From assembly GCA_040954595.2 (NCBI GenBank), contig CM082579.2, positions 15,848,550 to 15,912,549 on the forward strand: 64,000 nucleotides of DNA. The letters run 5' to 3'. The notes under the pieces are model-generated. The model saw only the letters and a program-made list of their open reading frames with translations. It was not told where the DNA came from and searched no databases. Shown here one piece after another: positions 1 through 64,000 of the stretch. This DNA comes from Balanoglossus misakiensis (Eukaryota; Animalia; Hemichordata). The position numbers and the translations under genes are program-made. Position 1 is the stretch's first letter, and every line of letters begins with the position of its first letter.

Positions 1-575
1 ATTGTGAAACAAAAAACTGCACCAAATTTGAACAAAATTTGCTCAGGCATGCAGCAGCAATGGAATCGGTGACTGAAGTAGGGAAGATGGGGAGTCTATG
101 AGGTTTGAGGATAGTCTCCTCAAGCATATAGTCATCTTAACAAGGTAGTGGAAAAATGGGTAGTATTAACAGTCTTTTTATCTCATGACACGGTACAGCG
201 TAGGTATTCCTAAGAAAAATTGTGATGTCATTTGTCATATGTGGATAGAGGGCGCTGCGCATGGTCGACAAGTTCAGCAACATCGTCTCTTGGTACGAGC
301 CAAAAATCACTCCTTAGTTGGAACTTTTTTTCATCACCGGTCAATGTGTCGATTTTTGAAGGCGTGGACTATTAGCTGGCAACGGATTTTTGCGGAAGAT
401 TGCTGTAACTTTTTGTCAAAAGTGAGTTTTCATTTTTATCTATCAAGTCGAAGCCAGCACACAGAATCCTGCCATTAGTTCCAGTCGATCTCATTATGCA
501 TGCAAAATAGTACTGGAATTCTGCTCCTTTGTTTAAAACCCACGTTGTGTAATCGAACACCTGTGCTCATTCACG

Positions 576-1388
576 ATGCCGAGAAGAAAAGACCAAACAC
601 CATATGGATCATCAGACTCTTGCCAATCAACACCTCCAGCTGGCACACCACAATCAATAGAAAACCGGCTTGCTGAAATCTGTTCACATGTAAATCACAT
701 ACCGGCACTATTGATCAGTATTGCTGAGCTCAAAGAAAGCCAAAGCACAATAAATTCGTCACTTTAGTTCTTCAACGGACTTGTAGAGGAAGTACGTGGA
801 CGAGTTTCTACTTTGGAGCTTGAAAATAAAGAAGTCAAAGAAACGAATGCACAGCTTTTCACTCGCATCACAGAGCTCGAGAAATCTATGGAAAGTATGA
901 ATCAGTACAATAGACGTGAAAACATTGAACTTCATGGAATTCCTGAAAGTGCAGATGATGGAGAAAATACAGATGCAATCGTAACAAGAGTGCTAAAAAA
1001 GATCGATCCAGGTATCAGTGACCACGACATTGTGATTACCCACAGATTAGGTCAAAAGCATACAGGTGACAATGCTGCACCTACTTTCCCAAGACCAATC
1101 ATTGTGCGATTCTTAAGCAGGAAGAAACGCGACTATATCCACCGGAACAAAAAGAAGCTAGCGACCATTACAACTGGAGATATTGGATATGCCAATCGGA
1201 ACAAAATCTACGTAAATGAAAATCTAACTCCAAAAGCACGCAAACTTTTTAAGATGACGAACGTGAAGCGCAAATCAGCACGCTATAAGTATGCGTGGAC
1301 GCGGAACGGTGAAGTTCTTGTGAAGAAAAGTGAGCAGTCACCTGTACTAGTGATAAGGAATGAGCTGGACCTTGCCAAGATTGTATAA
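576..1388 (+). pseudogene. LINE ORF1 (coiled coil + L1-type RRM/CTD), with in-frame stop at 765-767
   Basis: ORFs 576-767 and 813-1388 are in the same frame. Motifs QYNRRENIELHGIPE, HRLG, RPIIVRF, IYVNENLT and YAWTRNG are typical of CR1/L2-group ORF1. Confidence 0.85.
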
Positions 1389-1430
1389 ACCATCTTGTAG
1401 ACATTTTCTTGGTTTCCCATATATTGCTTC

Positions 1431-4383
1431 ATGCCAAACTCAGTAAATGACATAGATGATGACATTTTCACAGTTACAAATCATATACTAGAACCGTCAA
1501 CATTTAATGATAAATTTAGCTCTAGATCCAGCCATTCTTTCTCAGTATCTCATATTAATGCAAGATCTCTCTGTAATAGTATAGACGATGTACGTCTCCT
1601 GTATAATGAATGTATCACCAGTCCTTTTCGCATTATTGGTGTTTCAGAAACCTGGCAAATCAATAATCCAACTTTTTTTAATTTGCCAAATTACTCTTTT
1701 GAGTTAAATAGCAGAAACATCGGTCGGGGTGGCGGGGTAGGGGCATATATTCATTGTTGTCTTAAATACAAACTGTTAAACTTTAATGTGGTTCATTCTG
1801 AATCACTATGGTTTGAAATATGCGGGTTAAAGAATCTCATAGTTGTCGGTGTGTTATATCGCAAACCAGGAACTAGTGTCACAGAGTTTGAAGACAGTCT
1901 TTTTAATGTTCTTTGTTCTTTGAAACTGGATAAAAAACATTGTATTCTTATGGGTGACTTTAATATTGATGTGTCAAGTCCAGATTCAAGTGCTCGGGAT
2001 TTTATACCAAGGATGCAATGTCTTCATCTAGAACAGTTAATCTCCTCCCCAACTCGTATTACAAGTACTTCCAAGTCGACCATTGATCATATTTATTCCA
2101 ATATTAGCTCTTGTCACATTGATGCTGGTACAATTATTGCTGATATTTCAGATCACTTACCTATTTTCTCTATTTTCAACAATTTCAATGTCCACACGCC
2201 ATTTGTACGGTCAGTTTGTACAAGGAATTTCAGGCGCTATAACTCTGCTCGTTTTATTTCTGATTTAATTAATGTTAACTGGAACGTTGTTATGCATAAC
2301 AATAGCTGTGTAAACACTGCTTTTGACACCTTCAGCAATTTGTTCAGCCAGGTGTGTGACCATCATGCCCCACTTGAGGTTAAAACTATTAAGGCCAAGT
2401 GTAACAAAAATCCCTGGATTACCAAAGCTATTAAGAAGTCAATTCGCACCAAACGCAAACTATATGCTAAAGTTGTCACCACACAACATGAACCAAGTGC
2501 TGTTGCTCGCTACACAACCTACAGAAATATTCTTACAAGTGTTTTAAGAAAAGCCAAAAGGGTGTATTTTGCTAATTTATTCACTGTAAACAACAATGGT
2601 AAAGTGTGGAATGTTGTAAATGAGTTGCTTGGTAAAAACACTACTTTAGATAAAGCACCAGATCAGTTAAAGGTCAATGTAAATGGGATTGAAAGGTTGG
2701 TAGATAAGCCAGCTGATATGGCTAAGTGTTTTAATGACTTCTTTGTACATGTGGGTCAAAATCTGGCAAAACACATTCCAAAAACCACAAAAGATTTTAA
2801 AAATTATATGAATGATCCTATGCCAAACTCTTTTTTTCTCCATCCTGTTACGGTTGCTGAGATAAAAGAGATTTTGGTGCATCTTGACAGTAAAAAGGCC
2901 AGTGGGTGGGATAATATTCCTCCAAGACTCCTAATTGATGCAGCTGATGTTATTGCTCAACCTTTGACCCACATCATAAATATGTCTTTCTGTACCGGTG
3001 TCTTCCCTAATTCCTTAAAAGTCGCTAAGGTTAAACCTATCTTCAAGAAAGGAGAACAGAACATTGCTGGGAACTACAGACCCATCGCCATTTTATCAAT
3101 GTTCAGTAAAGTGATAGAAAAAGTGGTAAACAAACAAGTGATTACTTACCTTGATAAATATAATATATTATATAAGCACCAGTATGGCTTTAGAAAGAAC
3201 CATAGCACCAAGCACACTTTGATTAACTTAGTTAACCACTTGTTAAAAGAAATTGATAAGGGGAATTCCACACTGGGGGTGTTTATTGACTTCAGCAAAG
3301 CTTTCGATACCATTCACCATGCCACTTTATTGTCCAAGCTTGAACATTACGGGTTTAGGGGCCCCTGCCAGCATTGGTTTAACAGCTACCTCACAGACCG
3401 CTCACAGTATGTCACATTAACCAGTCATGTTTCAGAAAAGTCCTTGATCCACAATGGAGTCCCACAGGGATCAGTTTTGGGCCCAACCCTTTTCCTTATT
3501 TATATCAATGACCTTCCAAATTCTTCTACATTTTTTGATTTCCGTTTATTTGCTGACGACTCCAATCTCTTCCATTCCTTCTCAGGTGCAGATAGTATTA
3601 ACTTGACTCATATATCCTCTTATTTAAATGATGTTCAGCAATGGTGCAATGCCAACAAACTAACAATTAATAGGGCCAAGACTCACTTTATTATTTTTAG
3701 GGGTCGGCAGAAAAAAACTTAATGTTCTTGGGTCATTGCAAATCCAGAATGAAGAAATCAAAGAGGTTGATGTGATACCATTTGTTGGGGTTTTATTGGA
3801 TAAGCATCTGTCATGGTCACATCAAATTAACAAAATAAATAATCTCATTAGGAAGCACTGTGGAATTTTATACAAGATTAGAAATATTTTACCACTCCAT
3901 ATCAGAATTTTGTATTACAACGCCTTCATACTCCCCCATGTTACATATGGTCTTGAGGTTTGGGGCAATACTTACCCCACAAAGTTACGTTGTATCCAAG
4001 TTGCCCAAAAAACAATTGTACGTATAATGCTTTTCAAATCACACATGGACCATTCTTCTCCTCTCTTTAATCAACTGAATATTTTGGATATTACCAAGCT
4101 TCACAGTTATTTACTAGGTTCCTTCATTTATTATTTATATCACCAGAAATCTCCACATTCACTTTCAGATTATTTTAACACAACAAGTCATGAGCAGAAT
4201 ACCAGAATTTGGTTACATCGCTATCTACGCCCGTTCCATGCCAAAACAAACTCAGGCCAGTTCTCGATATCACATACTGGAGCAAAAATCTGGAACGATA
4301 TTCCTCCACAAATTAAGTCTTCAAATACTTTATGCCAATTTCGTAGGACATTTAAACAACACCTCTTAAACCAGTACAAATGA
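1431..4383 (+). pseudogene. LINE ORF2 apurinic endonuclease + reverse transcriptase, frameshifted near 3711-3722
   Basis: APE motifs HINARS, SETW, GDFN, SDH; RT motifs YRPI, QYGFR, DFSKAFD, GVPQGS, FADD. C-terminal part continues in another frame (3736-4383, ending FRRTFKQHLL) after an A-run. Confidence 0.93.
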
Positions 4384-4714
4384 ATTTGTAATTTTCTTGA
4401 TGTAGTATGATGCTGTTTTGTTTGTTTGTTTGTGATTGTTGTTCCTTTCTTTTTTCCATTACCATTTGCAATGGATAACTTTACACTGTTGTAGTGAGAT
4501 CGTACTTGAATCACGCTTCAAGCGTTCCCTCAACATTATCTTTTTTTTTCTGTAACCAAGCAAGCTATATTGTAGGAGTACAGGCTAGACTAGCTGTGGC
4601 TATTTCCTGACTCCATATTTACCCACCATTTGTATTTTTACCTATCATATGTACCCTTTAATTAATGGGTAAATAAAACATTATTATTATTATTATTATT
4701 ATTATATAACTGAC

Positions 4715-5914
4715 CTGGTTAGCAGTTGAAGGACCATACCAAAAGCTGTTGTCAGCAAAAGCATCATCACCATCTGTCCTCAACATGGCTTGAGCAGTCA
4801 TTATCACTCCTGTTTCTGTGCCATGATCTGCTCGCAAGATCCTGGGGCAACCTGCAAACAAATTAGGATTGACATTGGCAGCTCTTACAGTTAAAATGTT
4901 AACCCCCCCCCAAAAAAAAAAAAAAAAAAATTGTACACACTAGATTTAATTTTTAAGAAAGATTTTCATTCCAAATGCTTTACTGCCTACACGTAGTTTC
5001 AATGTTTTTCAACACAGCCTGGATATGTGAAGATCATTACAATGTTGCCACAGGAAATATTGGGTACAAGACTAATATGAGCATGCAATGGATAATTGTC
5101 ATTGATTAGTGGTTGGCTAAATTTATCGCCTTTACCCAGTTCAGAAATGTCAATAAAACAAATTTTGTCAAAATGATATGTTTAACAACCTTGAGTGAAT
5201 GTGTCTATTACCTTTCAGCTTCTCAACTGTGTCTATGAAATAGGAAGCAACTTTGCTTGGATCATTGTTTGATGCACCAACTTTCAACCACAACACCCTT
5301 CGCGAAAATCTATAGAAAACAAAGTTATTATTAATTTTCAAATTAAAAAAGGAATAAGTAAATTTCATTGCATAAACATATTTCCACAGAATTGTTACTA
5401 AATGTGCTTCATTAATCTTAGCTTTCATCAATATTGTGATTCTCAAAAAACCAATGGTGTTACAATGGGTCTCCAGCATTCCTCAGAAAGGTTTGTATAG
5501 ATGATAAGTTGATAGAACTTACCCATCGATGCAACCATGAATGGCAAATCCATATGGAGATAGTTTATCATACCCATCTAAAAAAAAAAATCAAAACACA
5601 ATGTCATACATGCCTAAATGTAGGGATAAACTGTTAATGCCATCTTGAAAATTTGCAGTGCATTATGGGTCAATTGAGTTCCGGTTGGGGGGAGTAGCGT
5701 CTACAACCTATCCATTTCCAGCGGTTTAGTCAGATTTTCTTCATGTAACTACTACTACTAACGTTACTTGAAGAAAATCTGACAAAACTGCTGGAAAATT
5801 GGATAGGTTGTAGACGCTACTCCCCCCCCCCAACTGGGACTCAATTGACCGATAATGCACTGCAAATTTTCAAGATGGCGTTAACACAGTTTATCCCTAT
5901 ATTTAGGCATGTAT

Positions 5915-5975
<61 letters not shown>

Positions 5976-8900
5976 CGATTTGGGAGTTCGTTGCAAGTAC
6001 TGCTGGCAGAGTGCTCGATGGTGTAAATCCAGAGCTTGATAGTAGAGTGTGCAAGGGAACTAAGGCTGTTTTGACATAGGCGGTGTATTACTGTTCAGTT
6101 TCGTGTAAGCGGGGCCTACACTCGTCAGACACTGATGCCTGAATGATGGTGAAGGGTGTGGACAACAGGGAATTGGGTAGGGTGGATATGCAAATGGGCC
6201 TACATTTGAATGGGAGTGTGTATTGATTGGGGCTGTGTGGAGGGGTGCTGATTGGCCAGATTCTTCAGGAGGAATTTGCTAGAGTGGCGGCATGTGCTGA
6301 CGAGTTCGTTACGTTTGTTGAGTGTGGCTAGTTTTGGTTTGCATATGATGAAATATTTTTCCCAAAGACATAGGTTGCATCTGTTGCTGGTGGGGGTATA
6401 GGGGCTAGCTTGTTTTATTGTTTTCCATGTGATTTTGTGTTCTATGTGCTCGTCCTTTAGTTTCCAAATGTATTTACTGAGTTCTGTACTGTTCTTTTTG
6501 GCGGCGTTCCTGAATGAGTCCTTGTGGTTGTTGAAGCGGGTCTTGAAGGTGTTGGCAGTTAGTCCGACGTAGGTTTGGTCTGGCTTGCTATCCTGCGTAG
6601 TAACGGTGGCTTGGTATACAATTGATTCGGTCAGGCAGTGTCCTGACATTGGGCAGTTTGCAGGTGACCGGCAGTTGCATTGTTTTTTAGTGCTGTTGTC
6701 GTTGTTGCTGGAAAGTACCGATTTGTTGTGATTCTGGATGGTTTGTGCTGTGTTGCTCATGGTGCTGTAGCTTATTTATACTGTGTTCCGGTTGAATATC
6801 TTGTGGAGGGTGTGGCTTGGTGGGAATTCTTCGTTAATTATTTTGAGGAACTCTCTCCCTATATGTGTGGCGACGTTTTTACTGTACGGTGGGGTGTACC
6901 ATATTATGTTCCTGCTGCGGTTTCTCTTGTGGGCTTGTGGTTGTTCTGTTGGCGGCATGAATTTCAGTTCATGTTTGTATCCGCTTTTGTAGATGGCCTG
7001 TTGGTATAGTGGTGCGGCCGTGTTGAAGCATTCGTCGTCATATGAAATTTCTGAGAGTCGCTTGTTGATGGATTCTGGTATGTTTTTGAGGATTCCTGGT
7101 GGGTGGTTTGATTTGCTGTGGACGTATTGCGGTATGTTGTTGGGTTTCGTGTAGGGCTGGTATTTTCCGGTGGTTAGGTTCAGGGTGGTGTCGAGAAAGT
7201 TCACAATTTTTTTGTTGGCTTCGATTGTGATTTTCAGTCCATATTGGTTGAAGATGGCGCAGAGGTCTTTCTTTTTGCGTTCCACTTGTCGTGCTGACGC
7301 CTTGATTATACCGAGGCCGTCGTCCCTGTATAGGCCAAATTGGTTGCCGTGTTTTTTGGTGATCTCGTGGAGTATGAATGTGCCGACAAGCTCGCATGTT
7401 TCGGCGCCATCGTAGCTCCCCATGGTTACGTCAAATAGGTTGGATGATGAGTTTTTCGTCCATTGTTCATTTTCGTTGAAGAGGCATGATCTCTTGGCAT
7501 GGGTGATAATTTCTTTTTCGTCATTGGTGATATTATCATGGTTGGATGCAAATTCCAGCGCTGTGTTGAGCAGGTCGGCCGAGATGGATGGGTAAAAGTC
7601 TACCACATCGAATGCAATGAATGAATATTGGTGCTTGTTGGGGATGCTATTAAACCATTTTAGAACTGCTTTGGTGCTCTTCCATTGGTTGAGACCTGTC
7701 TTTGTGATGACTTTCTTGTTGATTCTGTCTAGTATTTGTTTGCTGATTTTTCCGATTTCTGATTTTGCTGGGTTGATGAGACGGCATGTAGGCTTGTTTT
7801 TGAAGTTGGGCTTATGGTCTTTCAGGGTTATGAATGCTTCCCTTTTGGCTGTGGTGTTGATTCTGTCACCAAGGTCTAGTTTTGCTGCAATGTGGGCGGC
7901 GTCGGTTTCGATCATTTTGGTGGTTTCCGGGGGGACCTTCTTATATGACTTAGTAATGTTCTTGCTTAGTAAGGTATTGTAGGAAGGGGGGTCCATCTTG
8001 TAAAAGTTGTTGGATTTGTCTGCTGGTACGAGGAGGTCCTGGGATTTCTTGATTTTGCTAACATCTGATGCTAGTTGTCTTTGGAAGCGGCAGTTAATAT
8101 TTTGAAATTTTATGTTTTCGATCATGTTCAGCAGCCTGCCTTCAAAGCTTACCAATTCTTGAATTTGCGGTGGTGTCTTTTTTGAGTTGAATCCGTATGT
8201 TTCTTTGTTTATGGCACGTGTTTCTGGGTTTAGAAAGAAGTAGGCTTTCCATCACATGCGTCTGCATAGGTGCTCGGTTTTTTCTATCAGTTTCCTGTTG
8301 TACTCACGTTCTGATGGTAGTCCGATGTTCTTCGTTGAATAGTCAAAACTTCTGGGTTCCATGACAGTGGTATTTGCGAAGAGTGCTCGACACATGGGAG
8401 CGTAGTAATACGATTTGGGAGTTCGTTGCACGACGAATGCTTCAACACGGCCGCACCACTATACCAACAGGCCATCTACAAAAGCGGATACAAACATGAA
8501 CTGAAATTCACGCCGCCAACAGAACAACCACAAGCCCACAAGAGAAACCGCAGCAGGAACATAATATGGTACACCCAACCGTACAGTAAAAACGTCGCCA
8601 CACATATCGGGAGAGAGTTCCTCAAAATAATTAACGAAGAATTCCCACCAAGCCACACCCTCCACAAGATATTCAACCGGAACACAGTATAAATAAGCTA
8701 CAGCACCATGAGCAACACAGCACAAACCATCCAGAATCACAACAAATCGGTACTTTCCAGCAACAACGACAACAGCACTAAAAATCAATGCAACTGCCGG
8801 TCACCTGCAAACTGCCCAATGTCAGGACACTGCCTGACCGAATCAATTGTATACCAAGCCACCGTTACTACGCAGGATAGCAAGCCAGACCAAACCTACG

Positions 8901-9423
8901 TCGGACTAACTGCCAACACCTTCAAGACCCGCTTCAACAACCACAAGGACTCATTCAGGAACGCCGCCAAAAAGAACAGTACAGAACTCAGTAAATACAT
9001 TTGGAAACTAAAGGACGAGCACATAGAACACAAAATCACATGGAAAACAATAAAACAAGCTAGCCCCTATACCCCCACCACCAACAGATGCAACCTATGT
9101 CTTTGGGAAAAATATTTCATCATATGCAAACCAAAACTAGCCACACTCAACAAACGTAACGAACTCGTCAGCACATGCCGCCACTCCAGCAAATTCCTCC
9201 TGAAGAATCTGGCCAATCAGCACCCCTCCACACAGCCCCAATCAATACACACTCCCATTCAAATGTAGGCCCATTTGCATATCCACCCTTCCCAATTCCC
9301 TGTTGTCCACACCCTTCACCATCATTCAGGCATCAGTATCTGACGAGTGTAGGCCCCGCTTACACGAAACTGAACAGTAATACACCGCCTATGTCAAAAC
9401 AGCCTTAGTTCCCTTGCACACTC

Positions 9424-9495
<72 letters not shown>

Positions 9496-11628
9496 TAGTG
9501 GACAACAAAGGGACCGAAGAACTGTTTTGTTTGCAAAGGTAATTAGTTCATAGAGTTTATTTTAACTTGTGGTTCTGTGTCAAAGGGACTGAAAAATTTG
9601 TTTGGTAAAGACAGGTGTCCATGTTCAGAAGGTCCGGTTTAGACTGTACAATAAGTTAATTTGCTTACCAATGTGCCATACATAATTTGGTCCTTTACAT
9701 CTGTACTCACGCCGTATTAACCGGCGATGCAGGCGTCGTTGAACGTTTATTGGATCCAGGATCCTAAGAAGTTTTCGTACAGTCTCCCTACAAAAAAAGA
9801 AATCTATTTATTACATATTTTAATAAAATAAGAATAATCTGCAATTTAATTGAAATGAGATTTGTAATAAATCTGGGCCAAAGTTTTTATTCAATGAGTG
9901 AAATAGATTTGACATTTGCACTTCAACTTTAGATTAGCAGGGAGAATTAGGAAACAAGTCCATCACCTGTTATTTTCTTGCCAAGGGAGCTTATTCAAAT
10001 AGCATTTCCCTTACATCAATCAGCCATTTCAAATAAAAGACCCTTGTTGATGATATCAATGAACACTTATGTTTGCATTATTGTTTTTATCATTCCAGTA
10101 TTACAAAATTTTTTTTTTTACCTTTTAACCATCAATTGGTGCTTAGTTCTCAGGATAGCTAGCATTTCATTTGCTCCAACAATGCAGCCAGACCCTGTAT
10201 TCAGTTCTGTCTGTAAATGAATAAAGGAAAGGATGGTTGGATAGATTGATAGATGTGTGAACAAATGAATGAACACATTCAATATTAGAATAGCTGACAT
10301 TCACAGTTGAAAAAATTAGTTAATAAAATGTAACATAAATCGAATACTTTTGAAATTGCTTCTAATCCATGCAAGTGGTAGAACACAAACAACTGACATA
10401 AATGAATTAATTTCCTAGCAACAATGTCCCTCGCATATCTGCCCAAATGACAAAAGGGTGACCAGGAAAATGGAGTTCTTCTGCAAGATGTTCAGAATTT
10501 GATTTTAATTTGTTATACTGAATGTGTGCAATTAAGTCAGACTTGGGAAGTGGTGTCACTAATTAAATGTAGGTTAGGGTAAAGAGCTTAACATACAAGC
10601 ACAGCAGAAACAATGTCATCAAAAGATGACTGTGCTCTTCTCCCTTTTCGATAGAGTCCAAGGTGATGGAGGAATTTGCGCTTGAAGTATGAAAACCTAC
10701 AGAGTCAAAATAAAGTGAGAGTGAGTTGTACACTAAAGGGATAACATAAAAGGAAGAGACTGGTCATTACACAATTTCCAAGTAACAGATAATAAAATAA
10801 TGTAAGTTTACCACTCAAAAGTAAAGTTATTATGTTTTTAATGCTGTTTACCTCAAACGGAATCCATGTTGTTTTACCATTACATAATAAATTAATTTGT
10901 GTGTATAACCATACGAGAAATACTTCTTAATGAGTTCCCTTTGCTCTGTAAGAAAATAATATTCACAAGTGACTTGTGTAAAATTGGCAATCTAACATAA
11001 AAGGAAATTATCTATCTGTTTGCATTAAATGCAGTATTTTGGTTTCAGGTTTTAGGTGTACATGTACCCCTATTCTACAGCTTTGAAGAGCCAACCCCAT
11101 CAAGGAACCATTCTGTTTTTTATCTAAGCATTAAATAGTGGTTTCATATATCCATGTAAATGCTGTTGTTTCATAAGAATTGGCCAGTTATTGTGCTATT
11201 TCCCAATTCATTCTAATGCTAGTTTGCATAGCTAAGTGCCAGTAAACAGTTAATTTGCCAGACTTCACCAACATAATAATAATTCATTGTAGCAATCTAA
11301 CACTGAGTGGGAAATAAATGGGAATTCAATTTCAACAAAATTAATCTGATTATTGCTGAATTTTAAAAGCTGAGAATTTCATCATGTTTAAATGCTGAAC
11401 AAGAAACTGAAATAAACTGAGAACATAATAGTTGCTAGCCTGGTCTCCATACCCTGTGTGTTTTATAGATAGACTCGCACACTAGGTATGGATACCAGGC
11501 TATAGTTGAAATCTTAAGACACAGTAAAGCTTCAAATCTGATCAATGCCTTTCCTTCTTTCAATGTTTAGAAAGAACATGTAAAGTAACGTCATAAAATT
11601 CATAATGAAACTTACCTAGAGTAGCCAT
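4715..11628 (-). CDS. Spliced DDE (integrase-core, IS3EU-like) transposase, N-terminal ~235 aa; later exons not located in the window
   Basis: GT-AG exons with compatible phases: 11616-11628 (tentative), 10852-10945, 10597-10696, 10122-10210, 9669-9787, 5523-5577, 5212-5309, 4715-4851. Spliced product includes ...RRLIRREYRCKGPNYVWHIDGYDKLSPYGFAIHGCIDGFSRRVLWLKVGASNNDP...GCPRILRADHGTE...YGPSTANQ with no stops. Confidence 0.85.
5601..5919. mobile_element. Palindromic MITE / foldback element
   Basis: ATGTCATACATGCCTAAAT...ATTTAGGCATGTATGACAT; arms of about 150 bp are near-perfect inverted repeats around a short (ACT)n spacer. Confidence 0.85.
5918..5972. repeat. (TA)n microsatellite, left flank of the Penelope-like element
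   Basis: Pure TA run. Confidence 0.95.
6078..6140 (-). ncRNA. Type I minimal hammerhead ribozyme in the Penelope 3' UTR / pLTR
   Basis: AGGC-atca-GTGT CTGACGA GTGTAGG-ccccg-CTTACAC GAAA CTG-aa-CAG TA ATAC-acc-GCCT: complete CUGANGA/GAAA core, helices I-III and GUA cleavage triplet. Confidence 0.88.
6200..8362 (-). pseudogene. Penelope RT / GIY-YIG endonuclease ORF (720 codons) with stops at 8252-8254 (TGA) and 6776-6778 (TAA)
   Basis: Single frame from MEPRSFDYSTKNI: ADK, RLINP, FDVVDFYPSI, MGSYDG, LYRDD, FLD, SNHPP; GIY-YIG region IVYQA...YVGLT...RFNNH...CLWEK...LNKRNE. Confidence 0.92.
8430..9268 (+). pseudogene. Inverted duplicate of the Penelope ORF 3' end (thumb/linker + GIY-YIG), same TAA stop at 8690-8692
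   Basis: ORFs 8426-8692 and 8708-9268 are nearly identical to the C-terminal part of the - strand ORF. Confidence 0.9.
9328..9390 (+). ncRNA. Type I minimal hammerhead ribozyme (second, inverted copy)
   Basis: AGGCATCAGTAT-CTGACGA-GTGTAGGCCCCGCTTACAC-GAAA-CTGAACAG-TA-ATACACCGCCT; helix I GTAT/ATAC is fully Watson-Crick. Confidence 0.88.
9427..9493. repeat. (TA)n microsatellite, right flank of the Penelope-like element
   Basis: Pure TA run. Confidence 0.95.
11436..11502. mobile_element. Tiny hairpin MITE
   Basis: TAGCCTGGTCTCCATACC...GGTATGGATACCAGGCTA inverted ends, flanked by similar TAGTTG(C/A) sequences. Confidence 0.55.
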
Positions 11629-11917
11629 AATTCTCATCAGCAACAGTTGCCTTGGAGTAGCATGTTGATCTTATGCGCATGCTCTGTACGAACATCGGTT
11701 GACCATATGATAACAAACGTAAAAATTATAATTTGCTAATAACAATAATTTATTTAAAATATCTAAGCCTATAACGTTGAAAGACTTTTAGCTCAGTGTT
11801 CTAACAAATGCATGGGAGACCTAGCAGCAGTTCAGCATCTCGAGATTTTGCCTTGTGATTTACTCTTTGACTACAAAACCTTAACTAAAGAGGAGACCGA
11901 GAAGAAAAAGCCGCTGT

Positions 11918-12195
11918 CCAAAATCGCCGACAACTCTTTAGCTGAAACGCCAATGCGCATGTGTAGAATGCCGGTGCGACAAAACTCTCCAGAAACGCCG
12001 ATGCGGGAAAACTCTTTAGCTGAAACGCCAATGCGCATGTGTAGAATGCCGGTGCGACAAAACTCTCCAGAAACGCCGATGCGAGAAAACTCTAGCTGAA
12101 ACGCCGATGCGACAACTCTCCAGAAACGCCGATGCGACAACTCTGTAGAAACGCCGATGCGACAACTCTGTAGAAACGCCGATGCGACAACTCAT
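11918..12195. repeat. ~25-bp subterminal tandem repeat (GAAACGCCGATGCGACAACTCT core) of the IS3EU-like element
   Basis: Core recurs at 12098, 12123, 12148 and 12173; a 78-bp higher-order duplication lies at 11932/12010. Confidence 0.85.
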
Positions 12196-15041
12196 CAAAT
12201 CACCGGTTGTGATTTTGTCGGCGCCGGTAGATTGAGTAAAGGTGTCGGCAAAAATTTGGTTGTTACCGGCATTTTAGATTACGGCGTCGGCACCCAATGT
12301 GCGTCATATTTTCAGCATATGCGTTCCTATCGTTTGTCTATGGACTTTACCCATGTATTGAGAGAAGTTGTCGGGGGTCCCCAACGGCTTTCCATAACAG
12401 ACACTAGCGTTCGTTAGCAACGGTAATCAAGTCGGATTTCCTTCGGCCTGGCTCTGCAAAAGACCCGACACTCTAGTACAAAGACGTTGGCTAAGTCGGG
12501 CAAACCGAACAGGGAAAGTCACAGCGGGTCAACACTCGACATTTGTTCCGGTAGGACAAATCACTGCATTATTGCCTGTCAATTTATAGAGAAAGCCCGA
12601 ATTTAACCAGGGCGTTTCAAACACCGACGTTAGTTGGGGCACGGCCTGCAGTACTGCCGGGTAAGCTGACATCAGCGTACCGCATATAATGTAGGGGGGG
12701 GGGGGGGAACAGAACGGTTAAATACTACATTTATCAGATATCAGCTAATTTTGGACAATCATCTAAAATGTAAATCATCTTTTCATATTTGGATATCTGA
12801 TGATGTATGACATTTCCATTATATGTAAAAATGGTGCTGATTATAAAAATGCACTCTGAATGAGCTGATTTAATGCAAAATTGCGTTTTATTCGTTTTTG
12901 CACCAAAAAGGTCATTTTTAGGCAAAATATTCTTTATTTTTTTAATTCGGTGACCTGATCATATATAAACAATTGCTTGTATGTTAAAAGTTTTTATGAC
13001 TTTTAAAAGCAGTGACACTGGCGGCATTCAACACGAAAATAACAATTTTAGCCACAATTTGGTCAAAATGGTAAATTTTTGAAAATTACAAAAAATACCT
13101 GTTTTCTACATTTTCGGAAATCTGATGGAGTATAGAATGCTCTTCGTATGTATATATCGATACAAATTCCACAACAGACCGTCTAATTTGGCTCACTGCA
13201 GACAAAATTGCGTTTTACAAAATTTTCCTTGAAAATGTCATTTTTAGAAAAAAAAAAATTAAAAAACCTTTTATCTTCGAATTTGGTGCCCTGATCATAT
13301 ATGACATGTTGATTGTATGTTAAAACTTTCGACCACTCCAAAAATGCAGGGATATTGACGGAATTCAAGAAAAAATAGCCATTTTGGCCATATTTTGACA
13401 AAAATGGTAAATTTTTAAAAAATCATAAAAAATTAACTCTTTTCTTCATTTTCGGAAATATTATGGAGCATGAAGTGTCGTTCTCTTCTAAAAAGTGCTG
13501 CAAATTCCAGAAAAGGCGGTATAATTTGAATCACCCAAGACAAAATTACCATTTTCGACTTTTTTTCGAAATATTGTTTTTTTACAAAATAAATAAGAAT
13601 AAATTCTTTTCTTAGTTTCAAACAGGTAGAGATACTTTCCACACGGGTTTTCTAACATTGAATTCCCGTTCATCAACTCAGATTTCCTACAGCATAAGTC
13701 GGCTAAAACCCTGAGACTTTAGAGCAGAAACAGTTGCACACTGGTAACGTTGAACAAGTCGATTTTTCTACGGCCTGGCTCGGCTAAATCTCCGTCACAA
13801 TATGACAGACACTATCGTACGTTAGCAACGGTGATCAAGTCAGATTTTCTACGGCATGGCTTGGATAAAGCCCCGGCACTAGAGCAGAAACACGCGTACA
13901 GAGACCACGTTGATCTACTCACATTTCCTTCGGCCTGGCACGGCTGATGCCCCGGCACTATATATAGGACACAGACTGGCGTAAGTTAACAACGGTAATC
14001 ACGTCGGGTTTCCTACGGCCTGGCTCAGCTGAAGCCCCGGCGCTCTAGAGCAGAAACAGGCGTACATTGACCACGTTGATCAAGTCAGATTTCCTACGGC
14101 GTGACTCGGCTGGTGCACCGGCTCTATATGACACAGACTGGCGTAAGTTATCAACGGTGATTACGTCGGATTTCCTACGGCCTGGTTTAGCTGAAGCCCC
14201 GGCACTTTAGAGCGGAAACTCGCGTACATTGACCACGATGATCAAGTCAGATCTCCTACGGCCTGGCTCGACTAAAACCCCGGCACACCATGACAGACAC
14301 TAGCGTTCGTTAGCAACGGTGATCAAGTCGGATTTCCTTCGGCCTGGCTCTGCAAAAGACCCGACACTCTAGTACAAAGACGTTGGCTAAGTCGGGCAAA
14401 CCGAACAGGGAAAGTCACAGCGGGTCAACACTCTACATTTGTTCCGGTAGGACTGCATTATTGCCTGTCAATTTATAGAGAAAGCCCGAATTTAACCAGG
14501 GCGTTTCAAACACCGACGTTAGTTGGGGCACGGCCTGCAGTACTGCCGGGTAAGCTGACATCAGCGTACCGCATATAATGTAGGGGGGGGGGGGGACAGA
14601 ACGGTTAAATACTACATTTATCAGATATCAGCTAATTTTGGACAATCATCTAAAATGTAAATCATCTTTTCATATTTGGATATCTGATGATGTATGACAT
14701 TTCCATTATATGTAAAAATGGTGCTGATTATAAAAATGCACTCTGAATGAGCTGATTTAATGCAAAATTGCGTTTTATTCGTTTTTGCACCAAAAAGGTC
14801 ATTTTTAGGCAAAACATTCTTTATTTTTTTAATTCGGTGACCTGATCATATATAAACAATTGCTTGTATGTTAAAAGTTTTTATGACTTTTAAAAGCAGT
14901 GACACTGGCGGCATTCAACACGAAAATAACAATTTTAGCCACAATTTGGTCAAAATGGTAAATTTTTGAAAATTACAAAAAATACCTGTTTTCTACATTT
15001 TCGGAAATCTGATGGAGTATAGAATGCTCTTCGTATGTATA

Positions 15042-15302
15042 TGTAGTAAATACCGGTTACTAACCTGGTAGGTACTACGGGTTGTCTTATTCCGGGCCAC
15101 AGAGTTTTGCTTGGTACTGGTAGTCAGTCCTGGTAGCGTGTTGCTCTGATGCTGGTCCGGGTCGTTCTGGTTCTGATAGTTGAGAAACGTGGGTAAAAAC
15201 CAGTAGCACAGGTGCAGGGCATTCCGTAGTGCAATTACGTCAGAGGCGTCCCACCTGTACAGCAGGGCGCCACCAACGGCCAGAAGCCCACAAATTACTA
15301 CA
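15042..15302 (-). repeat. 3' LTR (261 bp)
   Basis: TGTAGTAA...TTACTACA; one mismatch seen versus 26149-26409. Confidence 0.96.
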
Positions 15303-15323
15303 CTCTTCCCACTTTTCTTTTTT
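15303..15323 (-). other. Polypurine tract
   Basis: - strand AAAAAAGAAAAGTGGGAAGAG directly abuts the 3' LTR. Confidence 0.9.
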
Positions 15324-15424
15324 GGCAGGATGGTCAACCTAGGGATCTCAAAAGGCTAGAGAAGTTAACGTATTTTTCCCACCCCTGCAATCTGCCAACC
15401 TCATGGTCTTGGCGAGATTGATCC

Positions 15425-18199
15425 CTAGTGATATAGACGTCTGGTGTTACGGACAGTTGCTTCAAGAAGGTGCACTAGATCAGTCCCCCTTGAGTTAGCA
15501 ACAGCCACGGCCACATCCCCTATAAGAGCTGGAGTACTGGTTACATCACGAGGGCCCCCAAGATACGGCGAATCTGTTTCTATTAACAGACGCTCGATGG
15601 GCACCTCCTTCAAAGCTCGAATCTGGCAACGGTCAAATTTGGTGGTCGTGATGGAGAAACCGAAGTAACAATTCTTGAAGCGCTTCGACCACCTTTGAAC
15701 AGTGTTGACCGTACCAGTAAAATTGTGGATATGTATTTTCTGCCGTGGCGAACACCATTCCTGTACTAATTGCAATGCTTGGCAATGCACATCTGACCCA
15801 TACTGGTCCCCATATGGCCCTCTAATGTGCAGGACTAAGGGTTTCTCAGGCACACACATGGCAAGTGCTCGAGAGAGAACCCTGTCTTGGGCGCTCCCGT
15901 ATTTACTTGGCTCTGTGCGGTCGAGACCCACCTCCCCAAGGGCGGCTACCTGTGTGCTCGTGACAAGCCGCTTGAGGGCTTTAAAGGTCCTTTCGTCGGC
16001 TCTTGGAGCTTTCCTTGGATGGATCCCGATGGCGATACTCCAACCTTTGGGCCGGTTCAAATCCATGGGGTAGTACTCCGGATCGCAAAAGACCTCGACG
16101 CCCCCAATGATGTTGACAGGAAAATTCGCCCTTGGGCCATTATGCCAGTTAACCAAAGCTACTGATGTTGCAGGGCAGTCCCTACCGCGAAATCGAACCA
16201 GTGTTCGGTCAAGATGAAAGTGGGAATCCATGGCTTCCAATAGACTGTCTGATTGTAGATAATCCTGTGCTGTCCCCTGTAACTCTTGCTCAATAGGTTG
16301 GTCAGCTTGGGATTCTATTGTAATTGAGTCCAGTATCACGTATTCAACCGGGAGCTCAATTTCTGATGGTGGGATCGGGACTGAGTCCTGTATCACGTGA
16401 TCAACAGGTTGCTCAGCCTGTGGGATCCTTTCAGTACAGTCTAATGGAATTTCTTTCTCTACTTGATCACCCCATGAGATTCCCTGGGACGTGGAGTCCT
16501 GTATCACGGATTCAACAGGTTGTTCCATTTCTCCCATACCTATAATCATTGCCAAGTCTTGGTGTGCGTCCTCCACATGGATCGGACTATTTCCTGAGGC
16601 TACAGGTGAATATGTGATCTCCCTCGCATGAGTTGGAGATTGGAACTCACCTTCATTTTCGGAAACCATTTCCTGGTCGACACAGGAGCCAGTCTCCCCC
16701 CTAGGGGTAGGTGACCGCGGCTCGCCGTGATCTGCCTCAGGATTCTCTGTTACCATTTCCTGGTCTGCACTTGGCGAGCAGGAGACAGTCTCCCCCGTAA
16801 GGGTAGGTGACTGAGGATCTCCGTGCTCTGCCTCGGGGCCTTCCAGTTCCGGCATCGGATGACATGGTGAATGCGAGGTGATCTCCGCCACTGGGGTGGG
16901 AGACCGGGACTCACCATGCTCCCTTGGGGGTACCACGGGTTGGAAGGCTTCCCGCTGCTCCTCAGTCAGGTGCGAAAGGAGGATGACGAGAATCCTCCAA
17001 TGCAGCAGGACGGCTGGTGAATTCGGTGGGTGCAGCGAGAATCGTCGTGGTACGGCCCATCCGCTGGTCTGGCACAGTCGCTTCATCATCAGACAGTTGG
17101 CTTCGGTGAGCGCAGAGGATGCTGGGACTTCTTCCAAGTGATGTTGCAGGAAGTACTCCAGCAGCTTGGTGACAGTTCCTCTGGGGCCCAAAACCCAGCC
17201 CGCCAGCTTCAGCAGGGCATGAGTAACATCAGCTGTCTGCATGATAAGGGGGTTTTCCTGTAGACGGGGGTCGATATGGTAGAAGAAGCAGTGCCGTTTG
17301 AGACGTTTGGAGGTCTGCCCACATCCTGGAATAGGGCAGGTACATGAGCGGCTGTTGGTAGATTTTCTGCTTCTTCTACCCCTACAGGAATTGGTCGCCG
17401 CAGTCGTGGTGGTCTTTGACTTCGGCACCCCCTTCGGCTCCTGTGCCATCCATACAACGGAGCGTCGCCGCCGCTTCCCGTCACGCTGTATGGTCACCTC
17501 CAAACGAGATTCCTCACCCCGCTCTCGCTTCTTTGGTTTAGTGGCCGCCATCTTCTGCGTTCCTCTCCGTGGCTGGCTTGATGTCTTTCGTGGTGGCTCA
17601 CGGGGGGTACTTTTCCGTGGCTCTGCCAGGGGTCGCCGCGCAGCTACTGCTGAGTACAATTCACGGGGCGCTGCAGAAGATGGTTGTGTCGATGTTCTTC
17701 GGGGTGAGGATGCCCGCGATGTTGAGGCGATGGAGGTGACTGGGTCCCTGCCTTGCATGGTGTCTTCTACTACAACCGTCTCCCCCGACTTCTTCAGCAG
17801 GTGCTTGACAGTCGGGAGATCGGGCTGCGTCTGTAGGCGAACATCACGGCAGGGTCCAGACGTGACGGTACTGCTGGGACGGGACTTCCGTTGCGGGATC
17901 CTGTTCTTATGCGGATCCCGATGGAGAAGATGCTTGTACAGCCATTCCTCGGAGAAGATCACATCGGCTTCGCGGCGTGTAGTCTCCACCCAATGCCAAT
18001 GGCCTCTCCGAGATGCTAGTTGATACTGGCGTAACAGCATCCTCTCCTTTTCAGGGAGCGTGACCTTGGCCAGCCCGATGCCGTAGGTGAGGTCGAGTGG
18101 TGGAAGCAGAATCCGTGTCCGGTCTGCCTCCACCACTTCTTGCCAGGTCATATGCTGCTTCTTAGGGCGATGTCCCCCGCGATACCGCTGGGAGTCCAT
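15425..18199 (-). CDS. Retrotransposon ORF3: basic/low-complexity region, C2H2-like finger, Pro/acidic repeats, C-terminal TatD-family metal-dependent nuclease
   Basis: Open for 924 aa from MDSQRY. TatD motifs DSHFHLD, IGIHP, ALGEVGLD, PLVLHIR, IHIHNFTG, YFGFS, LLIETDSPY, NTRRLY (about 15428-16240). CPIPGC...HCFFYH finger. Confidence 0.88.
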   Translation of the reverse strand: MDSQRYRGGHRPKKQHMTWQEVVEADRTRILLPPLDLTYGIGLAKVTLPEKERMLLRQYQLASRRGHWHWVETTRREADVIFSEEWLYKHLLHRDPHKNRIPQRKSRPSSTVTSGPCRDVRLQTQPDLPTVKHLLKKSGETVVVEDTMQGRDPVTSIASTSRASSPRRTSTQPSSAAPRELYSAVAARRPLAEPRKSTPREPPRKTSSQPRRGTQKMAATKPKKRERGEESRLEVTIQRDGKRRRRSVVWMAQEPKGVPKSKTTTTAATNSCRGRRSRKSTNSRSCTCPIPGCGQTSKRLKRHCFFYHIDPRLQENPLIMQTADVTHALLKLAGWVLGPRGTVTKLLEYFLQHHLEEVPASSALTEANCLMMKRLCQTSGWAVPRRFSLHPPNSPAVLLHWRILVILLSHLTEEQREAFQPVVPPREHGESRSPTPVAEITSHSPCHPMPELEGPEAEHGDPQSPTLTGETVSCSPSADQEMVTENPEADHGEPRSPTPRGETGSCVDQEMVSENEGEFQSPTHAREITYSPVASGNSPIHVEDAHQDLAMIIGMGEMEQPVESVIQDSTSQGISWGDQVEKEIPLDCTERIPQAEQPVDHVIQDSVPIPPSEIELPVEYVILDSITIESQADQPIEQELQGTAQDYLQSDSLLEAMDSHFHLDRTLVRFRGRDCPATSVALVNWHNGPRANFPVNIIGGVEVFCDPEYYPMDLNRPKGWSIAIGIHPRKAPRADERTFKALKRLVTSTQVAALGEVGLDRTEPSKYGSAQDRVLSRALAMCVPEKPLVLHIRGPYGDQYGSDVHCQALQLVQEWCSPRQKIHIHNFTGTVNTVQRWSKRFKNCYFGFSITTTKFDRCQIRALKEVPIERLLIETDSPYLGGPRDVTSTPALIGDVAVAVANSRGTDLVHLLEATVRNTRRLYH

Positions 18200-18234
18200 G
18201 ATCTGTACAAGAAAGAATAAGAGACATGATGAGG

Positions 18235-20570
18235 TTACACTGAAACTGCGCTTATTTCGCTTGGTTTGCAGTTGGGACAAGAAAACAGTGCTTTTTTCTT
18301 AATTTCGGTTGGTGTAACATTCACACACGCTCCATGAAACCATTCATAGCAATAATCACACTGGATCATAAGTTTCCCATCATCAGGTTTCCTGCAAAGG
18401 CAATATACTTCACCCATTCCTGCGCTGTCCTTAAGTAAGGTCTTCCTAAAGGTTACTATCCAGCGAGGAAGCTCTTTATCCTGGCAAGGCTTTAGCCGAT
18501 CGTGATGGGCGGTCCAAACCTCTCTTCGCAATTTGATGCGGAAGAGATAGGGTGTGATTTTGGTGATGATGACCCCTGGTCCTTTCCAAGGTGGGCACAG
18601 TTTACGGCATTTGCCTTTCGTGGATCCGGTATCCAACAGATATACTGGATCCCCGACCTTGAAGGACTGCTTGTTCACTCGGAGGTCGTAATCACGTTTC
18701 ATTCTTTCTTGTGTGGTCTTCAGTATTTCCCGCGCTGTCTCATGAGAATTCATTATGGCCTCCTCCAATTCGTACACATACCCCTCATGAGATTGGTCAG
18801 TGTTTGTCCTGGGAGGCCGGAATACAAGATCAGCGGGCTGGTTTATTTCCCTACCTAACATCATCCGGTTGGGCGTAAAACCAGTGCTGCGGTTGACTGA
18901 AGAGCGGAGAGCTCCGGCGATCTGTGAGAGAAATTTATCCCATTCTTTCTGTGACTTGATGTAGCATCTGATTGCGTTCATCAAAGTGCGATTCTGCCGT
19001 TCCGCCTGGCCATTAGCAGATGGTCTGTAAGAAGTGGTTCTTGTTTTATGGATATGAAGAATCTCACAAATCACTGAAAATAACTGACTTTCAAAGTTTC
19101 TTCCCTGGTCAGTGTGAATTTCAAATGGATACCCGAACCTGGTAAAGAATTCAGCTACTGCGGCGTGTGCTGTTTCCTCAGCATTTTGGGTTGGCAGCGG
19201 TATACATTCTACCCACTTGGTGAATTGATCTACCATTACCAGGATATAATCATTACCTCGAGGTGTCTTGGGTAACGGCCCTAGGAAATCCAAGTGAACT
19301 CGTTCCATCGCTGCCCCCGCATGAAATAGGGTCAGCTGATGTCGGTGGTGTCTGTGTGCTTTCTTGTCGTGATTGCAAATTGCACACATTGTGACATACT
19401 TGCGGATGTCGTGGGACATCCTATACCAATGGTATTTGGTCCTGATTCTGGCTTGAGTGCGCTGTATTCCCTGGTGCCCACAAGATGGAATATCATGATT
19501 CAACCGTATAACTTCATCTTTCATGGTATTAGGGATGACTAGTTGTTTGGTGTTTTCATCTGTGGCCGACTTTCTCCACAGTACTCCCTCCTCAATGAAG
19601 TATAGGTCACGGTTGATCCAATAATTCTTTGCTGCAGGGCTGGAGAGTCTCAGCTCTCCTTCCTCAGGAACTTTCCCAGTTTCAAGCCATGTGATGAGAA
19701 TCCCCAGTGTTTTATCAGTCTGCTGTGCCTGTTGGTATTCTTTGTGAGAATATCCTAGGATGGCTGTTCCCAGTTTAGTGGAATCCTCTCTGGATAGTAT
19801 GCAGACTTGTACAGGATCCGGAAAGTGGGAAATTTCGAGGTTCGAATGAGGCACGTCGATTAGTTCGTCCTGGACTGTGTCACGGGTGATTCCGCAGCAA
19901 GTTAATAGACCCAAGTTACCTCCAGGGTCCCATGGCCAGGTCTCTTCATCTTGAATTGCTGGTTGTATTTGTGGGTCCATGCTACCGGTACATTGGTTCA
20001 CCACATATGGCCCTTCTTTTTGGTGGAGTTGGCTGTTCCTGTGTTTGTCTCTGGGTTCAGCCATGGTAAGGGGAATTACATCATCCACCTCATTGATGAA
20101 CGGGCTCCAGTTTCGATGTGCTCTGCTGCAATAGTTGCATCCCCCGCAAGGTAAGGATTCCAATTTTGTTCCATGCTCAAAATTGGTGCAGGCACTTTGC
20201 TCGGGTAATCTTGACAGGGAGTCGGCGTTGATGTGTTGTTTTCCTGGTCGGTGTTGCACAGTAAAGTTGTACTGGCTTAGTTCTTCTAGCCAGCGAGCTA
20301 ATTGGCCTTGTGGTTCTTTGAATCGTATTAGCCATAGCAAACTGTGATGATCTGTCCGTACCAGAAATTTATTACCAAGCAAGTAGTATCGAAACTGCCG
20401 GGTGAACCTTACGACTGCCAGCAATTCTTTTCTTGTGGTGCAGTACCGTCTCTGTTCAGGTGTCAGGGCATAACTTCCATAAGAAATTGTTCTCTCCTTG
20501 CCGTTCTGTATCTGGGATAACTCAGCTCCGATGGCAAAGTCTGAGGCATCCGTGTCTAGAATGAAGTTAT
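18235..20570 (-). CDS. pol: Pol 3' part: RNase H, integrase (HHCC + DDE) and C-terminal PHD finger
   Basis: ILDTDASDFAIGAELSQ, TTRKELLA, RTDHHSL, ADSLSR; HDIPSCGH..CAIC; VHLDFLGP, HTDQG, GQAERQN; YCLCRKPDDGKLMIQCDYCYEWFHGACV...CPNC. Confidence 0.93.
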
Positions 20571-21257
20571 AATAATAATAATAGTTTATTCAGATACAAT
20601 ATAGGCCACCGGCCTCTGTGTATACAAACTAGTACGTCACCTGAAATCTCCGGAGGACGCAAAAATGTAAAATAATTGTCGAATTACATCATGGCCATGA
20701 AAAAGGAAAGAAACGAATCACACTTCAGATCGTTTTTTCGTGGCAAAAAATACAAATTTTGACAGATTACGCAAGATACTTGGGTTACATGATTGCATGA
20801 GGAGGTAACATTTATCGTAGGTTGGCATAAAATAGTAATATCTAGGAATATACTTGACTCGTAAATCCGCATAGAATGGACACACAATACAAAAGTGAAA
20901 TTCATCCTCTATCTCATTACCATTACAATAGATACATGTTCTATCTTCACGATTATTGCGTAATCGCCTGTCAGCTTCGATACGTAAAGCGTGCGCTGAT
21001 ATTCTAAATCTACAAAGTGCCTCTCGAAAGTGCGACTTTTCAATCATGTTGAAATACAATTCTCGTCGAAAAATATGTTTGAACTTTCTGTAAGAGTCTA
21101 GTTTAGGAAACAAACGTAGACTAGTATGCCAGTTTTGAACATCTAGATCATGACAACGCTGTTTGAATAAGGAAATAAAATTGACATTGTTACCAACCCC
21201 CTGATTAACCCATGCCTCACCCATTCCATAGGAAAAAAGTAACATTTTCACATCGTG
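20571..21257 (-). mobile_element. 5'-truncated LINE (RT C-terminal region with CCHC finger, RTE-X-like) inserted in pol
   Basis: 13-bp TSD AGAATGAAGTTAT at 20558-20570 and 21258-21270; AATAAA + (ATT)n tail; ORF 20718-21251 with CIYC...EDEFHFCIVCP. Clade assignment is tentative. Confidence 0.88.
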
Positions 21258-23380
21258 AGAATGAAGTTATCCTTTGTATTGGGCAAGGTCAGAACAGGGG
21301 CAGCGGTGAGTGCTTTCTTGATGTCCTCAAAAGCTTGATGTTGCTCATACCCCCAGGCGAATGGTTTCTTCCCGGTTACACTGTACAGAGGTACCGCTAA
21401 CTTGGCATAATCCTTGATGAAGGCGCGATGGTAGTTCGCAAATCCTGCAAATTTTTCCACGTCCTTCGTGTTGATAGGGATTGGCCATTCTTGGATCATC
21501 CGAATAGATTGATCTTCAAGAGATATTCTGTTTCTACCAACTTTCCTAGCCAGGAAACTTACTTCCTGTTGGAATAACTCACACTTTCTTGGCTTGAGTT
21601 TCAGTTGGTACTTCCGTAGTCGTTTGAAGACTTCCCGGAGATTTTTAAGGTGTTCTTCGAAGCTTGATCCGAGCACCATTATATCATCCAGAAATGCCAG
21701 TACGATGTCCCAAGTTAGGCCCCTTAGTACTAGGTTCATCACTCTGGAGAAAGTAGCAGGTGCGTTGCACAGACCAAACGGCATTCGGGTAAATTCGTAC
21801 AAACTGTATTTGGTGGTGAAAGCCGTTTTCTTGCAGTCGGGTGGATTAATACTTATCTGCCAGTATGCCGAGTTGGCGTCCAACTTGGAGAACCATAGAC
21901 ATCCTGATAGAGTGTCCATACAATCCTCCACCAATGGCAGCGGAAAAACGTCCTTTACGGTGATGTTGTTTAGGGCTCGATAATCCACACACCAACGCAC
22001 GCTTGCATCTCGTTTTCGCACTAGAACTGGTGCCGAAGCCCATTCGGAGATTGATGGCCTTATAACTCCGGCATTCAGCATTTTCTTTAAGTGGGCTTCT
22101 TCTTCCCCTGCAAAACACATTGGAGTGCGCCGTAGACGTTGCTTTATTGGTGGATTGTCTTTTGTGTCGACGCTATGTGTGATTGCAGTGAAATTTCCCA
22201 GATCAAATTCGTCCTTGGCGAAAACATCTTCGTAATCGAACAGAAGTTTATGTAGTTGGGTTTGTTCATCTGCTTGAAGATGACTGCAGGATCTTTCAAA
22301 CAGATTTCCTAAATGTGAAGGTAGCCCGCCTACCGGCTGAGGGCGTACTTCAGTCTTCTGTTGGGCGTCAGGTGATGGGACGGTGATCACCTCCACTTCT
22401 GTAGCTGATGCGATAGGATCCTTGCTCTTCAGAGTTATATAATTCTCCGTCGGGTTGACTAAACAAACCTTAGGTGATTGTTCCCCCGAGTGAAGTGTCC
22501 TGGGCATCATTACTTTCAATCCCTGGGTTGGTTCTACCAAATAGTCGGTTAGATCCGTATCGAGTAAACAGGATATTCTGACCACACTATTCGGTGGGAT
22601 GATTGTCCGTCGCTTCAAAGTTACCTTTGCCACTTTCGGCGAATGATCCCTCTGTCCAAGGGTCATAGGTATGTTTTCCTCCCCCAAATGGAGCCAGTTG
22701 TTACTCATGTTGATGGTTGCTCCATTTGCTTGTAGGAAATCAACTCCCAGTAGCATTTCGTCGCCTATTGGGGCTACGTATATATCGGCATTGAAGACGG
22801 CACGTCCTAGCTGGATGTCAACGGGTCCGACCAGGTTGGCTTTCATGGTTAACTGTCTTCCAGCTGTTTGCATGGTAACTTCCCGCAATATTGGAGGTTT
22901 TACTCGCAGACTGTTGTACAGTTGGTCAGAGATAATAGTGACTTCTGCGGCGGTATCGATGATAGCGGTAGCGGACTGGTCTCCAATTTTTGCTGGGATG
23001 CTATACATTGAACTGGACACAAGTTGGTTAATGACAACCATAGGCATGTCATTAGCTTCGGATGTTGCCATACTGGTCTTTGACGATTTTGTCTCTTCCA
23101 CTGTTGAGTTGGTCACATCTGCGCAATGTGTACCATCATCAGTTGGAGTTGGTATAGTCGTTGTATACACATCTGCACAATGTGTATTGACATCAAGTGT
23201 TACCGATTCAGCTGATGGCGATGGCACGTCAATATTACAGTTGCGATCGCCCTCCGTGGAAGCGTTGAGGCCATAGGTTATGGGTTGTTGGGTCAAACTT
23301 TGGCCTCTGGGCTTGACCCTTTGGTGTTTAATGGACTGGCCGGCGCTGTTTCCTTCTTTTCTGATGTTCCATGGGGACAT
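21258..23380 (-). CDS. pol: Pol 5' part: aspartic protease and reverse transcriptase
   Basis: AIIDTAAEVT, LLGVDFL, CVDYRALN, LDANSAYWQ, MPFGLCNAPATF, FLDD. Removing the 700-bp LINE+TSD rejoins it in frame to the 3' part. Confidence 0.94.
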
Positions 23381-24966
23381 TCCCTCTTAAAATGGCCTAT
23401 CTCGCCGCACCCATAGCAACCACGGCTTCTCGGAGATGGGGATCAGTACCTTGATGTCTGCTGCGTTGTCACCACTTTGGTTAATTCGGCCAGTTGGGTG
23501 GTGACAGTCTGCAAAGTTGCGCTGATTGCCGACATCTGCGTCTCCAGCCTCGACATCCTCCCCTGCATCTCAGTTCCTCCGTCTTTGCTTCTCGGGCGGA
23601 TGGGAGCTCTTTCAGGAGAGGGTGATTGTTTTCGCTCATACCTGGAGACAGATCGTGCTTCGATGTTGGTTTTCGGGTATTCCGGATCAGGACTTACAAA
23701 TCGTACTTCCCGCCTCTGCGATCGGATGCCATAGATTGCTTGATGATTATACTGGAATCTTTTGACAGTATCGATCGCTGCTTCGATGGAAGTTGGACGC
23801 TGATTTGCTGCCCATTGGCCTGCTTCTCGATCACAACATCCTTGGCAAAAGCGCATCACAGCTTGAAGCTCTATGGTGGCATCGCTGCTTTCTTGAAATG
23901 CCTGCATCGCAAGTGAATAAACCCTGTCCGCCCATTCTTCTAATTTCTCCTCGGTGTTTTGTCGGATCTGGGCGAACTGAAGCTGACTGGATTCTGGAAT
24001 CTCTTTCAAGCCGAATCGTTTCTCCAGTTTTTTTAGCAGCTCGTGATAGCTGACGTCTGCGTTTTTCTGGAGGATCCTGGTATAAACTTCACTTGCTTTC
24101 CCCTCTAAACACCAGCACAGATAATTTTTGCATTCATTGAATGACATGTCCTGCATCTCGGCAAATTTCGTGAATTTTACCTGATATGCCTGCCAGTTTC
24201 CGGAGCCATCGTAGATTAGCGTCCTGGGAACTGACATTGGGATGTGACGATGACTTGGTCTGTCCATCCGGTTATCATGCTGGTAGTAGGGTTGAGTTCT
24301 GGGAGGAGCGAATTCTGTTGGATAATGGCCATCATAATAATCCGGTGATGCACCCGCTCGTGGTCTGGACACATTCACCCGTGATGGACGATAATTCTGC
24401 TCATCTTCAGGCCAGGTCGCATATCGCTGTTCATCGCGAACACTTCGTGGATATGGTCTACCATACGCAGGAGCATCTGGCCTGTACGCAGGATGGAATG
24501 AACTATCATACCCCCGAGAGTCGGTATGATGTTGACTTACCCTATCCTGCGTATAGTCTGGTTCGTCAAATCGCCTCGATCGAATAGGTGCTTTGGGTTG
24601 TTGATGTCGTGAAGGTCGTTGAACATGTCTGCTTTCGCGTTCTTTCGTGACCTTGTCAATCCTTTCCATCCATTCCTTCATGCTATCTTCATCACTATCC
24701 TTCCCGCTGTCTTCCTCATCTTCCCAGAACGGGGCGAGATGGGTAGTTGTGTTCATGGATGGTTTGGCTGAAGCACCTGGTGGGTCGAAGTCGGCCATCT
24801 CCGTGAATTCTTCGGATGGTTTGAACCTAGGAATACTGCATACCATCTCATATGTTACATAGCCATGTCGTTCACGTAATCGCAGAATCGCCTTGGCTAT
24901 TTTCCGTCCCACTCCAGGTAGACATTGAAGAGTTCCTAGAGTACTGGTGTTGACGTTGATTTTCAT
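23293..24966 (-). CDS. gag: Gag with N-terminal helix-hairpin-helix domain and C-terminal CCHC knuckle; one in-frame TGA at 23443-23445
   Basis: MKINVNTSTLGTLQCLPGVGRKIAKAILRLRERHG; capsid-like YDGSGNW...LEGKA...RQNTEEKLEEWADR; frame continues past TGA into CYGCGEIGHFKREC...PLNTKG. Confidence 0.88.
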
Positions 24967-26135
24967 GATGGCGCGTTAGAAATTATTGAGATGGAAGTTG
25001 CAGATACCGTTGTCGGAAAATATTACCCACACAAGGACAGAGTAATATTTAACAAAGTGATATTACTCGTAATATTTACTGAGCAATACCCAAATTGATC
25101 AGTTTGTCACAAGAATAATCAACGACAATGACCAATCAATTATATCACAACAATAATAGAACCCGCAATTATACAGAGTAATATAATGTGATAATAAGAC
25201 TAGTACGACTGATATCAATAATACAATAATTGGAATGGCTCACAATAATAAAACTCGCAATAATACTGAGTAATACAATGCGACACCAAATATTATTGAT
25301 ATAGCGAATAATTGAACAGTTTCAACACTTACCAATTGCTGAGGAATTACAGTTCTGTACTGATACTGTGTGGTACAACTAGTAAAAATGCGAAACAAAG
25401 CGGAATTTGTTAAAGCGAAACTTTTCAGAAGTAAAACAACAGATAAAAGACAAGTCCGAAAGCTGGAACTTGTCCGCACAAAAAGTACGTAAAATTATGA
25501 CGAAAGGTGCGGTGTACAGAACTGCCACAAAAAATGGCTTCTTTGACGAAATGGCTTCCTCGTCAATGCAATGGTGGCACCAATACTAGCAGAAAGTTAC
25601 TTTCCAAGCTATCCGTACACACACAACGGCAGTATAACGGGCTAGGAAGTATAACTGCAAATCTTACCTTGCCGTGTTCGGAAGTTCGCCGTACACACAA
25701 AAAATACGGTAAGACAAAGTACACGTAAAACAACACAGAAATAAGTTGTGAAACTTTTCCTTGAAACGTGCACAGAAAAAAAACGGCACAGTGTAGCGGA
25801 AAATTCCTCTCACTGAATTTCTTGAACTTGGCCCCAGCTGTCCGAACTTCAATAAATATTACAAGCTTTACCGGAACAACTGGAGATTCGTTCCCAGTTT
25901 TATCTCGACTTCACCTAGTTCTCTGTCTCCCACCAGAAAAACTAATGAAGACGGTTTCTTGGTGCAAGTGTTGAAAACTGAAAGCACTTGGGCGTCCGCA
26001 CTACTCCTATAAGTTTCAAGCGGAAAGCCGCGACGCAACTTTAACGATAGCGAGTACTCCGACTACTTATCCTCAAAAATCGGCAAAAAGTTACCAACGG
26101 AGTTTTTTCACCTTTTCCCCACTAGGGTTGAAAAG

Positions 26136-26146
26136 TCGCAGCGCCA
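26136..26146 (-). other. Primer binding site (TGGCGCTGCGA, probably tRNA-Ser)
   Basis: Starts 2 nt inside the 5' LTR boundary with TGG; resembles the complement of a tRNA-Ser 3' end. Confidence 0.7.
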
Positions 26147-26148
26147 AT

Positions 26149-26409
26149 TGTAGTAAATACCGGTTACTAACCTGGTAGGTACTACGGGTTGTCTTATTCC
26201 GGGCCACAGAGTTTTGCTTGGTACTGGTCGTCAGTCCTGGTAGCGTGTTGCTCTGATGCTGGTCCGGGTCGTTCTGGTTCTGATAGTTGAGAAACGTGGG
26301 TAAAAACCAGTAGCACAGGTGCAGGGCATTCCGTAGTGCAATTACGTCAGAGGCGTCCCACCTGTACAGCAGGGCGCCACCAACGGCCAGAAGCCCACAA
26401 ATTACTACA
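26149..26409 (-). repeat. 5' LTR (261 bp)
   Basis: Near-identical to 15042-15302, followed by TATA TSD. Confidence 0.96.
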
Positions 26410-29400
26410 TATATATCGATACAAATTCCACAAAAGACCGTCTAATTTGGCTCACTGCAGACAAAATTGCGTTTTACCAAATTTTCCTTGAAAATGTCAT
26501 TTTTAGAAAAAAAAAAAAAAAACCTTTGTTCTTCGAATTTGGTGCCCTGATCATATATGACATGTTGATTGTATGTTAAAACTCTCGACCACTCCAAAAA
26601 TGCAGAGATATTGACGGAATTCAAGAAAAATAGCCATTTTGGCCATATTTTGACAAAAATGGTAAATTTTTAAAAAATCATAAAAAATTAACTCTTTTCT
26701 TCATTTTCGGAAATATTATGGAGCATGAAGTGTCGTTCTCTTGTAAAAAGTGCTGCAAATTCCAGAAAAGGCGGTATAATTTGAATCACCCAAGACAAAA
26801 TTGCAATTTTTCGACTTTTTTTCGAAAAATTGTCTTTTTTACAAAATAAATAAGAATAAATTCTTTTCTTAGTTTCAAACGGGTAGAGATACTTTCCACA
26901 CGGGTTTTCTAACATTGAATTCCCGTTCATCAACTCAGATTTCCTACAGCATAAGTCGGCTAAAACCCTGAGACTTTAGAGCAGAAACAGTTGCACACTG
27001 GTAACGTTGAACAAGTCGATTTTTCTACGGCCTGGCTCGGCTAAATCTCCGTCACAATATGACAGACACTAGCGTACGTTAGCAACGGTGATCAAGTCAG
27101 ATTTTCTAAGGCATGGCTTGGATAAAGCCCCGGCACTCTAGAGCAGAAACACGCGTACAGAGACCACGTTGATCAAGTCTGATCTCCTACGGCTTTGCTC
27201 GACTAAAACCCCGGCACACTATGACAGACATTAGCGTTCGTTAGCAACGTTGATCAAGTCAGAATTCCTACGGCATGGCTTGGCTAAAGCCCTGGCACTC
27301 TAGAGCAGAAACACGCGTACAGAGACCACGTTGATCTACTCACATTTCCTTCGGCCTGGCACGGCTGATGCCCCGGCACTATATATAGGACACAAACTGG
27401 CGTAAGTTAACAACGGTAATCACGTCGGGTTTCCTACGGCCTGGCTCATCTGAAGCCCCGGCACTCTAGAGCAGAAACAGGCGTACATTGACCACGTTGA
27501 TCAAGTCAGATGTCCTACGGCGTGACTCCGCTGGTGCACCGGCTCTATATGACACAGACTGGCGTAAGTTATCAACGGTGATTACGTCGGATTTCCTACG
27601 GCCTGGTTTAGCTCAAGCCCCGGCACTTTAGAGCGGAAACACGCGTACATTGACCACGATGATCAAGTCAGATCTCCTACGGCTTGGCTCGACTAAAACC
27701 CCGGCACACTATGACAGACACTAGCGTTCGTTAGCAACGTTGATCAAGTCAGATTTCCTACGGCATGGCTTGGCTAAAGCCCTGGCATTCTAGAGCAGAA
27801 ACACGCGTACAGAGACCACATTGATCTACTCACATTTCCTTAGGCCTGGCACGGCTGATGCCCCGCACTATATATAGGACACAGACTGGCGTAAGTTAAC
27901 AACGGTAATCACGTCGGGTTTCCTACGGCCTGGATCAGCTGAAGCCCCGGCACTCTAGAGCAGAAACAGGCGTACATTGACCACGTTGATCAAGTCAGAT
28001 TTCCTACGGCCTGGTTCGACTAAAACCCCGGCACACCATGACAGACACTAGCGTTCGTTAGCAACGGTGATCAAGTCGGATTTCCTTCGGCCTGGCTCGG
28101 CAAAAGACCCGACCCTCTAGTACAAAGACGTTGGCTAAGTCGGGCAAACCGAAGAGGGAAAGTCACAGCGGGTCAACACTCGACATTTGTTCGGGTAGGA
28201 CTGCATTATTGCCTGTTAATTTATAGAGAAAGCCCGAATTTAACCAGGGCGCTTCAAACACCGACGTTAGTTGGGGGCACGGCCTGCAGTACTGCCCGGT
28301 AAGGTGACATCGGCGTACCGCATATAATGTAGGGGGGGGGGGAGAAACAGAACGGTTCAATACTACATTTATCAGATATCAGCTAATTTTGGACAATCAT
28401 CTAAAATCTAAATCATCTTTTCATATTTGGATATCTGATGATGTATGAAATTTCCATTATATGTAAAAATGGTGCTGATTATAAAAATGCACTCTGAATG
28501 AGCTGATTTAATACAAAATTGCGTTTTATTCGTTTTTGCACCAAAAAGGTCATTTTTAGGCAAAACATTCTTTATTTTTTTAATTCGGTGACCTGATCAT
28601 ATATAAACAATTGCTTGTATGTTAAAAGTTTTTATGACTTTTAAAAGCAGTGACACTGGCGGCATTCAACACGAAAATAACAATTTTAGCCACAATTTGG
28701 TCAAAATGGTAAATTTTTGAAAATTACAAAAAATACCTGTTTTCTACATTTTTGGAAATCTGATGGAGTATAGAATGCTCTTCGTATGTATATATCGATA
28801 CAAATTCCACAAAAGACCGTCTAATTTGGCTCACTGCAGACAAAATTGCGTTTTACCAAATTTTCCTTTAAAATGTCATTTTTAGAAAAAAAATAAAAAA
28901 ACCTTTGTTCTTCAAATGTGGTGCCCTGATCATATATGACATGTTGATTGTATGTTAAAACTTTCGACCACTCCAAAAATGCAGAGATATTGACGGAATT
29001 CAAGAAAAAATAGCCATTTTGGCCATATTTTGACAAAAATGGTAAATTTTTAAAAAATCATAAAACATTAACTATTTTCTTCATTTTCGGAAATATTATG
29101 GAACATGAAGTGTCGTTCTCTTGTAAAAAGTGCTGCAAATTCCAGAAAAGGTGGTATAATTTGAATCACCCAAGACAAAATAACCATTTTCGACTTTTTT
29201 TCGAAAAATTGTCTTTTTAACAAAATAAATAAGAATAAATTATTTTCTTAGTTTCAAACGGGAAGAGATACTTTCCACACGGGTTTTCTAACATTGAATT
29301 CCCGTTCATCAACTCAGATTTCCTACAGCATAAGTCAGCTAAAACCCTGACACTCTAGAGCAGAAACAGTTGCACACTGGTAACGTTGAACAAGTCGATT

Positions 29401-29616
29401 TTTCTACGGCCTGGCTCGGCTAAATCTCCGTCACAATATGACAGACACTAGCGTACGTTAGCAACGGTGATCAAGTCAGATTTTCTACGGCATGGCTTGG
29501 ATAAAGCCCCGGCACTCTAGAGCAGAAACACGCGTACAGAGACCACGTTGATGAAGTCTGATCTCCTACGGCTTGGCTCGACTAAACCCCGGCACACTAT
29601 GACAGACACTAGCGTT

Positions 29617-29803
29617 ATTATTATTATTATTATTAAGAATTGTTTAAAATGCGCTACACATACGTCTCAGCGCATTGTGCACAGCTAAAACAGTAGATTA
29701 AAAAATACAAGGCTGGTAAAAATAGTTAAAAGGACACAATCGAACACGTTACACATAAAACCGAGTAAAAAGGTATGTTTTCAAATTACGCTTAAAAATA
29801 TTG
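29617..29803 (-). mobile_element. Severely 5'-truncated L2-like LINE (copy 1)
   Basis: - strand encodes NIFKRNLKTYLFTRFYV*, then TGCGCT..AGCGCA stem-loop and (TAA)n tail; AGCGTT TSD. Confidence 0.8.
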
Positions 29804-32689
29804 AGCGTTCGTTAGCAACGTTGATCAAGTCAGATTTTCTACGGCATGGCTTGGATAAAGCCCCGGCACTCAAGAGCAGAAACACGCGTACAGAGACCAC
29901 GTTGATCAAGTCTGATCTCCTACGGCTTGGCTCTACTAAAACCCCGGCACACTATGACAGACACTAGCGTTCGCTAGCAACGTTGATCAAGTCAGATTTC
30001 CTACGGCATGGCTTTGCTAAAGCCCTGACACTCTAGAGCAGAAACACGCGTACAGAGACCACGTTGATCTACTCACATTTCCTTCGGCCTGGCACGGCTG
30101 ATGCCCCGGCACTATATATAGGACACAGACTGGCGTAAGTTAACAACTGTAATCACGTCGGGTTTCCTACGGCCTGGCTCAGCTGAAGCCCCGGCACTCT
30201 AGAGCAGAAACAGGCGTACATTGACCACGTTGATCAATTCAGATTTCCTACGGCGTGACTCGGCTGGTGCACCGGCTCTATATGACACAGACTGGCGTAA
30301 GTTATCAACGGTGATTACGTCGGATTTCCTACGGCCTGGTTTAGCTGAAGCCCCGGCACTTTAGAGCGGAAACACGCGTACATTGACCACGATGATCAAG
30401 TCAGATCTCCTACGGCCTGGCTCGACTAAAACCCCGGCACACCATGACAGACACTAGCGTTCGTTAGCAACGGTGATCAAGTCGGATTTCCTTCGGCCTG
30501 ACTCTGCAAAAGACCCGACACTCTAGTACAAAGACGTCGGCTAAGTCGGGCAAACCGAAGAGGGAAAGTCACAGCGTGTCAACACTCGACATTTGTTCGG
30601 GTAGGACTGCATTATTGCCTGTCAATTTATATAGAAAGCCCGAATTTAACCAGGGCGTTTCAAACACCGACGTTAGGTGGGGGCACGGCCTGCAGTACTG
30701 CCGGGTAAGCTGACATCGGCGTACCGCATATAATGTAGGGGAGGGGGGGGGGGGAACAGAACGGTTCAATACTACATTTATTAGATATCAGCTAATTTTG
30801 GACAATCATCTAAAATCTAAATCATTTTTTCATATTTGGATATCTGGTGATGTATGAAATTTCCATTATATGTAAAAATGGTGCTGATTATAAAAAAATG
30901 CACTCTGAATGAGGTTATTTAATACAAAATTGCGTTTTATTCGTTTTTGCACCAAAAAGGTCATTTTTAGGCAAAACATTCTTTATTTTTTTTAATTCGG
31001 TGACCTGATCATATATAAACAATTGCTTGTATGTTAAAAGTTTTTATGACTTTTAAAAGCAGTGACACTGGCGGCATTCAACACGAAAATAACAATTTTA
31101 GCCATAATTTGGTCAAAATGGTAAATTTTTGAAAATTACAAAAAATACCTGTTTTCTACATTTTCGGAAATCTGATGGAGTATAGAATGCTCTTCGTATG
31201 TATATATCGATACAAATTCCACAAAAGACAATCTAATTTGGCTCACTGCAGACAAAATTGAGTTTTACCAAATGTTCCTTGAAAATGTCATTTTTAGAAA
31301 AAAAACTAAAAAAACTTTGTTCTTCGAATTTGGTGCCCTGATCATATATGACATGTTGATTGTATGTTAAAACTTTCGACCACTCCAAAAATGCAGAGTT
31401 ATTGACGGAATTCAAGAAAAAATAGCCATTTTGGCCATATTTTGACAAAAATGGTAATTTTTTAAAAAATCATAAAAAATTAACTCTTTTCTTCATTTTC
31501 GGAAATATTATGGAGCATGAAGTGTCGTTCTCTTGTAAAAAGTGCTGCAAATTCCAGAAAAGGCGGTATAATTTGAATGACCCAAGACAAAATTACCATT
31601 TTCGACTTTTTTTCGAAAAATTGTCTTGTTTTACAAAATAAATAAGAATAAATTCTTTTCTTAGTTTCAAACGGGTAGAGATACTTTACACACGGGTTTT
31701 CTAACATTGAATTCCCGTTCATCAACTCAGATTTCCTACAGCACAAGTCGGCTAAAACCCTGACACTCTAGAGCAGAAACAGTTGCACACTGGTAACGTT
31801 GAAAAAGTCGATTTTTCTACGGCCTGGCTCGGCTAAATCTCCGTCACAATATGACAGACACTAGCGTAAGTTAGCAACGGTGATCAAGTCAGATTTTCTA
31901 CGGCATAGCTCGGATAAAGCCCCGGCACTCTAGGGCAGAAACACGCGAACAGAGACCACGTTGATCAAGTCTGATCTCCTACGGCTTGGCTCGACTAAAA
32001 CCCCGACACACTATGACAGACACTAGCGTTCGTTAGCAACGTTGATCAAGTCAGATTTCCTACGGCATGGCTTGGCTAAAGCCCTGGCACTCTAGAGCAG
32101 AAACACGCGTACAGAGACCACGTTGATCTACTCACATTTCCTTCGGCCTGGCACGGCTGATGCCCCGGCATTATATATAGGACACAGACTGGCGTAAGTT
32201 AACAACGGTAATCACGTCGGGTTTCCTACGGCCTGGCTCAGATGAAGCCCCGGCACTCTAGAGCAGAAACAGGCGTACAGTGACCACGTTGATCAAGTCA
32301 GATTTCCTACGGCGTGACTCGGCTGGTGCACCGGCTCTATATGACACAGACTGGCGTAAGTTATCAACGGTGATTACGTCGGATTTCCTACGGCCTGGTT
32401 TAGCTGAAGCCCCGGCACTTTAGAGCGGAAACACGCGTACATTGACCACGATGATCAAGTCAGATCTCCTACGGCCTGGCTCGACTAAACCCCGGCACAC
32501 CATGACAGACACTAGCGTTCGTTAGCAACGGTGATCAAGTCGGATTTCCTTCGGCCTGGCTCTGCAAAAGACCCGACACATTAGTACAAAGACGTTGGCT
32601 AAGTCGGGCAAACCGAAGAGGGAAAGTCACAGCCGGTCAACACTCGACATTTGGTCGGGTAGGACTGCATTATTGCCTGTCAATTTATA

Positions 32690-35600
32690 CACTGCAAATT
32701 CTGCAAAAACAAGCCGGTTTGTACTCAAGCCATTCGGGTTTGCTGACAAGCCACCTCGTCATACTTGCCGAAACTTCGGTATTTCCACAAGCCGCTAAAT
32801 TTTCTGGTGTGTGCCAGCAAGCCAGTCAATGTTAGAAAAATGGTTTGTAAATACGCCGCTGGACAACCTGTCTGGAATGGCTTATTATTAAGCCATTGAA
32901 CAAAATCTCTGGTTTGCTCGCAAACTTTAGTGATACTTATGTCTGGCTCGAATTTGTACCATATTTAACCTTGGCTGCATTTTAAGCCGTTGGAGTTAGT
33001 GGTCGCTTTTCAAACCATAAAAAGATGTAAGTATGGTTTGAAAACACGCCATGGAAAACTTTGCCGGGATGTGGTTCATATACACGCCACGCTGGGCACA
33101 ATGTCTTGCGAAATACCCTGATTTGGCGCGCGAATGCAGGGTCAAAGGTTATTTATTACACAACTACAACGTTTTGACGCGAGAGAAGACGGTCCACGGG
33201 TGAGGAAGCCGATCGAATCACGTCGTTCCCTTTATAAAATTCGTTCAGCGATTTACAATGCACTCAACCTGTTCCTAAGGTAGAACCGAAATACCATATG
33301 CGTGGATAATTACTTTGGCACCGAGCATCGTTATGGAAGGATGACATCTGATGTCTTAGCAGTTGACCGCCAGCATCTACGAGACCGTAACATAGAACAA
33401 TGCCGGTTGGGGTAAGTCCTGCTTCCATTCCATTTTGTGACAGTAACTACATTTTTGCGAGCAGTGAAGATAATACAAAATTAACAGGCCCGAATCCTGT
33501 ATATACTGACTTGATCATGTGTTGATGATAGCTGAAAAGCATGTGAGAAGAAGTAATGTCAAAAGTTTGACAGCATAAAATGATAAAGTAGGGAGTGGGG
33601 CCCCAAAGGAATTTCATTATTCTTGCTATTTTCAGCCTCCATCCCCGTTCATTTTTTTTATGCATTTTTGTGAGCGAAGACGATGCAAAGTATGTCACTA
33701 TTAAAAGGCCTGAATCCTTTATATACTGCATTGATCATGTGTGGATGGTTACAAAAAAGTCTGAGCAAATCAAAAGAATTTTTTTAATGCAGCTCCGGAG
33801 TGGGGCCCTATAGCGCTATAGCCTAGGAATTTCACCATGCTTGCTATTGGCAGCCTACATCCCCATTCATGTTTGTTTATGCACTTTTACTAGTCAAGAT
33901 AATTCAAAATATGTAATAATATCTATACTGTATTGATCATTTGTAGATCGAGAGATATTTCAAATATATGAAGCTTCGAGTGGGGCTAGTGGCAGTGGAA
34001 GTCAACATTGGGGGGGGGGGGGTAACCGCAATAAAAATGTTGTTTTGTGTTCCAATACTATATCAATGGATACCCATAATATTTAAATCATTGGCTGAAT
34101 AATTTTTTTTTGATAAACCATGATCTCGGACCACAGGATTATTTAACCCCTGCATGCCTGCGATTTGTAACAATAATGATTCCTACTTTAATTGAACCCC
34201 AGATATTTGCATAAGAATGAAATAAATGATCTTGGTTTTGCAGGAGTGGTGATACTGGTTATGGGAAGGAGCAGTTGTTATTTTATTAGGCACCACAAAA
34301 ATATGAAAAAGTCAACAAGTAGCATTTATGTTGAAGCATACACGGTATGTATAATTAAGTAGATTTTGTTATTTTTTTAATATCCATTTTTGTCATCTAG
34401 TCATCTGTTTTCTTTGCAGTTTAGTTTGTAGGGACTTCATTATAAAATACCAACCATGTGGTTATAATTTCAGTATTGCATTTGGGAAGAGATTTTACTA
34501 TTTATGCCTAAAAACTAATTTTAAAGGAACATGCCTATCTGTATTTATTAATATAGTCCAGCTATCATGTATGTAACATGTATTCAGTTATAGTCAAAGG
34601 AAACAATTCACTAAACTCTAGGTGCGAAATTTCATGCATTGCTCATTGAATCAATTTCATCTTGTTTGTTACATGCTGTGTATCTCATGGTTATGTTTGT
34701 GTTTCATGGTTGCTGCCTATAACATTAGGATGGCACCATATTGTAGTGTTGTATCGATCAGTCTCATGTTCTCATATGGTTGCTGCCTATAACAGTAGGA
34801 TGGCACCATATCGTAGTGTTGTATCGGTCAGTCTCATGTTCTCATATGGTTGCTGCCTATAACAGTAGGATGGCACCATATCGTAGTGTTGTATCGGTCA
34901 GTCTCATGTTCTCATATGGTTGCTGCCTATAACAGTAGGATGGCACCATATCGTAGTGTTGTATCGGTCAGTCTCATGTTCTCATATGGTTGCTGCCTAT
35001 AACAGTAGGATGGCACCATATCGTAGTGTTGTATCGGTCAGTCTCATGTTCTCATATGGTTGCTGCCTATAACAGTAGGATGGCACCATATCGTAGTGTT
35101 GTATCGGTCAGTCTCATGTTCTTATATGGTTGCTGCCTACAACATTAGGATGGCACCATATCGTAGTGTTTTGTGGTATGTGTGTCAGTCTCATGGTCAT
35201 TCCCCATTGATAAATAGAGAGACACTATCTTCTTTTGTTGAGTATGTCTCATACGAGTCATTGTCATATTTTCTTGTGTACATATGTGTTATGTGTTGTT
35301 TTCATGCTGGAAATTGTTTCTAATATACACTCATGTTAATTTCTAACAAGATTGTTTTCTCTTTTTGTTTTTCACTATTTGAGAGTGTTTCCCATTGAAA
35401 GAAGACGAAGTTTCATAGTAAGGAAGAAGATACTCAAGGCTAATGCCATGACTCCAATACTCAAATGCATATAAAGGAGGATTGAAAAGTACTTTTCCAC
35501 ACTTAATGGTGACTTTGAAATCTGTATTCATGTCAGTTTTGACAAACAGTAGATTAAAAAAATGAGGCATTTTTGATGGATTGAAATGATTTTCCCTAAC

Positions 35601-36851
35601 CACTTGAACGGAAAATGAGATAAAAGTTTTATTGTATATATTTTCTATCATTTATGGGGTTAATTCATTTGATTTACATAATACCATTTATTTACCGTTG
35701 TTCCTTTTTTCTTACATTGTCATTACAATAATAATGATTGACCAAAAAAGATCTTTCTCGGTGTGCTTTTTTGACAGGTTAACATACCATTGACTGTGGA
35801 GTACTAAGATGCTGCACATTATGACACATGTTATGCTTCAAGACCAAGTTATTTAAGGGCATAGTAACTAACTTTGGGCTATTTTTTATGTATTTTTGTT
35901 CAGTGTATCGACTCCTTATTTCTGTTCTACTCCTTAAAGCATGATTAACTGCCCAGGTTCGGGATCTCAACTTTGGCCTTTGCAAATGAGTTCAGGTCTG
36001 GACTAAAATTATGTTTTTTGACAATTGCTGATTGTACAATTATGGCAGTGTATAGAATCTAGTAAATGGCATTGCATCATGCTTTGGTGAGTTGAACAAG
36101 AAACTGCAGTCACTTGAAAGAGCAAAAATGCTAAAAATGGCCCAAATTTATAACTATAGCTTTTAGGTAAACAGAAGCAAAACATGCAATTCAAATGTTT
36201 GGCTTGCTTACAAACTGCATTCTGTGTAAGAATGGTTTGTATACATGCCAAAGCCCAAGCAGAGTGGCTGATTTTTAAACCACTGCTCAAGCATTCTCAG
36301 TTTGTCAGCAAACCAGGAAATGCTAATTTTTGGTTTGCTGGCAAACTGAAGTGATTCATGTTTGGTTTGCTAGCACACCAGTTTTAAGTAGAAGTTGGCT
36401 TTCAGACAAGCCAATGTAAATTTTAAGGGTTTACGTACAACCCCCTTGTATTATTCGACGGTTTGTTGGCAAGCCATTGTTTTAGAAAGTGGCTTACATG
36501 CAAGCCATCATAATATATTCATTGGTTTATATACAAACCCCTTAGATTTGTGATGGTTTGTTGACAAACCACTGGATAATGAATCGGTGTGTCTTCAAGC
36601 TCATTTGCTGAATAGAATGGCAGGCCAGCAAGCCATATTTCATTACTATGGTTGGCCTACACACCACTCATTAAATTTGCTGTGGTCTATCAGCAAGCCG
36701 GTAAGTTATATAAAACGGCTACTCAGCAAGCTAAATTCAAGCCAAAATCAAGCCAAATTTGAAGAAATGAAAGAAGCCAATTTGCGACAAACAAGCCGGT
36801 TTGAATTTGGCTTGAATTTAGCTTGCAGGAAAGCCAGAAGAATTTGCAGTG
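32690..36851. mobile_element. Non-autonomous EnSpm/CACTA-like DNA transposon
   Basis: TIR CACTGCAAATTCT...AGAATTTGCAGTG, 2-bp TA TSD interrupting satellite CAATTTATAGAGAAAG, many subterminal GGTTTG..CAAGCC motifs, no transposase ORF. Confidence 0.82.
34706..35170. repeat. 70-bp minisatellite, about 6.5 copies, inside the EnSpm-like element
   Basis: AACAGTAGGA recurs at 34791, 34861, 34931, 35001 and 35071. Confidence 0.93.
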
Positions 36852-39800
36852 TAGAGAAAGCCCGAATTTAACCAGGGCGTTTCAAACACCGACGTTAGTT
36901 GGGGGCACGGCCTGCAGTACTGCCGGGTAAGCTGACATCGGCGTACCGCATATAATGTAGGGGGGGGGACAGAACGGTTCATTACTACATTTATTAAATA
37001 TCAGCTAATTTTGGACAATCATCTAAAATCTAAATCATTTTTTCATATTTGGATATCTGATGATGTATGAAATTTCCATTATATGTAAAAATGGTGCTGA
37101 TTATAAAAAATGCACTCTGAATGAGCTGATTTAATACAAAATTGCGTTTTATTCGTTTTTGCACCAAAAAGGTCATTTTTAGGCAAAACATTCTTTATTT
37201 TTTTAATTCGGTGACCTGATCATATATAAACAATTGCTTGTATGTTGAAATTTTTTATGACTTTTAAAAGCAGTGACACTGGCGGCATTCAACACGAAAA
37301 TAACAATTTTAGCCACAATTTGGTCAAAATGGTAAATTTTTGAAAATTACAAAAAATACATGTTTTCTACATTTTCGGAAATCTGATGGAGTATAGAATG
37401 CTCTTCGTATGTATATATCGATACAAATTCCACAAAAGACCGTCTAATTTGGCTCACTGCAGACAAAATTGCGTTTTACCAAATTTTCCTTGAAAATGTC
37501 ATTTTTAGAAAAAAAATAAGAATAAATTCTTTTCTTAGTTTCAAACGGGTAGAGATACTTTCCACACGGGTTTTCTAACATTGAATTCCCGTTCATCAAC
37601 TCAGATTTCCTACAGCATAAGTAGGCTAAAACCCTGAGACTTTAGAGCAGAAACAGTTGCACACTGGTAACGTTGAACAAGTCGATTTTTCTACGGCCTG
37701 GCTCGGCTAAATCTCCGTCACAATATGACAGACACTATCGTACGTTAGCAATGGTGATCAAGTCAGATTTTCTACGGCATGGCTTGGATAAAGCCCCGGC
37801 ACTCTAGAGCAGAAACACGCGTACAGAGACCACGTTGATCTACTCACATTCCCTTCGGCCTGGCACGGCTGATGCCCCGGCACTATATATAGGACACAGA
37901 CTGGCGTAAGTTAACAACGGTAATCACGTCGGGTTTCCTACGGCCTGGCTCAGCTGAAGCCCCGGCACTCTAGAGCAGAAACAGGCGTACATTGACCACG
38001 TTGATCAAGTCAGATTTCCTACGGCGTGACTCGGCTGGTGCACCGGCTCTATATGACACAGACTGGCGTAAGTTATCAACGGTGATTACGTCGGATTTCC
38101 TACGGCATGGTTTAGCTAAAGCCCCGGCACTTTAGAGCAGAAACAGGCGTACATTGACCACGTTGATCAAGTCAGATTTCCTACGGTGTGACTCGGCTGG
38201 TGCACCGGTTCTATATGACACAGACTGGCGTGAGTTATCAACGGTGATTACGCCGGATTTCCTACGGCATGGTTTAGCTGAAGCCCCGGCACTTTAGAGC
38301 GGAAACACGCGTACATTGACCACGATGATCAAGTCAGATCTCCTACGGCCTGGCTCGACTAAAACCCCGGCACACCATGACAGACACTAGCGTTCGTTAG
38401 CAACGGTGATCAAGTCGGATTTCCTTCGGCCTGGCTCTGCAAAAGACCCGACACATTAGTACAAAGACGTTGGCTAAGTCGGGCAAACCGAAGAGGGAAA
38501 GTCACAGCGGGTCAACACTCGACATTTGTTCGGGTAGGACTGCATTATTGCCTGTCAATTTATAGAGAAAGCCCGAATTTAACCAGGGCGTTTCAAACAC
38601 CGACGTTATTTGGGGGCACGGCCTGCAGTACTGCCGGGTAAGCTGACATCGGCGTACCGCATATAATGTAGGGGGGGGGGGGACAGAACGGTTCAATACT
38701 ACATTTATTAGATATCAGCTAATTTTGGACAATCATCTAAAATCTAAATCATTTTTTCATATTTGGATATCTGATGATGTATGAAATTTCCATTATATGT
38801 AAAAATGGTGCTGATTATAAAAAATGCACTCTGAATGAGCTGATTTAATACAAAATTGCGTTTTATTCGTTTTTGCACCAAAAAGGTCATTTTTAGGCAA
38901 AACATTCTTTATTTTTTTAATTCGGTGACCTGATCATATATAAGCAATTGCTTGCATGTTAAAAGTTTTTATGACTTTTAAAAGCAGTGACACTGGCGGC
39001 ATTCAACACGAAAATAACAATTTTAACCACAATTTGGTCAAAATGGTAAATTTTTGAAAATTACAAAAAATACCTGTTTTCTACATTTTCGGAAATCTGA
39101 TGGAGTATAGAATGCTCTTCGTATATATATATCGATACCAATTCCACAAAAGACCATCTAATTTGGCTCACTGCAGACAAAATTGCGTTTTACCAAATTT
39201 TCCTTGAAAATGTCATTTTTAGAAAAATAAAATAAAAAAACCTTCGTTCTTTGAATTTGGTGCCCTCATCATATATGACATGTTGATTGTATGTTAAAAC
39301 TTTTGACCACTCCAAAAATGCAGAGATATTGACGGAATTCAAGAAAAAATAGCCATTTTGGCCATATTTTGACAAAATGGTAAATTTTTAAAAAATCATA
39401 AAAAATAAAACTCTTTTCTGCATTTTCGGAAATATTATGGAGCATGAAGTGTCGTTCTCTTGTAAAAAGTGCTGCAAATTCCAGAAAATGTGGTATAATT
39501 TGAATCACCCAAGACAAAATTACCATTTTCGACTTGTTTTCGAAAAATTGTCTTTTTTACAAAATAAATAAGAATAAATTCTTTTCTTAGTTTCAAACGG
39601 GTAGAGATACTTTCCACACGGGTTTTCTAACATTGAATTCCCGTTCATCAACTCAGATTTCCTATAGCATAAGTCGGCTAAAACCCAGACACTCTAGAGC
39701 AGAAACAGTTGCACACTGGTAACGTTGAACAAGTCGATTTTTCTACGGCCTGGCTCGGCTAAATCTCCGTCACAATATGACAGACACTAGCGTACGTTAG

Positions 39801-39956
39801 CAACGGTGATCAAGTCAGATTTTCTACGGCATGGCTTGGATAAAGCCCCGGCACTCTAGAGCAGAAACACGCGTACAGAGACCACGTTGATGAAGTCTGA
39901 TCTCCTACGGCTTGGCTCGACTAAAACCCCGGCACACTATGACAGACACTTGCGTT

Positions 39957-40143
39957 ATTATTATTATTATTATTAAGAATTGTTTAAAATGCGCTACACA
40001 TACGTCTCAGCGCATTGTGCACAGCTAAAACAGTAGATTAAAAAATACAAGGCTGGTAAAAATAGTTAAAAGGACACAATCGAACACGTTACACATAAAA
40101 CCGAGTAAAAAGGTATGTTTTCAAATTACGCTTAAAAATATTG
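39957..40143 (-). mobile_element. Truncated L2-like LINE (copy 2)
   Basis: Same sequence and same satellite position as 29617-29803. Confidence 0.8.
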
Positions 40144-42812
40144 AGCGTTCGTTAGCAACGTTGATCAAGTCAGATTTCCTACGGCATGGCTTTGCTAAAG
40201 CCCTGACACTCTAGAGCAGAAACACGCGTACAGAGACCACGTTGATCGACTAACATTTCCTTCGGCCTGGCACGGCTGATGCCCCGGCACTATATATAGG
40301 ACACAGACTGGCGTAAGTTAACAACGGTAATCACGTCGGGTTTCCTACGGCCTGGCTCAGCTGAAGCCCCGGCACTCTAGAGCAGAAACAGGCGTACATT
40401 GACCACGTTGATCAAGTCAGATTTCCTACGGCGTGACTCGGCTGGTGAACCGGCTCTATATGACACAGACTGGCGTAAGTTATCAACGGTGATTACGTCG
40501 GATTTCCTACGGCCTGGTTTAGCTGAAGCCCCGGCACTTTAGAGCGGAAACACGCGTACATTGACCACGATGATCAAGGCAGATCTCCTACGGCCTGGTT
40601 CGACTAAAACCCCGGCACACCATGACAGACACTAGCGTTCGTTAGCAACGGTGATCAAGTCGGATTTCCTTCGGCCTGGATCTGCAAAAGACCCGACACT
40701 CTAGTACAAAGACGTTGGCTAAGTCGGGCAAACCGAAGAGGGAAAGTCACAGCGGGTCAACACTCGACATTTGTTCCGGTAGGACTGCATTATTGCCTGT
40801 CAATTTATAGAGAAAGCCCGAATTTAACCAGGGCGTTACAAACACCGACGTTAGTTGGGGGCAAGGCCTGCAGTACTTCCGGGTAAGCTGACATCGGCGT
40901 ACCGCATATGATATAGGGGGGGGGGGGGGGGGAAACAGAACGGTTCAATACTACATTTATTAGATATCAGCTAATTTTGGACAATCATCTAAAATCTAAA
41001 TCATTTTTTCATATTTGGATATCTGATGATGTATGAAATTTCCATTATATGTAAAAATGGTGTTGATTATAAAAAATGCACTCTGAATGAACTGATTTAA
41101 TACAAAATTACGTTTTATTCGTTTTTGCACCTAAAAGGTCATTTTTAGGCAAAACATTCTTTATTTTTTTAATTCGGTGACCTGATCATATATAAAGAAT
41201 GGCTTGTATGTTAAAAGTTTTTATGACTTTTAAAAGCAGTGACACTGGCGGCATTCAACACGAAAATAACAATTTTAGCCACAATTTGGTCAAAATGGTA
41301 AATTTTTGAAAATTACAAAAAATACATGTTTTCTACATTTTCGGAAATCTGATGGAGTATAGAATGCTCTTCGTATGTATATATCGATACAAATTCCACA
41401 AAAGACCGTCTAATTTGGCTCACTGCAGACAAAATTGCGTTTTACCAAATTTTCCTTGAAAATGTCATTTTTAGAAAAAAAATAAGAATAAATTCTTTTC
41501 TTAGTTTCAAACGGGTAGAGATACTTTCCACACGGGTTTTCTAACATTGAATTCCCGTTCATCAACTCAGATTTCCTACAGCATAAGTCGGCTAAAACCC
41601 TGAGACTTTAGAGCAGAAACAGTTGCACACTGGTAACGTTGAACAAGTCGATTTTTCTACGGCCTGGCTCGGCTAAATCTCCGTCACAATATGACAGACA
41701 CTATCGTACGTTAGCAATGGTGATCAAGTCAGATTTTCTACGGCATGGCTTGGATAAAGCCCCGGCACTCTAGAGCAGAAACACGCGTACAGAGACCACG
41801 TTGATCTACTCACATTTCCTTCGGCCTGGCACGGCTGATGCCCCGGCACTATATATAGGACACAGACTGGCGTAAGTTAACAACGGTAATCACGTCGGGT
41901 TTCCTACGGCCTGGCTCAGCTGAAGCCCCGGCACTCTAGAGCAGAAACAGGCGTACATTGACCACGTTGATCAAGTCAGATTTCCTACGGCGTGACTCGG
42001 CTGGTGCACCGGCTCTATATGACACAGACTGGCGTAAGTTATCAACGGTGATTACGTCGGATTTCCTACGGCATGGTTTAGCTAAAGCCCCGGCACTTTA
42101 GAGCAGAAACAGGCGTACATTGACCACGTTGATCAAGTCAGATTTCCTACGGTGTGACTCGGCTGGTGCACCGGTTCTATATGACACAGACTGGCGTGAG
42201 TTATCAACGGTGATTACGCCGGATTTCCTACGGCATGGTTTAGCTGAAGCCCCGGCACTTTAGAGCGGAAACACGCGTACATTGACCACGATGATCAAGT
42301 CAGATCTCCTACGGCCTGGCTCGACTAAAACCCCGGCACACCATGACAGACACTAGCGTTCGTTAGCAACGGTGATCAAGTCGGATTTCCTTCGGCCTGG
42401 CTCTGCAAAAGACCCGACACATTAGTACAAAGACGTTGGCTAAGTCGGGCAAACCGAAGAGGGAAAGTCACAGCGGGTCAACACTCGACATTTGTTCGGG
42501 TAGGACTGCATTATTGCCTGTCAATTTATAGAGAAAGCCCGAATTTAACCAGGGCGTTTCAAACACCGACGTTATTTGGGGGCACGGCCTGCAGTACTGC
42601 CGGGTAAGCTGACATCGGCGTACCGCATATAATGTAGGGGGGGGGGACAGAACGGTTCAATACTACATTTATTAGATATCAGCTAATTTTGGACAATCAT
42701 CTAAAATCTAAATCATTTTTTCATATTTGGATATCTGATGATGTATGAAATTTCCATTATATGTAAAAATGGTGCTGATTATAAAAAATGCACTCTGAAT
42801 GAGCTGATTTAA

Positions 42813-44641
42813 AGTGAACCGACACCTTCCTTGTAGAGAGATTCTAATAAAATCTTTGTGAAAAACATGAGTGATTTGCGTCGTTTTTATTCACTTTCAC
42901 TTATCGCGCAGCAGCGTAGCGTCGATCTCGATATGCAGTGGGACGTCACCAACTACGCACCAGTAGCAGACGCCACCGTGCGCACGCTAACGTACACAGA
43001 CAGTTGACATGGCTGGCTCCCTCGCAAGTGGGAGCAAAAACAGAGTTGGCAAAAACACGGTGAAAGGTTTTATAAGAGTTCCCGACCCTTCGGTGGACAG
43101 TCAAAATGCAAATCGACCTGAAAAATGGGTGTCAAACATTGGCATATTATTTCGGTGCTTATTGCTGAGACAGATGATACTTTTGCTTCGGAAATGTTCG
43201 TGTTCAACTAGGCCCTATATCGTGAAGCATATTGCAAAAAAAAACAAAAAAACTACACAGCAAAAATTGTCGAAACAGCCGGGGCTCCTGATTTCCTTTG
43301 ATCACCATATGACGAAACCGAATTTTTGGCACTGTAAATCAAAACTCTGATCGGAAGAAAGTAGTGTGGCGGAAATAGGCCTACTAGTGAACACTGTTTT
43401 TGTCGCGTACCCAAGCTGTGAATGCATCGCAAAACCATTTCCAAAGACAAAAACGACCACGCGATATTGAGTTTTCAAACGAAGATATCGTCGGATTTTT
43501 GTACGAACCCGAATACAGCAGCGATGAGATGGTAGGCGACTCAAGTGAAACTGATTCCAATAGTACAGAGGCAAGTGTAGACAGCAAAGATGACCGAGAA
43601 GAGTGATCGGCTTCGTCTTTCATCACGCTCATGCTCATGGTGTAGCTGCGCTGCGGTAAATGCGAAGTTATTTCTACTGTCAAGGAATGCCGGTGCTGCC
43701 ATGAAATAGATGTCTTGACAAGGCAGTTAGATAAAGACTTGAATGACATATCACGAAGCCATGCGATAATTTTTGACATTTAGTCACCCATGTCATAATA
43801 GGGACCCTCGTGATTTCCCAAAAGAATAGAAAGTAAGCCTATTGTCACTCTCGCGAAAATGTCTACCACACGTGTCTACCATCCTTTACGTTGATCAACA
43901 GCTGTGAAAAGATGCGGCTTTGTTGATCAAAGGGAGGCAGAAACTCCGATTGTCATGTTTCGAGTACATCTGTGGTGCTTCCAGATGGTAGAGGTGGTCG
44001 TTTTTGTCTTTGGAAATGGTTTTGCGATGCATTCACAGCTTGGGTACGCGACAAAAACAGTGTTCACTAGTAGGCCTATTTCCGCCACACTACTTTCTCC
44101 CGATCAGAGTTTTGATTTACAGTGCCAAAAATTCGGTTTCGTCATATGGTGATCAAAGGAAATCAGGAGCCCCGGCTGTTTCGACAATTTTTGCTGTGTA
44201 GTTTTTTTTTTTTTTTTTGCAATATGCTTCACGATATAGGGCCTAGTTGAACACGAACATTTCCGAAGCAAAAGTATCATCTGTCTCAGCAATAAGCACC
44301 GAAATAATATGCCAATGTTTGACACCCATTTTTCAGGTCGATTTGCATTTTGACTGTCCACCGAAGGGTCGGGAACTCTTATAAAACCTTTCACCGTGTT
44401 TTTGCCAACTCTGTTTTTGCTCCCACTTGCGAGGGAGCCAGCCATGTCAACTGTCTGTGTACGTTAGCGTGCGCACGGTGGCGTCTGCTACTGGTGCGTA
44501 GTTGGTGACGTCACACTGCATATCGAGATCGACGCTACGCTGCTGCGCGATAAATGAAAGTGAATAAAAACGACGCAAATCACTCATGTTTTTCACAAAG
44601 ATTTTATTAGAATCTCTCTACAAGGAAGGTGTCGGTTCACT
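42813..44641. mobile_element. Non-autonomous Kolobok-like foldback DNA transposon
   Basis: AG..CT termini with TTAA TSD (42809-42812, 44642-44645); ~650-bp near-perfect inverted arms (42813-~43460 and ~43995-44641). Confidence 0.85.
43489..43760 (+). pseudogene. Remnant of Kolobok accessory protein KolX (P2X7 C-terminal ballast-like Cys-rich domain)
   Basis: FLYEPEYSSDE followed by WCSCGKCEVISTVKECRCCHEI once a 5-bp GCTGC duplication is removed. Confidence 0.6.
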
Positions 44642-45753
44642 TTAATACAAAATTGCGTTTTATTCGTTTTTGCACCAAAAAGGTCATTTTTAGGCAAAAC
44701 ATTCTTTATTTTTTTAATTCGGTGACCTGATCATATATAAGCAATTGCTTGCATGTTAAAAGTTTTTATGACTTTTAAAAGCAGTGACACTGGCGGCATT
44801 CAACACGAAAATAACAATTTTAACCACAATTTGGTCAAAATGGTAAATTTTTGAAAATTACAAAAAATACCTGTTTTCTACATTTTCGGAAATCTGATGG
44901 AGTATAGAATGCTCTTCGTATATATATATCGATACCAATTCCACAAAAGACCATCTAATTTGGCTCACTGCAGACAAAATTGCGTTTTACCAAATTTTCC
45001 TTGAAAATGTCATTTTTAGAAAAATAAAATAAAAAAACCTTCGTTCTTTGAATTTGGTGCCCTCATCATATATGACATGTTGATTGTATGTTAAAACTTT
45101 CGACCACTCCAAAAATGCAGAGATATTGACGGAATTCAAGAAAAAATAGCCATTTTGGCCATATTTTGACAAAATGGTAAATTTTTAAAAAATCATAAAA
45201 AATAAAACTCTTTTCTGCATTTTCGGAAATATTATGGAGCATGAAGTGTCGTTCTCTTGTAAAAAGTGCTGCAAATTCCAGAAAATGTGGTATAATTTGA
45301 ATCACCCAAGACAAAATTACCATTTTCGACTTGTTTTCGAAAAATTGTCTTTTTTACAAAATAAATAAGAATAAATTCTTTTCTTAGTTTCAAACGGGTA
45401 GAGATACTTTCCACACGGGTTTTCTAACATTGAATTCCCGTTCATCAACTCAGATTTCCTATAGCATAAGTCGGCTAAAACCCAGACACTCTAGAGCAGA
45501 AACAGTTGCACACTGGTAACGTTGAACAAGTCGATTTTTCTACGGCCTGGCTCGGCTAAATCTCCGTCACAATATGACAGACACTAGCGTACGTTAGCAA
45601 CGGTGATCAAGTCAGATTTTCTACGGCATGGCTTGGATAAAGCCCCGGCACTCTAGAGCAGAAACACGCGTACAGAGACCACGTTGATGAAGTCTGATCT
45701 CCTACGGCTTGGCTCGACTAAAACCCCGGCACACTATGACAGACACTTGCGTT

Positions 45754-45940
45754 ATTATTATTATTATTATTAAGAATTGTTTAAAATGCGCTACACATAC
45801 GTCTCAGCGCATTGTGCACAGCTAAAACAGTAGATTAAAAAATACAAGGCTGGTAAAAATAGTTAAAAGGACACAATCGAACACGTTACACATAAAACCG
45901 AGTAAAAAGGTATGTTTTCAAATTACGCTTAAAAATATTG
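45754..45940 (-). mobile_element. Truncated L2-like LINE (copy 3)
   Basis: Same sequence and satellite position; shares the TGCGTT left-TSD variant with copy 2. Confidence 0.8.
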
Positions 45941-48900
45941 AGCGTTCGTTAGCAACGTTGATCAAGTCAGATTTCCTACGGCATGGCTTTGCTAAAGCCC
46001 TGACACTCTAGAGCAGAAACACGCGTACAGAGACCACGTTGATCGACTAACATTTCCTTCGGCCTGGCACGGCTGATGCCCCGGCACTATATATAGGACA
46101 CAGACTGGCGTAAGTTAACAACGGTAATCACGTCGGGTTTCCTACGGCCTGGCTCAGCTGAAGCCCCGGCACTCTAGAGCAGAAACAGGCGTACATTGAC
46201 CACGTTGATCAAGTCAGATTTCCTACGGCGTGACTCGGCTGGTGAACCGGCTCTATATGACACAGACTGGCGTAAGTTATCAACGGTGATTACGTCGGAT
46301 TTCCTACGGCCTGGTTTAGCTGAAGCCCCGGCACTTTAGAGCGGAAACACGCGTACATTGACCACGATGATCAAGGCAGATCTCCTACGGCCTGGTTCGA
46401 CTAAAACCCCGGCACACCATGACAGACACTAGCGTTCGTTAGCAACGGTGATCAAGTCGGATTTCCTTCGGCCTGGCTCTGCAAAAGACCCGACACTCTA
46501 GTACAAAGACGTTGGCTAAGTCGGGCAAACCGAAGAGGGAAAGTCACAGCGGGTCAACACTCGACATTTGTACCGGTAGGACTGCATTATTGCCTGTCAA
46601 TTTATAGAGAAAGCCCGAATTTAACCAGGGCGTTACAAACACCGACGTTAGTTGGGGGCAAGGCCTGCAGTACTTCCGGGTAAGCTGACATCGGCGTACC
46701 GCATATGATATAGGGGGGGGGGGGGGGAAACAGAACGGTTCAATACTACATTTATTAGATATCAGCTAATTTTGGACAATCATCTAAAATCTAAATCATT
46801 TTTTCATATTTGGATATCTGATGATGTATGAAATTTCCATTATATGTAAAAATGGTGCTGATTATAAAAAATGCACTCTGAATGAACTGATTTAATACAA
46901 AATTACGTTTTATTCGTTTTTGCACCTAAAAGGTCATTTTTAGGCAAAACATTCTTTATTTTTTTAATTCGGTGACCTGATCATATATAAAGAATGGCTT
47001 GTATGTTAAAAGTTTTTATGACTTTTAAAAGCAGTGACACTGGCGGCATTCAACACGAAAATAACAATTTTAGCCATAATTTGGTCAAAATGGTAAATTT
47101 TTGAAAATTACAAAAAATACCTGTTTTCTACATTTTCGGAAATCTGATGGAGTATAGAATGCTCTTCGTATGTATATATCGATACAAATTCCACAAAAGA
47201 CAATCTAATTTGGCTCACTGCAGACAAAATTGCGTTTTACCAAATGTTCCTTGAAAATGTCATTTTTAGAAAAAAAATAAGAATAAATTCTTTTCTTAGT
47301 TTCAAACGGGTAGAGATACTTTCCACACGGGTTTTCTAACATTGAATTCCCGTTCATCAACTCAGATTTCCTACAGCATAAGTCGGCTAAAACCCTGAGA
47401 CTTTAGAGCAGAAACAGTTGCACACTGGTAACGTTGAACAAGTCGATTTTTCTACGGCCTGGCTCGGCTAAATCTCCGTCACAATATGACAGACACTATC
47501 GTACGTTAGCAACGGTGATCAAGTCAGATTTTCTACGGCATGGCTTGGATAAAGCCCCGGCACTCTAGAGCAGAAACACGCGTACAGAGACCACGTTGAT
47601 CTACTCACATTTCCTTCGGCCTGGCACGGCTGATGCCCCGGCACTATATATAGGACACAGACTGGCGTAAGTTAACAACGGTAATCACGTCGGGTTTCCT
47701 ACGGCCTGGCTCAGCTGAAGCCCCGGCACTCTAGAGCAGAAACAGGCGTACATTGACCACGTTGATCAAGTCAGATTTCCTACGGCGTGACTCGGCTGGT
47801 GCACCGGCTCTATATGACACAGACTGGCGTAAGTTATCAACGGTGATTACGTCGGATTTCCTACGGCATGGTTTAGCTGAAGCCCCGGCACTTTAGAGCG
47901 GAAACACGCGTACATTGACCACGATGATCAAGTCAGATCTCCTACGGCCTGGCTCGACTAAAACCCCGGCACACCATGACAGACACTAGCGTTCGTTAGC
48001 AACGGTGATCAAGTCGGATTTCCTTCGGCCTGGCTCTGCAAAAGACCCGACACATTAGTACAAAGACGTTGGCTAAGTCGGGCAAACCGAAGAGGGAAAG
48101 TCACAGCGGGTCAACACTCGACATTTGTTCGGGTAGGACTGCATTATTGCCTGTCAATTTATAGAGAAAGCCCGTATTTAACCAGGGCGTTTCAAACACC
48201 GACGTTATTTGGGGGCACGGCCTGCAGTACTGCCGGGTAAGCTGACATCGGCGTACCGCATATAATGTAGGGGGGGGGGGGACAGAACGGTTCAATACTA
48301 CATTTATTAGATATCAGCTAATTTTGGACAATCATCTAAAATCTAAATCATTTTTTCATATTTGGATATCTGATGATGTATGAAATTTCCATTATATGTA
48401 AAAATGGTGCTGATTATAAAAAATGCACTCTGAATGAGCTGATTTAATACAAAATTGCGTTTTATTCGTTTTTGCACCAAAAAGGTCATTTTTAGGCAAA
48501 ACATTCTTTATTTTTTTATTCGGTGACCTGATCATATATAAGCAATTGCTTGCATGTTAAAAGTTTTTATGACTTTTAAAAGCAGTGACACTGGCGGCAT
48601 TCAACACGAAAATAACAATTTTAACCACAATTTGGTCAAAATGGTAAATTTTTGAAAATTACAAAAAAATACCTGTTTTCTACAATTTCGGAAATCTGAT
48701 GGAGTATAGAATGCTCTTCGTATATATATATCGATACCAATTCCACAAAAGACCGTCTAATTTGGCTCACTGCAGACAAAATTGCGTTTTACCAAATTTT
48801 CCTTGAAAATGTCATTTTTAGAAAAATAAAATAAAAAAACCTTCGTTCTTCGAATTTAGTGCCCTGATCATATATGACATGTTGATTGTATGTTAAAACT

Positions 48901-51900
48901 TTCGACCACTCCAAAAATGCAGAGATATTGACGGAATTCAAGAAAAAATAGCCATTTTGGCCATATTTTGACAAAATGGTACATTTTTAAAAAATCATAA
49001 AAAATAAAACTCTTTTCTTCATTTTCGGAAATATTATGGAGCATGAAGTGTCGTTCTCTTGTAAAAAGTGCTGCAAATTCCAGAAAATGTGGTATAATTT
49101 GAATCACCCAAGACAAAATTACCATTTTCGACTTGTTTTCGAAAAATTGTCTTTTTTACAAAATAAATAAGAATAAATTCTTTTCTTAGTTTCAAACGGG
49201 TAGAGATACTTTCCACACGAGTTTTCTAACATTGAATTCCCGTTCATCAACTCAGATTTCCTACAGCATAAGTCGGCTAAAACCCTGACACTCTAGAGCA
49301 GAAACAGTTGCACACTGATAACGTTGAACAAGTCGATTTTTCTACGGCCTGGCTCGGCTAAATCTCGTCACAATATGACAGACACTAGCGTACGTTAGCA
49401 ACGGTGATCAAGTCAGATTTTCAACGGCATGGGTTGGATAAAGCGCCGGCACTCTAGAGCAGAAACACGCGTACAGAGACCACGTTGATCAAGTCTGATC
49501 TCCTACGGCTTGGCTCGACTAAAACCCCGGCACACTATGACAGACACTAGCGTTCGTTAGCAACGTTGATCAAGTCAGATTTCCTACGGCATGGCTTTGC
49601 TAAAGCCCTGACACTCTAGAGCAGAAACACGCGTACAGAGACCACGTTGATCTACTCACATTTCCATCGGCCTGGCACGGCTGATGCCCCGGCACTATAT
49701 ATAGGACACAGACTGGCGTAAGTTAACAACGGTGATTACGTCGGATTTCCTACGGCCTGGTTTAGCTGAAGCCCCGGCACTTTAGAGCGGAAACACGCGT
49801 ACATTGACCACGTTGATCAAGTCAGATTTCCTTCGGCGTGACTCGGCTGGTGCACCGGCTCTTTATGACACAGACTGGCGTAAGTTATCAACGGTGATTA
49901 CGTCGGATTTCCTACGGCCTGGTTTAGCTGAAGCCCCGGCACATTAGAGCGGAAACACGCGTACATTGACCACGATGATCAAGTCAGATCTCCTACAGCC
50001 TGGCTCGACTAAAACCCCGGCACACCATGACAGACACTAGCGTTCGTTAGCAACGGTGATCAAGTCGGATTTCCTTCGGCCTGGCTCTGCAAAAGACCCG
50101 ACACTCTAGTACAAAGACGTTGGCTAAGTCGGGCAAACCGAAGAGGGAAAGTCACAGCGGGTCAACACTCGACATTTGGTCGGGTAGGACTGCATTATTG
50201 CCTGTCAATTTATAGAGAAAGCCCGAATTTAACCAGGGCGTTCCAAACACCGACGTTAGTTGGGGGCACGGCCTGCAGTACTGCCGGGTAAGCTGACATC
50301 GGCGTACCGCATATAATGTAAGGGGGGGGGGGGACAGAACGGTTCAATACTACATTTATTAGATATCAGCTAATTTTGGACAATCATCTAAAATCTAAAT
50401 CATTTTTTCATATTTGGATATCTGATGATGTATGAAATTTCCATTATATGTAAAAATGGTGCTTATTATAAAACATGTACTCTGAATGAACTGATTTAAT
50501 ACAAGATTGCGTTTTATTCGTTTTTGCACCAAAAAGGTCATTTTTAGGCAAAACATTCTTTATATTTTTAATTCGGTGACCTGATCATATATAAACAATT
50601 GCTTGTATGTTAAAAGTTTTTATGACTTTTAAAAGCAGTGACACTGGCGGCATTCATCACGAAAATAACAATTTTAGCCACAATTTGGTCAAAATGGTAA
50701 ATTTTTGAAAATTACAAAAAATACCTGTTTTCTACATTTTCGGAAATCTGTTGGAGTATAGAATGCTCTTCGTATGTATATATCGATACAAATTCCACAA
50801 AAGACCGTCTAATTTGGCTCACTGCAGACAAAATTGCGTTTTACCAAATTTTCCTTGAAAATGTCATTTTTAGAAAAAAAAATAAAAAAACCTTTGTTCT
50901 TCGAATTTGGGGCCCTGATCATATATGACATGTTGATTGTATGTTAAAACTCTCGACCACTCCAAAAATGCAGAGATATTGACGGAATTCAAGAAAAATA
51001 GCCATTTTGGCCATATTTTGACAAAAATGGTAAATTTTTGAAAAATCATAAAAAATTAACTCTTTTCTTCATTTTCGGAAATATTATGGAGCATGAAGTG
51101 TCGTTCTCTTGCAAAAAGTGCTGCAAATTCCAGAAAAGGCGGTATAATTTGAATCACCCAAGACAAAATTACCATTTTCAACTTTTTTTCGAAAAATTGT
51201 CTTTTTTTACAAAATAAATAAGAATAAATTCTTTTCTTAGTTTCAAACGGGTAGAGATACTTTCCACACGGGTTTTCTAACATTGAATTCCCGTTCATCA
51301 ACTCAGATTTCCTACAGCATAAGTCGGCTAAAACCCTGACACTCTAGAGCAGAAACAGTTGCACACTGGTAACGTTGAACAAGTCGATTTTTCTACGACC
51401 TGGCTCGGCTAAATCTCCGTCACAATATGACAGACACTAGCGTACGTTAGCAACGGTGATCAAGTCAGATTTTCTACGGCATGGCTTGGATAAAGCCCCG
51501 GCACTCTAGAGCAGAAACACGCGTACAGAGACCACGTTGATCAAGTCTGATCTCCTACGGCTTGGCTCGACTAAAACCCCGGCACACTATGACAGACACT
51601 AGCGTTCGTTAGCAACTTTGATCAAGTGAGATTTCCTACGGCATGGCTTAACTAAAGCCCTGGCACTCTAGAGCAGAAACACGCGTACAGAGACCACGTT
51701 GATCTTCTCACATTTCCTTCGGCCTGGCACGGCTGATGCCCCGGCACTATATATAGGACACAGACTGGCGTAAGTTAACAACGGTAATCACGTCGGGTTT
51801 TCTTACGGCCTGGCTCAGCTGAAGCCCCGGCACTCTAGAGCAGAAACAGGCGTACATTGACCACGTTGATCAAGTCAGATTTCCTACGGCCCGACTCGGC

Positions 51901-54900
51901 TGGTGCACCGGCTCTATATGACACAGACTGGCGTAAGTTATCAACGGTGATTACGTCGGATTTCCTACGGCCTGGTTTAGCTGAAGCCCCGGCACTTTAG
52001 AGCGGAAACACGCGTACATTGACCACGATGATCAAGTCAGATCTCCTACGGCCTGGCTCGACTAAAACCCCGGCACACCATGACAGACACTAGCGTTCGT
52101 TAGCAACGGTGATCAAGTCGGATTTCCTTCGGCCTGGCTCTGCAAAAGACCCGACACTCTAGTACAAAGACGTTGGCTAAGTCGGGCAAACCGAACAGGG
52201 AAAGTCACAGCGGTTCAACACTTGACATTTGTTCCGGTAGGACTGCATTATTGCCTGTCGATTTATAGAGAGAGCCCGAATTTAACCAGGGCGTTTCAAA
52301 CACCGACGTTTGTTGGGGGCACGGCCTACAGTACTGCCGGGTAAGCTGACATCGGCGTACCGCATATAATGTAAGGGGGGGGGGGCAGAACGGTTCAATA
52401 CTACATTTATTAGATATCAGCTAATTTTGGACAATCATCTAAAATCTAAATCATTTTTTCATATTTGGATATCTGATGATGTATGAAATTTCCATTATAT
52501 GTAAAATTGGTGCTTATTATAAAACATGCACTCTGAATGAACTGATTTAATACAAGATTGCGTTTTATTCGTTTTTGCACCAAAAAGGTCATTTTTAGGC
52601 AAAACATTCTTTATTTTTTTAATTCGGTGACCTGATCATATATAAACAATTGCTTGTATGTTAAAAGTTTTTATGACTTTTAAAAGCAGTGACACTGGCG
52701 GCATTCATCACGAAAATAACAATTTTAGCCACAATTTAGTCAAAATGGTAAATTTTTGAAATTTACAAAAAATACCTGTTTTCTACATTTTCGGAAATCT
52801 GATGGAGTGTAGAATGCTCTTCGTATGTATATATCGATACAATTTCCACAAAAGACCGTCTAATTTGGCTCACTGCAGACAAAATTGCGTTTTACCAAAT
52901 TTTCCTTGAAAATGTCATTTTTAGAAAAAAAAAAGAAAAAACCTTTGTTCTTCGAATTTGGTGCCCTGATCATATATGACATGTTGATTGTATGTTAAAA
53001 CTCTCGACTACTCCAAAAATGCTGAGATATTGACGGAATTCAAGAAAAATAGCCATTTTGGCCATATTGTGACAAAAATGGTAAATTTTTGAAAAATCAT
53101 AAAAAATTAACTCTTTTCTTCATTTTCGGAAATATTATGGAGCATGAAGTGTCGTTCTCTTGTAAAAAGTGCTGCAAATTCCAGAAAAGGCGGTATAATT
53201 TGAATCACGCAAGACAAAATTGCAATTTTTCGACTTTTTTTTCGAAAAATTGTCTTTTTTACAAAATAAATAAGAATACATTCTTTTCTTAGTTTCAAAC
53301 GGGTAGAGATACTTTCCACACGGGTTTTCTAACATTGAATTCCCGTTCATCAACTCAGATTTCCTACAGCATAAGTCGGCTAAAACCCTGACACTCTAGA
53401 GCAGAAACAGTTGCACACTGGTAACGTTGAACAAGTCGATTTTTCTACGGCCTGGCTCGGCTAAATCTCCGTCACAATATGACAGACACTAGCGTACGTT
53501 AGCAACGGTGATCAAGTCAGATTTTCTACGGCATGGGTTGGATAAAGCCCCGGCACTCTAGAGCAGAAACACGCGTACAGAGACCACGTTGATCAAGTCT
53601 GATCTCCTACGGCTTGGCTCGACTAAAACCCCGGCACACTATGACAGACACTAGCGTTCGTTAGCAACGTTGATCAAGTCAGATTTCCTACGGCATGGCT
53701 TGGCTAAAGCCCTGGCACTCTAGAGCAGAAACACGCGTACAGAGACCACGTTGATCTTCTCACATTTCCTTCGGCCTGGCACGGCTGATGCCCCGGCACT
53801 ATATATAGGACACAAACTGGCGTAAGTTAACAACGGTAATCACGTCGGGTTTCCTACGGCCTGGCTCAGCTGAAGCCCCGGCACTCTAGAGCAGAAACAG
53901 GCGTACATTGACCACGTTGATCAAGTCAGATTTCCTACGGCGTGACTCGGCTGGTGCACCGGCTCTATATGACACAGACTGGCGTAAGTTATCAACGGTG
54001 ATTACGTCGGATTTCCTACGGCCTGGTTTAGCTGAAGCCCCGGCACTTTAGAGCGGAAACACGCGTACATTGACCACGATGATCAAGTCAGATCTCCTAC
54101 GGCCTGGCTCGACTAAAACCCCGGCACACCATGACAGACACTAGCGTTCGTTAGCAACGGTGATCAAGTCGGATTTCCTTCGGCCTGGCTTGGCTAAAGC
54201 CCTGGCATTCTAGAGCAGAAACACGCGTACAGAGACCACATTGATCTACTCACATTTCCTTAGGCCTGGCACGGCTGATGCCCCGCACTATATATAGGAC
54301 ACAGACTGGCGTAAGTTAACAACGGTAATCACGTCGGGTTTCCTTCGGCCTGGCTCAGCTGAAGCCCCGGCACTCTAGAGCAGAAACAGGCGTACATTGA
54401 CCACGTTGATCAAATTAGATTCCTACGGCGTGACTCGGCTGGTGCACCGGCTCTATATGACACAGACTGGCGTAAGTTATCAACGGTGATTACGTCGGAT
54501 TTCCTACGGCCTGGTTTAGCTGAAGCCCCGGCACTTTAGAGCGGAAACACGCGTACATTGACCACGATGATCCAGTCAGATCTCCTACGGCCTGGCTCGA
54601 CTAAAACCCCGGCACACCATGACAGACACTAGCGTTCGTTAGCAACGGTGATCAAGTCGGATTTCCTTCGGCCTGGCTCTGCAAAACACCCGACACTCTA
54701 GTACAAAGACGTTGGCTAAGTCGGGCAAACCGAAGAGGGAAAGTCACAGCGGGTCAACACTCGACATTTGTTCCGGTAGGACTACATTATTGCCTGTCAA
54801 TTTATAGAGAAAGCCCGAATTTAACCAGGGCGTTTCAAACACCGACGTTAGTTGGGGGCACGGCCTGCAGTACTGACGGGTAAGCTGACATCGGCGTACC

Positions 54901-57900
54901 GCATTTAATGTAGGGGGGGGGGGGAACAGAACGGTTCAATACTATATTTATTAGATATCAGCTACTTTTGGACAATCATCTAAAATCTAAATCATTTTTT
55001 CATATTTGGATATCTGATGATGGATGAAATTTCCATTATATGTAAAAATGGTGCTGATTATAAAAAATGCACTCTGAATGAGCTGATTTAATACAAAATT
55101 GCGTTTCATTCGTTTTTGCACCAAAAAGGTCATTTTTAGGCAAAACATTCTTTATTTTTTTATTCGGTGACCTGATCATATATAAGCAATTGCTTGCATG
55201 TTAAAAGTTTTTATGACTTTTAAAAGCAGTGACACTGGCGGCATTCAACACGAAAATAACAATTTTAACCACAATTTGGTCAAAATGGTAAATTTTTGAA
55301 AATTACAAAAAATACCTGTTTTCTACATTTTCGGAAATCTGATGGAGTATAGAATGCTCTTCGTATATATATATCGATACCAATTCCACAAAAGACCGTC
55401 TAATTTGGCTCACTGCAGACAAAATTGCGTTTTACCAAATTTTCCTTGAAAATGTCATTTTTAGAAAAATAAAATAAAAAAACCTTCGTTCTTCGAATTT
55501 AGTGCCCTGATCATATATGACATGTTGATTGTATGTTAAAACTTTCGACCACTCCAAAAATGCAGAGATATTGACGGAATTCAAGAAAAAATAGCCATTT
55601 TGGCCATATTTTGACAAAATGGTACATTTTTAAAAAATCATAAAAAATAAAACTCTTTTCTTCATTTTCGGAAATATTATGGAGCATGAAGTGTCGTTCT
55701 CTTGTAAAAAGTGCTGCAAATTCCAGAAAATGTGGTATAATTTGAATCACCCAAGACAAAATTACCATTTTCGACTTGTTTTCGAAAAATTGTCTTTTTT
55801 ACAAAATAAATAAGAATAAATTCTTTTCTTAGTTTCAAACGGGTAGAGATACTTTCCACACGGGTTTTCTAACATTGAATTCCCGTTCATCAACTCAGAT
55901 TTCCTACAGCATAAGTCGGCTAAAACCCTGACACTCTAGAGCAGAAACAGTTGCACACTGATAACGTTGAACAAGTCGATTTTTCTACGACCTGGCTCGG
56001 CTAAATCTCCGTCACAATATGACAGACACTAGCGTACGTTAGCAACGGTGATCAAGTCAGATTTTCTACGGCATGGCTTGGATAAAGCCCCGGCACTCTA
56101 GAGCAGAAACACGCGTACAGAGACCACGTTGATCTTCTCACATTACCTTCGGCCGGGCACGGCTGATGCCCCGGCACTATATATAGGACACAGACTGGCG
56201 TAAGTTAACAACGGTAATCACGTCGGGTTTTCTTACGGCCTGGCTCAGCTGAAGCCCCGGCACTCTAGAGCAGAAACAGGCGTACATTGACCACGTTGAT
56301 CAAGTCAGATTTCCTACGGCCTGACTCGGCTGGTGCACCGGCTCTATATGACACAGACTGGCGTAAGTTATCAACGGTGATTACGTCGGATTTCCTACGG
56401 CCTGGTTTAGCTGAAGCCCCGGCACTTTAGAGCGGAAACACGCGTACATTGACCACGATGATCAAGTCAGATCTCCTACGGCCTGGCTCGACTAAAACCC
56501 CGGCACACCATGACAGACACTAGCGTTCGTTAGCAACGGTGATCAAGTCGGATTTCCTTCGGCCTGGCTCTGCAAAAGACCCGACACTCTAGTACAAAGA
56601 CGTTGGCTAAGTCGGGCAAACCGAACAGGGAAAGTCACAGCGGTTCAACACTTGACATTTGTTCCGGTAGGACTGCATTATTGCCTGTCGATTTATAGAG
56701 AGAGCCCGAATTTAACCAGGGCGTTTCAAACACCGACGTTTGTTGGGGGCACGGCCTACAGTACTGCCGGGTAAGCTGACATCGGCGTACCGCATATAAT
56801 GTAAGGGGGGGGGGGGGGCAGAACGGTTCAATACTACATTTATTAGATATCAGCTAATTTTGGACAATCATCTAAAATCTAAATCATTTTTTCATATTTG
56901 GATATCTGATGATGTATGAAATTTCCATTATATGTAAAATTGGTGCTTATTATAAAACATGCACTCTGAATGAACTGATTTAATACAAGATTGCGTTTTA
57001 TTCGTTTTTGCACCAAAAAGGTCATTTTTAGGCAAAACATTCTTTATTTTTTTAATTCGGTGACCTGATCATATATAAACAATTGCTTGTATGTTAAAAG
57101 TTTTTATGACTTTTAAAAGCAGTGACACTGGCGGCATTCATCACGAAAATAACAATTTTAGCCACAATTTAGTCAAAATGGTAAATTTTTGAAATTTACA
57201 AAAAATACCTGTTTTCTACATTTTCGGAAATCTGATGGAGTGTAGAATGCTCTTCGTATGTATATATCGATACAATTTCCACAAAAGACCGTCTAATTTG
57301 GCTCACTGCAGACAAAATTGCGTTTTACCAAATTTTCCTTGAAAATGTCATTTTTAGAAAAAAAAAAGAAAAAACCTTTGTTCTTCGAATTTGGTGCCCT
57401 GATCATATATGACATGTTGATTGTATGTTAAAACTCTCGACAACTCCAAAAATGCTGAGATATTGACGGAATTCAAGAAAAATAGCCATTTTGGCCATAT
57501 TGTGACAAAAATGGTAAATTTTTGAAAAATCATAAAAAATTAACTCTTTTCTTCATTTTCGGAAATATTATGGAGCATGAAGTGTCGTTCTCTTGTAAAA
57601 AGTGCTGCAAATTCCAGAAAAGGCGGTATAATTTGAATCACGCAAGACAAAATTGCAATTTTTCGACTTTTTTTTCGAAAAATTGTCTTTTTTACAAAAT
57701 AAATAAGAATAAATTCTTTTCTTAGTTTCAAACGGGTAGAGATACTTTCCACACGGGTTTTCTAACATTGAATTCCCGTTCATCAACTCAGATTTCCTAC
57801 AGCATAAGTCGGCTAAAACCCTGACACTCTAGAGCAGAAACAGTTGCACACTGGTAACGTTGAACAAGTCGATTTTTCTACGGCCTGGCTCGGCTAAATC

Positions 57901-60900
57901 TCCGTCACAATATGACAGACACTAGCGTACGTTAGCAACGGTGATCAAGTCAGATTTTCTACGGCATGGGTTGGATAAAGCCCCGGCACTCTAGAGCAGA
58001 AACACGTGTACAGAGACCACGTTGATCAAGTCTGATCTCCTACGGCTTGGCTCGACTAAAACCCCGGCACACTATGACAGACACTAGCGTTCGTTAGCAA
58101 CGTTGATCAAGTCAGATTTCCTACGGCATGGCTTGGCTAAAGCCCTGGCACTCTAGAGCAGAAACACGCGTACAGAGACCACGTTGATCTTCTCACATTT
58201 CCTTCGGCCTGGCACGGCTGATGCCCCGGCACTATATATAGGACACAAACTGGCGTAAGTTAACAACGGTAATCACGTCGGGTTTCCTACGGCCTGGCTC
58301 AGCTGAAGCCCCGGCACTCTAGAGCAGAAACAGGCGTACATTGACCACGTTGATCAAGTCAGATTTCCTACGGCCTGACTCGGCTGGTGCACCGGCTCTA
58401 TATGACACAGACTGGCGTAAGTTATCAACGGTGATTACGTCGGATTTCCTACGGCCTGGTTTAGCTGAAGCCCCGGCACTTTAGAGCGGAAACACGCGTA
58501 CATTGACCACGATGATCAAGTCAGATCTCCTACGGCCTGGCTCGACTAAAACCCCGGCACACCATGACAGACACTAGCGTTCGTTAGCAACGGTGATCAA
58601 GTCGGATTTCCTTCGGCCTGGCTCTGCAAAAGACCCGACACTCTAGTACAAAGACGTTGGCTAAGTTGGGCAAACCGAAGAGGGAAAGTCACAGCGGGTC
58701 AACACTCGACATTTGTTCCGGTAGGACTGCATTATTGCCTGTCAATTTATAGAGAAAGCCCGAATTTAACCAGGGCGTTTCAAACACCGACGTTAGTTGG
58801 GGGCACGGCCTGCAGTACTGCCGGGTAAGCTGACATCAGCGTACCGCATATAATGTAGGGGGGGGGGGAACAGAACGGTTCAATACTACATTTATCAGAT
58901 ATCAGCTAATTTTTGACAATCATCTAAAATGTAAATCATCTTTTCATATTTGGATATCTGATGATGTATGAAATTTCCATTATATGTAAAAATGGTGCTG
59001 ATTATAAAAATGCACTCTGAATGAGCTGATTTAATACAAAATTGCGTTTTATTCGTTTTTGCACCAAAAAGGTCATTTTTAGTCAAAACATTCTTTATTT
59101 TTTTAATTCGGTGACCTTATCATATATAAACAATTGCTTGTATGTTAAAATTTTTCATGACTTTTACAAGCAATGACACTGGCGGCATTCATCACGAAAA
59201 TAACAATTTTAGCCACAATTCGGTCAAAATGGTAAATTTTTGAAAATTACAAAAAATACCTGTTTTCTACATTTTCGGAAATCTGATGGAGTATAGAATG
59301 CTCTTCGTATGTATATATCGATACAAATTCCACAAAAGACCGTCTAATTTGGCTCACTGCAGACAAAATTGAGTTTTACCAAATTTTCCTTGAAAATGTC
59401 ATTTTTAGAAAAAAAAATAAAAAACCTTTGTTCTTCGAATTTAGTGCCTGATCATATATGACATGTTGATTGTATGTTAAAACTTTCGACCACTCCAAAA
59501 ATGCTGAGATATTGACGGAATTCAAGAAAAAATAGCCATTTTGGCCATATTTTGACAAAAATGGTAAATTTTTAAAAAATCATAAAAAATTAACTCTTTT
59601 CTTCATTTTCGGAAATATTATAGAGCATGAAGTGTCGTTCTCTTGTAAAAAGTGCTGCAAATTCCAGAAAAGGCGGTATAATTTGAATCACCCAAGACAA
59701 AATTACCATTTTCGACTTTTTTTCGAAATATTGTTTTTTTTACAAAATAAATAAGAATAAATTCTTTTCTTAGTTCCAAACGGGTAGAGATACTTTCCAC
59801 ACGGATTTCTAACATTGAATTCCCGTTCATCAACTCAGATTTCCTACAAGTCGGCTAAAACCCTGACACTCTAGAACAGAAACAGTTGCACACTGGTAAC
59901 GTTGAACAAGTCGATTTTTCTACGGCCTGGCTCGGCTAAATCTCCGTCACAATATGACAGACACTAGCGTAGGTTAGCAACGGTGATCAAGTCAGATTTT
60001 CTACGGCATGGCTTGGATAAAGCCCCGGCACTCCAGAGCAGAAACACGCGTACAGAGACCACGCTGATCAAGTCTGATCTCCTACGGCTTGGTTCGACTA
60101 AAACCCCGGCACACTATGACAGACACTAGCGTTCGTTAGCAACGTTGATCAAGTCAGATTTCCTACGGCATGGCTTGGCTAAAGCCCTGGCACTCTAGAG
60201 CAGAAACACGCGTACAGAAACCACGTTGATCTACTCACATTTCCTTCGGCCTGGCACGGCTGATGCCCCGGCAGTATATATAGGACACAGACTTGCGTAA
60301 GTTAACAACGGTAATCACGTCGGGTTTCCTACGGCCTGGCTCAGCTGAAGCCCCGGCACTCTAGAGCAGAAACAGGCGTACATTGACCACGTTGATCAAA
60401 TCAGATTCCTACGGCGTGACTCCGCTGGTGCACCGGCTCTATATGACACAGACTGGCGTAAGTTATCAACGGTGATTACGTCGGATTTCCTACGGCCTGG
60501 TTTAGCTCAAGCCCCGGCACTTTAGAGCGGAAACACGCGTACATTGACCACGATGATCAAGTCAGATCTCCTACGGCTTGGCTCGACTAAAACCCCGGCA
60601 CACTATGACAGACACTAGCGTTCGTTAGCAACGTTGATCAATTCAGATTTCCTACGGCATGGCTTGGCTAAAGCCCTGGCATTCTAGAGCAGAAACACGC
60701 GTACAGAGACCACATTGATCTACTCACATTTCCTTAGGCCTGGCACGGCTGATGCCCCGCACTATATATAGGACACAGACTGGCGTAAGTTAACAACGGT
60801 AATCACGTCGGGTTTCCTTCGGCCTGGCTCAGCTGAAGCCCCGGCACTCTAGAGCAGAAACAGGCGTACATTGACCACGTTGATCAAATTAGATTCCTAC

Positions 60901-63299
60901 GGCGTGACTCGGCTGGTGCACCGGCTCTATATGACACAGACTGGCGTAAGTTATCAACGGTGATTACGTCGGATTTCCTACGGCCTGGTTTAGCTGAAGC
61001 CCCGGCACTTTAGAGCGGAAACACGCGTACATTGACCACGATGATCCAGTCAGATCTCCTACGGCCTGGCTCGACTAAAACCCCGGCACACCATGACAGA
61101 CACTAGCGTTCGTTAGCAACGGTGATCAAGTCGGATTTCCTTCGGCCTGGCTCTGCAAAACACCCGACACTCTAGTACAAAGACGTTGGCTAAGTCGGGC
61201 AAACCGAAGAGGGAAAGTCACAGCGGGTCAACACTCGACATTTGTTCCGGTAGGACTACATTATTGCCTGTCAATTTATAGAGAAAGCCCGAATTTAACC
61301 AGGGCGTTTCAAACACCGACGTTAGTTGGGGGCACGGCCTGCAGTACTGACGGGTAAGCTGACATCGGCGTACCGCACTTAATGTAGGGGGGGGGGAACA
61401 GAACGGTTCAATACTATATTTATTAGATATCAGCTACTTTTGGACAATCATCTAAAATCTAAATCATTTTTTCATATTTGGATATCTGATGATGGATGAA
61501 ATTTCCATTATATGTAAAAATGGTGCTGATTATAAAAAATGCACTCTGAATGAGCTGATTTAATACAAAATTGCGTTTTCTTCGTTTTTGCACCAAAAAG
61601 GTCATTTTTAGGGAAACATTCTTTATTCTTTAAATTCGGTGACCTGATCATATATAAACAATTGCTTGTATGTTAAAAGTTTTAATGACTTTTAAAAGCA
61701 GTGACACTGGCGGCATTCAACACGAAAATAACAATTTTAGCCACAATTCGGTCAAAATGGTAAATTTTTGAAAATTACAAAAAATACCTGTTTTCTACAT
61801 TTTCGGAAATCTGATGGAGTATAGAATGCTCTTCGTATACATATATCGATACAAATTCCACAAAAAACGGCCAATTTGGCTCACTGCAGACAAAATTGCG
61901 TTTTACCAAATTTTCCTTGAAAATGTCATTTTTAGAAAAAAAAATAAGAAAAACCTTTGTTCTTCGAATTTGGTGCCCTGATCATATATGACATGTTGAT
62001 TGTATGTTAAAACTTTCGACCACTCCAAAAATGCAGAGATATTGACGGAATTCAAGAAAAAATAGCCATTTTGGCCATATTTTGACAAAAATGGTAAATT
62101 TTTAAAAAATCATAAAAAATTAACTCTTTTCTTCATTTTCGGAAATATTATGGAGCATGCAGTGTCGTTCTCTTGTAAAAAGTGCTGCAAATTCCAGAAA
62201 AGGCGGTATAATTTGAATCACCCAAGACAAAATTACCATTTTCGACTTTTTTTCGAAATATTGTTTTTTTACAAAATAAATAAGAATAAATTCTTTTCTT
62301 AGTTCCAAACGGGTAGAGATACTTTCCACACGGATTTCTAACATTGAATTCCCGTTCATCAACTCAGATTTCCTACAAGTCGGCTAAAACCCTGACACTC
62401 TAGAACAGAAACAGTTGCACACTGGTAACGTTGAACAAGTCGATTTTTCTACGGCCTGGCTCGGCTAAATCTCCGTCACAATATGACAGACACTAGCGTA
62501 GGTTAGCAACGGTGATCGAGTCAGATTTTCTACGGCATGGCTTGGATAAAGCCCCGGCACTCCAGAGCAGAAACACGCGTACAGAGACCACGCTGATCAA
62601 GTCTGATCTCCTACGGCTTGGTTCGACTAAAACCCCGGCACACTATGACAGACACTAGCGTTCGTTAGCAACGTTGATCAAGTCAGATTTCCTACGGCAT
62701 GGCTTGGCTAAAGCCCTGGCACTTTAGAGCAGAAACACGCGTACAGAAACCACGTTGATCTACTCACATTTCCTTCGGCCTGGCACGGCTGATGCCCCGG
62801 CAGTATATATAGGACACAGACTTGCGTAAGTTAACAACGGTAATCACGTCGGGTTTCCTACGGCCTGGCTCAGCTGAAGCCCCAGCACTCTAGAGCAGAA
62901 ACAGGCGTACATTGACCACGTTGATCAAATCAGATTCCTACGGCGTGACTCCGCTGGTGCACGGGCTCTATATGACACAGACTGGCGTAAGTTATCAACG
63001 GTGATTACGTCGGATTTCCTACGGCCTGGTTTAGCTCAAGCCCCGGCACTTTAGAGCGGAAACACGCGTACATTGACCACGATGATCAAGTCAGATCTCC
63101 TACGGCTTGGCTCGACTAAAACCCCGGCACACTATGACAGACACTAGCGTTCGTTAGCAACGTTGATCAATTCAGATTTCCTACGGCATGGCTTGGCTAA
63201 AGCCCTGGCATTCTAGAGCAGAAACACGCGTACAGAGACCACATTGATCTACTCACATTTCCTTAGGCCTGGCACGGCTGATGCCCCGCACTATATATA

Positions 63300-64000
63300 T
63301 GTAACGGCCTTGTTGATCCATTGAATTTGTATACATGTATATCTGTATGTATGTTATACCTGTATCTTATAGTAATTAGTTATTCAATTATTCATATGAC
63401 GTAATAGTACTTACCTTCAATTGGTTGGTCTTAATTATATGCTAACCACCTGGAAGTTTCATTTGACCAATGAACACAAGCTAATCTGGCACTATGATGT
63501 AATTGCTGATATAAAAGGACATGGTGCATAAAATTGGTCAGTTCACCTCTGTAGCCAGACCGGCCACACACGTTGGAACTGACATGTATTTGTTCCATTT
63601 CAGGTTAGTTTCCTTGTACCTTACCTGTTGCTTGAAGCTTTGTATTTTGGTGCATTCTACCGACTCATTTCAGCACAAGTAATTGGTGTCTTTAACTTGC
63701 GTCAATTTTCCAATTGTATGTCTATATTTTTCACTTGCATGAATTCTGTTGGAGGTGAACTCCCATACATGTGTGTAATTTAGCAGTTCACCTCTGTAGC
63801 CAGACCGGCCACACACGTTGGAACTGACATGTATTTGTTCCATTTCAGTTATTAAATGTAAGGCCTATGTCTTTGTTACCCGTAACCTGTTTGGTGTGAA
63901 TATGTTGGAATGAACGGCGACAACCGTGACAAATGGCGTAGTCGGCAGGATTTGGCAATTCCTACGCAAGTTCTTGTTTCGGGACGGAGAGGATGATACT
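63300..64000 (+). mobile_element. 5' end of a second LTR retrotransposon (LTR 63300-63931)
   Basis: TGTAACGG...CCGTGACA, inserted after satellite TATATATA and followed by a PBS. Confidence 0.88.
63934..63952 (+). other. Primer binding site complementary to tRNA-Ser 3' end
   Basis: TGGCGTAGTCGGCAGGATT is the reverse complement of AATCCTGCCGACTACGCCA, the 3' end of eukaryotic tRNA-Ser(AGA/TGA). Confidence 0.88.

Follow-up and report, generated by a model that had tools for sequence, protein, structure and literature searches.

A Ty3/Gypsy retrotransposon copy of Balanoglossus misakiensis with a helix-hairpin-helix Gag, a PHD-finger integrase, and a third gene carrying a predicted TatD nuclease domain

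The locus discussed here lies in a window of 64,000 nucleotides of Balanoglossus misakiensis (GCA_040954595.2 CM082579.2:15848550-15912549), from the first letter of which all positions below are counted. It raises the question of whether three unusual modules, namely a helix-hairpin-helix (HhH) head on Gag, a PHD finger on the integrase, and a zinc finger joined to a TatD domain in a third open reading frame (ORF3), belong to one long terminal repeat (LTR) retrotransposon and are inherited as its parts, and what they might do for it. We consider it probable, on the strength of sequence comparison, that the locus is a young, twice-broken Ty3/Gypsy copy from a conserved clade characterized by an HhH Gag, a PHD integrase, and a zinc-finger-TatD ORF3, a reading that includes the roles predicted below. 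The anatomy of the copy can be read directly: two lesions interrupt it, its three modules are conserved in their order, and the PHD, TatD, and finger ligands are retained.

The element occupies positions 15042-26409 on the minus strand (11,368 bp) and is bounded, as LTR alignment indicates, by a 5' LTR at 26149-26409 and a 3' LTR at 15042-15302 (both minus strand), each 261 bp long with TG..CA termini and identical to the other at 260 of 261 positions, the sole mismatch being A at 15122 versus C at 26229. This one mismatch suggests that the parent family was recently active. The flanks belong to a tandem macro-repeat of about 2 kb, and at least 15 other units of it in the window offer paralogous empty sites, in which the left and right flanks run on from one another, overlapping by 4 bp (as at 12653-13154 / 13151-13652). 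The target site duplication (TSD) TATA, read in the flanks on the element's 5' side (26410-26413) and 3' side (15038-15041), is proven by these empty sites, and the initial annotation, which had reported a single LTR difference and a TATA duplication, was correct on both counts. In public contigs, moreover, 15037 is directly followed by 26410, and the 11,372 bp left out amount to the element together with the TSD. The element is a clean insertion into one macro-satellite unit; no obvious promoter is present at this macro-satellite location. It would be a different matter if the locus were chimeric through misassembly or consisted of unrelated elements nested together, with modules that are not those of one element, as might be feared in a highly repetitive region for which public runs give short contigs only. 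We regard this as extremely improbable: the LTRs are near-identical, the exact 4-bp TSD matches the empty paralogous sites, contigs join across the empty site, and 11 independent contigs repeat this order of genes. All three modules, the HHH_3 head of Gag, the PHD of the integrase, and the TatD of ORF3, are recognized by Pfam within this one pair of LTRs, as had been claimed.

Two nucleotides past the 5' LTR lies the TGG-initiated sequence TGGCGCTGCGAC (26135-26146, minus strand), a candidate primer binding site; the 64,000-nt window has no tRNA gene. At the other end, a polypurine tract, AAAAAAGAAAAGTGGGAAGAG (15303-15323, minus strand), adjoins the 3' LTR, and both sequences stand where such an element would have them. 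The LTRs with their TG..CA termini, the short TSD, the order of the pol domains, and a Gag capsid with a CCHC knuckle together place the element in the Metaviridae.

The first of the modules stands at the head of Gag. The gag gene extends on the minus strand from its ATG to a premature stop (23446-24966, 507 aa) and encodes an HhH head, a disordered linker, and a capsid that matches PNMA / Retrotrans_gag in Pfam. The head comprises Gag residues 5-41 (24844-24954, minus strand) with an LPGVGRKIA hairpin that is kept in five of six Gag homologues, and it matches HHH_3 of Pfam with 33.4 bits (cutoff 27; E 4.8e-8). Its best matches among solved structures are the HhH repeats of EEPD1 (6.7e-6) and ComEA (0.0023), with which it shares the signature IN-x-NT...LPGVG...A..I..R, but it differs from them as a single copy at the extreme N-terminus of a retrotransposon capsid protein. 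There it may allow Gag, or the particle, to bind nucleic acid independently of sequence. The premature stop, an in-frame TGA (23443-23445, minus strand) found by frame reading and by comparison with relatives, is the first lesion; it directly precedes SPSP..CYGCGEIGHFKREC, so that the CCHC zinc knuckle, CYGCGEIGHFKREC, falls in the downstream remainder of the gag frame (23293-23442, minus strand). None of the relatives compared has a stop at this position, and zf-CCHC is present in relatives. The remainder overlaps the pol frame, which is the -1 frame relative to gag, by 94 nt, a stretch that showed no canonical X_XXY_YYZ slippery site.

Pol is split into two parts, the first of which (21258-23386, minus strand) encodes the protease, the reverse transcriptase, and the start of RNase H, and the second of which (18238-20570, minus strand, with its stop at 18235-18237) encodes the rest of RNase H, the integrase H2C2 finger, the rve core, a GPY/F-like stretch, and the PHD finger; the Pfam order is aspartyl protease, RVT_1, RT_RNaseH, Integrase_H2C2, rve. 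The DTAA motif of the protease was considered as a lesion and rejected, since it is a clade trait. Between the two parts, within RNase H, lies the second lesion, a 687-bp 5'-truncated non-LTR retrotransposon (LINE; 20571-21257, minus strand) that terminates in a (TTA)n-like tail and is flanked by the 13-bp TSD ATAACTTCATTCT at 20558-20570 and 21258-21270; its ORF resembles the C-terminus of zf-RVT, which we give as a lead only. The gag TGA and the LINE in pol are the two lesions that the initial annotation had listed, and no others were noted.

The PHD finger forms the C-terminus of the integrase (18268-18402, minus strand; residues 730-774 of the second pol piece) and, as had been proposed, is a PHD in both Pfam (E 9.7e-9, 35.6 bits against a cutoff of 24) and structure-database matches; Pfam reports no chromo domain, and the PHD finger takes the chromodomain's place. 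Among solved structures it stands closest to readers of H3K4me3: PHF2 (1.2e-13), PHF8, SPP1, CFP1, DIDO1, BPTF, and TAF3, the E values for these and KDM7 running from 1e-13 to 1e-8. With the PHF2-type fingers it has in common the Cys4-His-Cys3 zinc ligands, each kept in 20-21 of 21 family sequences, and the cage residues W (21/21), M (20/21), and Y (17/21), the cage positions having been assigned with the help of the alignment to PHF2 and PHF8; it differs from them in being fused to a retroelement integrase and in having D in place of one cage aromatic. At this second aromatic position, W or Y occurs in 13 of the 21 sequences and D in seven, and because the present copy has D, its reading of H3K4me3 is not assured. 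We propose that the finger would dock the intasome on H3K4me3 nucleosomes and thereby likely steer the choice of insertion site, in parallel with the role of the chromodomain for H3K9me in chromoviruses. The finger could instead serve something other than integration targeting, by binding unmodified H3K4 or another ligand or by acting in integrase multimerisation or nuclear import, and the acidic cage position and the insertion of the present copy in satellite-like DNA are both in keeping with this; we nevertheless judge it distinctly unlikely, since every one of the nearest homologues with a solved structure reads H3K4me3 and the W, M, and Y of the cage are conserved.

In its placing, the targeting role that we prefer for the finger has a precedent in the chromoviruses, which share the PR-RT-RH-IN order and carry a small histone reader after the GPY/F stretch of the integrase, presumed to tether integration to marked chromatin (in part, PMC6673714); their reader is a chromodomain, whereas the element has a PHD of the H3K4me3-reader type, together with an HhH on Gag and a nuclease-type ORF3. 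PHD fingers on transposition proteins are also described for CR1-like LINEs and Chlamydomonas elements (PMC6673714) and for the Ginger1-9 transposase (PMC2836005), but these are other classes of element with the PHD placed differently, and the relevant passages of the two papers report no TatD gene or HhH Gag for them.

The third module is ORF3, an uninterrupted frame of 924 aa identified as an ORF with a Pfam domain (15428-18199, minus strand, with its ATG at 18199 and its stop at 15425-15427), which encodes a helical N-domain, a basic linker, a zinc-finger/helical domain, an acidic linker, and a TatD domain. The TatD domain (15428-16234, minus strand) is a predicted Group II nuclease domain that matches TatD_DNase (PF01026) in Pfam at E 8.4e-35 (120.8 bits against a cutoff of 27) and, among solved structures, E. 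coli TatD (1.2e-11) and YcfH (1e-11); it scores below the cutoffs of the bacterial TatD family models. Its HxH motif, DSHFHLD at residues 658-664, sets Group II (TATDN2, TATDN3, YcfH, and YjjV) apart from enzymes with (G/A)xN (Dorival and Eichman 2023, PMC10085689), and its two histidines are retained by 24 and 22 of 24 family members; the other metal and catalytic sites, the E of GExGxD, two His, and the E and D of ETD, are all in the present copy and in 21-24 of the 24. ORF3 thus has HxH and every other metal or catalytic position of Group II, and as in TATDN2 its TatD domain stands at the C-terminus of a long protein (PMC10085689). It differs from Group II enzymes in being encoded within a retrotransposon and in having, in its N-terminal half, the conserved finger and a helical domain with an LLHWR motif (16937-17374, minus strand; model pLDDT 94), a comparison that does not extend to cellular TATDN2. 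The finger ligands C288, C293, H303, and H308 form a C-x4-C-x9-H-x4-H motif of atypical spacing that is shared without exception by the 25 aligned family members, and the structure model predicts a beta-beta-alpha fold, with a hairpin and a helix over the ligand residues (pLDDT 94). Of the earlier description of ORF3 as C2H2 plus TatD, therefore, the TatD part holds and the finger holds as this motif, whereas the Pfam C2H2 profile does not, no such family being reported at E<=0.01 in the present copy.

Whether the modules travel together was assessed with relatives found in metagenome contigs and in host sequence contaminating bacterial MAGs, by a search whose query was the integrase-PHD region and which was hence blind to TatD and HhH. 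A PHD is borne by seven of 79 metagenome loci and by four of the 10 genome-collection loci scanned, and all 11 have an ORF3-family match downstream in the same order; the five contigs that span gag to ORF3 (L003, L010, L091, L092, and L094) all have the HhH Gag head, at about 1e-13 with the family HMM. The relatives are 42-65% identical to the element over the integrase-PHD region (tblastn best segment), and ORF3 identity across the PHD-bearing relatives is 25-40%. The phylogeny with modules mapped onto it, as had been proposed, was built from the integrase with FastTree after removal of the PHD columns and of 10 short-match loci, including the PHD loci L010 and L012; in it, the 10 PHD+ORF3 rows, of which the window is one, group in a single clade (SH-like support 100), and the HhH-bearing, PHD-less L005 is sister to this clade. 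The claim of a distinct Gypsy lineage with three co-inherited modules is supported by these comparisons. In protein searches, the ORF3 family has 194 cluster representatives at E<=1e-30, most of which match in two to three stretches that include N-terminal parts, and Pfam PHD occurs in 78 of 119 integrase matches, a proportion biased upward by a query that itself had the PHD. The named relatives come from molluscs, echinoderms, and a hemichordate.

This constancy also bears on whether ORF3 is a mere passenger, a host TATDN2-like gene captured by an ancestor and carried without benefit. Public annotation labels such genes as host genes, a 'TATDN2' model has transposon genes for neighbours in the Hox region of the giant squid (PMC6962438), and TATDN2 likewise has a long N-terminal extension (PMC10085689). 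We hold this to be very unlikely, because a useless gene would decay or vanish over such a distance, and ORF3 keeps its place in all 11 PHD relatives, with catalytic and zinc ligands conserved at so low an identity.

In our preferred reading, in which ORF3 is of use to the element, its protein would be translated from a spliced subgenomic mRNA. The 5' leader has a putative donor, AGGTAAG (25663-25669, minus strand), and an acceptor-like pyrimidine tract with CAG lies 3 nt upstream of the ORF3 ATG (18203-18217, minus strand); a pyrimidine tract and AG directly before this ATG are present in the copy and in six relatives. None of the RNA runs contains the sequence. TatD enzymes have 3'-5' exonuclease and AP endonuclease activity (PMC10085689), and the ORF3 protein may be an enzyme of this type, likely a metal-dependent nuclease that would act on the nucleic-acid intermediates of the element, either trimming or removing RNA:DNA or single-stranded cDNA. 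The zinc-finger/helical domain might guide it there, which is a guess, because neither non-TatD domain of ORF3 has an informative fold match among solved structures.

A comparable layout is seen in the bdelloid rotifer LTR retrotransposons Juno and Vesta, in which a DEDDy 3'-5' exonuclease or a GDSL esterase is encoded by ORF3 (Rodriguez et al. 2017, PMC5408684). As in the element, this third ORF is an enzyme gene and not an env, its catalytic residues are intact, and it is predicted to process the 3' ends of RNA or ssDNA (PMC5408684). Membership in that type was considered and rejected, as ORF3 matches only TatD in Pfam, and the likeness concerns layout and not family membership: the nuclease here is a TatD TIM-barrel metal hydrolase instead of a DnaQ-like DEDDy enzyme, the hosts are marine molluscs, echinoderms, and a hemichordate, and ORF3 adds a zinc-finger/helical domain and travels with the PHD and HhH modules. 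The enzymatic ORF3s of Juno and Vesta are equally unexplained (PMC5408684), and ORF3 could be a counter-defence or host-interaction gene instead of a replication enzyme, its TatD destroying, in the manner of TREX1, nucleic acid that would stimulate immunity, such as RNA:DNA hybrids and excess or abortive cDNA, or the protein filling the env slot and helping cell-to-cell spread. The env position and the apparent env-like splice acceptor would suit such a role, as would the anti-phage TatD nuclease QatD among the weak NCBIfam matches of ORF3 (1.4e-15, under its own cutoff); an env-like role is disfavoured by the translation, in which no signal peptide or transmembrane segment was noticed by eye. 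On balance, we think a counter-defence or host-interaction function unlikely, though not strikingly so.

A broader reading can be entertained, tentatively and with the odds against it, namely that the clade is an old, undescribed Metaviridae branch of marine molluscs, echinoderms, and hemichordates that has assembled a toolkit (a capsid with an HhH head, an integrase that reads H3K4me3, and a spliced third gene) and retained it whole, that the life cycle requires the step performed by the TatD nuclease under the guidance of the zinc-finger/helical domain, and that many TATDN2-like 'host' models are a transposon gene. Were this so, the required step would be the processing of cDNA or RNA:DNA hybrids, or evasion of nucleic-acid sensing, and many such gene models in invertebrate genomes would be the ORF3 of a transposon. 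No paper that reports a TatD gene within a Gypsy element turned up in our literature search; in public annotation, ORF3-like genes bear the names 'TatD family hydrolase' and 'uncharacterized protein'.

Extra protein domains are rarely fixed in LTR retrotransposons, and the clade to which the element at 15042-26409 (11,368 bp, minus strand) belongs has kept three of them together over a long time: a helix-hairpin-helix (HhH) head on Gag, a PHD finger that ends the integrase, and an ORF3 with a zinc-finger/helical domain and a TatD domain. In outline, the element would be an ordinary Ty3/Gypsy replicator plus these three add-ons. The evidence for their linkage comes from the DNA around relatives of the integrase-PHD region, for which we analysed 79 metagenome loci and 10 of 80 genome-collection loci, the remaining 70 of the latter being weak, partial matches in bacterial genomes. 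A PHD finger was present in 7 of the 79 metagenome loci, and all seven have ORF3-family matches directly downstream, while the other 72 have neither PHD nor ORF3; PHD was likewise present in 4 of the 10 genome-collection loci, each with both the ORF3 finger and TatD. Truncated contigs leave only part of ORF3 visible in two loci, just the N-domain in L006 and no more than the beginning of TatD in L004, and in L012 the TatD domain is decayed. An HMM built from the family's HhH heads matches (~1e-13) every contig that spans the start of gag (L003, L010, L091, L092, and L094), this start being reached in L003 where the contig wraps through an LTR. Locus L005 has a weaker HhH match (1.6e-5) and a pol that ends without PHD, its contig stopping before any ORF3 position, and L097, with 5 kb beyond the integrase, has none of the three modules. 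These loci prove that the three modules travel together, as the initial annotation had proposed in treating them as co-inherited.

That annotation had also called for an RT/IN phylogeny and suggested that the modules may define a distinct Gypsy lineage, which the integrase tree supports. In a FastTree phylogeny of 80 rows, computed on the integrase core after removal of the PHD columns and of ten loci whose matches were short (L010 and L012 among them), the 10 rows with PHD and ORF3, the window copy included, form one clade with an SH-like support of 100; the next branches outward are L005, its sister (93), and then L095/L096, which lack the modules. On the simplest reading of these sequences, the HhH head would be the earliest acquisition, with PHD and ORF3 present by the base of the clade. 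The clade also shares a protease motif, DTAA, which lies at residue 142 of the first part of pol (about 22950) in the window copy and is common to all clade members examined and the sister L005 (L002, L003, L005, L091, L092, and L094), with D-S-A-A in L010; the outgroups L095, L096, and L007 have the usual D-T-G-A. Among protein relatives, every one of the modules proved common. Pfam PHD was found in 78 of 119 integrase matches, a proportion biased upward by a query that itself contained the PHD, with named sources in Mytilus, Pinctada, Pecten, Nucella, Haliotis, Anneissia, and Diadema. The ORF3 search returned 194 cluster representatives at E<=1e-30, mostly matching in two or three stretches, the named relatives being from Ptychodera flava (53% and 42% identity), Ostrea edulis, and Lytechinus variegatus. 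A scan of IMG/VR gave no relevant element.

The gag frame opens with an ATG at 24966 on the minus strand and would end at 23293. Its head matches Pfam HHH_3 at residues 5-41 (4.8e-8, above cutoff) and is followed by a PNMA/Retrotrans_gag capsid; among solved structures, the head resembles the HhH repeats of EEPD1, an animal protein (6.7e-6), and ComEA of bacteria (0.0023), and it is common to five of six Gag homologues, one of them from Mytilus coruscus. There is about an even chance that the head gives Gag sequence-independent binding of nucleic acid, with cDNA, chromatin, or RNA as candidate targets. An in-frame TGA at 23443-23445, immediately ahead of SPSP..CYGCGEIGHFKREC, the zinc knuckle, is a lesion specific to this copy, since relatives read through the position without a stop. 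The pol frame opens at 23386 in the -1 frame and overlaps gag by 94 nt, an overlap in which no canonical slippery heptamer was found. Its first part, to 21258, encodes protease, RT, and the beginning of RNase H; its second, to 18238, encodes RNase H, an H2C2 finger, the rve core, and the PHD finger (Pfam PHD 9.7e-9).

Between the two parts lies a 687-bp insert (20571-21257), flanked by a target duplication of 13 bp and ending in a (TTA)n-like tail, and the frame changes from one piece to the other because the insert and one copy of the duplication amount to 700 bp. The insert has no Pfam match, and its ORF is similar to the C-terminal zf-RVT part of non-LTR reverse transcriptases, 26 of 30 Atlas matches falling in such clusters with scores of 0.94-0.96; we identify it as a LINE from the target duplication, the tail, and, as a lead only, the Atlas match. 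Elsewhere in the window, a non-LTR retrotransposon occupies 768-4383 (plus strand), with an ORF1 containing Baculo_FP_2nd (3.5e-16) and an ORF2 containing an EEP endonuclease and RVT_1, and the insert proved unrelated to it on comparison. No lesion beyond the gag TGA and the pol insert was found in the element, so that the earlier count of two stands.

The closest solved relatives of the PHD finger are PHF2 (1.2e-13), PHF8, SPP1, CFP1, DIDO1, BPTF, and TAF3, all of them readers of H3K4me3. The zinc ligands are retained in 20-21 of 21 integrase C-termini, and the cage residues are also well represented (W in 21, M in 20, Y in 17); the second cage aromatic is W or Y in 13 of the 21 and D in the window copy and six others. 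Tethering of the intasome to H3K4-methylated nucleosomes by the PHD finger is slightly favored as its predicted role, the odds being lowered by the acidic residue in the cage and by the satellite DNA in which the window copy lies.

ORF3 runs uninterrupted from an ATG at 18199 to 15428 (minus strand; 924 aa) and comprises four conserved parts, namely a helical N-domain, a basic linker, a zinc-finger/helical domain, and, beyond an acidic linker, the TatD domain at its end (8.4e-35). The N-domain model (pLDDT 88) has no Foldseek match, and its best VIA-align score, Z 6.5, is to helical-repeat proteins, a likeness that says little when the domain is a helical bundle; the top ESM Atlas score for the N-terminal half is only 0.80. 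The zinc-finger/helical domain, which includes an LLHWR motif, is modelled at pLDDT 94.3 and pTM 0.87, and all 25 aligned sequences keep the C-x4-C-x9-H-x4-H ligands of its finger; Foldseek gave no match for the domain at E<=0.001, and the highest VIA-align score was Z 3.6 (rmsd 4.4 over 79 aligned residues). The disordered acidic linker contains a short direct duplication (16665-16741 / 16752-16837, 77% identity) that repeats a ..P(Q/R)SPT..GET(V/G)SC.. peptide.

An HxH motif, the defining mark of Group II TatD proteins (TATDN2, TATDN3, YcfH, and YjjV; PMC10085689), is present in the TatD domain; the domain's remaining metal and catalytic positions are all present in the window copy and retained in 21-24 of 24 family members. 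This conservation makes ORF3 a probable active nuclease. TatD enzymes act as 3'-5' exonucleases on single strands and as AP endonucleases on duplex DNA, according to the same paper (PMC10085689), and processing of cDNA, RNA:DNA hybrids, or 3' ends may tentatively be put forward as the role of ORF3; clearance of immunogenic nucleic acid instead would be a rather unlikely one. That ORF3 is a pure passenger is also unlikely, because clade members have kept it at an ORF3 identity of 25-40%. In two ORF3 relatives, P0134 and P0151, there are apparently two zinc-finger/LLHWR modules each, and Tyr replaces the second His of HxH; these two may represent a divergent sub-family or lack activity.

A pyrimidine tract with CAG ends 3 nt ahead of the ORF3 ATG, and a donor-like AGGTAAG is found in the leader at 25669. 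In six relatives (L003, L004, L010, L091, L092, and L094) a pyrimidine tract with AG is likewise found 1-9 nt ahead of the ORF3 ATG; in three further relatives the scan did not reach the homologous ATG. These acceptor- and donor-like signals would fit an env-like spliced message for ORF3.

The LTRs (15042-15302 and 26149-26409, 261 bp each) have TG..CA ends, with a TGG-initiated PBS-like site 2 nt inside the 5' LTR and a 21-nt polypurine tract adjoining the 3' LTR; described from the outset as near-identical, they differ at a single position, 15122 A vs 26229 C. The proposed TATA target duplication holds as well: TATA is present at both ends of the element, whose host site is one unit of a ~2-kb tandem macro-repeat occupying most of the window, and flank-matching sequences are contiguous, with an exact 4-bp overlap, in at least 15 other, unoccupied units (e.g., 12653-13154 / 13151-13652), which are paralogous empty sites. 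In public contigs (one sample), 15037 is joined to 26410, with 11,372 bp skipped. The paralogous empty sites prove that the element inserted cleanly, duplicating 4 bp, and an assembly chimera is accordingly very unlikely. The one LTR mismatch in 261 bp, the intact ORF3, and the presence of two lesions only indicate that the insertion is recent, within the wide uncertainty that a single event carries. The macro-repeat itself (11900-64000) consists of units of ~1.9-2.5 kb, each with an array of 81/162-bp sub-repeats (e.g., 13672-14372, 26924-28120, and 53349-54700), and is a very abundant satellite-like family, with a k-mer depth in public contigs of ~1e5 vs 300-450 within the element.

Histone readers on integrases are known in the form of chromovirus chromodomains, and of PHD fingers in some retroelements, from passages of PMC6673714; chromoviruses read a silent mark, whereas the clade integrase is predicted to read an active one, which offers a natural contrast for chromatin reading. 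Enzymatic, non-env ORF3s are described, in parts of PMC5408684, for rotifer Juno/Vesta, with a DEDDy exonuclease and a GDSL esterase; the rotifer DEDDy ORF3 is the earlier nuclease gene in the env slot and the TatD ORF3 a second, independent case, which makes the use of such nucleases by retroelements more testable. In the open literature, outside Repbase Reports and subscription journals, we found no report of a Gypsy element with a TatD gene or with a Gag headed by HhH. The window contributes the linkage of the three modules, the clade-wide DTAA, a confidently modelled zinc-finger/helical domain in ORF3 that neither of the two fold searches matched, and the conserved acceptor-like signal ahead of ORF3.

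The element's genes also appear in databases under other identities. ORF3 and integrase-PHD relatives are annotated as host genes, as 'TATDN2', 'COMPASS component SPP1', and 'NYNRIN-like', the name TATDN2 being absent among the 20 ORF3 representatives looked up. Animal Gypsy contigs (loci L091-L097; proteins P0004, P0058, P0098, P0147, and P0155) occur in bacterial MAGs that bear the labels Sedimenticola and Candidatus Thiodiazotropha, and their ORF3 and pol go under the bacterial names 'TatD family hydrolase' or 'DDE-type integrase'; these contigs in symbiont bins are host contamination. Such misannotation distorts gene counts and the assessment of MAG quality.

Two further features were observed in the window. 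At 6039-9429, inverted repeats of 1,000 bp (6039-7038 and 8430-9429, 99% complementary) surround a 491-aa ORF (6776-8251, minus strand) that has no Pfam match and shows RT-like motifs by eye (..FDVVDFYPSI.. and ..YRDDG..); GC and AT skew are strong across the region, possibly an unusual retroelement whose terminal repeats are inverted. At 34706-35170, a 70-bp tandem repeat is present in 6.6 copies with 98% matches and is distinct from the 81-bp family.

Follow-up and report, generated by a model that had tools for sequence, protein, structure and literature searches.

LTR retrotransposons are taught as gag-pol, with env sometimes added. In the window (the whole 64,000-nucleotide stretch of Balanoglossus misakiensis DNA analysed here, from contig CM082579.2 of assembly GCA_040954595.2), a first reading of the letters had picked out a Gypsy element in which the env position is taken by a third open reading frame (ORF3) that appeared to encode an intact TatD nuclease. 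Is such a gene a chance passenger or a maintained part of the element and, if the latter, what might a nuclease do there?

The element and its third gene

The Gypsy element lies at 15042-26409 on the minus strand (11.4 kb) and its LTRs match at 260/261 positions. It has the features of Ty3/Gypsy: paired LTRs, a PBS, a polypurine tract (PPT), a short target duplication and the pol order protease-reverse transcriptase-RNase H-integrase; PBS, gag, pol, ORF3 and polypurine tract follow one another in that order. Its parts are:

26410..26413 and 15038-15041, no strand: target-site duplication TATA; the unoccupied site is seen in 10 other satellite units
26149..26409, minus strand: 5' LTR, 261 bp, ends TGTAGTAA...TTACTACA, one mismatch to the 3' LTR
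26136..26146, minus strand: PBS TGGCGCTGCGA, 2 nt past the 5' LTR; a related element, L099, has the same motif behind an LTR-like end
23293..24966, minus strand: gag, with Pfam matches HHH_3, PNMA and Retrotrans_gag (N-terminal helix-hairpin-helix, capsid, zinc knuckle)
21258..23386, minus strand: pol part 1, by Pfam protease, reverse transcriptase and the start of RNase H
20571..21257, minus strand: nested 5'-truncated LINE fragment, 687 nt, with AATAAA and a (TTA)n tail, splitting pol within RNase H
18235..20570, minus strand: pol part 2, by Pfam RNase H, integrase (H2C2, rve) and a C-terminal PHD finger
~18268-18402, minus strand: the PHD finger of the integrase, best PDB matches PHF2, PHF8, CXXC1, SPP1, DIDO and BPTF (E 1e-13 to 1e-10)
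15303..15323, minus strand: polypurine tract, abutting the 3' LTR
15042..15302, minus strand: 3' LTR, 261 bp; the pair ends in TGTAGTAA/TTACTACA, of the TG...CA type

The window insertion is young, yet the copy is defective in both gag and pol. Contigs of two DNA runs jump 11,372 nt at this site, the element plus 4. An in-frame TGA (23445-23443) disrupts gag upstream of the zinc knuckle, and three related elements (L096, L097 and L099) align across this stop in one frame; the same three have the pol order without interruption, whereas the window pol is split by the nested LINE fragment, itself flanked by a 13-bp duplication at 20558 and 21258. The host site is an AT-rich satellite with no gene close by, and the satellite around the element matched neither a tRNA array nor an Rfam array. 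Contig depth in the two DNA runs, which does not equal copy number, was ~300 and 1,200 for the element and ~470 and 1,440 for the flank. The breaks in gag and pol had gone unmentioned in the original prediction, as had the finger/helical domain and the splice-acceptor-like signal of ORF3:

15425..18199, minus strand: ORF3, ATG to TAG, 924 aa, without internal stop
15428..16237, minus strand: TatD domain of the HxH (group II) type, with metal-site residues H660, H662, E756, H791, H825, E874 and D876
16940..17359, minus strand: C2H2-type finger and helical domain, the latter with LxHWR at its end, residues ~281-420, pLDDT 80-98 in 10-residue blocks
18203..18223, minus strand: putative splice-acceptor-like pyrimidine tract plus CAG, 3 nt upstream of the ORF3 ATG
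25328..25667, minus strand: two GTAAG sites of the 5' leader, at 25667 and 25332, candidate splice donors by consensus match only

ORF3 was found where it had been placed, open from ATG to TAG between the pol stop and the PPT/3' LTR: it starts 35 nt past the pol stop (18235) and ends ~100 nt short of the polypurine tract. Five of its positions vary in both DNA runs; four alter a residue and none creates a stop. From N to C terminus, the protein comprises a basic region, the finger/helical domain, an acidic linker and the TatD domain. For this last part (~270 aa) the proposed TatD identity proved sound, since all five motifs quoted for it are present (DSHFH 658, GEVGLD 755, LHIR 790, HNFTG 825, ETDSPY 874) and both the profile and the fold match: Pfam TatD_DNase hits ORF3 at E 8.4e-35 and 120.8 bits (cut-off 27), and an AlphaFold2 model built from a 70-row alignment has pLDDT mostly >90 across the TatD part. 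The best structural match of this model is E. coli YcfH (Z 29.6, rmsd 2.4 A over 246 residues), one of nine TatD structures at Z 25.8-29.6, with the next-ranked structure at 18.5; Foldseek likewise pairs it with S. aureus TatD (E 1.5e-14) and other TatD structures around 1e-13, all these matches coming from the TatD part alone and the best PDB matches from a list that does not include TATDN2. The HxH start places the domain in TatD group II, in the scheme set out in the available part of PMC10085689.

The finger/helical domain matched no Pfam family, and its finger ligands are kept in nearly all aligned relatives (C288 in 90/91, C293 in 91/92, H303 in 89/93, H308 in 95/95). When 1.84 billion representatives, clustered at 50% identity, were searched with ORF3, at least 200 clusters were found at E <=1e-30 and 1,024 at E <=1e-10, the latter surely taking in cellular TatDs. 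The majority of the best 150 relatives align over two stretches, the finger/helical domain and TatD. Names were checked for 30 representatives, most of them nameless; the named ones come from Saccostrea, Mya, Ostrea, Argopecten, Pinctada, Haliotis, Lytechinus, Acanthaster and Ptychodera and are all labelled 'uncharacterized' or 'hypothetical'. An ESM Atlas search yielded nothing but unnamed clusters (0.89-0.90). No integrase fusion was detected by Pfam in the 61 longest of 152 relatives, and a weak search for long pol-TatD fusion proteins, confined to 1,930-5,000 aa, returned none.

The position of ORF3 suggests env, and the original prediction that it is something else was borne out. Its highest Kyte-Doolittle hydropathy over 19 residues is 1.38 and its N-terminus is not hydrophobic, so ORF3 is not env-like; the hydropathy scan found no signal peptide or TM anchor, and the Pfam scan of the window element found no env family. 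The same holds for all 12 ORF3s compared, in which the top 19-residue hydropathy is 0.92-1.6 and none has a signal-peptide-like start. ORF3 is nevertheless likely to be expressed in env style, from its own spliced mRNA, judging by the acceptor-like signal ahead of it. A strict rule (CAG <=3 nt from the ATG, >=10/15 pyrimidines before it, <=200 nt from the pol stop), set after the sequences had been viewed, picks out this signal in 11/16 elements vs 5/165 control windows inside ORF3; under a looser rule, which preceded the strict one, the counts are 13/16 vs 37/165.

Linkage, co-divergence and selection

Genomic context was drawn from two Sedimenticola metagenome bins, each searched whole, and from 40 further stretches. 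Both bins contain many eukaryote-type Gypsy contigs, which we infer to be DNA of the host animal. Every contig there with a PHD-ended integrase (14/14, from two assemblies and perhaps one host species) carries the finger/helical and TatD domains directly downstream on the same strand, in agreement with the position that the original prediction had proposed to check in other copies; elsewhere the linkage consists of the window and one gene model, Acanthaster planci LOC110990915, in which integrase, PHD, finger and TatD are fused in the window's order. In the reverse direction, 14 of the 18 TatD loci of the clade share their contig with an integrase; the remaining four contigs begin inside or just before ORF3. 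Ten of the linked ORF3s are one long open frame whose starting Met lies close to the pol stop; in the other four the N-terminal half is interrupted. One element, L097, is complete, with 1,187-bp ends that are 99.7% alike and with gag, pol and ORF3 open. A whole-bin TatD search of the two bins gave no additional TatD-bearing contig, and 301 genomes from the family of the first bin gave no new host contigs.

Of 126 integrase matches, the 20 next-best, together with loci found earlier in the bins, supplied the elements without a PHD. Among the 12 with at least 2 kb downstream, one (L227) has a TatD and belongs to a second, shorter ORF3 type known from four loci. Other ORF3s occupy the same slot in neighbouring Gypsy lineages, and a complete-looking element with 268-bp ends, L231, has no ORF3, which implies that close kin can do without the gene. 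In an integrase tree of 40 rows (columns kept at 60% fill, so that those of the PHD, present in 13/40 rows, should be excluded), the 13 PHD+TatD rows form one clade with support 100/100. L231 is its sister (94/91) and the L227 lineage comes next but one (89/97); since L231 stands between the clade and L227, one gain followed by a loss and two separate gains are both compatible with the tree.

The two genes have diverged together. Across 13 elements, the integrase and TatD trees have 9/10 splits in common, which none of 10,000 shuffles matched, and once L227 is added the count is 8/11; a Mantel test of the distances agrees (rho 0.57, p 0.004) and is weaker than the split count. The TatD domain evolves at a dN/dS of 0.10-0.17 in five of eight pairs, far under the value of 1 against which the original prediction had proposed to set it, and the remaining three pairs are saturated at synonymous sites. 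In the rest of ORF3 dN/dS is 0.24-0.43, and the N-terminal part diverges faster than TatD.

The seven metal-site residues are kept in 18/18 clade loci, in 4/4 loci of the second lineage and in 113 of the 153 database proteins whose TatD stretch is long, a set that includes many fragments or gene models. These residues bear on the idea that the TatD fold was retained as a binding module or env substitute and not as an enzyme, which would suit a protein in the env slot with an env-like acceptor ahead of it. With the metal site intact in all 22 element loci, and with the low hydropathy and the lack of signal-peptide-like starts in all 12 ORF3s, we regard this non-catalytic role as quite improbable.

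The slot of ORF3, its intact metal site, its linkage to the PHD-ended integrase, its co-divergence and its purifying selection are thus jointly established with high confidence. They lead us to reject a one-off event: that the window copy alone had neutrally captured a host TatD mRNA has a negligible probability given the linkage in 14/14 contigs, the 9/10 shared splits, the low dN/dS and the conserved metal site, to which the additional conserved finger/helical domain can be added, provided that the related contigs are correctly assembled. The original proposal of element-borne nuclease cargo is probably correct in light of the HMM and fold match, the same slot in many diverged families, the low dN/dS and the co-divergence with integrase.

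Candidate functions of the nuclease

What the nuclease does may depend on which TatD it descends from. Human TATDN2 alone of eight aligned TatDs has SDFCDP (supplement of PMC10085689, in part), and C538 is named as TATDN2-specific in the passages used from PMC10711561. CDP is present in 18/18 clade loci (FCDP at 704 in the window), in 117 of the 153 database proteins and in 0/98 prokaryotic/viral TatDs; it is found in 0/4 loci of the second ORF3 lineage. A second cysteine called TATDN2-specific behaves otherwise: its HCF motif occurs in 72/98 prokaryotic/viral TatDs, and the position equivalent to C656 is Asn in the window, Cys in 16/18 clade loci and Cys in 86/98 prokaryotic/viral TatDs, so that this residue is not diagnostic of TATDN2. 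Metagenome and viral scans with the TatD alignment returned prokaryote-type TatDs only, which served as outgroup; in a tree of 125 rows, a set without cellular TATDN2, the element TatDs stand apart from the prokaryotic ones. By the CDP motif, taken by itself, the ORF3 TatD is likely derived from an animal TATDN2; the best PDB match, bacterial YcfH, weighs against this origin.

In the portions of PMC10711561 available, human TATDN2 acts as an RNase on R-loops, degrading their RNA, and shows little activity as a DNase; its binding to R-loops requires its own long N-terminal region, a point against carrying this activity over to ORF3. The protein is hard to purify and is under study as a cancer target (PMC10085689, PMC10711561, both in part).

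PHD fingers of the PHF2/SPP1/BPTF type bind H3K4me3. The PHD of the integrase and the helix-hairpin-helix of gag, by their domain matches, both point to a chromatin setting. Together with the R-loop RNase activity of TATDN2, these two domains make nuclear R-loop clearing our preferred reading: tentatively, ORF3 would be an old, selected, TATDN2-like accessory nuclease that clears R-loops in the nucleus for the benefit of the element. The predicted sequence of events begins with an accessory gene of the Gypsy clade with PHD-ended integrase, which selection has kept and a separate spliced mRNA would express as ORF3 protein. The TatD nuclease, putatively TATDN2-derived, would then act in the nucleus on R-loops at the template or the target site of the element itself, degrading their RNA strand, and the loss of these R-loops would help transcription or integration of the element. 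Weighing against a nuclear or chromatin role, a basic NLS-like cluster is present in just 6/12 ORF3s (a count without a control set), and the window insertion lies in satellite and not at a promoter.

The same conserved cargo could instead act on DNA, as a DNase or AP endonuclease in the trimming or repair of cDNA ends, abasic sites or integration gaps. Its HxH group II site is intact, its nearest structure is YcfH, and TATDN1, TATDN3 and three E. coli paralogs act as 3'-exonuclease and/or AP endonuclease, according to the available part of PMC10085689. We nevertheless find this unlikely, because the CDP motif indicates TATDN2, with its little DNase activity, and because a separately spliced product would, unlike gag-pol, not be packaged by default. 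As the sequence leans to TATDN2, an R-loop RNase and not a DNase, cDNA processing is treated as a rival and not as the lead.

A role in conflict, in which ORF3 destroys the RNA-DNA intermediates of rival retroelements or removes nucleic-acid signals used in host sensing or silencing, has a similarly low probability. It would fit the roughly twofold faster divergence of TatD than of integrase (mean tree distance between the same elements 2.8 vs 1.19), the still faster N-terminal part, the different ORF3s in the same slot of neighbouring lineages and the spread of relatives over 200 or more clusters at 50% identity. The dN/dS values, on the other hand, give no sign of positive selection in either TatD or the rest of ORF3, and the window copy has itself been struck by a LINE.

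Implications and relation to known systems

A catalytically intact nuclease retained through deep divergence means that the clade must benefit from its third gene, and it suggests that the retrotransposon cycle contains a step or a conflict that has gone unrecognised. A broader picture, which we consider possible but doubtful, is that of an undescribed, ancient marine-invertebrate Gypsy clade equipped with a chromatin toolkit, whose R-loop nuclease would evade silencing or destroy rival retroelements; the toolkit would consist of the helix-hairpin-helix Gag, the histone-reading PHD integrase and the spliced zinc-finger/TATDN2 nuclease. If true, this would be the first case of a retrotransposon that has an accessory protein dedicated to resolving R-loops, and many 'uncharacterized' mollusc and echinoderm TatD genes, as well as some credited to bacterial symbionts, would be transposon genes. 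The findings also carry a warning for annotation, as apparent TatD expansions in marine invertebrates and some symbiont-filed TatDs may be transposon cargo. For biochemistry, the gene supplies hundreds of naturally occurring versions of an enzyme resembling TATDN2.

Within the open-access literature (a scope that does not extend to Repbase, GyDB, Dfam or subscription journals), we found no description of TatD in a retrotransposon, and a term search of the text available from PMC6238403, PMC6431247, PMC6338049 and PMC12709183 returned nothing on the subject. An enzyme in the env slot is already known from rotifer elements, so that only the TatD version would be new (PMC5408684, in part).

The closest parallel is with Juno and Vesta, LTR retrotransposons of bdelloid rotifers whose ORF3 is a DEDDy 3'-5' exonuclease or a GDSL esterase; ORF3s are typically made from spliced messages (passages of PMC5408684). 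Like the window element, Juno and Vesta are Gypsy-type with an enzymatic, non-env ORF after pol, and in both cases the ORF3 has intact catalytic residues, no TM segment and a function that is putative (PMC5408684, same passages). The nuclease folds are unrelated, a TatD TIM barrel in the window versus an RNase D-like DEDDy fold in the rotifers (PMC5408684), and in the window clade, unlike in Juno and Vesta as far as these passages describe them, TatD is fused to a finger/helical domain and paired with a PHD-ended integrase. ORF3 of the window clade is under strong purifying selection and co-diverges with integrase, whereas the rotifer ORFs are described in the part of PMC5408684 at hand as not departing significantly from neutrality within the genome. 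The host range of the relatives (molluscs, echinoderms and a hemichordate) is also wider than that given there for Juno and Vesta.

Compared with the env of errantiviruses and retroviruses, ORF3 has the same place between pol and the polypurine tract and the same arrangement of an acceptor just ahead of its own ATG (PMC5408684, in part), but it has an enzyme fold where env has a signal peptide, a TM anchor and the likeness of a fusion protein. Finally, as described in the available portions of PMC10711561 and PMC10085689, human TATDN2 resembles ORF3 in its HxH site, its long low-complexity N-terminal part, its C-terminal TatD and its CDP motif, and E593, E705 and D707 of the human protein correspond to E756, E874 and D876 of ORF3. 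Unlike ORF3, human TATDN2 is a cellular gene (PMC10711561, PMC10085689), and the finger/helical domain is so far a feature of ORF3.

ORF3s in the slot downstream of pol

A second ORF3 combining a finger with TatD was found in Gypsy loci of the Sedimenticola metagenome bins (L227, L206, L208 and L228). It is shorter (~500-590 aa), evolves with a dN/dS of 0.14-0.16 and lacks the CDP motif; the lineage that carries it is also devoid of the PHD. In further Gypsy lineages from one of these bins (L237, L238, L242, L243, L245 and L246), the ORF3 downstream of pol is a different one, with a C2H2-like finger near its start and, in some cases, coiled-coil-like matches. A comparison of these ORF3s with the TatD-linked finger revealed no likeness. 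Judging from these sequences, finger proteins seem to be widespread in the slot downstream of Gypsy pol.

We also observed an antisense ORF of 1,007 aa behind the Gypsy pol of another locus (L103:7210-10233, minus strand), for which a Pfam search returned no match. A further Gypsy ORF (L100:3-2768) encodes a knuckle, a protease and an integrase, and neither RT nor RNase H was matched in it.

Gag N-termini and bacterial-named clade proteins

In a scan with a small profile, one row of which was faulty, a helix-hairpin-helix was detected at the N-terminus of Gag in the PHD clade (L099, L097, L217, L224, L220, L222 and L096) and matched weakly in L231, the sister locus that has no ORF3. It was not found at the gag start in the remaining loci scanned; many contigs lack this region.

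NCBI files several clade proteins (P0017; P0170, P0196, P0258, P0269 and P0272) under symbiotic bacteria, with the labels TatD family hydrolase [Sedimenticola sp.] and DDE integrase [Ca. Thiodiazotropha]. These proteins likely represent host DNA in metagenome bins.

Surroundings of the element

The Gypsy element and other insertions sit inside a tandem array, in which searches for tRNA and Rfam families gave no match.

Repeats and mobile elements of the window
768-4383, plus strand: LINE; ORF1 matching Baculo_FP_2nd, ORF2 endonuclease-RT continuing in another frame
6039-9429: element with inverted terminal arms (1 kb, 99% complementary)
12392-63300: tandem array; units of ~1.9-2.4 kb, 81-nt subrepeats forming a block in every unit
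32689-36852: satellite-interrupting stretch of 4.2 kb containing a 70-nt tandem repeat
42809-44645: 1.8-kb satellite insertion; 652-nt inverted repeats, TTAA on both sides, AG...CT ends

The 4.2-kb stretch holds no long ORF. Within the inverted-arm element lie an RT-like ORF and a 186-aa ORF in two opposed copies; Pfam gave no match there at E 0.01, and we take the element to be Penelope-like, with a GIY-YIG-like motif. The 1.8-kb insertion is presumably Kolobok-like.
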